The position numbers were made by a program, and so were the translations under genes. The notes below the pieces were generated by a model. It saw nothing but the letters and a program-made list of their open reading frames with translations, was not told the origin of the DNA and did not search any database. Positions 1 to 64,000 of a DNA stretch of 64,000 nt are shown here, piece by piece. Positions within the stretch are counted from its first letter, which is position 1. Each line of letters opens with the position of its first letter. This DNA is from Tubulanus polymorphus (taxonomy: Eukaryota > Animalia > Nemertea): contig NC_134030.1 of NCBI RefSeq assembly GCF_964204645.1, positions 14,880,110-14,944,109 on the forward strand, written 5' to 3'.

Positions 1-273
1 GATTATAAATTCAAAAAGTTAACAGAATTAACAATCCATAAGAAATATCTAATTACAAATATTGTTACAGTTACTAACAAATATGGAGATAAATTAGTTA
101 TACACTTAGAATATGAAGGATTAAAAGGAAATACACATAAATTCAGAACATATTTACCAGATAGATTTCATAGATTATCAAGTGAAGATCTAGAAGAATT
201 ATGTTCTGGAGATTTCTATTTCGTATACAAAGGTTAGAATGAAAAAGGGCACCATGAAATAGATTTCGAATAA
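1..273 (+). pseudogene. Partial small conserved Polinton protein, homolog of 30760..31086
   Basis: Frame 1 reads ...NKYGDKLVIHL...FRTYLPDRFHRLSSEDLEEL...YKG*NEKGHHEIDFE*, aligning with TKYGEKVSAIL...FKVFLPDKWVSLSTEELKDL...YHGKNEDGHHDLEIVD; one internal stop. Confidence 0.75.
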
Positions 274-290
274 GAAAATATGTAAAATAA

Positions 291-1043
291 ATGGTAGAAT
301 TAAAAGAATACAGAATATTTGTTGATTCAAGAAAACTTACAAATTATAAATCTCATAATTTACTAGTACAATTAGATAGAGAATTTAAGAATTGTGTAGA
401 TTTAAAATAAGTTAATATAAGTTTATGTAATTCTTTTTATAATATATCGGATAAAACTATTGATCATAATGCTTTTATGATTCATATTAGAAATGTAAAT
501 AAATGGTTTCACCTAATTTTAAAACCAGGATTATATAATTTAGAAACACTAGCTCAAGAAATTAATAGAAGAGCACGGTTGAAAATAAGAAGTGAAGATA
601 AATTTTTAATTAGATTTATAAAAAGTGATAGCACAAATAAAATTAAAATAAAGGTATATGATGAAAGTCAACATGCATTTATAGTCAGAAAACCTATAGC
701 TAAACTGTTAGAAATTGTACCAGATACTGTTACAGGAAACGTAGATGGTAATTCAAATATAATACCTTTTACACACTTTTATATTTATTGCAATTTAATC
801 GAGCCTACAAAAACTTTCGAAGCAACTAAAGAAACAATTTGTAGTTCTAGTATACTAAATATTTTACCGCTGAAAAATGTTAAACAATTTGGAACTCAAA
901 TAAATTATAATTTAACTGAATGTGATTTTAAACCTTGCATTCCTAAATTTAATAATTTTAAATTAGAAATAAGAAATCATAATGGACATTTAATTGATTT
1001 GAATAACTTTCCTGTAATTTATATTACAGGATTATATTATTAG
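291..1043 (+). pseudogene. Minor capsid protein (penton, single jelly-roll), one premature stop
   Basis: ATG at 291 is in frame with ORF 477. Motifs IFVDSR, ISLCNSFYNI, LKPGLYNLETL, FYIYCNLIE, LEIRNHNGHLIDLN fit Polinton/NCLDV minor capsid proteins. Confidence 0.75.
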
Positions 1044-1079
1044 TTATAAGATGTAGAGAGTAATTTTTTCATTATATAA

Positions 1080-1436
1080 ATGAATATAACTGTTGGGCCA
1101 AGCATATGTTTTGGATTTGATTTTAAACGTGAGAAAGAAATTAAATTTAACATTACTGATGTAATTACACATATCAAAAATATTACATTTTCTAATGAAA
1201 CAACATTTGAGTATGAAAAAACAATAGATAAAGAAACTTTTAATGTAGAAAAGATTACTAATTTAATTAGACAATCTTTAAGATTTTATGAATTAGATAA
1301 AGATTTTATCATCGATGATATTAAAAAAATAATAATTGAAATATATACAAATGAAACTAGTAATAAAATAAATGTTGAATTAATCATAAATAAGATAACT
1401 AAATATTTTGAAGATAGTAATTTTTTTGATAAATAA
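1080..1436 (+). CDS. Hypothetical Polinton protein (118 aa)
   Basis: Intact ORF with TAAATG start inside the element's co-directional gene array. Confidence 0.6.
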   Translation: MNITVGPSICFGFDFKREKEIKFNITDVITHIKNITFSNETTFEYEKTIDKETFNVEKITNLIRQSLRFYELDKDFIIDDIKKIIIEIYTNETSNKINVELIINKITKYFEDSNFFDK

Positions 1437-1656
1437 ATGAGTGATAATAAGTGGATAATAACTGGATTATATAATGGAGCATTACTATCAGTTGGAACTG
1501 TTGGTCATTCAATGGTATTAAAAAAGTATTCAAAATGGGAAGTGTTAATGTTGATAGATTTGATATAAATGATATTTTAAAATTAAAATTAGCAGTTACT
1601 TTATTCAATTTAACTATTGATTATTTAGAAAAACAAAAATATATTCCTCCCATATA
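1437..1656 (+). pseudogene. Small hydrophobic Polinton protein, frameshifted
   Basis: TAAATG start abuts the upstream stop; fragments LYNGALLSVGTVG and LTIDYLEKQKYIP. Confidence 0.5.
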
Positions 1657-1682
1657 AATGCATAATTTTTTTTGCTAAATAA

Positions 1683-2105
1683 ATGGCTTCTGCAATTATA
1701 ACTATTATAGGATCGGCAATTGTTAACGCTTTAGCATTTACTGGTGGTGGTTATTTATTTAAACATATTGATAAAAATGGATCATTAACAGAACAGAAAA
1801 GACATAACTAAGCATTAGAGAAATATAATAAAGCAGCAGAAGAATATAGAGAAAAACGACAAAACTATATGGATTACATCAATAAAGAATTATATGATCA
1901 GAAGATTTCACATAGAGATTTTCAATCAGTCGATGATGCAATGAGTTTATATAACGCAGTAACCAATAATGAAAAATTACATCTACATAAACCTACAATA
2001 TCAGATTATTATACTCCAAGTAATGAACAGAAGAAATATGAAATAATATGGATTTTAGGTGGAACTGTTATTGTTATATTTGTAGCATATAAATTTACTA
2101 ATTAG
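1683..2105 (+). pseudogene. Polinton membrane-associated protein (N-terminal hydrophobic helix, coiled coil, C-terminal TM)
   Basis: MASAIITIIGSAIVNALAFTGGGYLF... is in frame with ORF 1869 through one stop; C-terminal IIWILGGTVIVIFVAY. Confidence 0.7.
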
Positions 2106-2126
2106 TAATTTTTTTTTGCTAAATAA

Positions 2127-2561
2127 ATGGAAGATAAAGTTGATAATATTGATATTATTCCTCATGATATAAATAAAACTAAATTAAAAATATATTTAGA
2201 AAAACAAATATTAGAATTTGAAAGTGACTTAAAGATAAAAAAGAAAAAATATTTAAAAAGTAAAATTATATATTATTTGATTATAAGTGGTTCGGTTACA
2301 ATTAGTTCTGTAATAACATTTCTAGCAATATTCAGTCCATTAACACCTTTAGCTATATCAATTGGCGTATTAGGATTAAGTTCAAGTGTTTTAACTGGTA
2401 TAAGTTCAAAATTGAATATAAAAAGTAATAAAGAAAAAATTAAAACTAATAAAAAAGAAATTAATAAATTAAAGAATACACTAGATTATATAATAAGTTT
2501 AAATAGCCATTTAACAGTTGAAGAACAAGATGAATTATTAAAAGAATTAATAAATTATTAA
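2127..2561 (+). CDS. Two-TM membrane protein with flanking coiled coils (144 aa)
   Basis: Intact ORF, two hydrophobic stretches, TAAATG start. Confidence 0.7.
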   Translation: MEDKVDNIDIIPHDINKTKLKIYLEKQILEFESDLKIKKKKYLKSKIIYYLIISGSVTISSVITFLAIFSPLTPLAISIGVLGLSSSVLTGISSKLNIKSNKEKIKTNKKEINKLKNTLDYIISLNSHLTVEEQDELLKELINY

Positions 2562-2577
2562 TTTTTTAGTTATATAA

Positions 2578-3902
2578 ATGGCAGATAGTTTTCCAAAAGC
2601 TTTCCAATATAATAAATCAATTAAATATAATATTCCGGCAATAGATTTTAATAAAGATATTACATATAGAAATGAAGTTTTAAATTCATTAATTGATTTG
2701 AATATTTATGTTACTGAAAGTAATAATTTTCATGTAAAGATGGAAAATATATTTCATGTGTATACAATTAATTTCTAAAAATTTAAATGAGGCAAAACAA
2801 TGGCTATTAAAATCTAATATGAAGTATTGGCAGAACCAATTAAATTCTGCTGTTTATTGTGCAACAACAGGATGTGGAATTAGTTGAAATGAAAAATTAA
2901 AACAAACCAAGTTTACCATTGATGTTATCACTTTTTAGATTTCATACATATTTTCAAATAAAATTAATATAAGATGAATTAGAATGTCCTTTACCAGGTT
3001 CAAAATATTTTAAAGAATTGAATAATAATATTAATTTTTCTAAGTTTTATAAAATATGTAATGAATTTAATATTAATTCAAATAAAGATTTTAGAGCAAA
3101 AATTGGAACAATGGGTGGATTAGGAATATTGTATACTAAAGAATTTGGAAAAATAATGACAAATTCAGATATTAGAACACTGAATTGGAATGCATTACCA
3201 AAATATTATAATAATATACAACAACAAAACAATAATGGTTGGGTTAATTTCATTTTAGAAAATGGTGAAGGTTTTACTAAAGCTGGTATACAAAGAATAA
3301 ATCAATCTATTAGAACTTATTTGATATGTATTTTAGGTGCGGAAGTTGAAACAAGATCCCCAATAATTGGAAATGATAACACTTCATTCGATGCGCAGAA
3401 ACAAAAAGTATTATTTGAAGATTCAATTCATAATGATAAAAATAGATCGATTCCAGAAAACATTGTAAGATATCAAAATTATTTAGATAAATCACATATT
3501 AGATTAAATTATTGTATAGGACCTAATCTATTAATTATTTCTAATGATTTAGTATTAAAGATGGGAAATATAATTGGTTATAATAATCTAATTAAAACTG
3601 CAACAATAAATAATTCATTTGGATTAAATGATATAAATAAAAAGATAATTACTGCTCCAAAATTAATGGAAGGTGAAAAAAATAAAACACATATTCAATC
3701 AACAGAAACTAAAACTAATAATATTAAATTAAATAATGATTCTAAAATAAAAGATTACAATACATCAGGAGATATAAAAACTGATATTATTCAACATGAA
3801 ATAATTAAAACTGATAATAATAATAAATCCCATGAAAATACTAAATTAGCTATAACTTGTATAGGAATTATAATCGGAGGAATATTATATTTTAAATTTT
3901 GA
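2578..3902 (+). pseudogene. Conserved Polinton protein with C-terminal TM; frameshifts and stops
   Basis: ORFs 2578..2778 and 3018..3902 are joined by a broken segment reading YWQNQLNSAVYCATTGCG; C-terminal LAITCIGIIIGGILYF. Confidence 0.65.
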
Positions 3903-3918
3903 TTTTTTTATTATGTAA

Positions 3919-5692
3919 ATGGCAGAAGGTGGAGAAGATATTGGAATTGATACTTTTGGTGACGCTCCCGGTATAAGTGATGAACAACCACCTAATTATG
4001 ATGAAACAAGTTTCAGTAATGATAATAAAACGGCATATAATACTAATTAAGGTGAAGATGATGATTATGATGATGATTATGATGGAATTAATTCCGAATT
4101 ACGTGAAAAATTAATTAAATATTTACAAGCTCCTGAAAGTGGTAGAATTTCAACTAGAACAGAAAGAAAAGAATTTATGAAACTATTAGAAAAACAAACA
4201 AGAAAATAAATATCCTGATAAACCTATGGAATTATATAGAATGAAATCTAGAGTAACAGATACAATTGTTAACGAATTATTACCAAAAGTTGTAATATAT
4301 GAAATTGATTCAGAAGGTGTTGTAGAACAAATTTTAAAAGATGACCCATTTTTCATGAATAATTTAGAATTTAAAAATGATTCATGGTATTATAATGTTG
4401 AATTAAATAACAAAACTGCATCAATACAATTATCTAGAATGTATTTATCTAGATAATACAATTGTAATGTATAATATGTATAATAATGTATTTATCTAAT
4501 AATACAATTATCTAGAATGGATCAAGAAAATATTTTTGAACCTGAAATGTTAGCAAGATCTACAATTGAACGTTCAAAAGGTGGCACAGAATTTCTCAGA
4601 ATTATATGGAATGCACTCGATAGAATAAATAAAGAAGAACCAATTCCTAATATTGATATAAACAAATATTCACCATTTAAAAATCCAAATCCAAATCCTA
4701 CTGATGTTGATCCAGAAACTGATGAAGACTTTGTAAATCGATTAGATAAATTAAGATCTTCAACACCCGAAACATCGAGAAGAGACACTCAACAAATTGA
4801 TAATGATTCAAGTCAATTACAATTAACATTAGAAAAAAAAATTGATAGATTAAGAGATTCAGAAGAAGAGATGAATAGTACTGGAATAAATCGAATGCAA
4901 TCTTTGCTAGAAAAAGGATTACTTGATTTAACTGATGAAGAATTAAAAGAATTTCCTGAACAAGCACGTAGAGAAATTAAAGGTATGCAAGAATCATCTG
5001 GTGAAATTGCTAATATTAAGATGAGATTTTCTAAAATAACCATGTTAGAAAAAGAATTAACTAATGCAGATGAAGAATTAAAACAATTAGAATTAAATAG
5101 AGATTTTCAAGTAATAGAGGAAGCTGATTATGAAAGCAGAAAGTTAGCTTTAGAAAAAGAAATAGATCATTTAAAATATAACAAAGAATTACAGGAAAAA
5201 GAAAGAGATACATTATTAAAATCATATGATCTTAATCATATTAAAAAATTAAAAGTTATTTTTAAAGATTTGTTGATAAAACCAAATTCTGAAATATCAT
5301 TGAAAGACAGAATAAAGTTATTATTTAAGTTAGAAGGAATAACAATTCTTTCAATTCTAACAGCTGTAACTATGTTATTTACAACAATTGGTTTAGCAAT
5401 ATCAAATGCTTTAAAATCTACTCCTACTCCCAATAAACCAGGTAAACCCCCAGATAATAATTCAATACAAGATAAAGTTAAGGATGGTTTAAAGAAATTA
5501 GCAAAATATTTATGGGAACTATCAAAGAAATCTGCTGCAGCATTACCAGGAATTATTGCATCAATTGTTGGTTTTATATTGAGATCTGCAGGAAACATTA
5601 TTAACTTTGCTGCTGAACATATTATTTTATTTTTAATTACAGTTGTAAGTGCTATTATTTTTGGGTTAGTAAACTTGATAAAAAATAAATAA
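3919..5692 (+). pseudogene. Large acidic/coiled-coil protein with C-terminal multi-TM region
   Basis: Begins MAEGGEDIG at a TAAATG start; continues through ORFs 4226 and 4517; the C-terminal part is nearly identical to element B 25900-26390. Confidence 0.7.
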
Positions 5693-5712
5693 TTAATTTT
5701 TTTGTTAAATAA

Positions 5713-6949
5713 ATGAGTGGGAGTTATATCAATCCTTCTAAGAATCATAGAATATCTAATGCTATTAAAGCAGAAAGATCACATCATATAATTACTCATA
5801 ACCCTTCTAATATTAATCCCGATGAAACTATACGTTAGAATTCCTCGATTAACACAAAATACTTTTTATGTTCCAAATAGTATTTATTTATCAGCCGATA
5901 TAAAAGTAATCGGTAATAATAGTAATTATGTTGTTGATAATGTTGGAAGATATTTGATTAAAAAATTAACTATAAAGATTGGTCCAGAAACAGTTTTCTC
6001 ATTAGATTATTATAATTTATTTATGCATTATAAAGATTTATGGTTAACTAAAGAAAATAGAAATAATATGATATTTCAAGGCATCCAATCAGAAAACCAA
6101 AATTAAGATCAGAAGCTAATAGCGCAATATTAACTAATGCTGTAGATAAATTGATAAAACGTATATATGGAAGCAAATATAAAATTCCATTAGACTTTGA
6201 ATTGATAAATAACAATGCACCTTTATATAGATACGCAATTCAAGAAGACGTTATATTCGAAATAACATTTGCTCCTGTAAATGAAATTGTAATATCTAGC
6301 GTTAATAAAGATATGAGTTATAAATTATCGAATATATGTTTAGAATATGACACAGTAACTAATGAAAATATTGCTAGCACAATTCAAACTCAATACAATC
6401 AAGGATTTTCATTATTATATGATATATATTGATAAATTTAAAACTATTAATGCAAATGATGAAATAATTAATGAGAATATTAACTTCCCAAGAAGATCTA
6501 TTAAAGGTATATTAATATTTTTTACCATTGCAACATATACTAATGGCGCAATAAATGTTGATAATTATTATAATCCTGAAATAACAAAAGTAGAAATAAC
6601 TATCGAAGGAATAGCAAATAAAATGTTTTGTCAAGGAATGAGAATGATTGATCAATGGCCAGAAATTAGAAAACATTTTATGAAGGAAAAAGTAAAATCA
6701 TCTGAAAATTGTAATATTAATCAAATTGATTATTATACCGGTAATAAATATGCATTATGGTTAGATTTTAGAACAACAGAGGATAATTCATTACATGGTT
6801 CTGGAAAAAAACTACAGAACACTAAAGATGGAATACAATTATTCATGACAAAGAATAAAGGAATCAAAAATTTTAAAATGCACATTTATATTATATCTGA
6901 CGCGCAATTAAATATTGTAAATTCTCAATTAAATAGTGTTATGTATTAA
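5713..6949 (+). pseudogene. Major capsid protein (double jelly-roll), fragmented
   Basis: Beta-rich ~420-aa product over ORFs 5822/6151/6362 (HNPSNINP, YKIPLDF, LSNICLEYD, YNPEITKVEITIEG, YALWLDFR); colinear with the B copy; capsid-gene context. Confidence 0.75.
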
Positions 6950-6981
6950 AATTTTAACTTTAATAAAAATTTATATAATAA

Positions 6982-7804
6982 ATGGAAGGAGGTAAAGTAT
7001 ATAAACATATTCCATACATCGATACACATGAAAATAATGATGGTTTATATTATGTAATACCTTGTAATATAGCTTTGATATTTGATCCTATTTTCAAAAT
7101 TAATAAAACTAAACTAATAGAAATCGATAATAATAAAAGTGAAGTTGTTGATAATTTAAGTAATGTAATACCTTCTACATCTAATAATGTAATACCTTCT
7201 ACATCTAATAATGTAATACCTTCTACATCTAATAATGTAATACCTTCTACATCTAATAATGTAATACCTTCTACATCTAATAATGTAATACCTTCTACAT
7301 CTAATAATGTAATACCTTCTACATCTAATAATGTAATATCTTCTACATCTAATAATGCAATAATATTAAATGTTAGTGAAAATAGAAATTATTGTGGATA
7401 TTGTAAAGGTGAATATTCAAACGTTACATCAAAATTGGAATAAACATATGAATACAAATTCACATATTACTAATGTAATAGATCGTGTTGGTTTAAGAGA
7501 ATTTATAGAACACCCATTTAGATATGTTACAAAGTTTGTTTCAAATCAAAAAGTAAATGGTGAAAAAATGTATGAAGATTTATTATTAGCAACACCTAAT
7601 AAAGATGAATTAGATCTAAACGATGCTAATGAAATATTAGGATCAAACACTGTAAATGAAATATTAGGAGCAAACACTAATAAAGATTCTATGAAACATC
7701 AAGTAGAAAATAATGATAAATTTGATTGGATGAATAAGCACAACAATGAAACAACTATTGATGATGCGGTAAAAAAGATGAAGAATAAGTATTTAAAAAA
7801 ATAA
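6982..7804 (+). pseudogene. Accessory protein with (NNVIPSTS)n repeat and C2H2-like zinc finger, frameshifted
   Basis: YCGYCKGEY joins NKHMNTNSH across the frameshift between ORFs 6982 and 7370. Confidence 0.55.
7162..7358 (+). repeat. 24-bp coding minisatellite (AATAATGTAATACCTTCTACATCT, ~8 copies)
   Basis: Directly visible tandem units. Confidence 0.95.
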
Positions 7805-8237
7805 AGAATTTGAAGAAGAGAATTCGGTAGAGAATTTGAATAAATTGTTAGGGTCTGATAGTGAAAGTGATTAAAATATTAATTATATTTAACACAAATA
7901 ATAATATTGGTTGAAAATTGTATAAAATAATAGTAAATAAAACAGGGGGTTTTAAGTATTTAAGGTATCTAATACATATCTAATACATATCTAATACAAT
8001 CTAATACATAAAATATCTTATTTTATAAACTGATATTCATATGGAAATTTAAACCTCAGTAATAATAAATAACCTTTATTATTTTCAAACTTATTCATAT
8101 ATTAGTTGAAAAAATAAAAATAAATTGGTTGAAAATTGTATAAATAATATTTATTTTAAAAAAGGGGGTTTTAAGTATTTAAGGTATCTAATGGGGTATC
8201 AGGTATTAGGGTATCTAATACATAGGTATACAAATAG

Positions 8238-8849
8238 TTAATTTATAAATTTATATTCATAGGGAAATTGTAATCTCAGTAATAATTTTGAACCTTTATT
8301 ATTCTTTAATTTATTCATATATTCATCATGTAATTCAGTAGGTATAATTTGATTTTCTTCCAATGATTGTTGCATAGATTTTTTATCTTTGTTATAAAAT
8401 AAAACTAGAAATCTTATATTCTCCCTAAAGTCTTTAACAATTGAATTATATTTTTGATTTAAAACCCATGTTGTTATCCCAAAATGTCTTCCAGAGAAAG
8501 CTAGATAACATAACTCACTTTCTCTAACTTTTGAATCATGTAAATTTGCGCAATCATCTACAATGAATAATGTATTTGATCCTTTATAAGTATCAATTGC
8601 TATTTTTATACAATCATCTAAATTTTCTTTTACTGTTTTAGGATCTAATATAATAAACTTTTTTATCTTAACTATATCTCTATTATATGTTTTATTCATT
8701 TCATAAGTAGGATAGAATAATATTATATTATCAAAATGATTCTTATGAATAGTTTCTAACAAGTCTAATATGAAATGTGTTTTACCACAGTTTGTTACAC
8801 CAGTAACTAACATATTATGCGGTTCGAATATAAATAAATCTTTATTCAT
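8238..8849 (-). CDS. A32/FtsK-like DNA packaging ATPase
   Basis: Walker A GVTNCGKT, Walker B LFIVDD, GRHFGI motif, conserved Q and R-x-N. Confidence 0.92.
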   Translation of the reverse strand: MNKDLFIFEPHNMLVTGVTNCGKTHFILDLLETIHKNHFDNIILFYPTYEMNKTYNRDIVKIKKFIILDPKTVKENLDDCIKIAIDTYKGSNTLFIVDDCANLHDSKVRESELCYLAFSGRHFGITTWVLNQKYNSIVKDFRENIRFLVLFYNKDKKSMQQSLEENQIIPTELHDEYMNKLKNNKGSKLLLRLQFPYEYKFIN

Positions 8850-9925
8850 TTATTTTTTTAATTTTACTAGATAAAATCCATTCATTAAATTTATCATCAT
8901 ATCCTTTATATTTCACCAAAGAATACTTTTTTCTTTTAAGAGTTTTTGTTATCAATACTTTTTCTATTTTGTATTCGATTTCATCTGGATTTGGTACAAG
9001 TAATAATTTCTGTTCATAGAAATAACCTAATATTTCTTCATCTTTTATATCTTCTAATTTATAAACAAATGGTTTAGTTAATATTATCTTTTTAATCTTG
9101 AATATTTCTCCTGTAAAATTAGGGGTATAACCTTTATAAAAGGTTTTTCTATATTTAGATATTCTAACGTGTTGTCCTATTCTAAATTTAGGTTCGCCGA
9201 AATCATGTGTAACAAATGCTCCATATAAATTATTCCACACTATTTTTGAATTATTTTCTTTTCTAGCTTGTATAGGTTTCATATTTATAGAACTATGTTT
9301 AGAATTATTATAACCTTTCACTAAATCATCTAACACATCGATATATTTATATGTTTCATTAGCAGTAAAATATTTCCACATGCTAGTTTTCAATGTTTTA
9401 TTAAATCTTTCTATAATAGATGCTTTTTTATCTGAGTGTGTTGAAAAATAATCTACATCGTTATCAGATAAGAGTTTTTTGAAATGTTTGTTATAAAATT
9501 CCTTACCTTCATCAAATTGTATCTTTAGCTTCTTTAAATATATTCTTAAAAGCATTTGTTACTTCTATACCAGTTTTATTTTTGATTGGAATCGACCATG
9601 CGTATCTACTGAATATGTCTATAACATTTAATATCCAGAAATATCCTTTGTTGTATTCTTCTAAGTTCTTCATGTCAATTAAATCTGCTTGCCATTGTTG
9701 ATCAATATATGAAACCATAACTTTTCTTGTTAAATAAGTTTTATCCATTTTCTTGTGGATTTGATATGTTGGTTGATTTTGTAACCATAATCTTAGTTCA
9801 CTATATTTTATATCACCATTTTCATTATCAGATTTAATTTTATTCCATAATTCTGAAACGTTAGAATATGATACTTCACTTTCTGGGTTATAATATAAAT
9901 CTCTTAAATATTGTTCTTTTTTCAT
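8842..9925 (-). pseudogene. int: Polinton rve-type integrase with C-terminal chromodomain, one frameshift
   Basis: WQADLIDM, IDIFSRYAW, QFDEGKEF, ASIIERFNKTLK (DDE triad); IEKVL...LVKYKGYDDKFNEWI chromodomain. Confidence 0.93.
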
Positions 9926-9934
9926 CTTATTTTA

Positions 9935-10164
9935 ATCCATTAATAATAATTTAGATTTAATTTCAATGGTTTTATGATTTGACTTATTTTCTGGTATGAT
10001 AGGTTTATTGTCATTGGAATCATCTTTATCATCAGTTAATATCAGTTTATATCAGTTAATTTCTTTTTCTTAGCTTTTTTTAATTCTGAAGATCTTTTAC
10101 CTAATTCTCTTGCCCATTTAATTTGTTTCTCTGATCTAGCCTTTTTCTTAACTCCATCACTCAT
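9935..10164 (-). pseudogene. Small basic protein, homolog of B 30240..30580
   Basis: MSDGVKKKARSEKQIKWARELG versus KKKPRSQKQIEWSRQLG. Confidence 0.6.
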
Positions 10165-10760
10165 TTATTTTAGTTAATTTTTGTTCTGATTCATTTTCTG
10201 TTTCGGTGTTTGGTTGTAGTAGATCTGTTTCGTTCTTACCTGATTTATATTCCATAGGTTTGATATTCGAAAATGTAATGACACCAGTAGAAATTAATGT
10301 CATAACCGATTCTAATTGAAATGAAGCATAACCAACCCATTTTTTGTAATTCAGTCATAACTAAATAGTCATTTTTCAAATCACTATATAATTTATTTTC
10401 ATCATTAATTGGTATTAACTGGTTACATAACTTAGAATAACATTTGACAATACCATCTGAAATAGAATCATTTATTCGGGCTAATCTTGCCTCTTCATAA
10501 ATCTTAAAATATTTTATTACTTTATCTGGTTTCATAGAGTCTAATTCTTGAAAAGTAATGATTCTATTTAAAAACTCTTTAGTTTTTCCACCGGCAATCA
10601 ATAGTTCTAGATGATGCTCACAATATAAATAGTATTCATAATCTATATTACAATTAACTTGAGCACAATTAGTTACAACTGTATCTTTATTATCACTTAT
10701 ACCCAAATCATCTAATGTTTTTTCAATATCAATACTATTCTTATTAGATTTCTTTGACAT
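10165..10760 (-). pseudogene. Conserved Polinton protein with C-terminal hydrophobic segment, homolog of B 29700..30292
   Basis: IEKTLDDLGI, YEEARLARINDSIS, LYSDLKNDYLVMTEL are shared with B; frameshift near 10340. Confidence 0.7.
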
Positions 10761-10997
10761 TTATATTAGAGAAAAAAAGCAAAAAAAATATTATAAGTAT
10801 TCTTCAAATGATACTAGCTAGTTAAAGCTAAAGAATTCTAGTATTGACTACTGATACTAGCTATTTGAATTTAAAGAATTTCTATTTGAATCTATTCAAA
10901 ATATAAAGTATTCTCTTTTTGAAAGAAAATATTAAAAATATAATAGAATTCACTAGCAGTTGAAGTTATTGTTTTTTTATTATATTTTATTTAAATT

Positions 10998-11090
10998 AGG
11001 ATTTAATATCTCACTACTATTGTCTATCTATTAGGAGCAGTAATTATAACTGTCCAGATAAGTCATTTCGGATCCTCGATAATAAATCCT
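10998..11090. other. Conserved structured non-coding motif, copy 1
   Basis: About 65-nt core nearly identical to 30656-30718, enclosed by the stem AGGATTTAATATC/GATAATAAATCCT. Confidence 0.7.
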
Positions 11091-11780
11091 CAAACTGAAA
11101 ATAAATTCAAAGAAACGACTGGTGGAATTACTATTTCATAAACACATTTATTTATTATACAAATTTTAGCGATCAATAATAGAACAATGGAGAACAATAG
11201 AAAAGCGGTTCAATCGGACCGGTTATTGCGCAATACTTAGTTAACAGTAAACAATACAATATTAAAACAGATATATACAATCGAGATTACATTTTTGATA
11301 TCTATATTACAAAGACCTTCAGTGTGTTACGAGAGTTTCATCCTCCATTTCTATTGATTCCTGAGTTTCACTATCCAGCAGCATTAGTTCCTTTTCCGAT
11401 GGTTGGCTTAGAATTTCTGGTTGATCTCTGTATTCCATCTAAAAGATGCCGTGAAAATGAATTACTGTACTTAAATATGTTTAAAGGTTTCCCTACTTCA
11501 TAATAACTACAAAAAACGGTACTTACATTTAGATTTAGAACTGTAAACTGTGTTTTGAGAGAGAATATCCAATACGTACTATGTATGTGAAAGTTGATTT
11601 CTAACTGCCGACGTGGCGCACGTTCGACCAAACTAATTATTTCTGCACAGATGTTCTTTGTGATGAAGTTAATTAATTCTTTAGAATTGAAAACAAGATA
11701 TATTTGGCAACATATGTTTTAGTAGTAAGCAAAAGCTATGTATTATATACATCCAAAGCTCAAATAGAATTTCCAGCTTT

Positions 11781-12449
11781 CTAACCACTGATTAAAACCT
11801 CAGAATGCGGTTGATTCTGTGAAATACTATTCCATAATTCAACAAATGTCTTTGCTTTATCCAGTTGATCTAAATATAACTGTAAATCTAGTTTATTAGA
11901 TTTAATTATATTTTCTTTCTTTTCTAAAGGCCTTAAATTTCTCCAGTTCCAGATTAGCTTCTTATTATAATCATCACTCATGTCAAATTTAGAAATCGGC
12001 AACACGTGATCAATATGAAAGTATTCACCATAATTATCTATATTCATTTTATCATCGAATTGATTTAAAATCCATGATTTTAAGAATTCATCTGAACAAC
12101 CCAATAAATTAGATAGTGTTTCTGAATGCGTTTCTTTGTTGAATAATTGTGTTAATCTAGATCTTAAGCACTGTTTCAATCTAAAATTAATATCTGTTTG
12201 ATATCTTACTCTCATATATTCTGCCATATAATAATTATAATGTTCTATATTATCTTCTCCATATTGTTTGGTATATAGTTTAGTGCAAGTTTTACAGCAA
12301 TATTGAAAACCATCTTTGCTAATCTTACACTTACTAAATTCTGTTAAAGCTAATTTATCTAATTCACATTTAGAACACTTCTTGTAGTATATGTTTATGA
12401 CACCAGTGTTATTTGTAATATTGATAGTTTGTGGTTGTTCTGGTTCCAT
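11781..12449 (-). CDS. HNH/EndoVII-type endonuclease with N-terminal zinc ribbon
   Basis: CSKC...CKTC; FHIDHVLPISKF...NWRNLRPL...ENIIKSNK; architecture common in large eukaryotic DNA viruses. Confidence 0.85.
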   Translation of the reverse strand: MEPEQPQTINITNNTGVINIYYKKCSKCELDKLALTEFSKCKISKDGFQYCCKTCTKLYTKQYGEDNIEHYNYYMAEYMRVRYQTDINFRLKQCLRSRLTQLFNKETHSETLSNLLGCSDEFLKSWILNQFDDKMNIDNYGEYFHIDHVLPISKFDMSDDYNKKLIWNWRNLRPLEKKENIIKSNKLDLQLYLDQLDKAKTFVELWNSISQNQPHSEVLISG

Positions 12450-12655
12450 TTATTATACATATTTTTTTACTAAATTGATTTTAGAAGTTCAATGATTTAT
12501 ATCATGTATTATTTCAATCACACTTTACTAACACTTTTAATGTTTAAAAATCTAACTCATACAAATATGAATATTGAAATAATGTTGTAAATATATACTT
12601 TTATATTGAATAATCTGTCAATTTAAATGTTATTCATTTATATGATTATTTTAAG

Positions 12656-13065
12656 AGTAATAGGGGTAATGGGCTTTCAGGTTAAAGGTTGAATGGTCGA
12701 GTTCATTAAAAACAAATATTAAAAGTAATTTAAAACTATAATATATTTTCAAAACCGTGTGCATTTCAGTTGAATAATAGAATAATTATTATTATTAAAA
12801 TATATTTGATTATATGAATTTGTGTATAGTAAATAAATCGATTGGTCGCGGAGTAGAGCGGTAGCGAAGTGGAGCGACCAATTGATTTAATACAATATGC
12901 TTTTAAAATTTAAATTATTAATATCTTAGAATAAATATTTAGTTATAATATAAAATGCACACGGTTATGAAAATATATTATAGTTTTAAATTACTTTTAA
13001 TGTTTTGTTTTTTAATGAGCTCGACCGTTCGACCTTTGGCCTGAAAGCCCATTACCCCTATTACT
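12656..13065. repeat. 410-bp imperfect terminal palindrome (AGTAATAGGGG...CCCCTATTACT) of a hairpin-ended element
   Basis: Arms are reverse-complementary; central stem TAAATCGATTGGTCGC/GCGACCAATTGATTTA with a purine-rich loop; arm ends homologous to the ends of 53847..57218. Confidence 0.92.
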
Positions 13066-14743
13066 TAAAGATATTTATAAGAGAGACATAGTGGAATCAG
13101 CCCTAATTTGTAAACTTTGAAATCCAATCTATCTACTAATCTAAATACTGGTTTTTCTCCACATAATGTCGGAAAGAAAACACAACATGGCTACTAATTG
13201 AACGGAGCCAAATTTCCGATGTTTACGGCTCGACAGTGCCTTTGTAACGTGGATTTATCAAAATTCCCATGCAGTATCTGGAGATTGAAGTGAGCTGAAG
13301 GATATCGTACGGATTGTATCGGCGACAGTGGTAAGGTAAGGATGCCTTTACACTTTTAACAAAAACTGTGTGGAAAAGGGAAAAAATAATAAATATAGCT
13401 GCAAAGCAACGATAACGTGTTTTCTGAGCAGGCGTGCTATTCATAATTTGAAAAGTGGATAATAGTAATATATCAATGCGGGATACGCATTTTATGTGTC
13501 AAGTCACACCAATACGGTTTAACATAACATAATTTATAGTTATAGTCAAACTGGGAGTTACTCGGGTTGTTTAGTTGTCTGTGGAGTCGAGCAGATTGGT
13601 TACCCGTCTGTAACATTGGTTACGGAAACGACTCGTCAGCTTGATGAGTTGTATGTATTATGATTGTGCGCCACCTTCATTTTCCGAAATAATGTTCATA
13701 TAATTATTTGAAGGGACGATTGAAATCAATTATCAACGTGCATCTGAATATGTAATAGTCCTTGGTAACTAATTTCCGTTGCAGAGGGCATAGAAAAGAT
13801 TTTGAAATTATTTAATTAAAATATAAATTTTATTTATGAAAAATAAACTATTATGGTCAGTACAAATTGAAAATGCATAGTGTATTTTTAAGAACAAGCT
13901 TACATAGCTTACAGAATACATCACGTACATTTGAATTTTATAAGTGATGGGTAAATATCAACGTGTGACAGAAAATATGTAGTTAATTATTCAACAATAT
14001 CGAAATATGTGCTCTCTTTTTAAACTAATGGAGTGATACGCAATTAATCGCATGACCTGTATTAAAAGATAGAACATACAAGTTGGATATTTATAAGTCG
14101 AAACATGTGAACAGAAACTAAAACTTTGATGTCAGTGATCAGTATGGAATTACACAACGACAATTGGCTTTAAACGCAACAAACATTATTAAAGAATGTT
14201 TCAAACAAAATGCTTTATATAACAACATGAATAAACTTGTTTTACAAAACAAGAAAGTACATTTTGAACGTTTGAATGGTCGAATCCCATTTATTCACAG
14301 TAACTTGTGATTTGGCGATTCTCGGAGCCATCCTTACGCTTATCCGCACGCTTATTCGCGGAGCGGGACATAGTGACGCTGCGCCTCGACCCCTTCGCGC
14401 TGAGAACTTGTGTTTACGGGCCTTAAATACCAGCATTGAGTGTCGCTTATTCTCAGACCTTATAGAAATATCTTATTCCCAGTCAGCAGAGACAGGTTCT
14501 AAAAATCATAGAGTGCATCGCTGGAGGGTTTCCGATCCATATAATTGAATTTGAATTGGTGCGGTGGCGCTCTCAATGCGGAAGTTTTTGTCATTCCGAA
14601 TTTTTCAGTCGGCGACGGACATTTATCGTTGTAAGTGATGTAATATGTAAAAAAATGCGGTGAAACCTATCTCAATTTGTTTTTAGCGATGCAGCGGAAC
14701 TAATAAGGAACATTTTGATATAGGCCTATAACATGACCATAGT

Positions 14744-14960
14744 TGTAGTGGGCTTGATTTCATACAAGCGCCATCTATCGTTGTAATAGGTCAATTGTAA
14801 TAAAATTTTATTGATGTTGAGTACTTCCGGGTACATGGCGTGCGTGTTCGACGCTTTCGATAATAAAGTTGGTACGATGTCTGGTCATCGTGTGTTGTAG
14901 TTGTTCTTTGTCTGTCGCTGTCATCGGAGGACATCGGTCACGCTGAGAAGGGCCTCTACA
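14744..14960 (+). repeat. 5' LTR
   Basis: Near-identical to 19848..20064; TGTAGT...CTACA. Confidence 0.97.
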
Positions 14961-14964
14961 AAAT

Positions 14965-14979
14965 TGGCGCCCAACGTGG
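14965..14979 (+). promoter_or_regulatory. Primer binding site, tRNA-Lys(CUU)
   Basis: TGGCGCCCAACGTGG directly after the 5' LTR. Confidence 0.9.
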
Positions 14980-15055
14980 TAATTATCGAAGTGGACATGG
15001 TTTTTTGCGTTTTCGAAACGACCAGCCCAGTCGCACGTGGACTGGCCACGCCTTT

Positions 15056-15275
15056 CGTTAACGATTACTCCTTCAATCATCTGTTCGTTTTAACGGTGAT
15101 GTTTAACGATTACTCCTTTAATCGTTGGTTCGTTTTAACGGTAACATTTGTCGTGATTTGATGGTTATACCCTTATAATCGTCGGTTCGTTTTAACGGTG
15201 ATGTTTTAATGATTACCCCTTTAATCGTTGGTTCGTTTTAAACGGTTATGCGCTTTTAATCGTTGTTTCGTTCGG
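15056..15275 (+). repeat. Degenerate ~46-55-bp tandem repeats in the Gypsy leader
   Basis: Recurring TTTAATCGTTGGTTCGTTTTAACGGT. Confidence 0.8.
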
Positions 15276-15299
15276 TTGGTGACATCAGCGTCGTTGAAG

Positions 15300-16400
15300 A
15301 TGTCACGGAAGGAAGAAGTTGCTTCCGGATTGCGTCGTTACACGAACGACTATCTCACAACCCTTTGTGAGGTGAACCATTTGGATCTCGGTGTCGTGAA
15401 AACGAAGGAAGAGAAGATCGATGCGTTGTCAGACTTAAGTGCGATGAGGGAACCGACCCCTCCTATTACACCGTCGTCGTCTCTCCTTGACACCGAGAAG
15501 ATCTTCAAAGGATTACTTGAACATTTTTCGGCGACTCGTCGCGAGGATAATGAAGCGTTGTTGGAGACTGTACAGAAGCTGGTATCTAATAGTCGAAGCC
15601 AGCCACCGGATTCTCCTGCTATAATTATAGAGATGACTAAACTGTCTGAGAACGATGACATACATCACTGGTTCCGTATATTTGAGAATTTGGCGAATAG
15701 ATACAGAATTGCCTCGAGCGATTTAACGAGCGTGTCCGGCGCAGCAGGCGTATTTTTCGTTAAGCGATGCTGATAGAAAGGTCTACAAAACTGTGAAGGA
15801 TGCGATATTTGTCAGATATCGACTGACACCATCCGCGTATCGTCTGAAGTTCCGTAGAGAAACGAAAAGTCACTCCGAAACGTTCGTAGATTTCGTTGTG
15901 CGATTGGAAGAATATGCCAGATATTGGTTGACGCCGTCAGATTCGCTACTGGAAAATTCGGAATATGTCAGAATTCAGGATAGACTTGTTTTCGACCAGT
16001 TTTTGCCCAATCTTCGAGATGAAACTCTTCGAATGAAACTTTCACAGCGAGATGAATTGAGTGCGCGTGAACTCGCTATGTTCGCTGACGCGACTCAAAA
16101 GAAATTACTTCGCGAGGAGAAGGAAATTGAAGGGAAAAGGTTCGATTCGAAATTCGAACACAAACCGAGATCGTCAGGGTAGCTGGGAGAAACGACCTAG
16201 CGTTTCTCATCGTTACAACGATGCGTGCTACAACTGCGGTGAATTAGGGCACAAACGTCGTGATATCCCGAAACGTAGTGATCGAAATCGTCACGAGCCG
16301 AATCGTAGTGATGAAACAGTTCGCAAAGAGGTAAAATTTGTTACCGTTGGAGGGTATCGTCCGTCGTCCTTAAGAGCGAACGCGCGTGAATTTGTTCCGG
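15300..16400 (+). pseudogene. gag: Gag with SCAN-like capsid C-terminal domain and degenerate CCHC knuckle
   Basis: YRLTPSAYRLKFR...RLEEYARYWL...LVFDQFL; CYNCGELGH; frameshifts. Confidence 0.8.
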
Positions 16401-19400
16401 ACAAGTCGTTTTCCGATCCAGGGCCATTAATCGAACTTCAAGTTAATACTTCGGCAATGCATGATTTGGTGGATTCGGGTGCTTCGGTAACGTTAGTAAC
16501 CGAAGATTTGTGTAAAAAACTGTGCGTAAAGCCAGTGAAACGTAACGAAACCATTCTGCAATGGTTTGAAGGTTCCACCTTCTCGCCGTCGGGTGTCGTC
16601 ATGCTCGACATTGGTTGCTGTGGCCTGACGCTGAGTGTGGAATGTGTCGTCGTGGAGTCGATGTCAACTCCGGTTTTGATTGGCAGAGACTTTATCTACA
16701 GAGCTGGATTGACGGTGGATTTCGCCGCAGGAGATTATTGGATCTCCACATCTCGCCCTGTTATTAAGTGGCCGTTGTTGGGTACTGAGATTCGTCGTTC
16801 CCAACAACTCGAGTTCGAGGATCAACAGCCCGACGTGGATTCGCGTGATGCTGAGCCGTTTACCGACGTTGAATGCCACGAGGCCGTTGAAGCGATATTG
16901 AGCGAATTTCCTGACGTTATTAGCGATTCTCCGGGTAGAACTCGTGTCTTACAACACGAGATCGTTTTGGACGACAACACCCCGGTCAGGCAGAAACCGT
17001 ATAATCTGTCTCCTGCGAAACGTCGAGCAGCCGAAGAACAGATTCCGGAAATGTTACGCAGCGGCGTAATTGAAGAATCTAAATCACCATGGCGGAGTCC
17101 GATCGTTATGGTTCTGAAACCTAACGGAAAATTTCGTATGTGCGTCGACTACCGAAAGTTAAATGCGAAAACTAAATCGGATGCGTATCCGATGAAAAAG
17201 CTCGACGATATTCTTTCGCGTTTGCACGGTGCCCGGGTTTTCTCAAAGCTTGACATGAAGTCTGGATTTTGGCAGGTGCCATTACGGAAAGAAGACAGAG
17301 AGTTAACCGCTTTCTCCTTGGGGGAGAACCTGTATCAATTCAAGGTATTACCTTTTGGTGTAAAAAATGGACCTTCCAGCGCCTCATGGAAAAGGTTTTG
17401 AGAAAGCACGGGTGCCTCGGAAAGTTTTGCGAGGTCGAATTTGACGACATCATTATTTATTCCCTCACATGGGAGGAGCACTTTGAGCATTTAAGAATAG
17501 TGTTACAATGTAGGCAGGTCTTACTGCAAGTCTAGAAAAGAGTAGATTTTTGTGACCGATACAGTGTATGTAGGTCACGGGGTATCTAAAATCGGTATTT
17601 CCGCTGGGCCGGAAAAGGTTCAGGCTATCGTGGACTATCCTGCTCCTACGAATCGTCGACAGTTAGATCGTTTCCTTGGAATGGTGGGTTGGTTTTCCAA
17701 ATTTATTCCAAATTGCTCCACCATAGCTGAACCGCTTTTTCAGTTACGTAGAGAGGAAATTAGTTGGTGTTGGTCAACTGAATGCGAAGGTCCATTTCTC
17801 AGGCTTAAGGACCTTATCTGCTCCGCCCCTTGCTTAACTCATCCGGATCCGGATGCTGATTTTGAATTACATACTGATGCGAGTGGGGTGCGTCTGGGTG
17901 CGTCTCTGAACCAGGTTCAAGATGGAGTCCTTAAGCCAATCGGTTTTAGTAGTAGAACATTAAATGTTGCCGAGCGCAACTATAGTACGACAGAAAGAGA
18001 AATATTAGCGGTCGTTTGGGCCTTAGAAAAGTGGCGACTCCTAGTTGAAGGGCGACTCATTACTGTTGTAACTGACCATCAGGCGTTGACGTGGATTTTC
18101 ATTACAAAGACTAATTACAAAGACTGATTAATTTATCGCCCCGGCTTTATCGTTGGGTACTGAGTGTTCAGGATTTCGATTTCGAAATAAGGTATAGAAA
18201 AGGAAAACTCCACGTCGTGCCTGATGCGTTAAGTAGGGATCCTAGGTTCGATCCGATTTTGTCGGTTGGTGTTATTGATGTAGAATTCGGTGATGATATT
18301 TGTCAGGACAATAATTGTATTAAACCTACCGGTGATTTGATAGATTGGATCCAGTGCGATGTTTGTAAATATTGGTATCATGATGTTTGTGTGGGAGTCG
18401 ATCCAGAGGATGCCGAGAATTTAGATTTTAATTGCAAGAATTGTCTTCTCGAGAAACGAGATGCTGATCCTCTGGATCGGGTCCCACTTCCTATTATTGA
18501 TCTTCCAATTCCTGGAATGGATCAGTTAGCCCAGCTACAACTGGATGATCCTTTTTTGGGCTCGGTCATAAAGTATTTGCAAGATGGTGAGGGCGACCAT
18601 GCATCTACTAAGCTGAAGAATTTTTCCAAAAACTGTGTTTTTGAGCAATATCTTTATAGAATAACGAAGTCAGGTAGACAAGTTGTAGTACCTGATATTT
18701 TGAGGTATCATGTAGTGAGGGAGATGCATGATTGCCCCACGGCTGGTCATTTCGGTAGAAAAAAGACCATGTTGAGAGTTCTCAAGTTTTTCTATTGGAT
18801 CGGTGTAGGAAAAGATATACGTAATTATGTCAGAGGCTGCGAGGTTTGTCAAAAAATTAAGGCTCGGTATAGAAAACCTGCTGGGTTTATGGAGTCTGTA
18901 GTTTCAAACTCGCCCTGGGAATTGGTGGGTGATCTCGTCGGTCCCTTGCCGGAGTCATATTCAGGTCATAAATATATTTTAGTTGTAAGAGGTCATTTCT
19001 CTAAGTGGGTCGAGTTTTTCCCTTTAAAAAGAGCAACTGGGAAAGAAGTAGCCATATGTCTCGTGAGGGATGTGTTTACCAGGTTCGGTCCACCATCACG
19101 GTTGTTAACTGACAACGGTTCCCAGTTTGTTTCGAAGTTTTTGAAGGCTGCGTGTAGTCATTGGGGAGTATCGTTAATCCACTGTACACCGTACCACCCT
19201 CAGTGTAATTGGGTGGAAAGGGTTAATCGAGATTTGAAATCTATGTTATCCTGTTCAGTTTGGGAGAATGGGAGTGATCATAGGGGTTGGGACGTGCACT
19301 TAGCAGAGTTTAGGTTCGCGATCAACTCCGTTGAAAATAACAGTACCGGATAAAGTCCGGCGGTGCTCGCTCTGTCTCGAGAGTTGTTTCATCCTGTTAT

Positions 19401-19770
19401 TAATCGTGTTAATCGTAAGGATCCAGCCTTAGTTCCGGTCGCTGAGGCCTTGAAGCGTTTTTGTAAATATAAAGTTGCCGCAGACCGGAAGCGTGTAAAG
19501 TTAGCTATTTCGCGAATGTCAGCCCAAGCTCAGTTAAGAAAACAAGGCTATGATAAGAAACGTCGAAATGTAGATATTAAAGTGGGTGACAAGGTGTTAG
19601 TTAAGACTCATTTTTTGTCAGATGCTTCAAAGAATTTTGCATCAAAATTAGCTCCTAAGTGGAAGGGTCCATATGTTGTTGAAGAAAGAGTTGGTAGTGT
19701 AGATTTTAGAATTCGAACTGGTCGTGGTCTTGAGACTTGGCATGCTGACAAGTTGAAGTTGTTTTATTAA
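16401..19770 (+). pseudogene. pol: Pol: protease, RT, RNase H, PHD finger, integrase
   Basis: LVDSGAS; RMCVDYRKLN, LDMKSGFWQV, FDDIII; TDASG...EREILAV...TDH; H-H-C-C zinc finger, DLVGP, TDNGSQF, VERVNR; KWKGPY. Confidence 0.93.
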
Positions 19771-19835
19771 TAATTGTTTTGAATACACAGTTGTAGTTTA
19801 TTTGGTCATCTCTGTCTTTAATAGAGCCAGATCTT

Positions 19836-19845
19836 AGGAGAGGGG
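19836..19845 (+). promoter_or_regulatory. Polypurine tract
   Basis: AGGAGAGGGG two bases before the 3' LTR. Confidence 0.9.
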
Positions 19846-19847
19846 TA

Positions 19848-20064
19848 TGTAGTGGGCTTGATTACATACAAGCGCCATCTATCGTTGTAATAGGTCAATT
19901 GTAATAAAATTGTATTGATGTTGAGTACTTCCGGGTACATGGCGTGCGTGGTCGACGCTTTCGATAATAAAGTTGGTACGATGTCTGGTCATCGTGTGTT
20001 GTAGTTGTTCTTTGTGTGTCGCTGTCATCGGAGGACATCGGTCACGCTGAGAAGAACCTCTACA
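19848..20064 (+). repeat. 3' LTR
   Basis: Matches the 5' LTR with a few substitutions. Confidence 0.97.
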
Positions 20065-20375
20065 TAGTACACTATCCCTGATGGAATAATAAGCTCCACT
20101 CGACAAACTCGTTCCCGTGCATTGTTATCTGTTTCAGCACACAGAGCCTCTACCATCAATTCCTAACCCCTGTTCGACCAACTTTGGGCGTTTTCCTTTG
20201 AAATAGTCTAATTGTAAAAGTTAAGCATCTAAGTTAATGCTGCATCTTTATTATGAAACCTAAGAAAGATTATTCTATTTATTTAGGCCTATTCAATTTT
20301 CTGTCCACTACTACCACGTGGAAAAAAGACCCAGTCAAAATTGTGCATCACGCTTTGACGAAGAAATCGGTTCTA

Positions 20376-20888
20376 GGCTATAAATTTTACGACTCAAAGA
20401 ATCTTTTTCTCAAAAAAGCCGCTTTGTGTTTGATGCAAAATATCATTTGCTTTAAAAATGTGTAACTAGGCCAAATCAAAAGGATATTTCAAGAGCAAAC
20501 TTTGCCGGGCCAAGAGCCATATTGAATTCAATTTTTTCCCAACCATTATGCCTCTTTAATCATAACATTATTTACCCTATTTCAAGATCTTAGGCCTACA
20601 AGTAGAGAGAGGGCCTACGTTGGGTTCAAATCGGAATTTTAAGATTTATTTCATTTAATTCCAGGTTTTCACTGTAGATTATTAAAGACATGTGGCATTT
20701 TTGGGAGTTCATAGTTGTTTGATAATCCATCATTTGTAAGTGTAAGGCTATTTGAGGGATTCGAAACCGACATTTTGTAAATTTTGTAGCTTTATTACGT
20801 TTAATTCCAGATGTTAATCATGACAGGGTTCATTTTGGGGGTTTGTCAGCGAGTTGGTATGCTGTCGGCAGAAGTAGTTTGATAATTC
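20376..20888. repeat. Segment of large inverted duplication (pairs with 53225..53737)
   Basis: Reverse-complement similarity visible throughout. Confidence 0.88.
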
Positions 20889-20925
20889 CCCACTCATCAC
20901 CACAAGTAATTTTTTTTCCTTATAA

Positions 20926-23900
20926 ATGGGAGAGAATAAGACAGAACACATTGATGTTAATGAAAATCAATATTATTGTCCATATTGTAAAAAATACATT
21001 GATAAATCTCGAAAATCGCGTCATGAAAAATCTTCAAATCATATAAAAAATGTTATAGATTTTGAAACTTCAGAAAATTCCAATGAAAGAAAAGAACGAT
21101 TAGAAAATATGAATGTGGATGAAATAAAATGTGAAGTTTGTAATGAATTTATAGTAAAAAGGAATTATAATAGACATCTCGAATCACAAAAACACCATCA
21201 AAATTTGAGTAATTATGTTTTAGGAAAAGATTATTTCGATGATAAACCTCAAAAAGTAAAAAACCAACTTCAAAAACTAAATCCATTTCAAATAAACCTT
21301 ACATGGAAAATGTTAGAAATTATATTGATTCACTAGAAATAAAAGATACAATTGAAATATTAGAAACATTACGTATTAAAATTGGTCCTACAGCTATTAT
21401 ATTTAGATTTTTTAAAGGTACAACAATAGAAGATTATAGTAAATTTAATGAAATAATAGAAAAAATACTAGATTTGATAACAGATGTTGAATATCCAAAA
21501 ATTAGTATCTCTGGGAAAGTAAGTTTTTTAAAGTCAGAAGAGAAAATGGATTATAATATTCAAACACTCTCTGAAGAAATAATTTCAAAAACGCAAATAA
21601 AAGAGAAGTTAGAAAAAATATTTAATGAATTTAAACGTCATATTGAAGAAAGATATTTTGAGGGTTCTGGTTTATCATTAAATGAAATTATATTTTTAGA
21701 TTTAAGTGTTTATAATACAAAAAGAAATAAAACATCAAAAAGTAATAAAATGTTTAAAAATGATTCAAACTTTACAACAGAAAAGGAGGATATTAAAGGA
21801 TCATATTATATTAAATTACCATTTACAACAAAAGCAGTGATAAATGTTCAAAATGAAGATAATAAATGTTTTCTGTGGGCAATTATTAGTTGCTTACACG
21901 CAACAGAAGATATTACACATAGTTTTAGAATAACAAATTACCGGAAATATGAAACATTATATAAAATTGATCAATATCCAGTAACTATAAAAATGATTTC
22001 TAAAATAGAAAAAGTTAATAATTTAAAAATAAATGTATTCGAATTAATGCAATTACCAAAGACAAAAGGTGAAAATATTAAAGATTATACATTGGAAGCT
22101 TTATATTTAACAGAATATTATGATGATGAAAATGCTATAGATTTGTTATATTACAAAAAAGATGAAAATGAACATTATATGTGGTTAAAACAAATTGATT
22201 TATTCTTTAGAACAGAAAGTGATCATCATCGTAAAATTTATCTATGTAGAAAATGTTTATCTAAATTTATGACTGAGAATACATTATTAAAACATAAAGA
22301 ATTATGTGATAATAAAGATTTTTGTAAATTAATAATGCCAACAGAAAAAGATTATAAATTGCAATTTACTAATCATAAATTTAAGAATATTGTTCCATTT
22401 GTAATTTATGGGGATTTTGAATCGTTGAATAAAGAATTAACTGATCAAGATAGAAAAGAAATATATAATAGAAAGCAATTATTAAAATCAATGGATAAAG
22501 GAAATGAATTAAATGAAGACACAACACAAGACCCACCAATTATAAATACAATTAAAAAAGTTCATCAAAGAGCTGCTGCTTATGGAATTTATATAAAATC
22601 AAATTATCCTGAATTATATGAAAGTCAATATATTTCTTTTAGAGGTAAAAATGTAGTTAATGTTTTTTGTGACAAAATGATTGAATTAGAAAGTGATTTT
22701 GCAAAATTATTAAACAAAAATAAAAGAATAGTTATGACAAAAGAAGATGAAATTGATTTTAATTATGCAACTCATTGTTGTTATTGTGAAAAACGTTTTT
22801 ATTCATTTGATAAAAAAGTTAGAGATCATGATCATTTCAATTCAAAATATCGTGGAGCTGCTCATGAAGATTGCAATTTACAAGCTAAGAAAGTTAATTT
22901 CGTACCAATATTATTTCATAATTTATCAGGCTATGATACCCATCTATTTATAAAACAATTATCAAAGAAATTGGGTACAATTAATCAAGAAATATAAGAA
23001 TATAATGCTATGAATGGTGTAAATGTAAGAAAATATGATTTTAAACTATTAGCTTAAACATCTGAAAATTATATTTCATTTCCATTTGGTTGCATTAGAT
23101 TTTTAGATTCCTATAGATTTCTAGCAAGTTCATTAGATAATTTATCAAAATAGTTGATAATGATTTTGTTATAACTCGATATTATTATCCAAATGAACAA
23201 GATTTTAAATTATTGAGATATAAAGGTGCAATTCCTTATTCATTTTATAAAACACACAATGATTTTAATGTAACAGAATTATTAAAAGATCAATTTTATG
23301 ATCAATTAAAAGAGGAGTATGCGAAGTGTTTAATAGAACATTAAATATTTGGAACCATTTTAAGATGAAAAATCATGGTGAATTAGTTGATTTATATTTA
23401 AAATCAGATGTTATGATATTGGCTGACATATTTGAAAAATTTAGAGAAGTTAATTTGAATCATTTTAATGTTGATCCTTGTTATTGCTACTCTAGTCCTG
23501 GTTTAACCTGGCAATGTGGTTTAAAATATACAAATGTAGAATTAGATTTATTAAAAGAACCAGACATGGTTTTATTATTTGAAAAATCAATTAGAGGTGG
23601 AATTAGTGGTGTTATGGGAGGTATTTTAAAGCAAATGATGAATATAAATTATTATATATTGACGCCAATAATTTATATGGTTGGGCAATGATGCAACCTC
23701 AACCATATAAAAATTTTATATTAACAGAAGTTGAAAATGATGATAAAACTGATTGGGAAAGCGCAATTGCGAGTTTAAAAGATGAAGCACCAATTGGTTA
23801 TTTCTTTGTTGTTGATTTAGAATATCCTGAAAATATAAAGTTTAAAACAAGAAACTTACCTTATTGTCCAGAACATTTAACTGTAGATGATAGTTATTTA

Positions 23901-25262
23901 AGTGAATACCAGAAGAAAATAAAACCGAAAGATCATGTTTTTACAGAAAAATTAATACTTACTCAAAATAATAAATACAATTATATCGTTCATTATAGAA
24001 TGTTAAAATTTTATCTAAAACAAGGAATGAAATTAAAGAAAGTACATAGATATATTGAATTTAATCAATCGAAGTGATTAGAAAAATATATAGATTTCAA
24101 TACTCAACAGAGAACCATATCAAAAACAGATTTCGAAAAAGATTTTTTTAAATTAATGAACAATAGTTTTTATGGTAAAACATGCGAAAATATTAGAAAT
24201 AGAAATGATATTGAATTAGTAAATAATTCTGAAAGATTAAGACACCTACAATCAAGTCCTAGGCATTTAGGAAATAAAAGATTTGAAGATTATTTAACCG
24301 CAGTTAAAAAGAACGTCAATGAAATTTAATAAACCTATATTCATTGGTTCAACTGTTTTAGAAGTATCAAAATTATTAATGTATGATTTTTATTATAATG
24401 TTTTACAACCACTTTTTGGGGAAAAGCATATTGAAATATTATATTTTGATTCTGTAACAGCTGACACCCCAATATTATTAAAATGTAATGATAAAATATT
24501 GATAAGAAGAATTTCAGAAATAATTCCAAAACAAAATGAATGTTATATTTCATATGGTGAAAAAGAATTAATACAAATAAATGGATTAATGGATGTTTGG
24601 ACAAGAAATGGATGGAAAAAATTAAAGAATATTATTAGGCATAAAACAAAAAAGAAAATCTATAGAGTTAGAACTAAATTAGGGTTTGTAGATGTTACAG
24701 AAGATCATAGTTTAATTAAACGAAATGGCTATGAAATAAAACCAACTGATATAAAAATTGGAGATGAATTATTACATAAAAGATTTTTCCAAAGAATGAA
24801 TCATATGTCATTTGATGAAATAATTGATAATATTTATAATATAGAACCCGAAACATTAGAAGAAAAAGAATATTTTATCAAAGGATTTTTCATGGGCGAT
24901 GGTTCAGCAGGTGTGTATAATTATGTATGGGGTAATAAATATTGTTGGTATTTATGCAATCAAGACTTAAAATTATTAGAAAGAATTAAGAAATTCTGTG
25001 AAGAAGTTTATTCACATAAAACATTTAGAATCATGGATCATATGAAATCATCAGCAGTTTATAGAATACTTGTAAATAATCCTAAAGATTTTGCTATAAA
25101 ATATAATGATGAATTCTATATTCATACAATAGTGAAAAGTAATACTTCAACAAAAGAAAAGATAGTTCCAGATAATGTATCAAATGCAAAAAATAATTTA
25201 AGAAAATGGTTCTTCATTGGATTCTACGCAGCAGATGGTGCTAAAAAATTTACAAAGGATAA
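20926..25262 (+). pseudogene. polB: Protein-primed family B DNA polymerase (C2H2 fingers, vOTU-like protease, exonuclease with EndoVII insert, polymerase, intein), C-terminally deleted
   Basis: NKCFLWAI...EHY; YGDFES (Exo I); RDHDH...YRGAAHEDCN; FHNLSGYD (Exo II); YLKSDV (Exo III); SIRGG; YIDANNLYG; KLMNNSFYGK; NKPIFIG; ILYFD. Several frameshifts and stops. Confidence 0.93.
24451..25262 (+). mobile_element. Intein with LAGLIDADG homing endonuclease in PolB motif C, C-terminally truncated
   Basis: LYFD|SVTADTPILL (block A), VDVTEDHSL (block B TxxH), FIKGFFMGDG (block C), FFIGFYAADG (block E); blocks F/G absent. Confidence 0.9.
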
Positions 25263-26390
25263 AAATAAGGTGGTCAAGGTGATTATTATATTGATATCAC
25301 TTATAAACGTGAAAACAAAATCAGAATCAACTTTAGAAAAATTAGAACCAGATAGAATTAAAAGAATTAGTAATAGTAATGTAATGATTGATGTTACGCA
25401 AAAAGAAAGAGATGATAATATAGACGTATTTAAACAAAAAATTAATGAATTATTAGAAATAATCAAAAAGAAATCAGAAACAGAAACCACTTCTGAACAG
25501 AATAAAACTTCCAAAACTAGTAAACTTAAATCAAATAAAGTTCCAATTGAAAAACTTTTACCGAATGGATTAATTGATGCAACAGATCAAGAATTAGAAG
25601 ATTTAAATAATATATTTTCTGTTGAAGCAATTAGAGAAATTAAAAGTATAAGGCTTGCATCTGATAAAATTGCGCATGATAAAAGTATAAGAGATTTTAA
25701 AATTAGAACTTTAGAAAAAGAATTAACTGATAAAAATAAAGAAAAAGAACAATTAAAGTCTGATTTAGATCATCAATTAATTTATGAAATAGAATAAAGG
25801 CAAAAAGAATTACGTTTAGAAAAAGAAAAAGATGATTTAGAATATAACATAGAATTACAAAAAGAAGAAATTAAATTATTATTAAAATCATATGATTATA
25901 ATATTAATAGATTAAAAGTTATTTTTAAAGATTTGTTGATTAAACCAAATTCTGAAATATCATTGAAAGATAGAATAAGTTATTATTTAAATTAGAAGGA
26001 ATAACAATTCTTTCAATTCTAACAGCTGTAACTATGTTATTTACAACAATTGGTTTAGCAATATCAAATGCTTTAAAATCTACTCCTACTCCAAATAAAC
26101 CGGATAAACCCCCGAATGATAATAATTCTTTACAAGATAAAGTTAAAGATGGTTTGAAAAAATTAGCAAAATATTTATGGGAACTATCTAAAAAATCTGC
26201 TGCAGCTTTACCAGGAATTATTGCATCAATTGTTGGTTTTATATTGAAATCTGCTGGGAATATTCTTAACTTTGCCGCTGAACATATTATTTTATTTTTA
26301 ATTACAGTTGTAAGTGCTATTATTTTTGGGTTAGTGAATATGATATCAAAAAGATATCAAGAAAAAATAATTAATTTTTTTTTTAAATAA
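25263..26390 (+). pseudogene. C-terminal part of the coiled-coil/multi-TM protein, fused to the intein by deletion
   Basis: Aligns with element A ORF 4517 (REIK, LEKELT, MLFTTIGLAISNALKS...). Junction position approximate. Confidence 0.8.
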
Positions 26391-27639
26391 ATGATTGGGA
26401 GTTATATAAGTCCTTCTACGATTTCTAGAATATCTAACGCTATTAAAGCAGAAAGATCGCATCATATAATTACACATAATCCTTCAAATATTAATCCCGA
26501 TGAAACTTTATACGTTAGAATTCCTAGATTAACACAAAATACTTTTTATGTTCCAAATAGTATTTATTTATCAGCCGATATAAAAGTAACTGGTCATGAT
26601 AATAATTATGTTGTCGATAATGTTGGGAGATATTTGATTAAAAAATTAACTATTAAGATTGGTCCAGAAACAGTTTTCTCATTAGATGATTATAATTTAT
26701 TTATGCATTATAAAGATTTATGGTTAACTAAAGAAAATAGAAAAAATATGATATTTCAGGGTATTCAATCGGAAAACCATAATAAATTAAGATCTGAAGC
26801 CAATAATGCAGTAGTAACTAGTGCCGCAGATAATTTGATAAAAAAGATTTATGGAAGCAAATATAAAATTCCATTAGACTTTGAATTGATGAATAATAAT
26901 GCACCTTTATATAAATATGTAATTCAAGAAGATATTATATTTGAGATAACATTTGCTCCTGTAAATGAAATTGTATTATCTAGCGTTGTTAAAGATATGG
27001 GTTATAAATTATTAAATATATGTTTAGAATATGACACAGTAACTAATGAAAATATTGCTAGCACAATTCAAACTCAATACAATCAAGGATTTTCATTATT
27101 ATATGATATATATTGATAAATTTAAAACTGTAACTATTAATGCAAATGATGAAATAATTAATGAGAATATTAACTTCTCAAGAAGATCTATTAAAGGTAT
27201 ATTAATATTTTTTACCATTGCAACATATTCTAATGGTGCAATAAAGGTAGATATTTATTATAATCCTGAAATAACAAAAGTAGAAATAACTATTGAAGGT
27301 ATAGCAAATAAAATATTTTGTCAAGGAATGAGAATGATAGATCAATGGCCAGAAATTAGAAAACATTTTATGAATGAAAACGTAAAATCATTTGAAAATT
27401 GTAATATTAATCAAATTGATTATTATACCGGCAATAAATACGCATTATGGTTAGATTTTAGAACAACAGAGGATAATTCATTACATGGTTCTGGGAAAAA
27501 ACTACAGAACACTAAAGATGGAATACAATTATTCATGAAAAAGAAAAAAGGAAGCTTAAATTTTAAAATGCACATTTATATTATATCTGACGCACAATTA
27601 AATATTGTAAATTCACAATTAGATAGTATTCAATATTAG
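26391..27639 (+). CDS. Major capsid protein as two overlapping ORFs (26391..27116 and 27103..27639)
   Basis: Both halves are open; the only break is the one also present in element A. Confidence 0.75.
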
Positions 27640-27669
27640 AAATATAAAGTTAAAATTAAGGATATATAA

Positions 27670-28788
27670 ATGAGTGGTAAAAAAACTCCTAATACTAAAG
27701 AACAATATTTAAGAAATTTATATTACAACCCTGAGAGTTCGGTTGCTTATTCTTCTACCAAAAATATATGGCGTCAAGTAAAACAAGATAAATTAGATAA
27801 GATAATCCCACAAAATTTAGTTAAATATAAAGATATAAATGAATTTATGTTAGAACAACCAACATACACAACACATAAAAAAATTGTTAGAAAATATAAA
27901 ACTCGTAAAACTATGGTAAGTTATGTAGATCAACAGTGGCAAGGAGATTTAATTGATATGAAAAATGTTAAGAAAGATAATGATGATTATTGGTGGATAT
28001 TGAATATAATTGATATTTTTAGTCGTTATGTATGGAGCTTCCCACTTTATAGAAAAGGTGCTGTACAAACATCAAATGTTTTAAGAAAATTTCTTTCGGA
28101 TGATAAACTAAGACCAGAAAAAATACAATTTGATGACGGAAAAGAGTTTGATTATTCACTTGTTCATGAACTCTAAGACAATCATAATATTAAATATTTT
28201 TCAACAAAATCGGATAAAAAAGCAGCAGTTGTTGAACGATTTAATAGAACATTAAGAACAAGAATGTGGAAATATTTTACAGCACATAATACTTTTAAAT
28301 GGATTGATGTTTTACCAAAATTGATAGAAGGATATAATAATTATTATCATTCTTCTATTGGAATGAAACCTATTGATGCTAGAAAACCTGAAAATGCTGA
28401 AATTGTTTGGAATAATTTATATGGAGCATTTCTTGTAGATGATTTTGGTGAACCTAATGGTCAAAATGTTAGAATTTCTAAGTATAAAAAGATATTTGAC
28501 AAAGGATACGATCGAAATTTTACTAGGGAAATATATAAAATAAAAAAGGTAATAACAACAAAACCATATGTCTATAAATTAGAAGATTTAGATGGTGAAG
28601 AAGTTGATGGGTATTTTTATGAAGAAGAATTGAGTTTAACTACTGAAAATCTAGAACAAGAATATAAAATTGAAAAAGTATTAAAAACAAAAACTATTAA
28701 AAGAAAAAAATATTCTTTAGTAAAATGGGTTGGATGGCCAGATAAATTCAATGAATGGATATTATCAAGTAAAATTAAAAATATATAA
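27670..28788 (+). pseudogene. int: rve integrase with chromodomain, one premature stop
   Basis: WQGDLIDM, QFDDGKEF, AAVVERFNRTLR, LVKWVGWPDKFNEWI. Confidence 0.93.
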
Positions 28789-29397
28789 ATGAATAAGGAA
28801 TTATTTATATTTGAGCCTCATAATATGTTAATTTCTGGCGTAACAAATTGTGGAAAAACTTATTTTATATTAAATTCATTAGAAACTATTTATGAAAACT
28901 ATTTTGATAATATAGTATTATTTTGTCCAACATATGAATTTAATCAAACTTATGATAGAAATATTACTAGAAATAATAAATTTATCATATTAGATCCTAA
29001 AACAGTAAAAGAAAATTTAGATAATTGTATTAAAATAGCAATAGATATTTATAAAGGATCAAATACATTATTCATTATAGATGATTGTGCTAATCTACAT
29101 GATTCAAAAGTTAGAGAAAGTGAGTTATGCTATTTAGCTTTTTCTGGCAGACATTTTGGGATAACAACTTGGGTTTTAAATCAAAAATATAATTCAATTG
29201 TTAAAGACTTTAGAGAAAACATTAGATTTCTAATTTTATTCTACAATAAAGATAGAAAATCGATGAAAAATGCACTTGAGGAAAATGATATTATTCCACA
29301 TGATTTACATAATGAATATATGGATAAGTTGAAAAATATTAAAAGATCAAAATTACTATTTAGATAACAACACCCATTTGAATATGAATTTATTTAA
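28789..29397 (+). pseudogene. A32/FtsK-like packaging ATPase, premature stop near the C-terminus
   Basis: GVTNCGKT, LFIIDD, GRHFGI; frame continues QHPFEYEFI after the stop at 29365-29367. Confidence 0.9.
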
Positions 29398-29399
29398 AT

Positions 29400-29672
29400 T
29401 CAACTGGCTTGTTAATCTAGTTGAATTCTAGTTACATTCTAGTTGAATTCTAGTTATTAGTAGTTGGAACAAAAATCAACTAGATTTAACAATATTTTAA
29501 CTAGCTTGTTAATCTAGTTGAATTCTAGTTACATTCTAGTTGAATTCTAGTTATTAGAAGTTGGAACAAAAATCAACTAGATTTAACAAGAAATAAATAA
29601 AAACAACAATATTTCAACTAGCTTGTTAATCTAGTTGAATTCTAGTTACATTCTAGTTGAATTCTAGTTGCA
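29400..29672. repeat. Three intergenic repeats built of CTAGTTGAATTCTAG units
   Basis: CTTGTTAATCTAGTTGAATTCTAGTTACATTCTAGTTGAATTCTAGTT x3. Confidence 0.9.
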
Positions 29673-29699
29673 ACATCACAACTAATTTTTTTGTTATAT

Positions 29700-30292
29700 A
29701 AAAAATAGGTGAAAAGAAAATAAAATCTAAAAATGGTGATGTTCCAATTGAAAAAACTTTAGATGATTTAGGAATAACAGAAAACAAATTAACTCCAGAT
29801 GATGGTGCTTTAAATAATGTTACAACAAATAATAATTATGAATATTATCTTTATGGTAAACATCAATTAGAAATATTAATAGCATCTGGAAAATGTAAAA
29901 ATTTTATCGGTAAAAATTTAACTTATAATGAATTAGATACAATGAAATCAGATGAAATTATTAGATTATTTAAGATTTATGAAACCGCGAGAACAGCTAG
30001 AATTAATGATGCGATATCAGAAAATGTAGTAAAAGGTTATAGTAAATTATGTAATTATATACTACCAATTGAAGATGAAAATAGATTATATTCCGATTTA
30101 AAAAATGATTATTTAGTTATGACTGAATTAAATAAATGGATTGGATATTTATCATTTCAATTAGGTGGATTTATGACATTATTATCAACTGGAGTTATAA
30201 CATTTTCAAATATTGAAAGTAAAAATATTTCTATAATAAATGAACAAGGTGGAAGAAGTGAAGAAAAAACCGAGATCACAGAAACAAATTGA
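29700..30292 (+). pseudogene. Homolog of A 10165..10760
   Basis: IEKTLDDLGI upstream of and in frame with ORF 29942; start codon degenerate. Confidence 0.7.
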
Positions 30293-30580
30293 ATGGTCTC
30301 GGCAATTAGGAATTAAATCACAAGAATATACAAAAGCTGTAAATGAAAAAATAAGTAATAAAAATGGTGAAAATATTGTTATTTCTACTCATTCTAATAA
30401 TAGAATATTTGATAAATGTCTATATTTTACAGTTGGATTTGTAATTGTATTCATTTTGATTGGGTGTAATTGGTATAAGAAATCAAATTAAATTCATGAT
30501 ATTAATAATTCTGAAACAACTGCTATCAAAAATGAAAATACTTCTGAAATTCCAAAATTGATAATAAAGAAAATGGATTA
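30240..30580 (+). pseudogene. Small basic protein with TM segment
   Basis: TAAATG start; homolog of A 9935..10164; ends ...KMD* after a stop at 30491. Confidence 0.6.
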
Positions 30581-30623
30581 ATATTTTAGAAAAAAAGCAA
30601 AAAAATAATTTTTTTTTATTAAT

Positions 30624-30729
30624 TGAATATCACCATGTGGGTGCCATACGGCACCATCTCACTACTTTTGTCTATCTATGCGGAGCAATTAAATTGTCCA
30701 GATAAGTCATTTCGGATTCTAGATATTCA
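30624..30729. other. Conserved structured non-coding motif, copy 2
   Basis: Closing stem TGAATATC/GATATTCA, extra hairpin GGTGCC-ATAC-GGCACC, same core as 10998..11090. Confidence 0.7.
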
Positions 30730-30759
30730 TTATTTTTATTAATTTATTTTTTTTCAAAT

Positions 30760-31086
30760 TTAATCAACAATTTCTAAATCATGATGGCCATCTTCATTTT
30801 TTCCATGATAGATTATTTTAAATCCTTTTAAATCTTTTAATTCCTCTGTACTCAATGAAACCCATTTATCAGGTAAAAATACTTTAAATTCTCGCGATGT
30901 ACTAACATTACAGTAGCTTAAAATCGCTGATACTTTCTCTCCATATTTAGTTTTTATCTTTTCTAATTTCAATATTTTATGTTCAGTTTCTTTTATAACA
31001 TCAACTAACTTTTTTATTTCAAATTGTTTTTTTGCTGGTTTTATTCTGTTATTTATTGTTGCTAAGAATGCTTTTCTACTTCCCAT
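30760..31086 (-). CDS. Small conserved Polinton protein (108 aa), start codon inside the right TIR
   Basis: Intact ORF; homolog of 1..273. Confidence 0.75.
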   Translation of the reverse strand: MGSRKAFLATINNRIKPAKKQFEIKKLVDVIKETEHKILKLEKIKTKYGEKVSAILSYCNVSTSREFKVFLPDKWVSLSTEELKDLKGFKIIYHGKNEDGHHDLEIVD

Positions 31087-31436
31087 TTATAAGGAAAACA
31101 AATTACTTGTGGTGATGAGTGGGAATTACTTCCCCTTATATATAACAAACACGCTATTAACCGTTCTCACCCAAGCCTCACAGCATCTATTTATCCGAGC
31201 ACAGTTGACACGCAATCAATGTACTACAGTAATAGCACACGCGTTAATAACCGTTCTCAGTAGCGACTCACTGTATCCATCTATCCACGCGCAGTTGTTG
31301 TTACGCGCACTCACTGTATATGTGTATCACATAGCAATCGTCCGTTCTCACTAGAGCCTAGCTGTGATGAGTGGTGTCTCGACCTCTCGACCTCTGGTAT
31401 GAAACCCACATCTTCCAATTACTAGTTTGACTAACA

Positions 31437-34140
31437 CGTCTTTTAGAATAAGAGACCTATTGCATTAATCCTTCAATTCAAGTTGCCATACAACCTTTTA
31501 TACAGATATTTACCTTGCCATTTACCAATATAAACATGTATTTGCCATTAGCGGAAAAAATTCAATTGTTTGATTCTAGGTGAATAGGTCATGATTCATT
31601 TTGGGAGTTAATCCTTCAATTCAAGTTGCTATACAACCTTTTATACGGATATTTACCTTATCAATATAAACATGTATTTGCCATTAGCCATACAATTCAG
31701 TAAAACTTTTCCCGTCCAGATTTTGAAACATCATTTGACTCAATTTTTCCTCCTAGAAAATTGCTTTAGCTCATTCCAATGTTGGCAGTAAAAGTGTATT
31801 GTAGCCTGTATGATTCCCATCCATCAATTTTGTCCTGTTTTTTAGCGAAATCATCTCGAAAAAGTCTGACGTCGAGGCAGGTGGTGGCCAGGAAAAATAA
31901 TTTTCTGGGCAAATATTTAAACATGCATGGCAAACACACTTATTGTTCAGTATTGAAGTATTGTAATAAACTATTGATTTATTTTTGTCAATCAACGCAA
32001 CTAGTTTTGTTGTTTTCTTCCTTAATTTACAGTTGATTTGGATGGTCATCTTGCGTAGGAGTCAGTTTGTCATCGAAGCAATACAGTCTAACTTGTTTAC
32101 GTCTCAGATGCAGCGGCACCAACGATCATTATATTGTAGACTTATCCAAATTACACTTACACAGCCCAAGATGTTTCAGTGTGTAAACTCCGTCGTACTG
32201 GCCATTATAAGACAATGAGGAATTGAGTTTTAGCCACCCGAGCCCTCGGCTTGATTCGAGCAAAAAGACCTTAACTGACTTCACAGAATTGGATAATTGG
32301 AGTCACGGATTTTCTAAATTTCTGAATGCTTTCACTGGTTTTAAGATCAATTCAAATTCAATCTTCAATACATAAAAATTTATCAAATAAATTTTTATTT
32401 TATTGAAAGAAATTCTACTGAACACAGATTTTTAAATGAAGGATATATCCAGGCAAATGATTACAGCAAAATCAACTGATGATCATCAAGGTGAAGTTTT
32501 CATTCATCTTCGGCTAATTTGTCTACCCCAGATGATTGAAGCATTTTGGTTACTCGCGCCAATTAGTCAGCCACAGTCGATTTTCAATCCATCTGACCTC
32601 TTTCCATCTGTAATTAAGCAATCAAATGTAAGAATTACTTGGTTAAGAAGCGAAATAAAATATAGATATCTTAGGAGACTAATTTAAATCATGAGTTTGT
32701 TGTGAAAATCTATTACTACAGTCTCGTAGAGCATAGACACCAAGCCACGTGGCATTGGTATTTTAAGGGCTATTCAGTTTACTCGAAAACAAGTCTATGA
32801 TTAACATTAAAAAAAGCTTCATATCAAGGCTATGTCACAAGACCATGAATTATCATCCCATAATAACAATGAATCCTATTCTGCATGTACGTTAGCACGA
32901 CTGATTACTAATCCAAATATTGCATTACAAAAAAAATACAATTTCGCAAAACGTGAAGTACTTATAGCATCTGAGACAGTTGCGCTTCAGTTAGTGTTAA
33001 GTTACGTCTTTGGCTGTCAATGTCGAAACAGCCTAATTTGAAACATGCATTAGCGCACTGTGGTTTAATATTCCTGCAAGAATCCGCTAAGGAATTGAAG
33101 ACCGTAGTGACCAGTTCATTCCACGAATAATAGCTGGAAAGAAAGTAATCAAAATAAATTGTCGTGCACATTCAGTGTAAACCAGGCCATAACTAGCTGC
33201 TATTAAGGCATTCCACTGACTGGCTCTACCCACTTTATTTCGGGCCTAAATCTATTCTAGGCGCATCCCCCATAAAGCTAGGCATTAAGTAAGTAGCCAA
33301 CAATGATCATTGCTTCACCGAGTACTCATTTGCTACCATACTCATATCATTAAATAAATCATTTAATACATTCCCTGGTTTACGGATTTTCACCTTAAAA
33401 TACATAAACTCCGCTGTCGTTGTTATCGATCCGAGTCGGCAACTGAACGCGGAAGTAAAATTCCGTGTGAAAATTCCTACAATATCTGTCCATATCACGT
33501 TGATTTGAGCCCGAAATCCTCAGGAAATGTAGCCAACGTAAATTGATTTACGAACAGAATTAATCAATTGACTCATTTGAGAAATCATGGTTTCGTGAAA
33601 TTCATTTTAAGTCATAAAACTCGCGATAAACTTAAACCGAAAATGATTTCAACCATCCACCATGTTGTCTCATTAATAAAACAATTGTTGCGCGCCGACA
33701 CTGTACTGATATGTGTCCTGCCTGAATGCATGGTTTCGCTAGGATTCGAACCCTCAACCTCTCGGCTGTGAGTCTAACACCTTATCCACCCTACCAAAGG
33801 ACAGGACGCGTTATTTACCGTTAGTGGGAGTACGCGACACGGCGAGTGGCGATTGCTACTATCATCCGGTGTATCTTACAGTAAGTAATTTAATGTTTAA
33901 AATAGGATGGAGAGTGCATAGATAGAATCTACGCGGAGAGAATGAGTGTTATATAACTATCAGAATTCTACATTTCGATTAGAAGCTGTTAGTTGTCGAA
34001 TCTGATAGAAGATGAACTTTATGTGCGAAAAAAAGTGGAAAATATGTAAATAATAATAATAATCAACAGAATTACAAGAGAGTTTTCGACGAACGTCAGA
34101 AAACCCTAAATATAGCTGCAAAGCAGCGATAACGGGTTTC
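31437..34140. repeat. Main segment of large inverted duplication (pairs with 50210..52842)
   Basis: Long reverse-complement similarity; matching spurious ORFs on opposite strands (e.g. 32436+ versus 51781-). Confidence 0.9.
33731..33803 (-). pseudogene. tRNA-derived sequence (pseudo-tRNA or SINE head)
   Basis: A-box-like TGGTAGGGTGG, B-box GGTTCGAATCC, anticodon-like loop CTCACAG; acceptor stem poorly paired. Confidence 0.65.
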
Positions 34141-34146
34141 TGCCTT

Positions 34147-34910
34147 GCTGGATACAATGTCGTACAAGGGTGCGTGCAAACATTTCACCGAAAGGAACGC
34201 CACCTAGGGGTCAACTTATGACATGGATATGTTAACCCACAAGGGCTACTACGCGCAAAGTACTTATGTACCAAGTTTAGAGGAAATCGAGAATAGCGAA
34301 GATACAGTATTTTTACCATTCCCTAGTGGCAGTTGCATGAACTAATTTTGGCGGTTTGCGTACTATACTATGTATATGTACTCACACCAGGTTTTTGTTT
34401 AGGTCTATCATAAAATGACTGAATTACACGTAAGGAAACGGATGTTAGAATGAGTTTTCGAAATGTACGCCCCCTACTGGTTAGAATAGGAACTTATTAT
34501 GTGAGGGGTTCGTTGTATCTCATATCCAGGAATACGTGTATCAATTTTCATATAAATCCCTTTATCCGCTTAGTAGATATGATTAGCTGGATACAATGTC
34601 GTACAAGGGTGCGTGCAAACATTTCACCGAAAGGAGCGCCACCTAGGGGTCAACTTATGACATGGATATGTTGACCCACAAGGGCTACTACGCGCAAAGT
34701 ACTTATGTACCAAGTTTAGAGGAAATCGAGAAAAGCGAAGATACAGTATTTTTACCATTCCCTAGTAGCAGTTGTATGAACTCATTTTGGCGGTTTGCGT
34801 ACTATACTTATGTATATGTACTCACACCAGGTTTTTGTTTAGGTCTATCATAAAATGACTGAATTACACGTAAGGAAACGGATGTTAGAATGAGTTTTCG
34901 AAATATACGC
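34147..34910 (+). repeat. Tandem duplication, 439-bp period
   Basis: GCTGGATACAATGTCGTACAAGGG starts at 34147 and 34586. Confidence 0.9.
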
Positions 34911-35084
34911 AGATAATTAATCGCAGATAGGGCGTGTCATTGACTTTTTTATCCTCCAGGCTGTTATGAACAACTTTCGTGCTCGGCCGAAGCTGAAAAC
35001 TCAAAGACAAAAATTTTTCACACACAGTAACTTTTCGATGTCAGAATTTTCAAAAATTAAAACGCCCCTGGTGGGTGCCCCAAT

Positions 35085-36900
35085 TCATCCAGGCTCTCGC
35101 GTATAGATACCGTAGCTGCATTCATTAGCTCTATCCAGGGAAGTTACTGCAAGGATGCTATTGCTTGTATATGCGGCACAAAAATTCCTCAGTTGCGTTC
35201 ACTCGAGACTGACCCCATTCAGTGCGCCACATATATATAAAGATACTAAAAAACTACAGATCTAGTACACCAGCTCTATCACTGCTTACAGGGACACTGG
35301 CACAAACAGACGCACTGACGCGCTGTGGGAATGACACGTAGGCAATACACATACGTAGATGGATACTGTTTGAATCGGGCTTAAATTTCGATGTTTGGAG
35401 GCTCACAGTGAGTAAACAGTGCAATTCTGATTAATATCACGTACAGTATTTGTCAATGCAGCGTAGGACTTGTGATACAGAATGGTTTCACCGTCAGTGA
35501 AAGTAAGTTGCAGTTGTTTATATCCTTTCAGTAAGATCCAGTGTGAAAAAGAATATAATAATAATAAATATAGCTGCAAAGCAGCGATAACGGGTTTCTG
35601 CCTTGCCGGGTTAAATACCGTACTAGGAAGGTTGCAAAAGATTTCACTGAAATCAGTTCATTACATACCACTATCTGTGAAGAAGCGCCACCTAGGGGTC
35701 AGCCTGTATCATGGGTCAGCCCATATCAGGGATATGTTGACCGCATTAAATGCGAAAAATGGATGCTGAAATCGATTTTTCAAAATTTACGCCCCCTAGT
35801 GGTTAAAATGGGAACTAATCATATGAGGGGTTCGTTTTGTTTAGTAACCAGGTACATGTGTATCAATTTTTATAGAAATCCATTAATACCCTTAGTCGAT
35901 ATAGATGAAAATGCGTATTCCATCGTCTTATAGGTGGCGCAACTGGAGAACCATATGAGTTACATAGTTATACCATACATCAATAAAAGCGTCTTCGCAA
36001 GGGCTACTGATCATTTGTCGTAACCACGATTGTATCTCCAACGGTTAAGGAGCTAGGAGCAAAAATCTCATTAAAAAATTTGTGGGCCTATTTTCGAGCC
36101 CGGTCAATCGCAGATAGGGCGTGCCATTCACCGTTTTAACCTCCGGGCTGTTATGAACAACTTTTGTGTTCGCCGGAAGCTGAAAAGTCAAAGACAAAAC
36201 ATTTTCTCACACATTAACTTTTCGATGTCAGGATTTTCAAATGTAAAACACCCCCTGGTGGTCGAACGGGGTCCCCAATCAAAGATCCCTTCGACTTACC
36301 TCAAGGTACCCGTGTTCCGAACATCTCACGAAAGTTTCAAGTAAATCCGTCAAGGAATATTGTAATGCTAGCAGAATATAGTCATCCAGGCTCTCGCGTA
36401 TAGATAGCAGCATTAATTAGCTCTATAAAGACAAGTTACTGCAAGGATGCTATTGCTTGTATATGCGGCTACGAAAATTCCTCAGTTGCGTTCACTCGAG
36501 ACTGACCCCATTCAGTGCGCCACATATATTAGAAGAGATACAAATACTAAAAAATTACATATCTAGTACACCAGCTCTATCAATGCTTATATGGACACTG
36601 ACACAAACACACGTACTGACGCTCTATGGGAATGACACGTAGGCAATACACATACGTACTAGATGGATACTGTTTGAATCGGGCTTAAATTTCGATGTTT
36701 AGAGGCTCAGTGAGTAAACAGTTGAGTTCTAATTAATATTATACACAGTATTTGTCAATGCAGCGTAGTACTTGTGATACAGAATGGTTTCACTGCCAGT
36801 GAAAGTAAATAGCAGTTGTTTATATCCTTTCAGTACGATCCAGTGTGAAAAAGAATATAATAATAATAAATATAGCTGCAAAGCAGCGATAACGGGTTTT
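35085..36900 (+). repeat. Direct repeats ~35085-35600 and ~36382-36900 of an interspersed repeat family
   Basis: TCATCCAGGCTCTCGCGTATAGATA...AAATATAGCTGCAAAGCAGCGATAACGGG occurs twice. Confidence 0.85.
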
Positions 36901-38695
36901 CTGCTGTCTTAGAATCCTGTTCATCGGTGGATTTCGACAAAGCATTTGATAAGGCACAACATCAGTGTCACGATTGCCACGTGACCGGGAAACCTCAAAC
37001 CACTTAACGGAAACTCGTCACGTTGGAAATGAATTTGTTTATTTACACTATGTACAGATAGTAGCAGACAGATACTTATATTCGGCGCAATAACGATCTT
37101 GGCTGCATCAAATCATGCGGTCCGCAATGGATCGCTGCACTTGCAGGGAGCAAGACGGAAAATCGCTCGGCACTTGTAGCCGGGAAAAGTGATAATATCG
37201 ATGCGGCACGTATGCGTCAAATCATGCGTTCCGCAATGGATCGCTGCACTTGCAGGAAGCAAGACGAAAAATCGCTCGGCACTTGTAGCCGGGAAAAGAG
37301 ATAATATCGATGCGGCACGTATAGCCGGACATACAATAATCCACTGGCAGGCGTTAGCTACAAAATATAAGCTAGACACAAAAATACATTTTGAGTATCA
37401 TGCGAATACTACAAATAATGATTTGAAGTTACCTAAATGAACTACCTATCATTAAATTAATCATTACTTCAACTATGTAAGAACACAACTACAATTATAC
37501 TTAATATAGAATTTTAAGTAAATGTCAATAAGGACGTAAGAATCCCACTTAAATATTTAAGTCGCAATAACCTTTACTAAATTTCGACGTTTACGCCAAG
37601 AAACTACTGAATTGTTACTATAAATCACGGAAAACTAGAAAATATAAAACTCGTATAAAACTTACCCCACGTATCGGGCAAAGCGCGCTCGTGGCAGCTG
37701 CGATATACACTCGACGCAGGCTTATGATATACTGCCACGATATATGGCCAGTAAGGGCTTATAAATGCCGTAAAAGTTACGGTCAACAGAGCAAGGTAAA
37801 CCTAGCTAACATAATAAAACAAAGGATACGCTGAGTGAAGATATATAAATTTGACACGTAGTTATTTATCGACCCCATTCGGTCGTGACAATCAGCCATT
37901 ACTAACTAAACAGGCTATTAGGAAACAGTATCAATGATAGGTCGCCCAAATGGCTCAGCAGTTATCTCTGAACGAAAAACTTATAGCCAAAATCAACGGA
38001 ACGCCTCATCTTGGAATAAGTCGGTCTAACTAGTGGAGTCACGCTAGGTAGTATCCTAAGTCGTCTACTGTTTAATGTCCTGACAAATGACATACACAGT
38101 AATCCAAAATATACCGCAAATCAATTGTGACAAAGTATTGATGCGAATGACCTATTTAGTTCATCGACCATGTACCGAACACTATTATTGTGCCCCAGCA
38201 TTTGGGGTCATTCTACTTGAACCCCAACATTCAATATGTCCACCAGATTCTGGTGATGATAAAGTCATTTTAATTTTTCTGCCAACTTCATTTCTTCTTT
38301 CATATTCATCTAACATTAAACATTATTAAGTATGCGTCCCCTTATTGAAATTAGGTTAACTATCTCAATATATCGATGTAACTAGGAAGACCTTATTTAA
38401 AATGTCGTGATTTTTATGTCGACTTTTTGCGATATTGTCTCAATAAATTGCCATACGTATCACGACATTTTAGCTAAAGGAGTGATAATTATGTCGACGG
38501 TACGCGGTTATGTTGAGATACAGACGTCGACATTGGTGAAAGGCGTGATCCGTATAATGATTTATCGTGATATTAACACGATATATCGACTTAATTATGT
38601 CGATAAATCGCGATATATCACGTTTGTTCGACATAATTTCGTCGTGATAAAAGGTCGCGACGGTTTTGTACGGGTCCCATATATACGGAAGTACG

Positions 38696-39089
38696 GAAGC
38701 GATAAAGGGCCTCGAGTTGTCGCGTTCCAACTCGACAAAGTCGCCATATTTATGTCGACATATCGCGATATATTGCTTCAAGTCGACATGAATATGTCGA
38801 AATATTGTGACGTTTCGACGACATATTTTCTCAACCATTTTCCTCGCAACAATTCGACATATTCATGACGACTTGAAACTCAGTCGCCATATAACTGGCG
38901 TCCTCATCTTATATTTCGACGTGTCTTCAAATGACGGCTTGTCCCGTGGAAAATGGGCGAAAAAGCGAAATTTGTCGTGAAAACGTCACGATATGTCGAC
39001 ATATTCATGTCGACTTGACGCGATATGTCGACATAAATATAGCGACTTGTCGAGTTGGAACGCGACAACTCGAGGCCCTTTATCGCTTC
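38696..39089. mobile_element. Foldback MITE-like element with long imperfect TIRs
   Basis: GAAGCGATAAAGGGCCTCGAGTTGTCGCG... / ...CGCGACAACTCGAGGCCCTTTATCGCTTC. Confidence 0.8.
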
Positions 39090-39311
39090 TGACATATAAG
39101 CTTCTGTACATCTTTAGAAAAAGAAATAATATGTGATCTTTCATTAAGTAGGATCACTTGAATGATCGCTTTAATATCACTTTAAAAAAAAAAGAATCTG
39201 CCAAAATGACCTTAATATTCGACACTATATCAGATTAATCGACTTCAAAATAGGCGAAAGCATAAGTCTTTATTACGTTATTAATTGGCCTAATTATTCA
39301 AAAGCTAATAA

Positions 39312-39851
39312 AGTGGTCGACAAAACCAAAAAAATGAAGTGTCGCGGGCGATAAAACCAAAATCTTGAATTGTCACGAGCGACAAAAAACCAAAATATTG
39401 AATTTTCGCGGGCGATAAAACCAAAATAATGAATTGTCGCGGGCGATAAAACAAAATATTGAATTGTCGCAGGCGATAAAACCGCGACAAAAAAAAATTG
39501 TCGCGGGCGATAAAACCAAAATAATGAATTGTCGCGGGATATAAAACCAAAATAATGAATTGTCGCGGGCGATAAAACCAAAATATTGATTTGTCGCGGG
39601 TTACAAAACCAAATTAATGAATTGTCGCGGGCGATAAAACCAAAATAATGAATTGTAGCGGCCGATAAAACCAAAATAATGAATTGTCGCGGGCGATAAA
39701 ACCAAAATAATGAATTGTCGCGGGCGACAAAACCAAAATTATTGTTTTGTCGCTTTATTTTAGTTTTGTCGTTTTGTCATAATGTCGCCCTCATTTGCAT
39801 ATACGTGTTTTTTTACGCATGGCCCTTATCAGCCACCATACTAAAGCCTTA
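39312..39851 (-). repeat. 31-bp satellite array plus unique end sequence (inverted relative to 44443..47100)
   Basis: (AATGAATTGTCGCGGGCGATAAAACCAAAAT)n followed by CTTATCAGCCACCATACTAAAGCCTTA. Confidence 0.9.
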
Positions 39852-40412
39852 AGGTCGCGTAAAACTCGATAAACACTTCAAGCGACACAGCGAACGATCT
39901 CCTTTCCACCACAGCGAACGCTTAACCTAGTAGAGGCTACTAGCCTATGTAAGCCTATGTATATGCGTAGGCCTATCATCCGGACAGATTGGTCGTAGGC
40001 CTTGAATAACAACCCACCTAAATATCGTAAATTTTGTTTTGAAGTTGGATCCAATGAGTCCGTTAATAAACGCAACAATTATACTGTGTTTGTTTGAGAC
40101 AGTAAAGCTCAGTACCGGTAGGCCTAAAGCCGCGTCAAACTCGATAAACACTTCAAGCGACAAAGCGAACGATCTCCTTTCCCCCACAGCGAACGCTTAC
40201 TCCAAATTTCAAGCGTGACTCCAGCATACGGAAAGGAGTGTGTTATATACTTGTATTTAGTAAATACCTTGTGCATTTGACAATGATCGGTATGTTCTGT
40301 AGGAAATATAGAGTATTGATGGTATTGATATAGAGGTTGAAGCCCGCGGCCGAATAAAGTAATATATTCTTTTATTTTGATACCTCGTCGACATAACAGC
40401 GTTTCTCCGCTA

Positions 40413-43400
40413 GACATAATAGACAATATAGACATCCTTGAAAATACTCCGGATGGGAATGGTACCACCCACAGTACTCAAATGGTATTATTTCAAGCAA
40501 ATAACCAGCAGTCAATATCCAGTGAAGACAAGAAGATACGAAGAGATCGAAATCTATGTAGAAATAAAATACGACAATTTCATGAACTCGATTATGTTTA
40601 TAATAGAGGTAGGTAAAAATCAGCAAGGTCACTAAAACTCCTTCAGATCATAATAACTGAAATCAAATTGTGTCGTTCATCAGTGAATTTTGATTGTTTC
40701 AAATCTAATTTAGGACGAGGCACGCCAGGCAAATTTGAACTTAACACGGACTGGTTTTTACCAAGTTCTGAAAGAGAAATGACTAGAAATGTTGAATTGT
40801 GCTGGCTTTTGTCAAGAATCAATGGTCATAAAGTCGTTCCAGGTTGGTCTGGGTACAATGCATTGTGTGAAATGGCCAAAGTGGAGAATGAAAGATTTTG
40901 CACACCAGTAACCAAAGTGGCAGTGCTGCCAATTTTACCATCGCAAGCGGACAATGATGATACAGTTATCACTGTTCTGAATCGATTTTGCCATATTTCC
41001 GAATCTCTGAACCAACCCTTCGTCATAGTATCAGGAGACCAGCCTCTTTACGGCCGTATGAAGGAGATCTTATGGCGCAACGCACCAAAGTACAATCACA
41101 TTGTTACTGTCCTTGGTCATCTTCATATATTAATGAATTTTCAAAAAGCTATAGGACAGCACATGGCTAAATCTGGATTAAAAGACTTATGGATAGAGTC
41201 TCAATTGTTTGCCAAGAATAGCATTGACGCGATTCTAGAGGGCAAAGCATACTACAGAGCGATCAGAGGTCATCTTATTACATATGAAGCAATTAAGCGC
41301 CTACTGTTAGAAAGCACAATCAATCATCTAGCTATCAAATATCCAGTAGCACATGATCGAATCGTCAATAATATTCAACAGCAAATTAAATTTAAGCTAG
41401 AAAAAAACCAAACTATGTATCTGCGTAAGTATTAAGAAAAGTAACTTGTTTTACATAGGCCTAAATAAGTCATTTCATCACGCTGCACATGTTCTTTATT
41501 TTAGAAACAATTAACGAGCTATCACAGATCATATCTGAAAGTCAGATTCGAGATGCTCTAATAAGACGAACGAAAACAGGAACTGAGCGCTTTTGGGATA
41601 CATATTTAGAGATGGTCGAAATAATGCTTGATTTTATCCGTTCCTGCAGAACTGGAAATTGGCAATTGCATTTAGATTCGTTTGAAGCCATGCTCCCATG
41701 GATGGCCATTTATGATCACTATAATTATTCAAGGTGGGGCGTAGTCTATCTGACTGAGATGAAGGCTTTATCATCAACAGCTCCTATGGTACACAGAGAA
41801 TTTCTTCGAGGTAAATTTTGAAAATAAAGAATTTGTGCTTTGAAAAAGATTTTGAAAAGTCTATTTCATAAATAATTTTATTTAAGGAAATTTCGTTGTG
41901 AAGTTTTCGGATGGGTATTTCAACAAAATCCCACTAGATCATGGGACTGAGTGGATTAATAAGATATGTAAGCTATCAAATGGTATCATCGGTATCAGCA
42001 GAGACGAACAAACTCGAGACAAATTTTGTCTGACATGGGCTGTTAAGTCATCTTTGAGTCAACAGTGTAGACTGCTTCTCGGTCTTGTTCAAGATGGAGA
42101 TAAAATCGTTACGAGGAAGGATGCATTACCGTCTACGATTCATAATGATGAAATCTCAATTGGTAATGTAATGGAGACATTTAAACGGTTTGAGGTAAAT
42201 AGAATATCTTGGATGTAAAGAAAAATATTACTTTCGACATTTTATTTCGTGATGATGTTTATTGCAGCACTTCAACAGTAACCCGAATGATATCGTATCA
42301 TTATGCTCCAAAGAGATTGCCACGAAGGAAATTTCCAACGACCTACTGACAGCAAAATCCAGAGGAGAAAACAAAATTGAAATGTTTATTTCGGAAAGAT
42401 TACAGAGTGATAAGACACCATTTTACGCACCAATTTTGAAATGCAAGTCAAGGACATTTGCTGATTTGTACAAAAAACAACCTGTAACCTGTAACAAAGT
42501 TCAAACGAAAGAACACTCAAAGGTGCTACAGAAAATGTTAGTGGTGGCCAATGAGGGTAGACATATCGATTTAGATTCAGTTCTCACACATGAGTTGTGC
42601 GACTTGCCCCTATCACTAGTTTCTAATGACAATTCAATGCGAAAAACTACAAAAAGCAAAATGTTCAAGATCTTGATAGATGAAACGAGAGTGGAACCGC
42701 TTGAAGAAATGCCAAATCATGCACTGTATCATAAACGTGCATTCGTCGTTGATGGATTATTTTATTGCTGATGGTGTATCATCTTGGGCATTTGAACATT
42801 CACGCGTGGCTTGTAACCCAGGGAAAGGCATCGAAATGTTACAATATCAATTTAATCTCAAATGGCCTGCCAAACAACATAATTGAGAGCATATTAGGAT
42901 TTCATGCTCTAACGGGATGTGACTCTACTTCATCTTTTGCTGGATATGGTAAAATAAAATGTTGATCTGAATACAAGAAACAGCCAGAACTACTGAGAGG
43001 TATTGGTCGAGATCGAGAAACTGAACAAGCTGAAGCTTATGTATGTAAACTATACGGTACAAACTCAGATTCAGTTGATGTTAATAAATGCCGTAGTGAC
43101 ATCTTTCGGAAAGGAAATATAGAATTAGAGAAGTTACCCCCAACTAAAGAAGCATTACAACGTCATATAGCCCAAACTATCAAGCAAAAATATGGCTACA
43201 TGCAAACCAGCCCCTATATGAACATGGACAAGCAGCTGCAACCGGAGGCTGGGAACTGAAAGGGAATAATAAGCTGGTTCCTATCTTCAAAACTATTCCT
43301 GCTATTCCAGCTGCATGTCCCGAATTGGTTTCTTGTAAATGTAAGACTGATTGCAGCCGCGCCAACTGTAAATGCAGAAAGAATATTGTCACTTGTACAT

Positions 43401-43445
43401 CTGCATGTGGCTGTTGCCACGAAAACTGCCTAAATAATGATATAA
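40413..43445 (+). pseudogene. Academ transposase with XPG-like nuclease remnant and Cys8/CXC zinc finger; three GT-AG introns
   Basis: DNIDILENTPDGNGTTH, GDQPLY, LGHLHILM, YYRAIRGH, YDHYNYSRW, LDHGTEWIN; FHALTGCDSTSSF; CKCKTDC...CKC...CTSACGC. Introns at about 41425-41504, 41811-41886 and 42195-42267. Confidence 0.8.
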
Positions 43446-44442
43446 AAGTAAATTGCGGTTTAGGGAATATTAGTTAAACTAAAGGTTAAGTAGTATCATG
43501 CCCTAGAAGTAAAGAAAATTCAAGGAATTGCCTCAAAAATGAGCTTTCATTCGACAAATTCGGTGAAAGGGTTCAAAAGATATGGGAGAAAATCTATTTT
43601 TTCAAATAAATGCATAAAATGTATGGTTACCATGGTGACAACGTTTAGTTAAGATTTACTCGTGAACGAATATGGAATGATTTTAAAATTTTAAAGAAAA
43701 AAGATTAAATATGGTTTTAAATAAACGCATCCTCAATTAATCCATTGGTTACGTCAAGAATGTGGACAAATTACGCGATTTTACTGCAATTGCAACAATG
43801 GTTACCATTGTTGAGGACATTTGGAATGTCACGAAAGACCCAACGCCCAAAATACCAGTACCTGACGGATGAAGAACGCAGATTTGAAGTGTTGTTACCA
43901 TAGAAACCAATAAACAGTTAATCCCGATATTGACCAAGTACATGCGAGTTATGAGTAAGTTTAAAGAAATATCAAAATAATCAACAAAAAACATTAACAA
44001 CATCACTATTTGAGCCAATAACCTTTAAAATGAATATTTTATAAGAAATTCGCTATTTTCAAGGGAATATTACACGATTGTTGCTGCTGTAACTAGGTAA
44101 CAAATGAACGTTTGCATAAAATTAACGTTGCGCTATATGCGCTGCAATTCCCCAACTTAGAAAAGGTTTAGATTGTAAAATTACTCCAAACCTAAGATGA
44201 GATATTCGAATTATTTAGCAAAAGTAGTTTAAAGTGTATTTCCTTGCCAAATGAAAATGAAGATGTTTAAATTTCAAAATGTCTGACTTTAACGCCCCCT
44301 GTAGGCCAAAAAACGAAAAAATTGTAAAAGGCATCCACCACACATGATAGCCCACATACTCTGCTATCAAATGAGCACGGATGCCAAGCTGTAACAAAAA
44401 ATGCCGTGATCGTCGAATTTTCCATGATTGGCTGGCTGACTA
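40413..44442 (+). mobile_element. AcademX DNA transposon, 5'-truncated
   Basis: Transposase + XPG-like + Cys-rich domain architecture; right end ...GGCTGACTA fits TAG...CTA termini. Confidence 0.75.
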
Positions 44443-47100
44443 TAAGGCTTTAGTATGGTGGCTGATAAGATTAAAAAAAACACGAATATGCAAATGAGGG
44501 CGACATTACCACAAAACTAAAATAACGCGAGAAAACAATGATTTTGATTTTGTCACCCGCGACAATTCATTATTTTGGTTTTGTCACACGCGACAATTCA
44601 ATACTTTGGTTTTATCGCCCGCGACAATTCATTAGTTTGGTTTTGTCGCCCGCGACAATTCAATATTTTGGTTTTGTCGCCCGCGACAATTCATTATTTT
44701 GGTTTTATCGCCCGCGACAATTCAATATTTTGGTTTTATCGCCCCGACAATTCTTTTTTTGGTTTTGTCGCCCGCGACAATTCATTAGTTTGGTTTTGTC
44801 GCCCGCGACAATTCAACATTTTGGTTTTATCGCCCACGCCAATTCATTATTTTGGTTTTGACGCCCGCGACAATTCATTATTTTGGTTTTATATTTTGTT
44901 TTTGTCGCCTGCGACAATTCAATATTTTGGTTTTATCGCCCGCGACAATTCAATATTTTGGTTTTATCGCCCGCGATAATTCATTATTTTGGTTTTATCG
45001 CCTGCGACAATTCAATATTTTGTTTTTATCGCCCGCGACAATTCATTATTTTGGTTTTGTCGCCCGAGACCATTCATTATTTTGTTTTTATCGCCCGCGA
45101 CAATTCATTATTTTGGTTTTGTCGCCCGCGACAATTCATTATTTTGGTTTTGTCGCCCGAGACCATTCATTATTTTGGTTTTGTCGCCCGCGAGAATTCA
45201 TTATTTTGGTTTTGTCGCCCGCGAGAATTCATTATTTTGGTTTTGTCGCACCTGACAATTCATTATTTTGTTTTTGTCGCCCGCGACAATTCATTAGTTT
45301 GTGTTTTATCGCCCGCGACAATTCAATATTTTTGTTTTATCGCCCGCGACAATTCAATATTTTGGTTTTATTACCCGCGACAATTCATTAGTTTGTTTTC
45401 GTCGCCCGCGACAATTCTTTTTCAGTCCACTTGGGACTTTAGTCCCAGCGGGCTATTGCGTTAACTCTTCGTCCGTCCGTCCGTCCATAGACGGAATCCA
45501 GTTATTTTGGGAAGTTTTGAAGACGCTTCAAGGTAATGTCTTGATATTTAGTTTATACATGTATCTACCCTAGACACATCGTCAGCCCAAAAACTGGCCC
45601 TGTCAGATTCAAGATGGCCGACTGGCAGCCATTGTTGTTCGCCAAAATCAGCACTTTTTAAACATTTTCGAAGTTTTCGTGGGAAATTTTGAAGACGCTT
45701 TGATCAATTACCTTGATCTTTCGTTTATATTTAAATCTACCAAAGGCCCATCAGCATAAGAAAATTGGGTCGATCTGACTCAAGATGGCCGTCCTATGAC
45801 CTTTTTAGTGCCCAAAAATGTCAATTTTGGCCAGAATTCTAGGTCCTGTAGCTTCGTACTGGTTTGCCATTTCTCATTGCAATTGCTGATGGGTATTCTT
45901 TAGACAGGGATGTTTTATACCTGGGACAGGTATTTTTCATCAGCCAATTATGACGCAATTGGCGGCCATCTTGGTGTCATCAGTACTCATTCGTAGGTGG
46001 GAAAAAGTTTTTCCACATTAAATTGATACCTAAGCATATTGTGTTACTATATTCAATTGGAAAGTTGTAGCCCATAACGTGTTCTATGATTTTGGTGAGA
46101 TTCAAGGTCATTTGTTTTTGTATGTGGCCATCAGGGGGCGTTGAATAATACAATAACTTAGTATTGCTATATTATATTTGTACCAAGGCATATTTTGTTA
46201 CCATGATCAATTGCAAAGATGTAGTTCATGACATCCTCTATGATTGTGGTGAGTTTTTAAGGACATTAGTTATTCCATATAGTCACCAGGGGGCGTTGAA
46301 TAGTAGAAAAGCTTAGTTTTTCCTTATTAGATTGGTACCTAGGCATAGTTTGTTACCATGATCCATTGCAAAGTTGTAGTTCATGACATCGTCTATGATT
46401 GTGGTGAGTTTTTAAGGACATTAGTTATTCCATATAGTCACCAGGGGTCGTTGAATAGTAGAATGGCTTAGTATTCCCTTATTAGATTGGTACCTAGGCA
46501 TATTTTGTTACTATGATCAATTGCAAAGTTGTATTTCATGACATATACTACGATTGTGGTGAGGTTTAAGGTCATTGGGTTTTGCATATGGTCACCAGGG
46601 GGCGTTGAATAGTAGAATAGCTTAGTATTTCCATATTAAATTGGTAACGAGGCATATTTTGTTATCACAATCAATTACGAAATCATAGCTTCTCACATGT
46701 TCTATGATTGTGGTGGGTTTCAAGGTCATTGGTTTTTGTATATGGTCACTAGAGGGCGTTATGTATTGAAATTGTTAGATTGTTGAGCATTTGAAACCAC
46801 TTCCCAAGTGAGCATGGTGTCCCTGGACCCCTAGTTTGGTTTTGTCGCCCGCGACAATTTATCATTTTGGTTTTGTCGCACGCAACAATTCAATATTTTG
46901 TTTTTATATCCGCAACAATTCATTATTTTGGTTTTATCGCCCGCGACAATTCAATATTTATGTTTTAACGCCCGCGACAATTCATTATTGTGGTTTTATC
47001 GCCCGCGACAATTCATTATTTTGGTTTTATCGCCTGCGACAATTCATTATTTTTGTTTTGTCGCCCGTGACAGTTCAATATTTTGGTTTTGTCGCCCGTG
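44443..47100 (+). repeat. 31-bp satellite-bearing element, interrupted by a DINE-1-like insertion
   Basis: TAAGGCTTTAGTATGGTGGCTGATAAG then (ATTTTGGTTTTATCGCCCGCGACAATTCATT)n at 44540-45418 and 46835-47100. Confidence 0.9.
45421..46834 (+). mobile_element. Non-autonomous Helentron-associated (DINE-1/HINE-like) element
   Basis: Inserted in a T-run; sub-terminal IR CACTTGGGA/TCCCAAGTG; (GTCC)n; ~154-bp internal tandem repeats; short 3' hairpin; CTAGT end. Confidence 0.8.
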
Positions 47101-48959
47101 GTTTTGTCGGAACATTAAGTTTTTTTTGGTCGAACAGTATGTTAAGGTCGTTTTGGAAATTTACTCGGTCTGGTATATTTTGGATTACTGTGTATGTCAT
47201 TTGTCAGGACATTAAACAGAAGACGACTTAGGATACTACCTTGCGTGACTCCACTAGTTAGACCGTCTCATTCCAAGATGAGGCGTTCCGTTGATTTCGG
47301 TTACAAGTTTCCGTTCAGAGATAACTGCCGAGCCATTTGGGCGACCTATCATTGATACTGTTTCCTAATAGCCTCTTTAGTAATGGCTGATGTTGAGCCT
47401 TATCAAATGCTTTGTTGAAATCCACCGTTGAACAGGATTCTAAGACTGTGCAGAAAACCCGTTATCGCTGCTTGGCAGCTATATTTAGGGTTTTCTGTTA
47501 CATCACAGAAAACCCTATTGAGATTCGCGTGTTTCTTATTAGGGTTTTCTGTTACATCACAGAAAACCCTATTGAGATTCGCGTGTTTCTTATTATTATT
47601 ATTATTATTATTATTTTTTTCCACACATTTTTTGTCAAAAGTACATAGGCTTTTTTACATTACCGCTGTTGCCGATACAATCCGTCTGATATCATTCAGC
47701 TCAGTTCGATCTACAAATACTCCGTGCGAATTTTGAAGAATCAACGTTACAAAAGCACTGTCGGGCCGTAAACATCGAAAATTGAGCCCCATTCAAAGAG
47801 CCGACATGTTTTTCTAAGTCGTCTTTCCGAAATCTACCGCACGTTTCATGTCACATCGATTATCAATTCAAGCATAAATTAACAAATTTGTTACCGAAAG
47901 ATTGCACATTCTGTCGCGGTTTTTAAAAACTAATTTTAACAGTAACCCATTTTCCTCATCAAATTATATTACTGATACACAGGAAATTTACTACTTTAGA
48001 TTTTAAAAGCACTGTCGAGCCGTAAACATCGAAAAATCGACGTGTGTCACTACATCGTCGTTCCGGGGCTGAGAATCAAATCGAGTACAAATTAATTTAT
48101 TACTACCAGTGATTTGGCTGCGGGCGTCAAGCAGTTAATTTAGCAATGTCTATTTTTCTTTTTTAAATTAACCGTGTATTTACTAAGATAAATCATAAGT
48201 GTACCGGGAAGTCGTAGGCCTAAAGTAAACACGCCGAAGCGATATAGCGGAGAAAAGCTGTTATGTCGACGAGGTATCAAAATAAAAGAATGTATTACTT
48301 TATTCGGCCGCGGGCTTCAACCTCTATATCAATACCATCAATAATCTATATTTCCTACAGTACATACTGATCATTGTCAAATGCACAAGGTATTTACTAA
48401 ATACAAGTATATAACACACTCCTTTCCTTATGCTGGACTCACACTTGAAATTTGGAGTAAGTGTTCGCTGTGGGGGAAAGGAGATCGTTCGCTTTGTCGC
48501 TTGAAGTGTTAATCGAGTTTTACGTGGCTTTAGGCCTACCGGTATTGAGCTTTACTGTCTCAAACAAACACAGAATAATTGTTGCGTTTATTGCGACTCA
48601 TTGGATTGAACTTCAAAACAAAATTTTAGACATTTAGGAGGGTTGTTATTCAATAGGCCCACGACCAATCTGTCCGGATGTTAGGCCTACGCATATACAT
48701 ATGCCTACATAGGCTAGTAGCCTCTACTAGGTTAAAGCTAAGTTCACTGTTAAGCAGGAATCAGATTTATTAAAGTGCATGTTAATTAGTGATTTACTGG
48801 TTCTGACTTGCAACGATCAATCACAATTATCAATTTTATTGACAAAAATGAAGATTTTTTTGAAAATTTCATCCGAGCAGACAAATTTATTAGCCAGACT
48901 TTTCATTTGAGTTTTTTCATCATAAAAGAAACTGGTATTTCTTTAATTCCTATGACTTA

Positions 48960-49286
48960 AGCCGGGGTGGGTCGGCCTTGCAGCGGCTTGTAACTCACTG
49001 CGAGGCCATTCACTGCGACCACCAGCGACGATTGTGTCGCAACGACTCATCGACCTACGCTCCCTTGCGACAGGTTGTGACTGTCAGCAACGCCAGTGAC
49101 AAGGAGTCGCACGTGTTCTACTTTCTGCGACGCGACACGCCTGTCACAACCGACCTACGTGCTCTTGCGACTGGCAGAACCTAGTCGCACACAGTCGCTG
49201 ACAATCGTATCGCAACCGATTTGAACCGAAACTTGCGATGCAACGCGAGGATCGCATCACGTCACAAGGCCAACCTACGTCCGGCT
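48960..49286. mobile_element. MITE with TA flanks
   Basis: TA|AGCCGGGGTGGGTCGGCCTTG...CAAGGCCAACCTACGTCCGGCT|TA. Confidence 0.75.
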
Positions 49287-50209
49287 TACTCCGGTGTTAC
49301 TGCGGAGCCCCAGAAATATCTTTTTTCTCGTTCAAAAGACCTTTCGCTTGTAAATTCTTTCTACGGAATAAAATTTATTTCGTTCGAACCAATAATATTC
49401 TGTTCGATTGAACCAATTTGAAAAAATCGTTAGAACAAAGTTGAACAAACTTTTTTATTGAATCTAACAGAATCGTTTTAATTTGAACAGAATTTTCTTG
49501 TCAGAACATTAAGTTTTTCGTTCGAACATGTATATTGTAAATAGTTTTTTCTCCGAACCGAAAGTATTAGGTATTTTGTTCAATCGAACAAAATTGTTTT
49601 CATTCAAACGTTCGTTCGAAAAAATTGTTTTTGCACAACCAAATTTTTTTGCCGGGACAAAGAGTTTTTCATTTCAACAATAACATAGCTTTCAGAATGA
49701 AGAAAAGTTTTGGTTCAAACAAAAAGCGTACAATATTTTCTTGTCGGATCATTAAGTTTTTTGGTCGAACAGCGTGCTAAGGTCGTTTTGGAAATTTACT
49801 CGGTCTGGTACATTTTGGATTACTGTGTATCTCATTTGTCAGGACATTAGAAGACGACTTAGGATACTACCTTGCGTGACTCCACTAGTTAGACCTACTT
49901 ATTCCAAGATGAGGCGTTCCGTTGATTTTGGCTACAAGTTTTCGTTCAGATATAATGCTGAGCCATTTCGGCAACGTATCATTGATACTGTTTCCTAATA
50001 GCCTTGCTTAGTAATGGCTGATGTTGTACCTTATCAAATGCTTTTTCGAAATCATAAAGAGTAATTATCGCCTAACAGTCGATTTTCCAGAGTCAAATAG
50101 GACATCAAGTCCAGTTGTCCATGGTTTCAAGAAGGTCTGATTGACTGTTTGTCGAGCTTCCTCTTATAAAACTGTGTTAACCATTGAACAGAATTCAAAG
50201 ACTGTGCAG

Positions 50210-53200
50210 AAAACCCGTTATCGCTGCTTTGCAGCTATATTTTCCACATCAAATTTTTTTTCGCACATAAAATTCATCTTCTATCAGATTCGACAACTAA
50301 CTGCTTCTAAGTGAAATGTAGAATTCTGATAGCAATATAACACGCATTCGCTCCGCGTAGATTATACCTATGCACTCTCCGTCCTATTTTAAACTTAAAA
50401 TTACTTACTGAAAGATAACACCGGATGATAGTAGCAATCGCGACTCGCCCTGTCCGGTACTCCCACTAACGATAAAAACAGCGTCCTGTCCTGTGGCATG
50501 GTGGATAAGGTGTTTGACTCCCTGAGAGGTCGAGGGTTCGAATCCTAGTGAAACCATGCATTATCACAGTACAGCGCCGGCGCGCAACAATTGTTTGATT
50601 AATGAAACAACATGCACAGGGGTTTGGCGATGGGCTTGGATTTTATTTCCGGGTTGTTGATAATCTCGCGAGAATGGCGCTAAATATGAACTGTAATAAA
50701 TTCAAAATATCACGGAAATACCTTGTGTTTATATTGTTTATTTATCCGCTATAAAGTTTCGATAAACAATTGGTCGTTAAGAATCATTATCAGACGGTCG
50801 CCACGCTACAATATAAAAGTACAAGGGATGAAACGCCAGGCCTCCGCTGTACTTAAATTTTCAGCCAGAAAGTTGGGACAGTCACGTGACATTGTAGGAA
50901 TTTTCACACGTAATTTTACTTCCGCGTTCAGTTGACGATTCGTATCGATGACAACGACAGCGGAGTTTATGTATTCATAGAACTATAACGGATATTCCGT
51001 TATAGTTCTATGATGTATTTTAAGGTGAGAATCCGTTAACCAGGGAATGTATTAAATGATTTCTTTAATAATATGAGTATGGTAGCAAATGAGTAGGCCT
51101 ACTCGGTGAAGCAATGATCATTGTTGGCTACTTACTTAATGCCTAGCTTTTTTGGGGGATGCGCCTAGAATAGATTTAGGCCCTAAATATAATGGGTAGA
51201 GCCAGTCAGTGGAATGCCTTAATAGCAGCTCGTTATGGCCTGGTTTACACTGAATGTGCATGACAATTTATTTTGATTACTTTCTTTCCAGCTATAATTC
51301 GTGGAATGAACTGGGCACTACGGTCTTCAATTCCTTTGCGGATTCTTGCAGGAATATTAAACCACAGTGCGCAAATGTATGTTTCAAATTAGGCTTTTTC
51401 GACATTGACAGCCAAAGACGTAACTTAACACGCTAACTTAAGCGCAACTGTCTCAGATGCTGTAAGTACTTGACGTTTTGCGTAATTTTTTTTGTAATGC
51501 AATGTTTGGATTAGTAATCAGTCGTACATGCAGAATTGGATTCATTGTAATTATGGGATGATAATTCATGGGCGTCACGAGTCCTGCGACACACCCTTGA
51601 TATGAAGCTTTTTTAATGTTAATCATTGACTTGTTTTGGAGTAAACTGAATAGCCCTTAAAATGCCAATGTCACGTGGCTTGGTGTCTATGCTCTACGAG
51701 ACTGTAGTAATAGATTTTCACAACAAACTCATGATTTCAAATAGTCTCCTAAGATATCTATATATTATTTCGCTCCTTACCTAAGTAATTCTTACATTTG
51801 ATTGCTTAATTACAGATGGAAAGAGGTCAGATGGCATGAAAATCGACTGTGGCTGACTAATTGGCACGAGTAACCAAAATGCTTCAATCATCAGGGGTAG
51901 ACAAATTAGCCGAAGATGAATGAAAACTTCACCTTGATGATCATCAGTTGATTTTGCTATAATTATTTGCCTGGATATATCCTTCATTTCAAAATCTGTC
52001 TTCAGTAGAATTTCTTTCAATAAAATATTTTGAAGATTGAATTTGAATTGATCTTAAAACCAAAGAAAGCATTCAGAAATTTAGAAAATCCTTGACTCAT
52101 AATCAAATTCTGTGAAGTCAGTTAAGGTCTTTTTGGTCGAATCAAGCCGAGGGCTCAGGTGACTAAAACTCAATTCCTCACTGTCTTATAATGCCGAGTA
52201 CGACAGAGTTTACACACTGAAACACGTTGGGCTGTGTAAGTGTAATTTGGATAAGTCCACAATATAATGACCGCCCTGCCCCGCTGCATCTGAGACGTCA
52301 ACAAGTTAGACTGTATTGCTTCGATGACAAACTGACTCCTACGCAAGATAACCATCCAATTCAAATGTAAATTAAGAAAGAAAACAACATAACTAGTTGC
52401 GTTGATCAACAAAAATAAATCAATAGTTTATTACAATACTTCAATTTCAAAATAAGGATAGGAAAAAATTGAACAATAAGTGTGTTTGCCATGCGTCTTT
52501 AAATATTTCCCAAGAATATGTCTTTGTCTGGCCACCACCTGCCTCGACGTCAGACTTTTTCGAGATTTTCGCTAGAAATACGAAACAAGACAAAATTGAT
52601 GGATGGGAATCATACATGCTACATTCATTCTTACTGCGAACATTGGAATGAGCTAAAGCAATTTTCTAGGAGGAAAAATTGAGTCAAATGATGTTTCAAA
52701 ATCTGGACGGGAAAAGTTTTACTGAATTGTATGGCAAATGGCAAATACATGTTTATATTGATAAGGTAAATATCTGTATAAAAGGTTGTATAGCAACTTG
52801 AATTGAAGGATTAATGCAATAGGTCTCTTATTCTAAAAGACGAGTGAGCCATACTTACTAGATTGGTCATGTGAATCAACATCAAATTTAGAACTATCAT
52901 CCATTTTTAGTTTTCAATCAAAGACAAACCTATGAAATAAAGTACATATTTTTCTGATAACAACCTGGAATAAATTAAAATAAATCTGAGGAATTCACCA
53001 AATTTCTGTATCGAACCCCTAATAGGGCCTATATAACCTATAGATTGATACTTACATACGACAAATTGACGAAGAAACTTCATTTGACAGTATACAAACT
53101 CGCGGACAAACTCCCAAAATGAATCATGTCCTATTCACCTAGAATCAAACAAAATACAACTAAAAAATTCACAATACAGATTTTGGTTTCGAATCCTTCA

Positions 53201-53737
53201 AATAGCTGTTTACTTACATGAAACGAATTATCAAACTACTTCTGCCGACAGCATACCAACTCGCTGACAAACCCCCAAAATGAAACGTGTCATGATAAAC
53301 ATCTGGAATTAAACGTAATAAAGCTACAAAATTTACAAAATGTCGGTTTCGAATCCCTCAAATAGCCTTACACTTACAAATGATGGATTATCAAACAACT
53401 ATGAACTCCCACAACGCCACATGTCTTTGATAATCTACAGTGAATACCTGGAATTAAATGAAATAAATCTTAAAATTCCGATTTGAACCCAACGTAGGTC
53501 CTCTCTCTACTTGTAGGCCTAAGATCTTGAAATAGGATAAATAATGTTATGATGAAAGAGGCATAATGGTTCGGAAAAAATTGAATTCAATATGGCTCTT
53601 GGCCCGGCAAAGTTTGCTTTTGTAATATCCTTTTGATTAGGCCTAGTTACACATTTTAAAAGCAAATTTCATTTTGCATCAAACTAAAAGCGGCTTTGTT
53701 GAGGAAAAGATTCGTTTGAGTCGTAAAATTTATAGCC
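50210..53737. repeat. Uninterrupted copy of the large inverted duplication
   Basis: Reverse complement of 31437..34140 plus 20376..20888. Confidence 0.88.
50488..50557 (+). pseudogene. tRNA-derived sequence, second copy
   Basis: Inverted paralog of 33731..33803 with a deletion in the anticodon arm. Confidence 0.6.
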
Positions 53738-53846
53738 CCTCGCCATTTCATCAATTTTCATCCGATCTTTGTGAAATTTGGGATGTGTACTTGACTATGA
53801 TTGATGTATCAACACAACTAATTTCATCAAAATCTGAGTTCATGTG

Positions 53847-54191
53847 AGTAATAGGGATAATAGGCTTTCATACCAAAGGTCGAACGGTCGAGCTCATAAA
53901 AAATGAAAAACATGAAAATAATAACAATTTCTACTTGAATTAGTCGCGAAACTCATAAAAAATGAAAAATAATTCTCGCACACGAATCTATTTTTCGAAT
54001 TTTTTTTACTCGCTAGAAAAAAGTGTGAGTAAAGTGTGAGTGAAATAAATTCGAGTGTGTGAGAATTATTTTTCATTTTTTATGAGTTTCACTCCTAATT
54101 CAAGTAGAAATTGTTATTATTTTCATGTTTTTCATTTTTAATGAACTCGCCCCTTTAACCTTTGATATGAAAGCCTATTATCCCTATTACT
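53847..54191. repeat. Left terminal palindrome (345 bp)
   Basis: AGTAATAGGGATAATAGGCTTTCATA...TATGAAAGCCTATTATCCCTATTACT. Confidence 0.95.
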
Positions 54192-54311
54192 CTTAAAATA
54201 TTCATATACATGAATAAAATATATATGAATAACATATAAATTGATAGATTATTCAATATAAAAGTGTGAGTGAAATAATTCATATTTAAAACATTGAATA
54301 TTTATATTTGA

Positions 54312-54962
54312 ATGAGTTTTAATAAAAATTTTGTTATAAAAATGAAGAAAGAAGAAGAAGAACACAACTTTAAAATCGAAATCAATGAAACCAATAAATC
54401 ATTTTCACAGTTTTACATTAAAAATTATATTTCAGCAACAAATTTAGTGTCCGCAAGACATTATAAAATCGATAACATAACTATGATTAATCAAATATTA
54501 TCAAATGAAACTTATTTAATTACTGAACTAGTAGATACTTTTGATAATGGTGTTAAAAATCCTAAAGTATTCAATACAGTTTTAAATTTTAAAGGAACTT
54601 TAGATGAAAACATAATTAATATTCTTAAAACTCCTTTCAATGAAAGAAATAATGATATAATACTTTCAAAAGATTACAATGATTTGATTAACTTAAGAAT
54701 TGAAAAAAGACAATTATATTATTTCAATTTTGATAATAAACAAATTATCTATAACGAAAATTCATCAAATATTGGAATTCAATGTGAATTAGATAATGAA
54801 AAATCATTTAAAGATATTGCAGTTCAATGTAATTTAGATGATGAATTTAGAAAATTCAATCCTAATGAAAATTTTCATTGTTATTGCGGAGGTAAATATT
54901 CAAAATCACATAAATCAAAGCATTATGAAACAATTAAACATAAAAACTTGCGTAAAGAGTAA
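54312..54962 (+). CDS. 216-aa protein with C-terminal C2H2-like zinc finger, inside the left TIR
   Basis: Intact ORF; CYCGGKYSKSHKSKHYETIKH; duplicated IxxQCxLDxE. Confidence 0.75.
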   Translation: MSFNKNFVIKMKKEEEEHNFKIEINETNKSFSQFYIKNYISATNLVSARHYKIDNITMINQILSNETYLITELVDTFDNGVKNPKVFNTVLNFKGTLDENIINILKTPFNERNNDIILSKDYNDLINLRIEKRQLYYFNFDNKQIIYNENSSNIGIQCELDNEKSFKDIAVQCNLDDEFRKFNPNENFHCYCGGKYSKSHKSKHYETIKHKNLRKE

Positions 54963-55014
54963 CAATTCTACATTATAATTATTGAATTGAGTTAAATGAT
55001 TTAAATATCTAATA

Positions 55015-56039
55015 GACTGTTAAAATGATAAATTGTTTGACAGTTGAAATGATAAATTGTTTGACAGTTGAAATGATAAATTGTTTGACAATTGAAATGA
55101 TAAATTGTTTGACAGTTGAAATGATAAATTGTTTGACAGTTGAAATGATAAATTGTTTGACAGTTGAAATGATAAATTGTTCGACAGTTGAAATGATAAA
55201 TTGTTCGACTGTTGAAATGATAAATTGTTCGACAGTTGAAATGATAAATTGTTCGACTGTTGAAATGATAAATTGTTTGACAGTTGAAATGATAAATTGT
55301 TTGACAGTTGAAATGATAAATTGTTCGACTGTTGAAATGATAAATTGTTTGGCAGTTGGAATGATAAATTGTTCGACTGTTGAAATGATAAGACAGTTGA
55401 AATGATAAATTGTTTGACAGTTGAAATGATAAATTGTTTGACAGTTGAAATGATAAGACAGTTGAAATGATAAATTGTTTGACAGTTGAAATGATAAATT
55501 GTTTGACAGTTGAAATGATAAATTGTTTGACAGTTGAAATGATAAATTGTTCGACTGTTGAAATGATAAATTGTTTGGCAGTTGAAATGATAAATTGTTC
55601 GACTGTTGAAATGATAAGACAGTTGAAATGATAAATTGTTTGACAGTTGAAATGATAAATTGTTTGACAGTTGAAATGATAAATTGTTCGACTGTTGAAA
55701 TGATAAATTGTTCGACAGTTGAAATGATAAATTGTTCGACTGTTGAAATGATAAATTGTTTGACAGTTGAAATGATTAGACATTTGAAATGATAAATTGT
55801 TTGACAGTTGAAATGATAAATTGTTTGACAGTTGAAATGATAAATTGTTTGACAGTTGAAATGATAAATTGTTCGACTGTTGAAATGATAAATTGTTTGA
55901 CAGTTGAAATGATTAGACATTTGAAATGATAAATTGTTTGACAGTTGAAATGATAAATTGTTTGACAGTTGAAATGATAAATTGTTTGACAGTTGAAATG
56001 ATAAATTGTTCGACTGTTGAAATGATAAATTGTTCGACA
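55015..56039 (+). repeat. Central 24-bp tandem array (GTTGAAATGATAAATTGTTTGACA) with occasional 17-bp units
   Basis: About 40-45 units; variants TTCGACT and TTCGACA. Confidence 0.97.
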
Positions 56040-56106
56040 ATCATTTTAACAGTCTATTAGATATTTAAATCATTTAACTCAATTCAATAATTATAATGTA
56101 GAATTG

Positions 56107-56756
56107 TTACTCTTTACGCCAGTTTTTATGTTTAATTGTTTCATAATGCTTTGATTTATGTGATTTTGAATATTTACCTCCGCAATAACAATGAATTTTT
56201 TCATTAGGATTGAATTTTCTAAATTCATCATCTAAATTACATTGAACTGCAATATCTTTAAATGATTTTTCATTATCTAATTCACATTGAATTCCAATAT
56301 TTGATGAATTTTCGTTATAGATAATTTGTTTATTATCAAAATTGAAATAATATAATTGTCTTTTTCAATTCTTAAGTTAATCAAATCATTGTAATCTTTT
56401 GAAAGTATTATATCATTATTTCTTTCATTGAAAGGAGTTTTAAGAATATTAATTATGTTTTCATCTAAAGTTCCTTTAAAATTTAAAACTGTATTGAATA
56501 CTTTAGGATTTTTAACACCATTATCAAAAGTATCTACTAGTTCAGTAATTAAATAAGTTTCATTTGATAATATTTGATTAATCATAGTTATGTTATCGAT
56601 TTTATAATGTCTTGCGGACACTAAATTTGTTGCTGAAATATAATTTTTAATGTAAAACTGTGAAAATGATTTATTGGTTTCATTGATTTCGATTTTAAAG
56701 TTGGGTTCTTCTTCTTCTTTCTTCATTTTTATAACAAAATTTTTATTAAAACTCAT
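56107..56756 (-). pseudogene. Inverted copy of the 216-aa gene in the right TIR, 1-bp deletion
   Basis: Near-identical; the A-run near 56365 is one base shorter. Confidence 0.8.
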
Positions 56757-56876
56757 TCAAATATAAATATTCAATGTTTTAAATATGAATTATTTCACTC
56801 ACACTTTTATATTGAATAATCTATCAATTTATATGTTATTCATATATATTTTATTCATGTATATGAATATTTTAAG

Positions 56877-57218
56877 AGTAATAGGGATAATAGGCTTTCA
56901 TATCAAAGGTTGAAGGGGCGAGTTCATTAAAAATGAAAAACATGAAAATAATAACAATTTCTACTTGAATTAGGTGTGAAACTCATAAAAAATGAAAAAT
57001 AATTCTCACACACTCGAATTTATTTCACTCATACTTTACTCACACTTTTTTCTAGCGAGTAAAAATGAAAAATAAATTCGAGTGTGTGAGAATTATTTTT
57101 CATTTTTTATGAGTTTCGCGACTAATTCAAGTAGAAATTGTTATTATTTTCATGTTTTTCATTTTTTATGAGCTCGACCGTTCGACCTTTGGTATGAAAG
57201 CCTATTATCCCTATTACT
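56877..57218. repeat. Right terminal palindrome (342 bp)
   Basis: Mirror of 53847..54191. Confidence 0.95.
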
Positions 57219-57264
57219 CATGTGGTAACAGGCCTTGTTGATTTGACATGGAACCCTTGACTTT

Positions 57265-57282
57265 TGGTGCCGTGACCGGGAT
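57265..57282 (+). promoter_or_regulatory. Primer binding site, tRNA-His-like
   Basis: TGGTGCCGTGACCGGGAT immediately before the BEL/Pao gag. Confidence 0.75.
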
Positions 57283-59890
57283 GGATGATGATACGAATGT
57301 TTTCTCGGGCCAACGGACCCTAAGCCGTGTGAAAACTTCGCAAAAAACTCAACGTGGTCAACTGACGAAACTATTCAAACGAGCGGATGATCAACTACAC
57401 AACGCAAACGAACTTCTAGACAAGAAATTAGCTCTACTTACTAGCACATTCAACAAAATCGAAGGGAAGATCAGCGAAATATCGAACCTCGACGAGGAAA
57501 TTATCGAACTTACTAGCGACGCCGACCTGGGAATACGATAACCGATGCGGATGATTACAATATCGAAGTGAACGAAAAAATACCGACGGTCCAATTCGAC
57601 GTGAGCAAGCTCATTCTGGTCCCAGAACCGAATTCAATCCGAACGCCGACGTCAACGCGACATCATCAGAACACGAATTTACCGAAGCTTCAATTACCCA
57701 AATTCAGTGGGGATATCATCAATTGGATAACCTTTTTCGACGCGTTTAAATCTGCAGTCCATGACAACACCCAGCTCACGGATATCGGGACTATCACTGT
57801 CCAACAACAATTACGAACAAGCTCTCTAACTCTTAACAAAACGGTATGGACCAAACCATAAAATTATAAACGCTCATATGACAGCGCTTTTGGATATACC
57901 AAAGCCAGAATCGAACGTAGATAGCATTAGGCGTTTTAATGATATATTAGAGAGTCATATTCCAGGACTGAAATCGTTGGGAAAATCGGAGGAATACTAC
58001 GGCGATCTTCTGATTCCTATAATCATGGAAAAACTACCGAATAGTCTAAGGACACAAATCGCTCGCGAACATGGAGACAGTGAATGAACATTACAAGAAC
58101 TCAGAACGTCGATAGAAAAGAAGATAGATGCTCTTCAAGCTGGGGTGACTGATTTGTCTTTATCTGAACCCTCGTATATCAGTACAACCACACCGCATCC
58201 TTCATCACTGGAACAGGAAATAGAAAAAACAGCCACCCGCCGTGAACTAGCTTCAAGAGACCGATGCAGTGCCCCTTCTGCAAAGGTACACACAACCCGG
58301 TCGATTGTACTAAAGTTACTACCGAAAAACGTGAAGAGATTATTCGGAAAGATAACCGCTGTTTCAGTTTTTTCGGGACTCATAAAGTTAACACATGTAT
58401 GTCTTTATGGAGATGCAAAATCTGCACCTGGAAACATCACACGCTACTCTGTCGAAACGAGAAATCGAATCCAGATGCCGAAAACGTAAACGTCAATGCA
58501 TCCTTTGCCTCGACCTGTTCCGAGAACCGCTCCGATAACATGACTCAGCACGGACCAGTTCAGCTGAAAACCGCGGTGGCGAAACAAACTGACACGAACG
58601 ATAATCTGACTGCCACTTCCACGATCCTTTTCGACGAAGGGTCAACTCGTTTATTCATAACATATGAACTCGCCGCAAAATTAAAGCTAAAGACGGATTC
58701 GCGCGAAACGATCAACCTTTCAGTTTTTGGTGATGAAAATACGCGCGAAAAATGTTTCGATAAGGTGAAGGTCAACTTAGCAACGACCGAACATGGGAAC
58801 ATCACAATATCTGCTCTCAAACCACCGCTCGTGAATCTACCGTACTTGAAGGGGCTTAAGCTAGCTCATCCCATATCAAACCAAGATTCATTCCAAATAT
58901 TTGTTTTGATCGGGGTAGACTACTATCTGGAAAATCGTGCAGAATCACATCGTGCGAGGAAATGGACCCACAGCGCTGGCGTCTAAACTGGGCAATCTTC
59001 TGTCGGGGCCCTATCGGAATAACACCGCGCGAGATGCGATGACTATGCTGATCATGACAAAAAATGATCAATTTGAACGTGATTAACTCCAAAACTTTTG
59101 GGATCTAGAATCACTTGGAATTAAGGCACCAAATGATGATGACATCAGCTTCGACACGTATCGCGACGACTATCTGCGCAACGAAGGAGACCATTACGTT
59201 GCCAAGTTACCGTGGAAATCAGAACACCCACCACTACCCACGAACAGCGAAATCGCGAAAAAGAGAACACGCTCTATGGCTAAACGTTTACCGCCAAAAT
59301 ATGCTCCGCATTTACGACCGCATAATCGGCGAACAAGAAGCGCGGGAAGTCATCGAGCGCGTATACGACGATGACAATTCCTGTGGGCATTATATTCCAC
59401 ACCACGCCGTCAAGAAGGATTCCAAAACTACGCCGATTCGAGTCGTTTATGACTGCAGCTGTCGGTCAATCCACATCGCGCCCAGTCTCAACGACTGTTT
59501 GGAGACAGGTCCACCGCTGATCAATGACCTCGCGAACCTACTGTTAAATTTTCGGTCTATTTCTGTAGCCTTATCCAGCGACGTCGAGAAGGCGTTCCTA
59601 CATGTAGGATTAGACGAGACCGACCGCGATTTCACCAAATTCTATTGGATAAGCGATATAAAAAAAATCCAGACAGCGAGCTGATTGTTTACCGATTCAA
59701 CTCCAGACTTTTCGGTGCGGCATGTTCACCATTTATTCTGAATTCCGTCATCAAAGCTCATCTTGAACAACATCAATCGAACGTAGCACCTGATCTCCGA
59801 GATAAGATATACGTCGACAACGTAGTAACATGTGTAAACGACGTCTAAGAAGCGACCGAATATTACGCCCAGGTGAACCACGTCATGAAA
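57265..59890 (+). mobile_element. BEL/Pao retrotransposon remnant (gag, Cys knuckles, protease, partial RT); no LTRs visible
   Basis: LPKLQLPKFSGDIINWITF; CPFC...H...C, CKIC...HHTLLC; LFDEGS; YIPHHAV, RVVYDCS, DVEKAF, LFGAACSPF, YVDN. Confidence 0.9.
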
Positions 59891-61974
59891 TCACTACAAT
59901 ATATGTTTTTATTCAAATATTTCAATAAAAACATTAACTTCTTAAATCCATTCTAAATCATAATACGTTCTTATCTGTAAATTCACTCAATCCATCGACT
60001 CAGTAGGTGCTTAAGATGAGTTCTTGTTAGGACGGATCCATTTTTAAGGATGGTGATAATACAGTATCATGATGTTTGAATGCCAAAATAAATGCCTGGT
60101 CAAATAAATTCATATTTGTTGATTGTACGTCCGCGTATGTTCGGTTTCAAAGCTGATCATATTTAACGTTTACACATTGGTTGCATATTGGGTTCGAATC
60201 TGTCAATGCATTTTATTCTATGTATCGGTATTTCAATTTACTACAATTCCCATCATTCTGAATGGCTTTGCAGAAAACCCGTCATCGCTGCTTAGCAGCT
60301 ATATTCTCTTTTGATATTTCTGTCGTAATACAATGCGATAGCAAACCGGCTGAAGATTAAACCATCTGGAAATGAAATTAAACTATTAAATTATAGTTAA
60401 TCAAACTAAAGTTGTTATACAACAATTGTAGAGTTATACAAAATATTAAAGTTGGTTGGTTCAAAATTAAGGTTTACAATTTGCAGTGAGCCTTCTTTCC
60501 ACGGAAAAGTTTTTTCTAAGATTGATAATAAACATGAACTTGATCGATATTATCTTGCTGGAGCTAAAACAATGAACCATGACAAAATAATGATTAATCC
60601 CTCTTCCGCGTTTGAAAGGAGGTCAGTGACCGACACCCCATATATGCCACTATAACACGATCATACTAGCTTTTCTGGTCGCCGAACACAGAACCTAAAC
60701 CAAAAGAGAATTACTAAAGCATTCGGAATACCTCTAGCCCTGTTATACTCGTCAAACATGTCAAACAATGGCACAGCAGAGCGGGCCTCATTCCTTCATA
60801 TGGAAAAATGCAATGTCAGCGCGAACAACTTGTACGTACGATTTCAATTGACTGATCGAGTCTCTATGTCAATTATTCCTCGAGTAAAACGATTATATAC
60901 AGTACGTAGAGCGCAATATACATACATCGAGTGTAGGTTACTCGCGGATTAAATGGGGAGCTCTTGTTAAGTGCAGGAGAAAGATTACTTTTAACTTTTA
61001 CCAGAAGTTAAACTGTGTTCGTACATGTATCTATGAAATTAGCTCAATCGAATTGATTAATTAAGCTGGGATAATTTGATAGCTGTTGTCATAGACGAGT
61101 TGCCGTAGTATATGCATTATTCAAGTGGACGTTTACAAGCCTAGTTGTGTTTCTCGTAACCAAGCAAATATGTGTCGCTGGGGTTGTCAAACTGTTTCGA
61201 CGGTAAATATCAAAATGAATATATGTAAAGTTTAACCGTTTTATTTTCTATCCACTTACTCATTTAGTTTTTAAATAATTCACTTTTTAAATAAATAAAC
61301 CATTGTCTGCTACATACGTATGTATGTACATAAGTAGGCCTATACATTTGAAACGTTAATACCCGGTTTGTTCCCTAACTGCTGATCGCCCGAAATGCCA
61401 CCGGCTAATTTTTATGCCCCCAACTCAACTTCAGATTTACCCGCGCCTGCACGCTGCCGTCGCAAGTGACGTTAAACAGCCTAGAGGCCGCAATTGGTAA
61501 CCGATTCATTTCAAGCTTGGTACACGAGTAGGATATCCCTTGGGCAAGAACCCTATTTAGAATTGGGTCGATTTGATTTGAAAAATAGCCAAAACGAGCG
61601 GGGTGCCGACATGAAAAATGACGTTAACAGCTTAACGGCCGCAATTTTTGACCGATTTATTTCAAACTTGGTACACCTGTATTACCCGGGTCAAACCCCT
61701 ATTTAAAATTTAGTCGATTCTATTGATATTATAGCCACCAGGGAGGTGACGTGAAAAACAACGTTAACAGAGGCCGCAATTGTTGAACGATTCAAATTAT
61801 GGCCTAGAGCTGTCAATTACACTTTGTTCGCATTTTCTCTAATGTCATCCTAATAGAAATAATCGTGGGCCCGATATTTCTAACGCATTTACCACAAACC
61901 CGTAAATTCACGCTGTGATTTTCAGGCCTGGGGCCGGGGGCATTCGTGGCATTGCCTCAGTCTAGTTTACCTTT

Positions 61975-63030
61975 ATTAGGGTTTTCTGTAACATCACAGA
62001 AGACCCTATTGATATTCGCATGTTTATTGTTATTATTTGAAACTTAGTCAAAACTGCTAAGGCTTTCTTACCTTAGCGCTGTTTATTCCGATACAAACCG
62101 TTTTATTTCATTTAGCTCACTTCGACCTACTGCTTGGGAATTTTGATGAATCAACGTTACAAAAGCAGTGTCCCGCCGTAAACATCGAAAATTGAGCCCC
62201 ATTCAATGGGGCGACATGTTTTTCTGATTCGTCATCCCGAAAACCACCGCAGGCTGCTCGTCACTTCCATTATCAATTCAAGTATAAATAAACAAATTTA
62301 TTACCACAAGACTTCACTTTAGCCTCGGTCTTCAAACAGTAATTTTATCAATTACCTACTTCTTCATCGCTTACACTTTGCCGATCCACAGGATATTTAC
62401 TACTCTAAATATTATACGCACTGTCGAGCTGTAAACATCGATGAATCAACGTGTGTCTTTACGTCGTCGTTCCGTGGATACGCTGCGAGTTCTCCTTGCT
62501 ATGATAATCAAATCAAGTACAAATAAATTTATTACTCCCAGTGATTTGGCCGCGGGCTTCAAACTGTATTCTAATTTATTTTACCAAATTTGCCGGATAT
62601 TTACGACGATGAATCATTTCAGTACCGGCGCCAGCCGTGGGCCTAAACTAAACACGCTGAACAGACGCAGCGGAGAAAAGTTATAGTGTTGACGAGGTAT
62701 TAAAATGAATGAATTTATTACTACCAGTGATTCGGCCGCGGACTTCAACCAAATATCAATATTCTATTTGTCCTACAGTACATACCGATTTTACCAAATC
62801 CACAGGAAATTTACTGAATACCTGTTTATAACACATTCTTATCCATAAGCTGAACTCACGCTTTATATTCGGATTCAGTGTTTCCAATACCGCGGGTGAT
62901 AGGAGATCGTTTCTAGGCCGCTTGAATTATCTAGTGAGGTCCTACGCGACCTTTGGGCTTTACTTTTTCAAACAAACACAATATAATTGTTGTGTTTATC
63001 AACGGACACATGGATTGAACTTCAAACAAA
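61975..63030 (+). repeat. Diverged copy of interspersed repeat also at ~47540-48620 (and inverted at ~40030-40410 and 13190-13440)
   Basis: Shared blocks such as CCGTAAACATCGAAAATTGAGCCCCATTCAA and TTACTACCAGTGATT. Confidence 0.75.
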
Positions 63031-64000
63031 ATTTGCAACAGAAAATCAGGCAACATTGCTAAGACACGTAGCACAAAAGATTTGTTTCTTATCCGAAAAT
63101 GAAATTGCTTTTACAAATCGAATACTCCATGAGACCTTACCCTATTTAATAAAGGTGTAGGAATACGATGTTTAGGAGGGTTATAGCGTAATAGGCCTAA
63201 GCCTCATTTGTCCGGATGCTAGGCCTACGCGCATACGTAGGCCAACATAGGCTTAAATGAAGATTTCTTTTAAAAAGCTGTTTGCATTTTCTGACCATTC
63301 GTATAAGCGCAAGAATATCATCAACAATATCACCCCCCCCCCAAAAAAAAAAACTTTGTGACCTCCAAATTTCTCGCTTCTCTTGTACTCCCGTTATATT
63401 GATTCCCTCCATTGGGTGCCTTCAATATCGCTTGCTTGTTTCCACTCCCTCCCTGATTATCTAATGTTCCTTCTCTTTGTTTTCATCTGATTACCCCTTA
63501 GCTTGTACTCACGTTTTCACTTTAGTTTTTGTCTTTTGTTTTATATTACTTTAATACTAATTTATATTACTTATAGTTGCCCCTAGTTTGCCTTTGCTAA
63601 CTTTACTATTGTTTTCCAGCTGTTATGTCATTACTTTCATCTATTCTCCTTTCAACATTTTAATTCGCTTTGTTTCTATTGTATTGGTCTTGTAACGATC
63701 TTCTAATATTCTCCTGTTCTCAAAACGCCTGATGATGGATTATAGTCTAAAAGTCGAAACGTTGCACAAATATAAATACTCTTCTATTCAAGTTTCTCGA
63801 ATTTATTGTGGGATTTCTCTCGTTACTCTTTAAATCATTTATCAGGACTGTGAAGAGAAGGATACTACATTGAGTGACTCCACTAGTTAGATCTACTTAT
63901 TTCCAAGAATAGACAGTTGTGTTGATTTCGGCCCCCTGTTTTCGATCGGAGAAAACAACTGAGCCATTTAAGCGACCCATCATTGATACCATTTCCTAGA

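Follow-up and report, generated by a model that had tools for sequence, protein, structure and literature searches.

Evidence for a broken class 1 intein in the catalytic motif of a Polinton DNA polymerase

The DNA analysed in this study, a stretch of 64 kb referred to here as the window, contains a Polinton whose DNA polymerase gene is interrupted in catalytic motif C. It is very probable that the interruption is a broken class 1 LAGLIDADG intein, complete members of whose family are predicted to splice and likely spread by cutting intein-free copies of the polymerase gene. The intein allele (pol-c) is a known one; the class of its carrier is apparently new.

Examination of the sequence and its translation showed that motif C of the window polymerase is split at position 24451 by an in-frame insert of 271 residues (YFD-SVTADTP), with ILYFD ending at 24450 and SVTADTPILL beginning at 24451. 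The last piece of the N-extein of this protein-primed polymerase, located by translation and tblastn at 24313 to 24450 on the forward strand, ends with motif C (...ILYFD). The insert (24451 to 25263, forward strand; sequence, TIGR01445, and tblastn) corresponds to the N-terminal 271 of about 354 intein residues and includes Ser1 in block A, TEDH in block B, and LAGLIDADG helices 1 and 2. The motifs TEDH (24697), FIKGFFMGDG (24874), and FFIGFYAADG (25210) are all in the same open frame (24298–25797), and catalytic acidic residues are present in both helices (GFFMGDG and GFYAADG). At the stop-codon frequency of the element (9.0%), a run of 271 open codons would arise by chance with a probability of approximately 8e-12. 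The insert passed the curated model TIGR01445 (intein_Nterm) with 31.5 bits, against a cut-off of 24.5 (E = 2.6e-7). Its score with Pfam Intein_splicing was 29.2 bits, under the cut-off of 35.8, and the truncated insert scored 20.0 with LAGLIDADG_3, under the cut-off of 22.5. These results agree with an earlier note on this DNA, which had recognized a LAGLIDADG intein in motif C from the SVTADTP block, TEDH, and the two helices. From its sequence, the insert appears to be what is left of a now broken class 1 intein (pol-c allele) with a LAGLIDADG domain, a remnant that could not itself splice.

The extent of the damage was determined by tblastn comparison with relatives. Similarity to the complete relative P0002 stops at window position 25263 (P0002 residue 1453), and relative to P0002 the last 84 intein residues and the entire C-extein are missing. 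With four relatives as tblastn queries, blocks F and G, the terminal Asn, Thr+1, and the C-extein were found nowhere in the window, in agreement with the deletion proposed in the earlier note. Past the deletion joint, the intein frame continues into the remainder of the downstream gene and reaches a stop at 25795. The note had also held that this copy is dead because of the deletion. The deletion is real, but it is not the sole lesion: the tblastn alignment of the polymerase is broken into six segments, its frame changes four times before the intein, and there are in-frame stops.

The insert sits in an AT-rich element of about 10.2 kb, bounded by 49-nt inverted repeats whose arms are 96% alike (left arm, 20883 to 20931, forward strand; right arm, about 31081 to 31130, reverse strand, pairing with the left). 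Frameshifted pieces of a protein-primed PolB, with stops, were located by tblastn at 21246 to 24305 on the forward strand; compared with the intein-free polymerase P0259, the N-terminal piece was 62% identical and the polymerase piece about 70%. Four further genes follow on the forward strand: the remainder of a coiled-coil/membrane-protein gene (25264 to 26356), which is entered in the intein frame and is a homologue of window ORF 4487–5692; a major capsid protein-like gene in two pieces (26391 to 27639; Capsid_N, E = 1.3e-3); a retroviral-like integrase with a chromodomain, also in two pieces (27670 to 28788; rve, E = 3.4e-7; Chromo, E = 1.2e-4); and an A32-like packaging ATPase (28789 to 29367; Pox_A32, E = 6.8e-12). 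In the Pfam searches the ATPase scored above the cut-off, and the integrase, capsid, and polymerase pieces scored below it; PF03175 was passed by the relatives P0002, P0268, and P0006. From its protein-primed PolB, capsid-like gene, integrase, ATPase, and terminal inverted repeats, we assign the element at 20883–31130 to the Polintons. The element genes, the terminal repeats, and the relatives passing PF03175 bear out the previous identification of the carrier as a protein-primed Polinton polymerase.

No target-site duplication was evident by eye at the element ends, the left of which abuts another repeat. Among the 13 ORFs scanned there was no Pfam match to an adenovirus-like maturation protease or a minor capsid protein, which may lie in the deleted part. 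A related Polinton copy at window positions 1–11100 matches 25564–27653 at 88%. In that copy, the integrase and ATPase are inverted with respect to the capsid gene, and positions 7113–7400 are a tandem array of 24-nt units; its polymerase is absent from the window.

Searches with the window protein yielded 263 longer matches and 39 of similar length, with 1891 representatives. A complete intein of 337–354 aa, beginning with Ser and ending with Asn followed by Thr-Asp-Ser, was present in seven clusters (P0002, P0003, P0006, P0008, P0009, P0268, and P0381). Long exteins of the protein-primed type accompany it in six of the seven; P0381 has 11 flanking residues and was assigned on the basis of its intein. 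All seven have retained TEDH, both LAGLIDADG aspartates, the block F Asp, the terminal Asn, and Thr+1, and the window insert has kept both catalytic LAGLIDADG aspartates as well. The intact Asn-Thr junction restoring DTDS, which had been anticipated for full-length copies, is thus present in each complete relative. LAGLIDADG_3 scored above its cut-off in all seven, and Pfam Intein_splicing in two (P0003 and P0268). Intein identity to the window was 62% for P0002 and 49% for P0381. The complete carriers are classed as probable Polintons by their polymerase. Scans for the carriers in DNA gave 597 pattern matches for P0002 in metagenome contigs and six for P0008 in viral contigs, with none confirmed in either set; alignment scans for the DNA context of the carriers gave 160 loci, and the 127 that were parsed comprised 125 RNA-primed PolBs, two unclassified, and no protein-primed polymerase.

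A structural model of P0381, built from a 36-row alignment, had a pLDDT of 91.8. Foldseek matched this model to the intein-endonucleases TliVMA (E = 5e-18), PhoVMA, PI-PfuI, and PI-SceI, with E values ranging from 5e-18 to 2e-12, and also to I-DmoI; when P0381 was compared with the PDB by sequence, the matches were weak and the best had an E value of 0.003. As modelled, P0381 has a Hint fold with an embedded endonuclease. Within the P0381 cluster (P0453–P0466), many short ORFs contain little beyond the intein, and several end N-TNS instead of N-TDS; the short intein-only ORFs are probably decayed copies. The same intein family was also observed at a non-allelic site in type II topoisomerases (P0012, P0108, P0120, and P0169), for three of which gyrase/topoisomerase Pfam domains are given.

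The intein-free YFDTDS alleles suggested by the earlier note were found. Of the 120 best-matching relatives of the P0002 extein, out of 5492, four were filled, 112 were empty, and four were truncated at the site. The window's nearest polymerases (P0259, P0260, and P0262; about 70%) were all empty and read HIEIMYFDTDS, compared with HIEILYFD in the window. A dragonfly sequence at 40% was the one eukaryote identified by name in these top 120 polymerase matches; the labels 'Sulfurimonas' and 'bacterium', attached to P0261 and P0399, respectively, probably reflect binning errors.

Filled and empty alleles were compared most closely in the P0268 family. Fifteen of the 136 members of the P0268 90% cluster, each on an ENA contig of between 57 kb and 1 Mb, comprised seven filled alleles, six empty alleles, and two that ended short of the site. 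With two further empty relatives added to the comparison, filled and empty alleles were 97–99% identical over residues 1–1031, dropped to 57.5% and 60.0% identity within ten residues of the site on either side, and returned to 95% at the C-terminus. The empty alleles were only 75% identical to each other just before the site. Departures from DTDS were found in 27 of the 43 empty alleles of the intein-rich P0268 lineage vs. three of 69 outside it (Fisher test, p = 9e-12, which is descriptive only because kin were counted as independent). The 43 included 19 alleles with DCDS, four with DTDA, and two with DTDG; some of the departing alleles may be decayed copies. The dip in identity at the site could reflect selection against cleavable empty sites, co-conversion of the flanks, or both. 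Because divergence is concentrated in this way at the insertion site, homing would seem to be active now or to have been so recently.

Raw reads of the source organism had a mean depth of 235 over the intein, 349 just upstream of it (a ratio of 0.67), and 94 in the bin containing the joint. The ratio of 0.67 could result from empty copies or from faster divergence of the intein. Of the 27469 aligned reads, 992 were at least 99% alike, and one contig of the source organism bridges the N-junction of the intein. Because of this read depth, the read identities, and the bridging contig, we conclude that the intein is present in many diverged copies in the source organism. The marine metagenome run X5 (share 0.16) gave short pieces only.

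Trees were used to examine the ancestry of the intein. In a quick tree of 108 inteins, all 22 rows labelled protein-primed formed one clade (support 100); seven of these 22 have short exteins and were labelled by their flanks only, and the giant-virus-type motif-C rows were the best 60 of 168. In a more careful tree of 56 rows, all eight protein-primed rows again formed one clade (100/100). When this tree was rooted on motif-B inteins, with archaeal inteins left out, the protein-primed clade fell inside the motif-C inteins of RNA-primed PolBs, including those of giant-virus contigs L001 and L004. The non-nested topology was not rejected by the AU test (p = 0.095), and transfer from virus to Polinton is the likely direction. 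An 11-row giant-virus clade had been considered as the sister group on the basis of a common GFPL ending in block G; the tree gave no supported join.

Two giant-virus-type inteins that were compared pairwise were 37–42% identical to Polinton-type inteins, and inteins of protein-primed carriers were 40–62% identical. Within the main polymerase group, identities of intein and N-extein were 45/46, 47/48, 65/66, and 76/81%, and for the window vs. P0002 the intein and extein identities were 62/56%. Since intein and extein divergence run together in this group, residence in Polintons would be old. The intein of P0006 is 46% identical and its N-extein cannot be aligned, suggesting a jump to a distant polymerase. 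On the extein tree (68 rows, after the empty rows were thinned from 114 to 54), intein presence required nine changes, eight of them forced by starred branches. Mostly vertical descent with losses would explain the near-equal divergence in the main group no less than repeated homing would. The intein seems to have been acquired once and long ago, rather than by a recent jump. The element of the source host probably inherited the intein with its Polinton lineage, because the giant-virus inteins are only 37–42% identical, the Polinton-type inteins form one clade, and intein and extein have diverged almost equally. The link to giant viruses drawn in the earlier note is real but old.

An unspliced insert parts the two aspartates of the catalytic motif, and a PolB of this kind should be inactive. 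We propose that, as in known intein chemistry, Ser1 would make the N-O shift with the aid of TEDH, Thr+1 would attack, and the terminal Asn would cyclise. Splicing would rejoin motif C (YxD-TDS), and because the insert splits this motif, the polymerase would work only after splicing. The LAGLIDADG domain would cut the empty site, and repair would copy the intein into the break. Because the site is catalytic, escape would be possible only via precise loss or a change of the target. After homing, the empty alleles would have changed target sites, the filled alleles would have flanks altered by co-conversion, or both. In the history that the trees suggest, the pol-c allele may have entered once, long ago, from the PolB of a large DNA virus and then stayed for a long time in Polinton lineages; it would also have jumped at least once to a protein-primed polymerase that is very distantly related, and individual families would have gained or lost it repeatedly.

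One alternative, which we regard as improbable, is that the intein splices but no longer homes, having entered once long ago and then been inherited vertically and lost repeatedly; the dip at the site would be the trace of old recombination between subfamilies. This would account for the way in which intein and N-extein identities track each other in the main group, and the changes on the tree cannot separate gain from loss. It is difficult to reconcile with filled and empty alleles that coexist at 98–99% identity and have their divergence focused on the ten residues to either side of the site, or with empty alleles that also differ from each other there. The retention of both catalytic aspartates in the seven complete inteins and in the window likewise speaks against it, and P0006 requires a jump between polymerases that cannot be aligned.

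It is less likely still that the insert is foreign to Polintons, either because a fragment of a giant-virus polymerase was captured recently in this one host, or because the assembly is chimeric or contaminated. Giant-virus-type PolB inteins in the same motif are certainly abundant, as the preponderance of RNA-primed loci in the alignment scans indicates, but the nearest of these are more distant from the insert than its relatives in protein-primed carriers are, and those relatives form a single clade. The intein also matches its extein in composition (GC/GC3 of 24.8/14.4% and 25.4/16.0%, respectively), and reads and contigs of the source organism carry the intein in many diverged copies and bridge its junction. 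The complete relatives and the read data largely refute this explanation.

The least probable explanation is a domesticated Hint-plus-nuclease (Hedgehog- or BIL-like) that remains part of the polymerase or does no more than cleave it: the insert separates the catalytic aspartates and should leave the unspliced protein inactive, the terminal Asn and Thr+1 are kept in every complete relative, and near-identical alleles lack the insert cleanly. Such a domain would be akin to the HNH/VSR inserts, and fused nucleases are known in Polinton polymerases (PMC10748475, in part).

The preferred explanation, an intein that splices and homes, has close parallels in known systems. As described in the available portion of Ogata 2005 (PMC549080), the Mimivirus PolB intein pol-c, like other giant-virus PolB inteins and those described here, has a YGD-TDS site, a Ser start, an Asn end, Thr+1, a length of about 350 aa, and a LAGLIDADG domain; the polymerase motif at the insertion site is treated in part of PMC2777158. 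The ending GFPLIVKN-TDS is common to the IMG/VR giant-virus contigs L001 and L004 and the Polinton-type inteins. In the giant-virus systems the carrier is an RNA-primed PolB (PF00136), whereas the intein here lies in the protein-primed polymerase (PF03175) of a Polinton, an integrating element; the exteins do not align with giant-virus PolB, and the inteins are in a separate clade.

The HNH/VSR inserts of Polinton pPolB2 (Jeong 2023, PMC10748475; Krupovic 2024, PMC11161782; both in part) are likewise nucleases inside Polinton polymerases, and Krupovic 2024, citing Jeong 2023, suggested that the nuclease inserts 'result from intein invasions'. The inserts of Jeong 2023 are HNH/VSR, whereas here a splicing domain and splice-junction residues lie in the catalytic motif; the available main text of that paper contains no use of intein, Hint, or LAGLIDADG, and such intein terms are likewise absent from the accessible text of Starrett 2021. 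In Green 2018 (PMC5784728, in part), nuclear inteins are given for fungi, alongside inteins of chloroplasts and 136 from viruses, including invertebrate iridoviruses. Gallot-Lavallee 2023 (PMC10710043) reported viral-like PolBs with inteins in two algae and a labyrinthulomycete, in each case on nuclear scaffolds, and 'Polinton' occurs 0 times in its accessible portion. Both systems resemble the present one in having inteins on eukaryotic chromosomes, but the available parts of the two papers contain no animal nuclear intein and no Polinton, and here the carrier is multicopy and mobile, with filled and empty alleles coexisting. Inteins or homing nucleases are mentioned in general terms only in the accessible parts of PMC12220804, a 2026 preprint, PMC5718144, PMC3671162, and PMC13768754. 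No Hint/LAGLIDADG intein in Polintons was found in the literature searched, much of it available in part; Repbase, InBase, supplements, and most subscription journals lay outside the search.

Surveys of eukaryotic inteins, as far as their available text goes, record them from fungi, algae, certain protists, and large DNA viruses, and include neither animal chromosomes nor protein-primed polymerases. A conserved clade of Polinton-polymerase inteins would extend inteins to animal nuclear DNA via an endogenous virus, would give sequence evidence for gene exchange between Polintons and large DNA viruses in shared cells, and would turn Krupovic's remark on intein invasions into a testable case. The families with filled and empty alleles at 98–99% identity would offer a ready system for the study of homing and target-site escape, and the Polinton intein families could be a source of new split-site inteins and endonucleases. 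More tentatively, and with a little less than even confidence, we suggest that animal genomes host a live and overlooked cycle, in which a giant-virus-derived intein-endonuclease has long resided in Polinton polymerases, has jumped between distant groups, and is engaged in an arms race in which empty copies survive through an altered catalytic motif (DCDS, DTDA, DTDG) and altered flanks; TAAATG gene starts would suggest that the element replicates together with a cytoplasmic large DNA virus, a setting in which exchange could occur.

The gene starts were counted over the whole window, in which no host gene was found. TAAATG starts 12 of the 32 ORFs of at least 70 aa in the two Polinton copies (20883–31130 and 1–11100), vs. 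6% expected (p = 1.6e-7), including ORFs that begin inside both terminal repeats. Elsewhere in the window, it starts none of seven ORFs in an LTR element and one of 15 in the other flanks. TAAATG is the poxvirus late start signal (PMC3061580, in part). The enrichment is compatible with replication beside a cytoplasmic large DNA virus; it names no donor.

Other repeats were noted elsewhere in the window. A Gypsy-type LTR retrotransposon at 14744–20064 has 217-nt LTRs that are 97% alike and a PHD finger between RNase H and integrase. The ORF pieces at 40617–42771, which had no Pfam match, resemble a decayed transposon gene. At 57517–59684 there is a decayed BEL/Pao-like retrotransposon with matches to DUF1759 (E = 1.5e-4) and DUF1758 (E = 2.6e-3), both below the cut-off; BEL/Pao elements are described as a metazoan group in PMC3118150. 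Together with the dragonfly match among the polymerases, this element makes an animal host probable. The region 53000–57200 is an AT-rich, near-perfect palindrome (arms 54003–55029 and 56040–57065, at 99%) with one ORF repeated on both arms and a 24-nt tandem array between them.

Follow-up and report, generated by a model that had tools for sequence, protein, structure and literature searches.

A nearly palindromic, single-gene 3.4-kb element with Polinton-type ends in the genome of Tubulanus polymorphus

Introduction

How does a DNA element that encodes one small protein, and consists for the most part of two inverted copies of the same sequence, come to carry the integration signature of a Polinton? 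The question is raised by a nearly palindromic, one-gene element of 3,372 bp at 53847-57218 of a 64,000-nt stretch of the genome of the nemertean Tubulanus polymorphus (contig NC_134030.1, 14,880,110 to 14,944,109, forward strand; hereafter, the window). A first-pass annotation had proposed a transpoviron-like satellite that borrows a Polinton integrase and may replicate through fold-back ends. Non-autonomous Polintons, namely Polinton ends without the core genes, are reportedly represented in Repbase and in the work of Kapitonov and Jurka from 2006; we know of none that was palindromic or hairpin-ended and, to our knowledge, Polinton excision, replication and re-integration have never been shown directly.

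Results

Structure of the insertion

The analysis confirmed a real, nearly palindromic insertion composed of the following features (window positions; Polinton A is a second element described below).

53841-53846, unstranded: left 6-bp TSD, CATGTG
53847-55029, + strand: left arm (TIR), 1,183 bp
53847-54191, unstranded: left terminal palindrome, 345 bp, with a stem of about 135-140 bp
54192-54318, + strand: AT-rich subterminal segment, homologous to Polinton A at 12554-12655 (73% over 188 bp)
54312-54962, + strand: inward-pointing 216-aa ORF with a C-terminal C2H2-like zinc finger
55015-56039, + strand: 24-bp tandem array of about 44 units, with 17-bp variants
56012-56054, + strand: array-to-right-arm junction, a local hairpin by folding and a candidate snap-back turnaround point
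56040-57218, - strand: right arm (TIR), 1,179 bp
56107-56756, - strand: second gene copy, frameshifted near codon 132
56877-57218, unstranded: right terminal palindrome, 342 bp
57219-57224, unstranded: right 6-bp TSD, CATGTG

The two TSD copies are identical (6/6) and enclose AGTA...TACT ends. The arms, which account for 70.0% of the element, are 98.6% identical and differ in 17 columns representing 13 events. A 23-nt end motif occurs at four sites in the element (53847 and 56877 on the + strand, 54191 and 57218 on the - strand); allowing up to three mismatches, it was found at six sites in the window compared with 0.00 in 100 shuffles, the other two being 12656 and 13065. Between the arms lies the array, with 44.2 copies in a single orientation, whose first partial unit falls within the left arm; the inner end of the arm is itself a partial unit. 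The array unit was absent elsewhere in the 64-kb window, and ORFs over the array were counted as repeat read-through. Predicted folding gave -11.3 kcal/mol for the right junction, compared with -3.5 for the left junction and -1.6 for an interior stretch.

The structure that the first-pass annotation had described, comprising the TSD and ends, TIRs of about 1.18 kb forming some 70% of the element, a palindrome of about 345 bp opening each TIR with the end sequence present four times, and a 24-bp array at the centre, agreed with these measurements. Integrase, polymerase and capsid genes are lacking, as it had stated: the single non-array ORF has no such homology. Its claim of a gene in each TIR stood in part, since both arms contain a copy but the right one is frameshifted, leaving the 216-aa frame open in the left arm only.

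The GC content of the element (24%) is similar to that of the two Polintons of the window, whereas its flanks range from 34 to 44%. A multi-copy repeat that lies on both sides of the second of these, Polinton B (20376-20888 and 31424-33486), is also present at 50888-53737, where an inverted copy adjoins the left side of the element. On the right, a degraded retrotransposon with a DUF1758 peptidase match (57242-59848), presumably Bel/Pao-like, begins about 25 bp past the TSD.

A zinc-finger gene under modest constraint

Searches with the 216-aa protein yielded six weak matches (E 3e-7 to 9e-4), all within the zinc finger and all to unnamed or 'hypothetical' singletons, while no homologue was found for the remainder of the protein. 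There were no matches among 113 candidates, no Pfam families and no Atlas match at a threshold of at least 0.9, and no homology to a nickase, helicase or polymerase was found in the protein, whose single-sequence fold reached a pLDDT of 32. Comparison with Rfam likewise gave no match. Read variants in the gene are not distributed as in unconstrained DNA: 42 variants from the best-supported rows, restricted to codons 11-216, with three rare ones dropped and each scored singly, comprised 16 synonymous changes compared with 8.9 expected (P=0.005), 26 non-synonymous changes and 0 stops. The gene family is therefore under modest purifying selection. As a guess, the zinc-finger protein might bind DNA at the ends of the element or at its array, and the AT-rich subterminal segment at 54192-54318 may serve as a promoter. 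A weak signal of a similar zinc-finger kind was observed in the first ORF of Polinton B.

The terminal hairpin is shared with a co-resident Polinton

The two end-motif sites beyond the element belong to a Polinton at the left edge of the window.

1-13065, unstranded: Polinton A, right part, its left end lying beyond the window; capsid, rve/chromo integrase, A32 ATPase
12656-13065, unstranded: terminal palindrome at the right end of Polinton A, 410 bp, from the window self-comparison

Several genes of Polinton A are broken, and its left end and polymerase lie outside the window. It was recognized by matches to the A32 ATPase (E=1.9e-11) and an rve/chromo integrase, and across the capsid region it shares 88% identity with Polinton B, on which a Capsid_N match was obtained (E=0.0013). 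The hairpins of the element and Polinton A are homologous over the first ~57 bp in both arms, and the two elements share a further ~125 bp just inside the hairpin; the termini of the element are thus homologous to the end of a co-resident Polinton, the property by which a non-autonomous derivative can be recognized. Because the gene and the loop beside the hairpin differ between the two, we consider Polinton A to be a relative rather than the parent, and a candidate for the helper lineage; no Polinton parent bearing the 216-aa gene was found within the window. The first-pass annotation had suggested looking for these hairpin ends in an autonomous Polinton; its own view that hairpin ends distinguish the element from Polintons was not supported: since Polinton A carries a homologous palindrome, the hairpin is a terminus of the Polinton family and no invention of a satellite.

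The gene adjoining the hairpin of Polinton A (11781-12449, - strand) encodes a 222-aa protein with no Pfam match and with what we take to be an HNH-like motif; relatives with 40% identity are present in the related metagenome Polintons L005 and L008. This protein is a candidate end-processing nuclease, or might merely be the product of a homing gene. Polinton B (20889-31124) contains capsid, integrase and ATPase genes as well as a PolB-like gene in pieces, which includes an intein/LAGLIDADG segment at 24319-25797; comparison of the PolB-like fragment with PDB returned nothing significant. Its inverted repeats of ~45 bp have neither AG...CT ends nor a hairpin and abut start codons directly, and its ends are probably truncated.

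The exact terminus pattern had no matches in IMG/VR or in JGI metagenomes, and ATPase queries retrieved no loci among viral contigs or GTDB. Neither the terminus nor the 216-aa protein had a match in any of 19 related metagenome loci, and the five of these checked for inverted repeats had no long terminal palindrome; these loci appear to end short of the termini.

Copies of the termini and the gene in sequencing reads

Ten sequencing runs were listed. Four of them, recorded as containing the sequence, came from one study, and the raw reads of run X5, whose figures rest on 12% of the run, from a second; no RNA run was listed as containing it. At least 1,498 X5 reads depart from the element at exactly 53847, and their agreement beyond this point is 0.34, which indicates many different insertion sites. 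Polinton-A letters were present in about half of the reads at 53857 (1,263/2,422) and in 397 of 837 at the inner hairpin end (54181), and 831 X5 reads part from the element at 53903 and continue with letters that match the Polinton A arm by eye. The X5 depth was ~1,070 over the element-type outer arm and ~190-330 over the gene, compared with 1.15 in the single flank bin that appears unique; with this bin as a weak baseline, the depth suggests arm copies on the order of a hundred. Terminus and gene thus occur at many sites in X5, where the termini of several families are pooled. Together with the TSD and the ends, the X5 termini and gene depth bear out the proposal of a non-autonomous, multi-copy family with a Polinton integration signature.

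Variation among these copies was structured. A joint from 53948 to 54090, found in 77 X5 reads and in contigs of X1-X3, trims the hairpin symmetrically (102/102). The six loose-end piles listed for X5, the smallest of 196 reads, include none at the inner edge of the hairpin (54191), which disfavors common solo units or flipped ends. At 54942, 103 reads depart into a sister gene family whose 3′ end differs and which takes about half of the gene-bearing reads, and a third terminus family is represented by 433 reads that diverge before 53866. These two observations indicate that the core motif is common to several Polinton-type end families of this species.

Continuity from arm to array was supported by an X2 contig matching 54952-55042 with 0 differences, an X4 contig spanning 54890-55042, and a read depth of 140-170 across 54944-55009, while 41 reads have different DNA before 55023 and place the array in other contexts. 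The joint between the array and the reversed right arm was absent from the best 15 of 39 joints, possibly being split over array registers. The implied mean array length is 1.7-3.2 kb if there are two arms to each array and 0.8-1.6 kb if there is one; both fit, and the estimate therefore does not discriminate between one- and two-arm structures. No reads or contigs bridging the junction of this insertion with its own flank were found, nor did any of the listed pieces cover a searched stretch from end to end.

We compared the arms with the family reads at 21 listed sites. At 15 of these, the arms share the window letter, and the shared alleles at 54512, 54755 and 54901 are lacking in 89-94% of family reads; at the remaining six, the left arm has a private letter that is opposed by the right arm and 63-98% of reads. 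The shared rare alleles and the left-private letters point to mutual copying of the arms followed by divergence after insertion, and not to an assembly fold-back. This pattern does not separate a snap-back from a deletion origin, as ordinary Polinton TIRs homogenize likewise.

Strand bias and predicted folding of the terminal hairpins

At offsets 27, 35 and 47, the base is C in the outer arm and T in the inner arm of each of the three hairpins (two in the element and one in Polinton A). Pooled asymmetric sites, with transversions left out and sites that are not independent, numbered eight of the outer-C/inner-T class and one of the opposite class (P=0.02). On the strand whose 3′ end lies at the terminus, the C/T sites become G-T pairs; this 3′-terminal strand is predicted to fold better by 4-11 kcal/mol in 3/3 hairpins. 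In the predicted fold, the 3′ end pairs flush and points inward, the geometry of a self-primer; a self-priming 3′-terminal hairpin can therefore form, according to folding prediction. Such a bias could reflect either selection acting on a 3′ hairpin or a mutational preference for one strand, priming itself being a model.

Discussion

Origin of the element

We consider it probable, if only by a little, that the element is a snap-back copy of a Polinton end, likely moved in trans by a Polinton polymerase and integrase. A snap-back is suggested because the right junction folds locally and the inner end of the arm is a partial array unit; mobilization in trans by Polinton enzymes appears likely from the TSD and the shared ends. 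During its formation, a nascent strand already carrying copies of the terminus, the first gene and one array unit would have folded upon the small palindrome of that unit and then copied the arm back, yielding two integrase-competent ends. The array would have expanded afterwards in the unpaired loop, and the arms would replicate as a unit, which would give them common rare alleles. For the Polinton family, we predict that the terminal hairpin acts as an origin or in end processing, the 3′-terminal strand being the one that folds. Hairpin-primed replication, if it occurs, would be a trait of the helper Polinton family.

Alternatively, the element might have arisen by internal deletion, possibly as a one-off, from a larger Polinton with long TIRs that contain the gene and abut the array. 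Maverick TIRs reach 1,447 bp (available text of PMC8097293), the right-type junction is not in the best 15 of 39 read joints, and the array was also met in other contexts; furthermore, the roughly threefold excess of element-type hairpins over the gene (~1,070 compared with ~300) indicates that other elements bear this end. Against these points, an array unit is folded back precisely at the junction, the array has a single orientation, and no listed loose end of at least 35 reads falls within 54943-55022, indicating that the arms mostly enter the array and not core genes. We regard a deletion origin as unlikely, although it is the main rival.

A further alternative is a distinct, parvovirus-like satellite replicon, whose 3′ hairpin would prime a host or helper polymerase, whose zinc-finger protein would have a part in its own propagation, and for which only integrase and capsid would be borrowed. 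The flush, inward-pointing 3′ end at the inner AGTA in the predicted fold, the strand-biased G-T pairs and the constraint on the gene are consistent with such a replicon, and the same model has been proposed for palindrome-ended virophages and PLVs in the available text of a preprint (bioRxiv 10.64898/2026.07.28.741278). We nonetheless find it doubtful to a marked degree: the protein shows no homology to nickases, helicases or polymerases; all three hairpins (3/3) have the same fixed outer/inner asymmetry; and the absence of 54191 from the six listed piles, set against 1,498 reads at 53847, suggests that flip/flop is uncommon in integrated copies. Moreover, Polinton pPolBs carry a terminal-protein domain (available text of bioRxiv 10.1101/2024.03.18.585575), and the PolB-like gene of the sister Polinton B provides a lead in the same direction.

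An assembly fold-back could be suspected since no read or contig bridges the insertion flank and no listed piece covers a searched stretch from end to end; we rejected it as the main reading and regard it as very improbable, given the perfect TSD between two different flanks, the 13 difference events with left-private letters where the right arm agrees with the family, and the presence of both hairpin ends and the arm-array junction in short reads. Least credible, and likewise rejected as the main reading, is an independent 345-bp MITE inserted twice around unrelated DNA: the unit is a self-contained inverted repeat with shorter variants, but the flanks of the four motif copies show no TSD of its own at the inner edge, contrary to one option in the first-pass annotation, the edge is followed in Polinton A by the subterminal DNA that also follows it here, and a large 54191 loose-end pile is missing from the six listed.

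Comparison with known systems

As a snap-back Polinton derivative, the element resembles intact Mavericks, for which the available text of a vertebrate survey gives TIRs of 46-1,447 bp, 6-bp TSDs and AG...CT ends (PMC8097293), in its AG...CT ends, its 6-bp TSD and a TIR length within this range, as well as in a terminus common to the co-resident Polinton. In contrast, it measures 3.4 kb compared with 13-25 kb (PMC8097293, same text), lacks pPolB, integrase, ATPase and capsid genes, and opens its TIR with a 345-bp palindrome; the strings 'palindrom' and 'hairpin' have 0 occurrences in the main text of that survey.

Terminal palindromes together with a hairpin-priming model are already published for protist virophages and PLVs in a 2026 preprint (10.64898/2026.07.28.741278). 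According to its available text, Halocafeteria seosinensis virophages (subtypes 1, 2, 5 and 6) and PLV subtype 4 have terminal palindromes that, as here, lie within the TIR beside the TSD; hairpin priming was proposed, and defective copies with TIRs and TSDs were noted. However, the palindrome of virophage subtype 5 is 52 nt, compared with 342-410 bp here, and the bearers of such palindromes are complete protist viruses with mostly non-pPolB replication genes, whereas those described here are a Polinton and a gene-poor, almost wholly palindromic derivative.

The architecture also matches that of asymmetric 5′ snapback AAV genomes, by functional analogy rather than homology. In the available text of PMC8235507, such genomes are self-complementary copies of a genome end with the hairpin ITR, promoter and first gene, include asymmetric forms with a single-stranded loop, and depend on a helper. 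AAV is, however, an ssDNA parvovirus with a Rep nickase, whereas the element integrates with a 6-bp TSD, forms a germline multi-copy family and has no known nickase. Transpovirons are likewise small, TIR-bounded and without capsid genes, being mimivirid parasites of ~7 kb with an SF1 helicase fused to a derived pPolB (available text of PMC5499653). The only protein of the 3.4-kb element has neither of these defining domains, and we accordingly rejected the transpoviron and, with it, the label 'transpoviron-like' given at first pass.

The mainly open-access literature searched contained no palindromic non-autonomous Polinton; none appears in the available text of PMC11296320, PMC3014272, PMC11131425, 10.1101/2024.01.15.575659, 10.64898/2026.10.13.758929 or 10.1101/2023.08.22.554363.

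Implications

An element of 3.4 kb that apparently spreads with its ends alone would define a minimal cis-acting unit. In addition, a long, strand-biased terminal hairpin across Polinton end families of one genome offers a concrete test of protein versus hairpin priming, and would extend such hairpins to a Polinton lineage, the literature found being confined to protist virophages and PLVs with far shorter ones. A bolder proposal, which we put forward tentatively and think unlikely to hold in full, is that this Polinton lineage replicates or processes its ends via 200-400-bp 3′ fold-back hairpins, beyond protein priming alone, and that the snap-back satellite family to which it gave rise, with its selected zinc-finger gene, would be a heritable defective-interfering genome of the Polinton.

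Two further observations concern neighboring and related sequences. The window contains another palindrome of ~400 bp (38696-39089, 76% self-match), without a match to the Polinton terminus. The related metagenomic Polinton L001 carries a deoxynucleoside kinase gene at 10340-10981 on the - strand (PF01712, E=1.7e-31).
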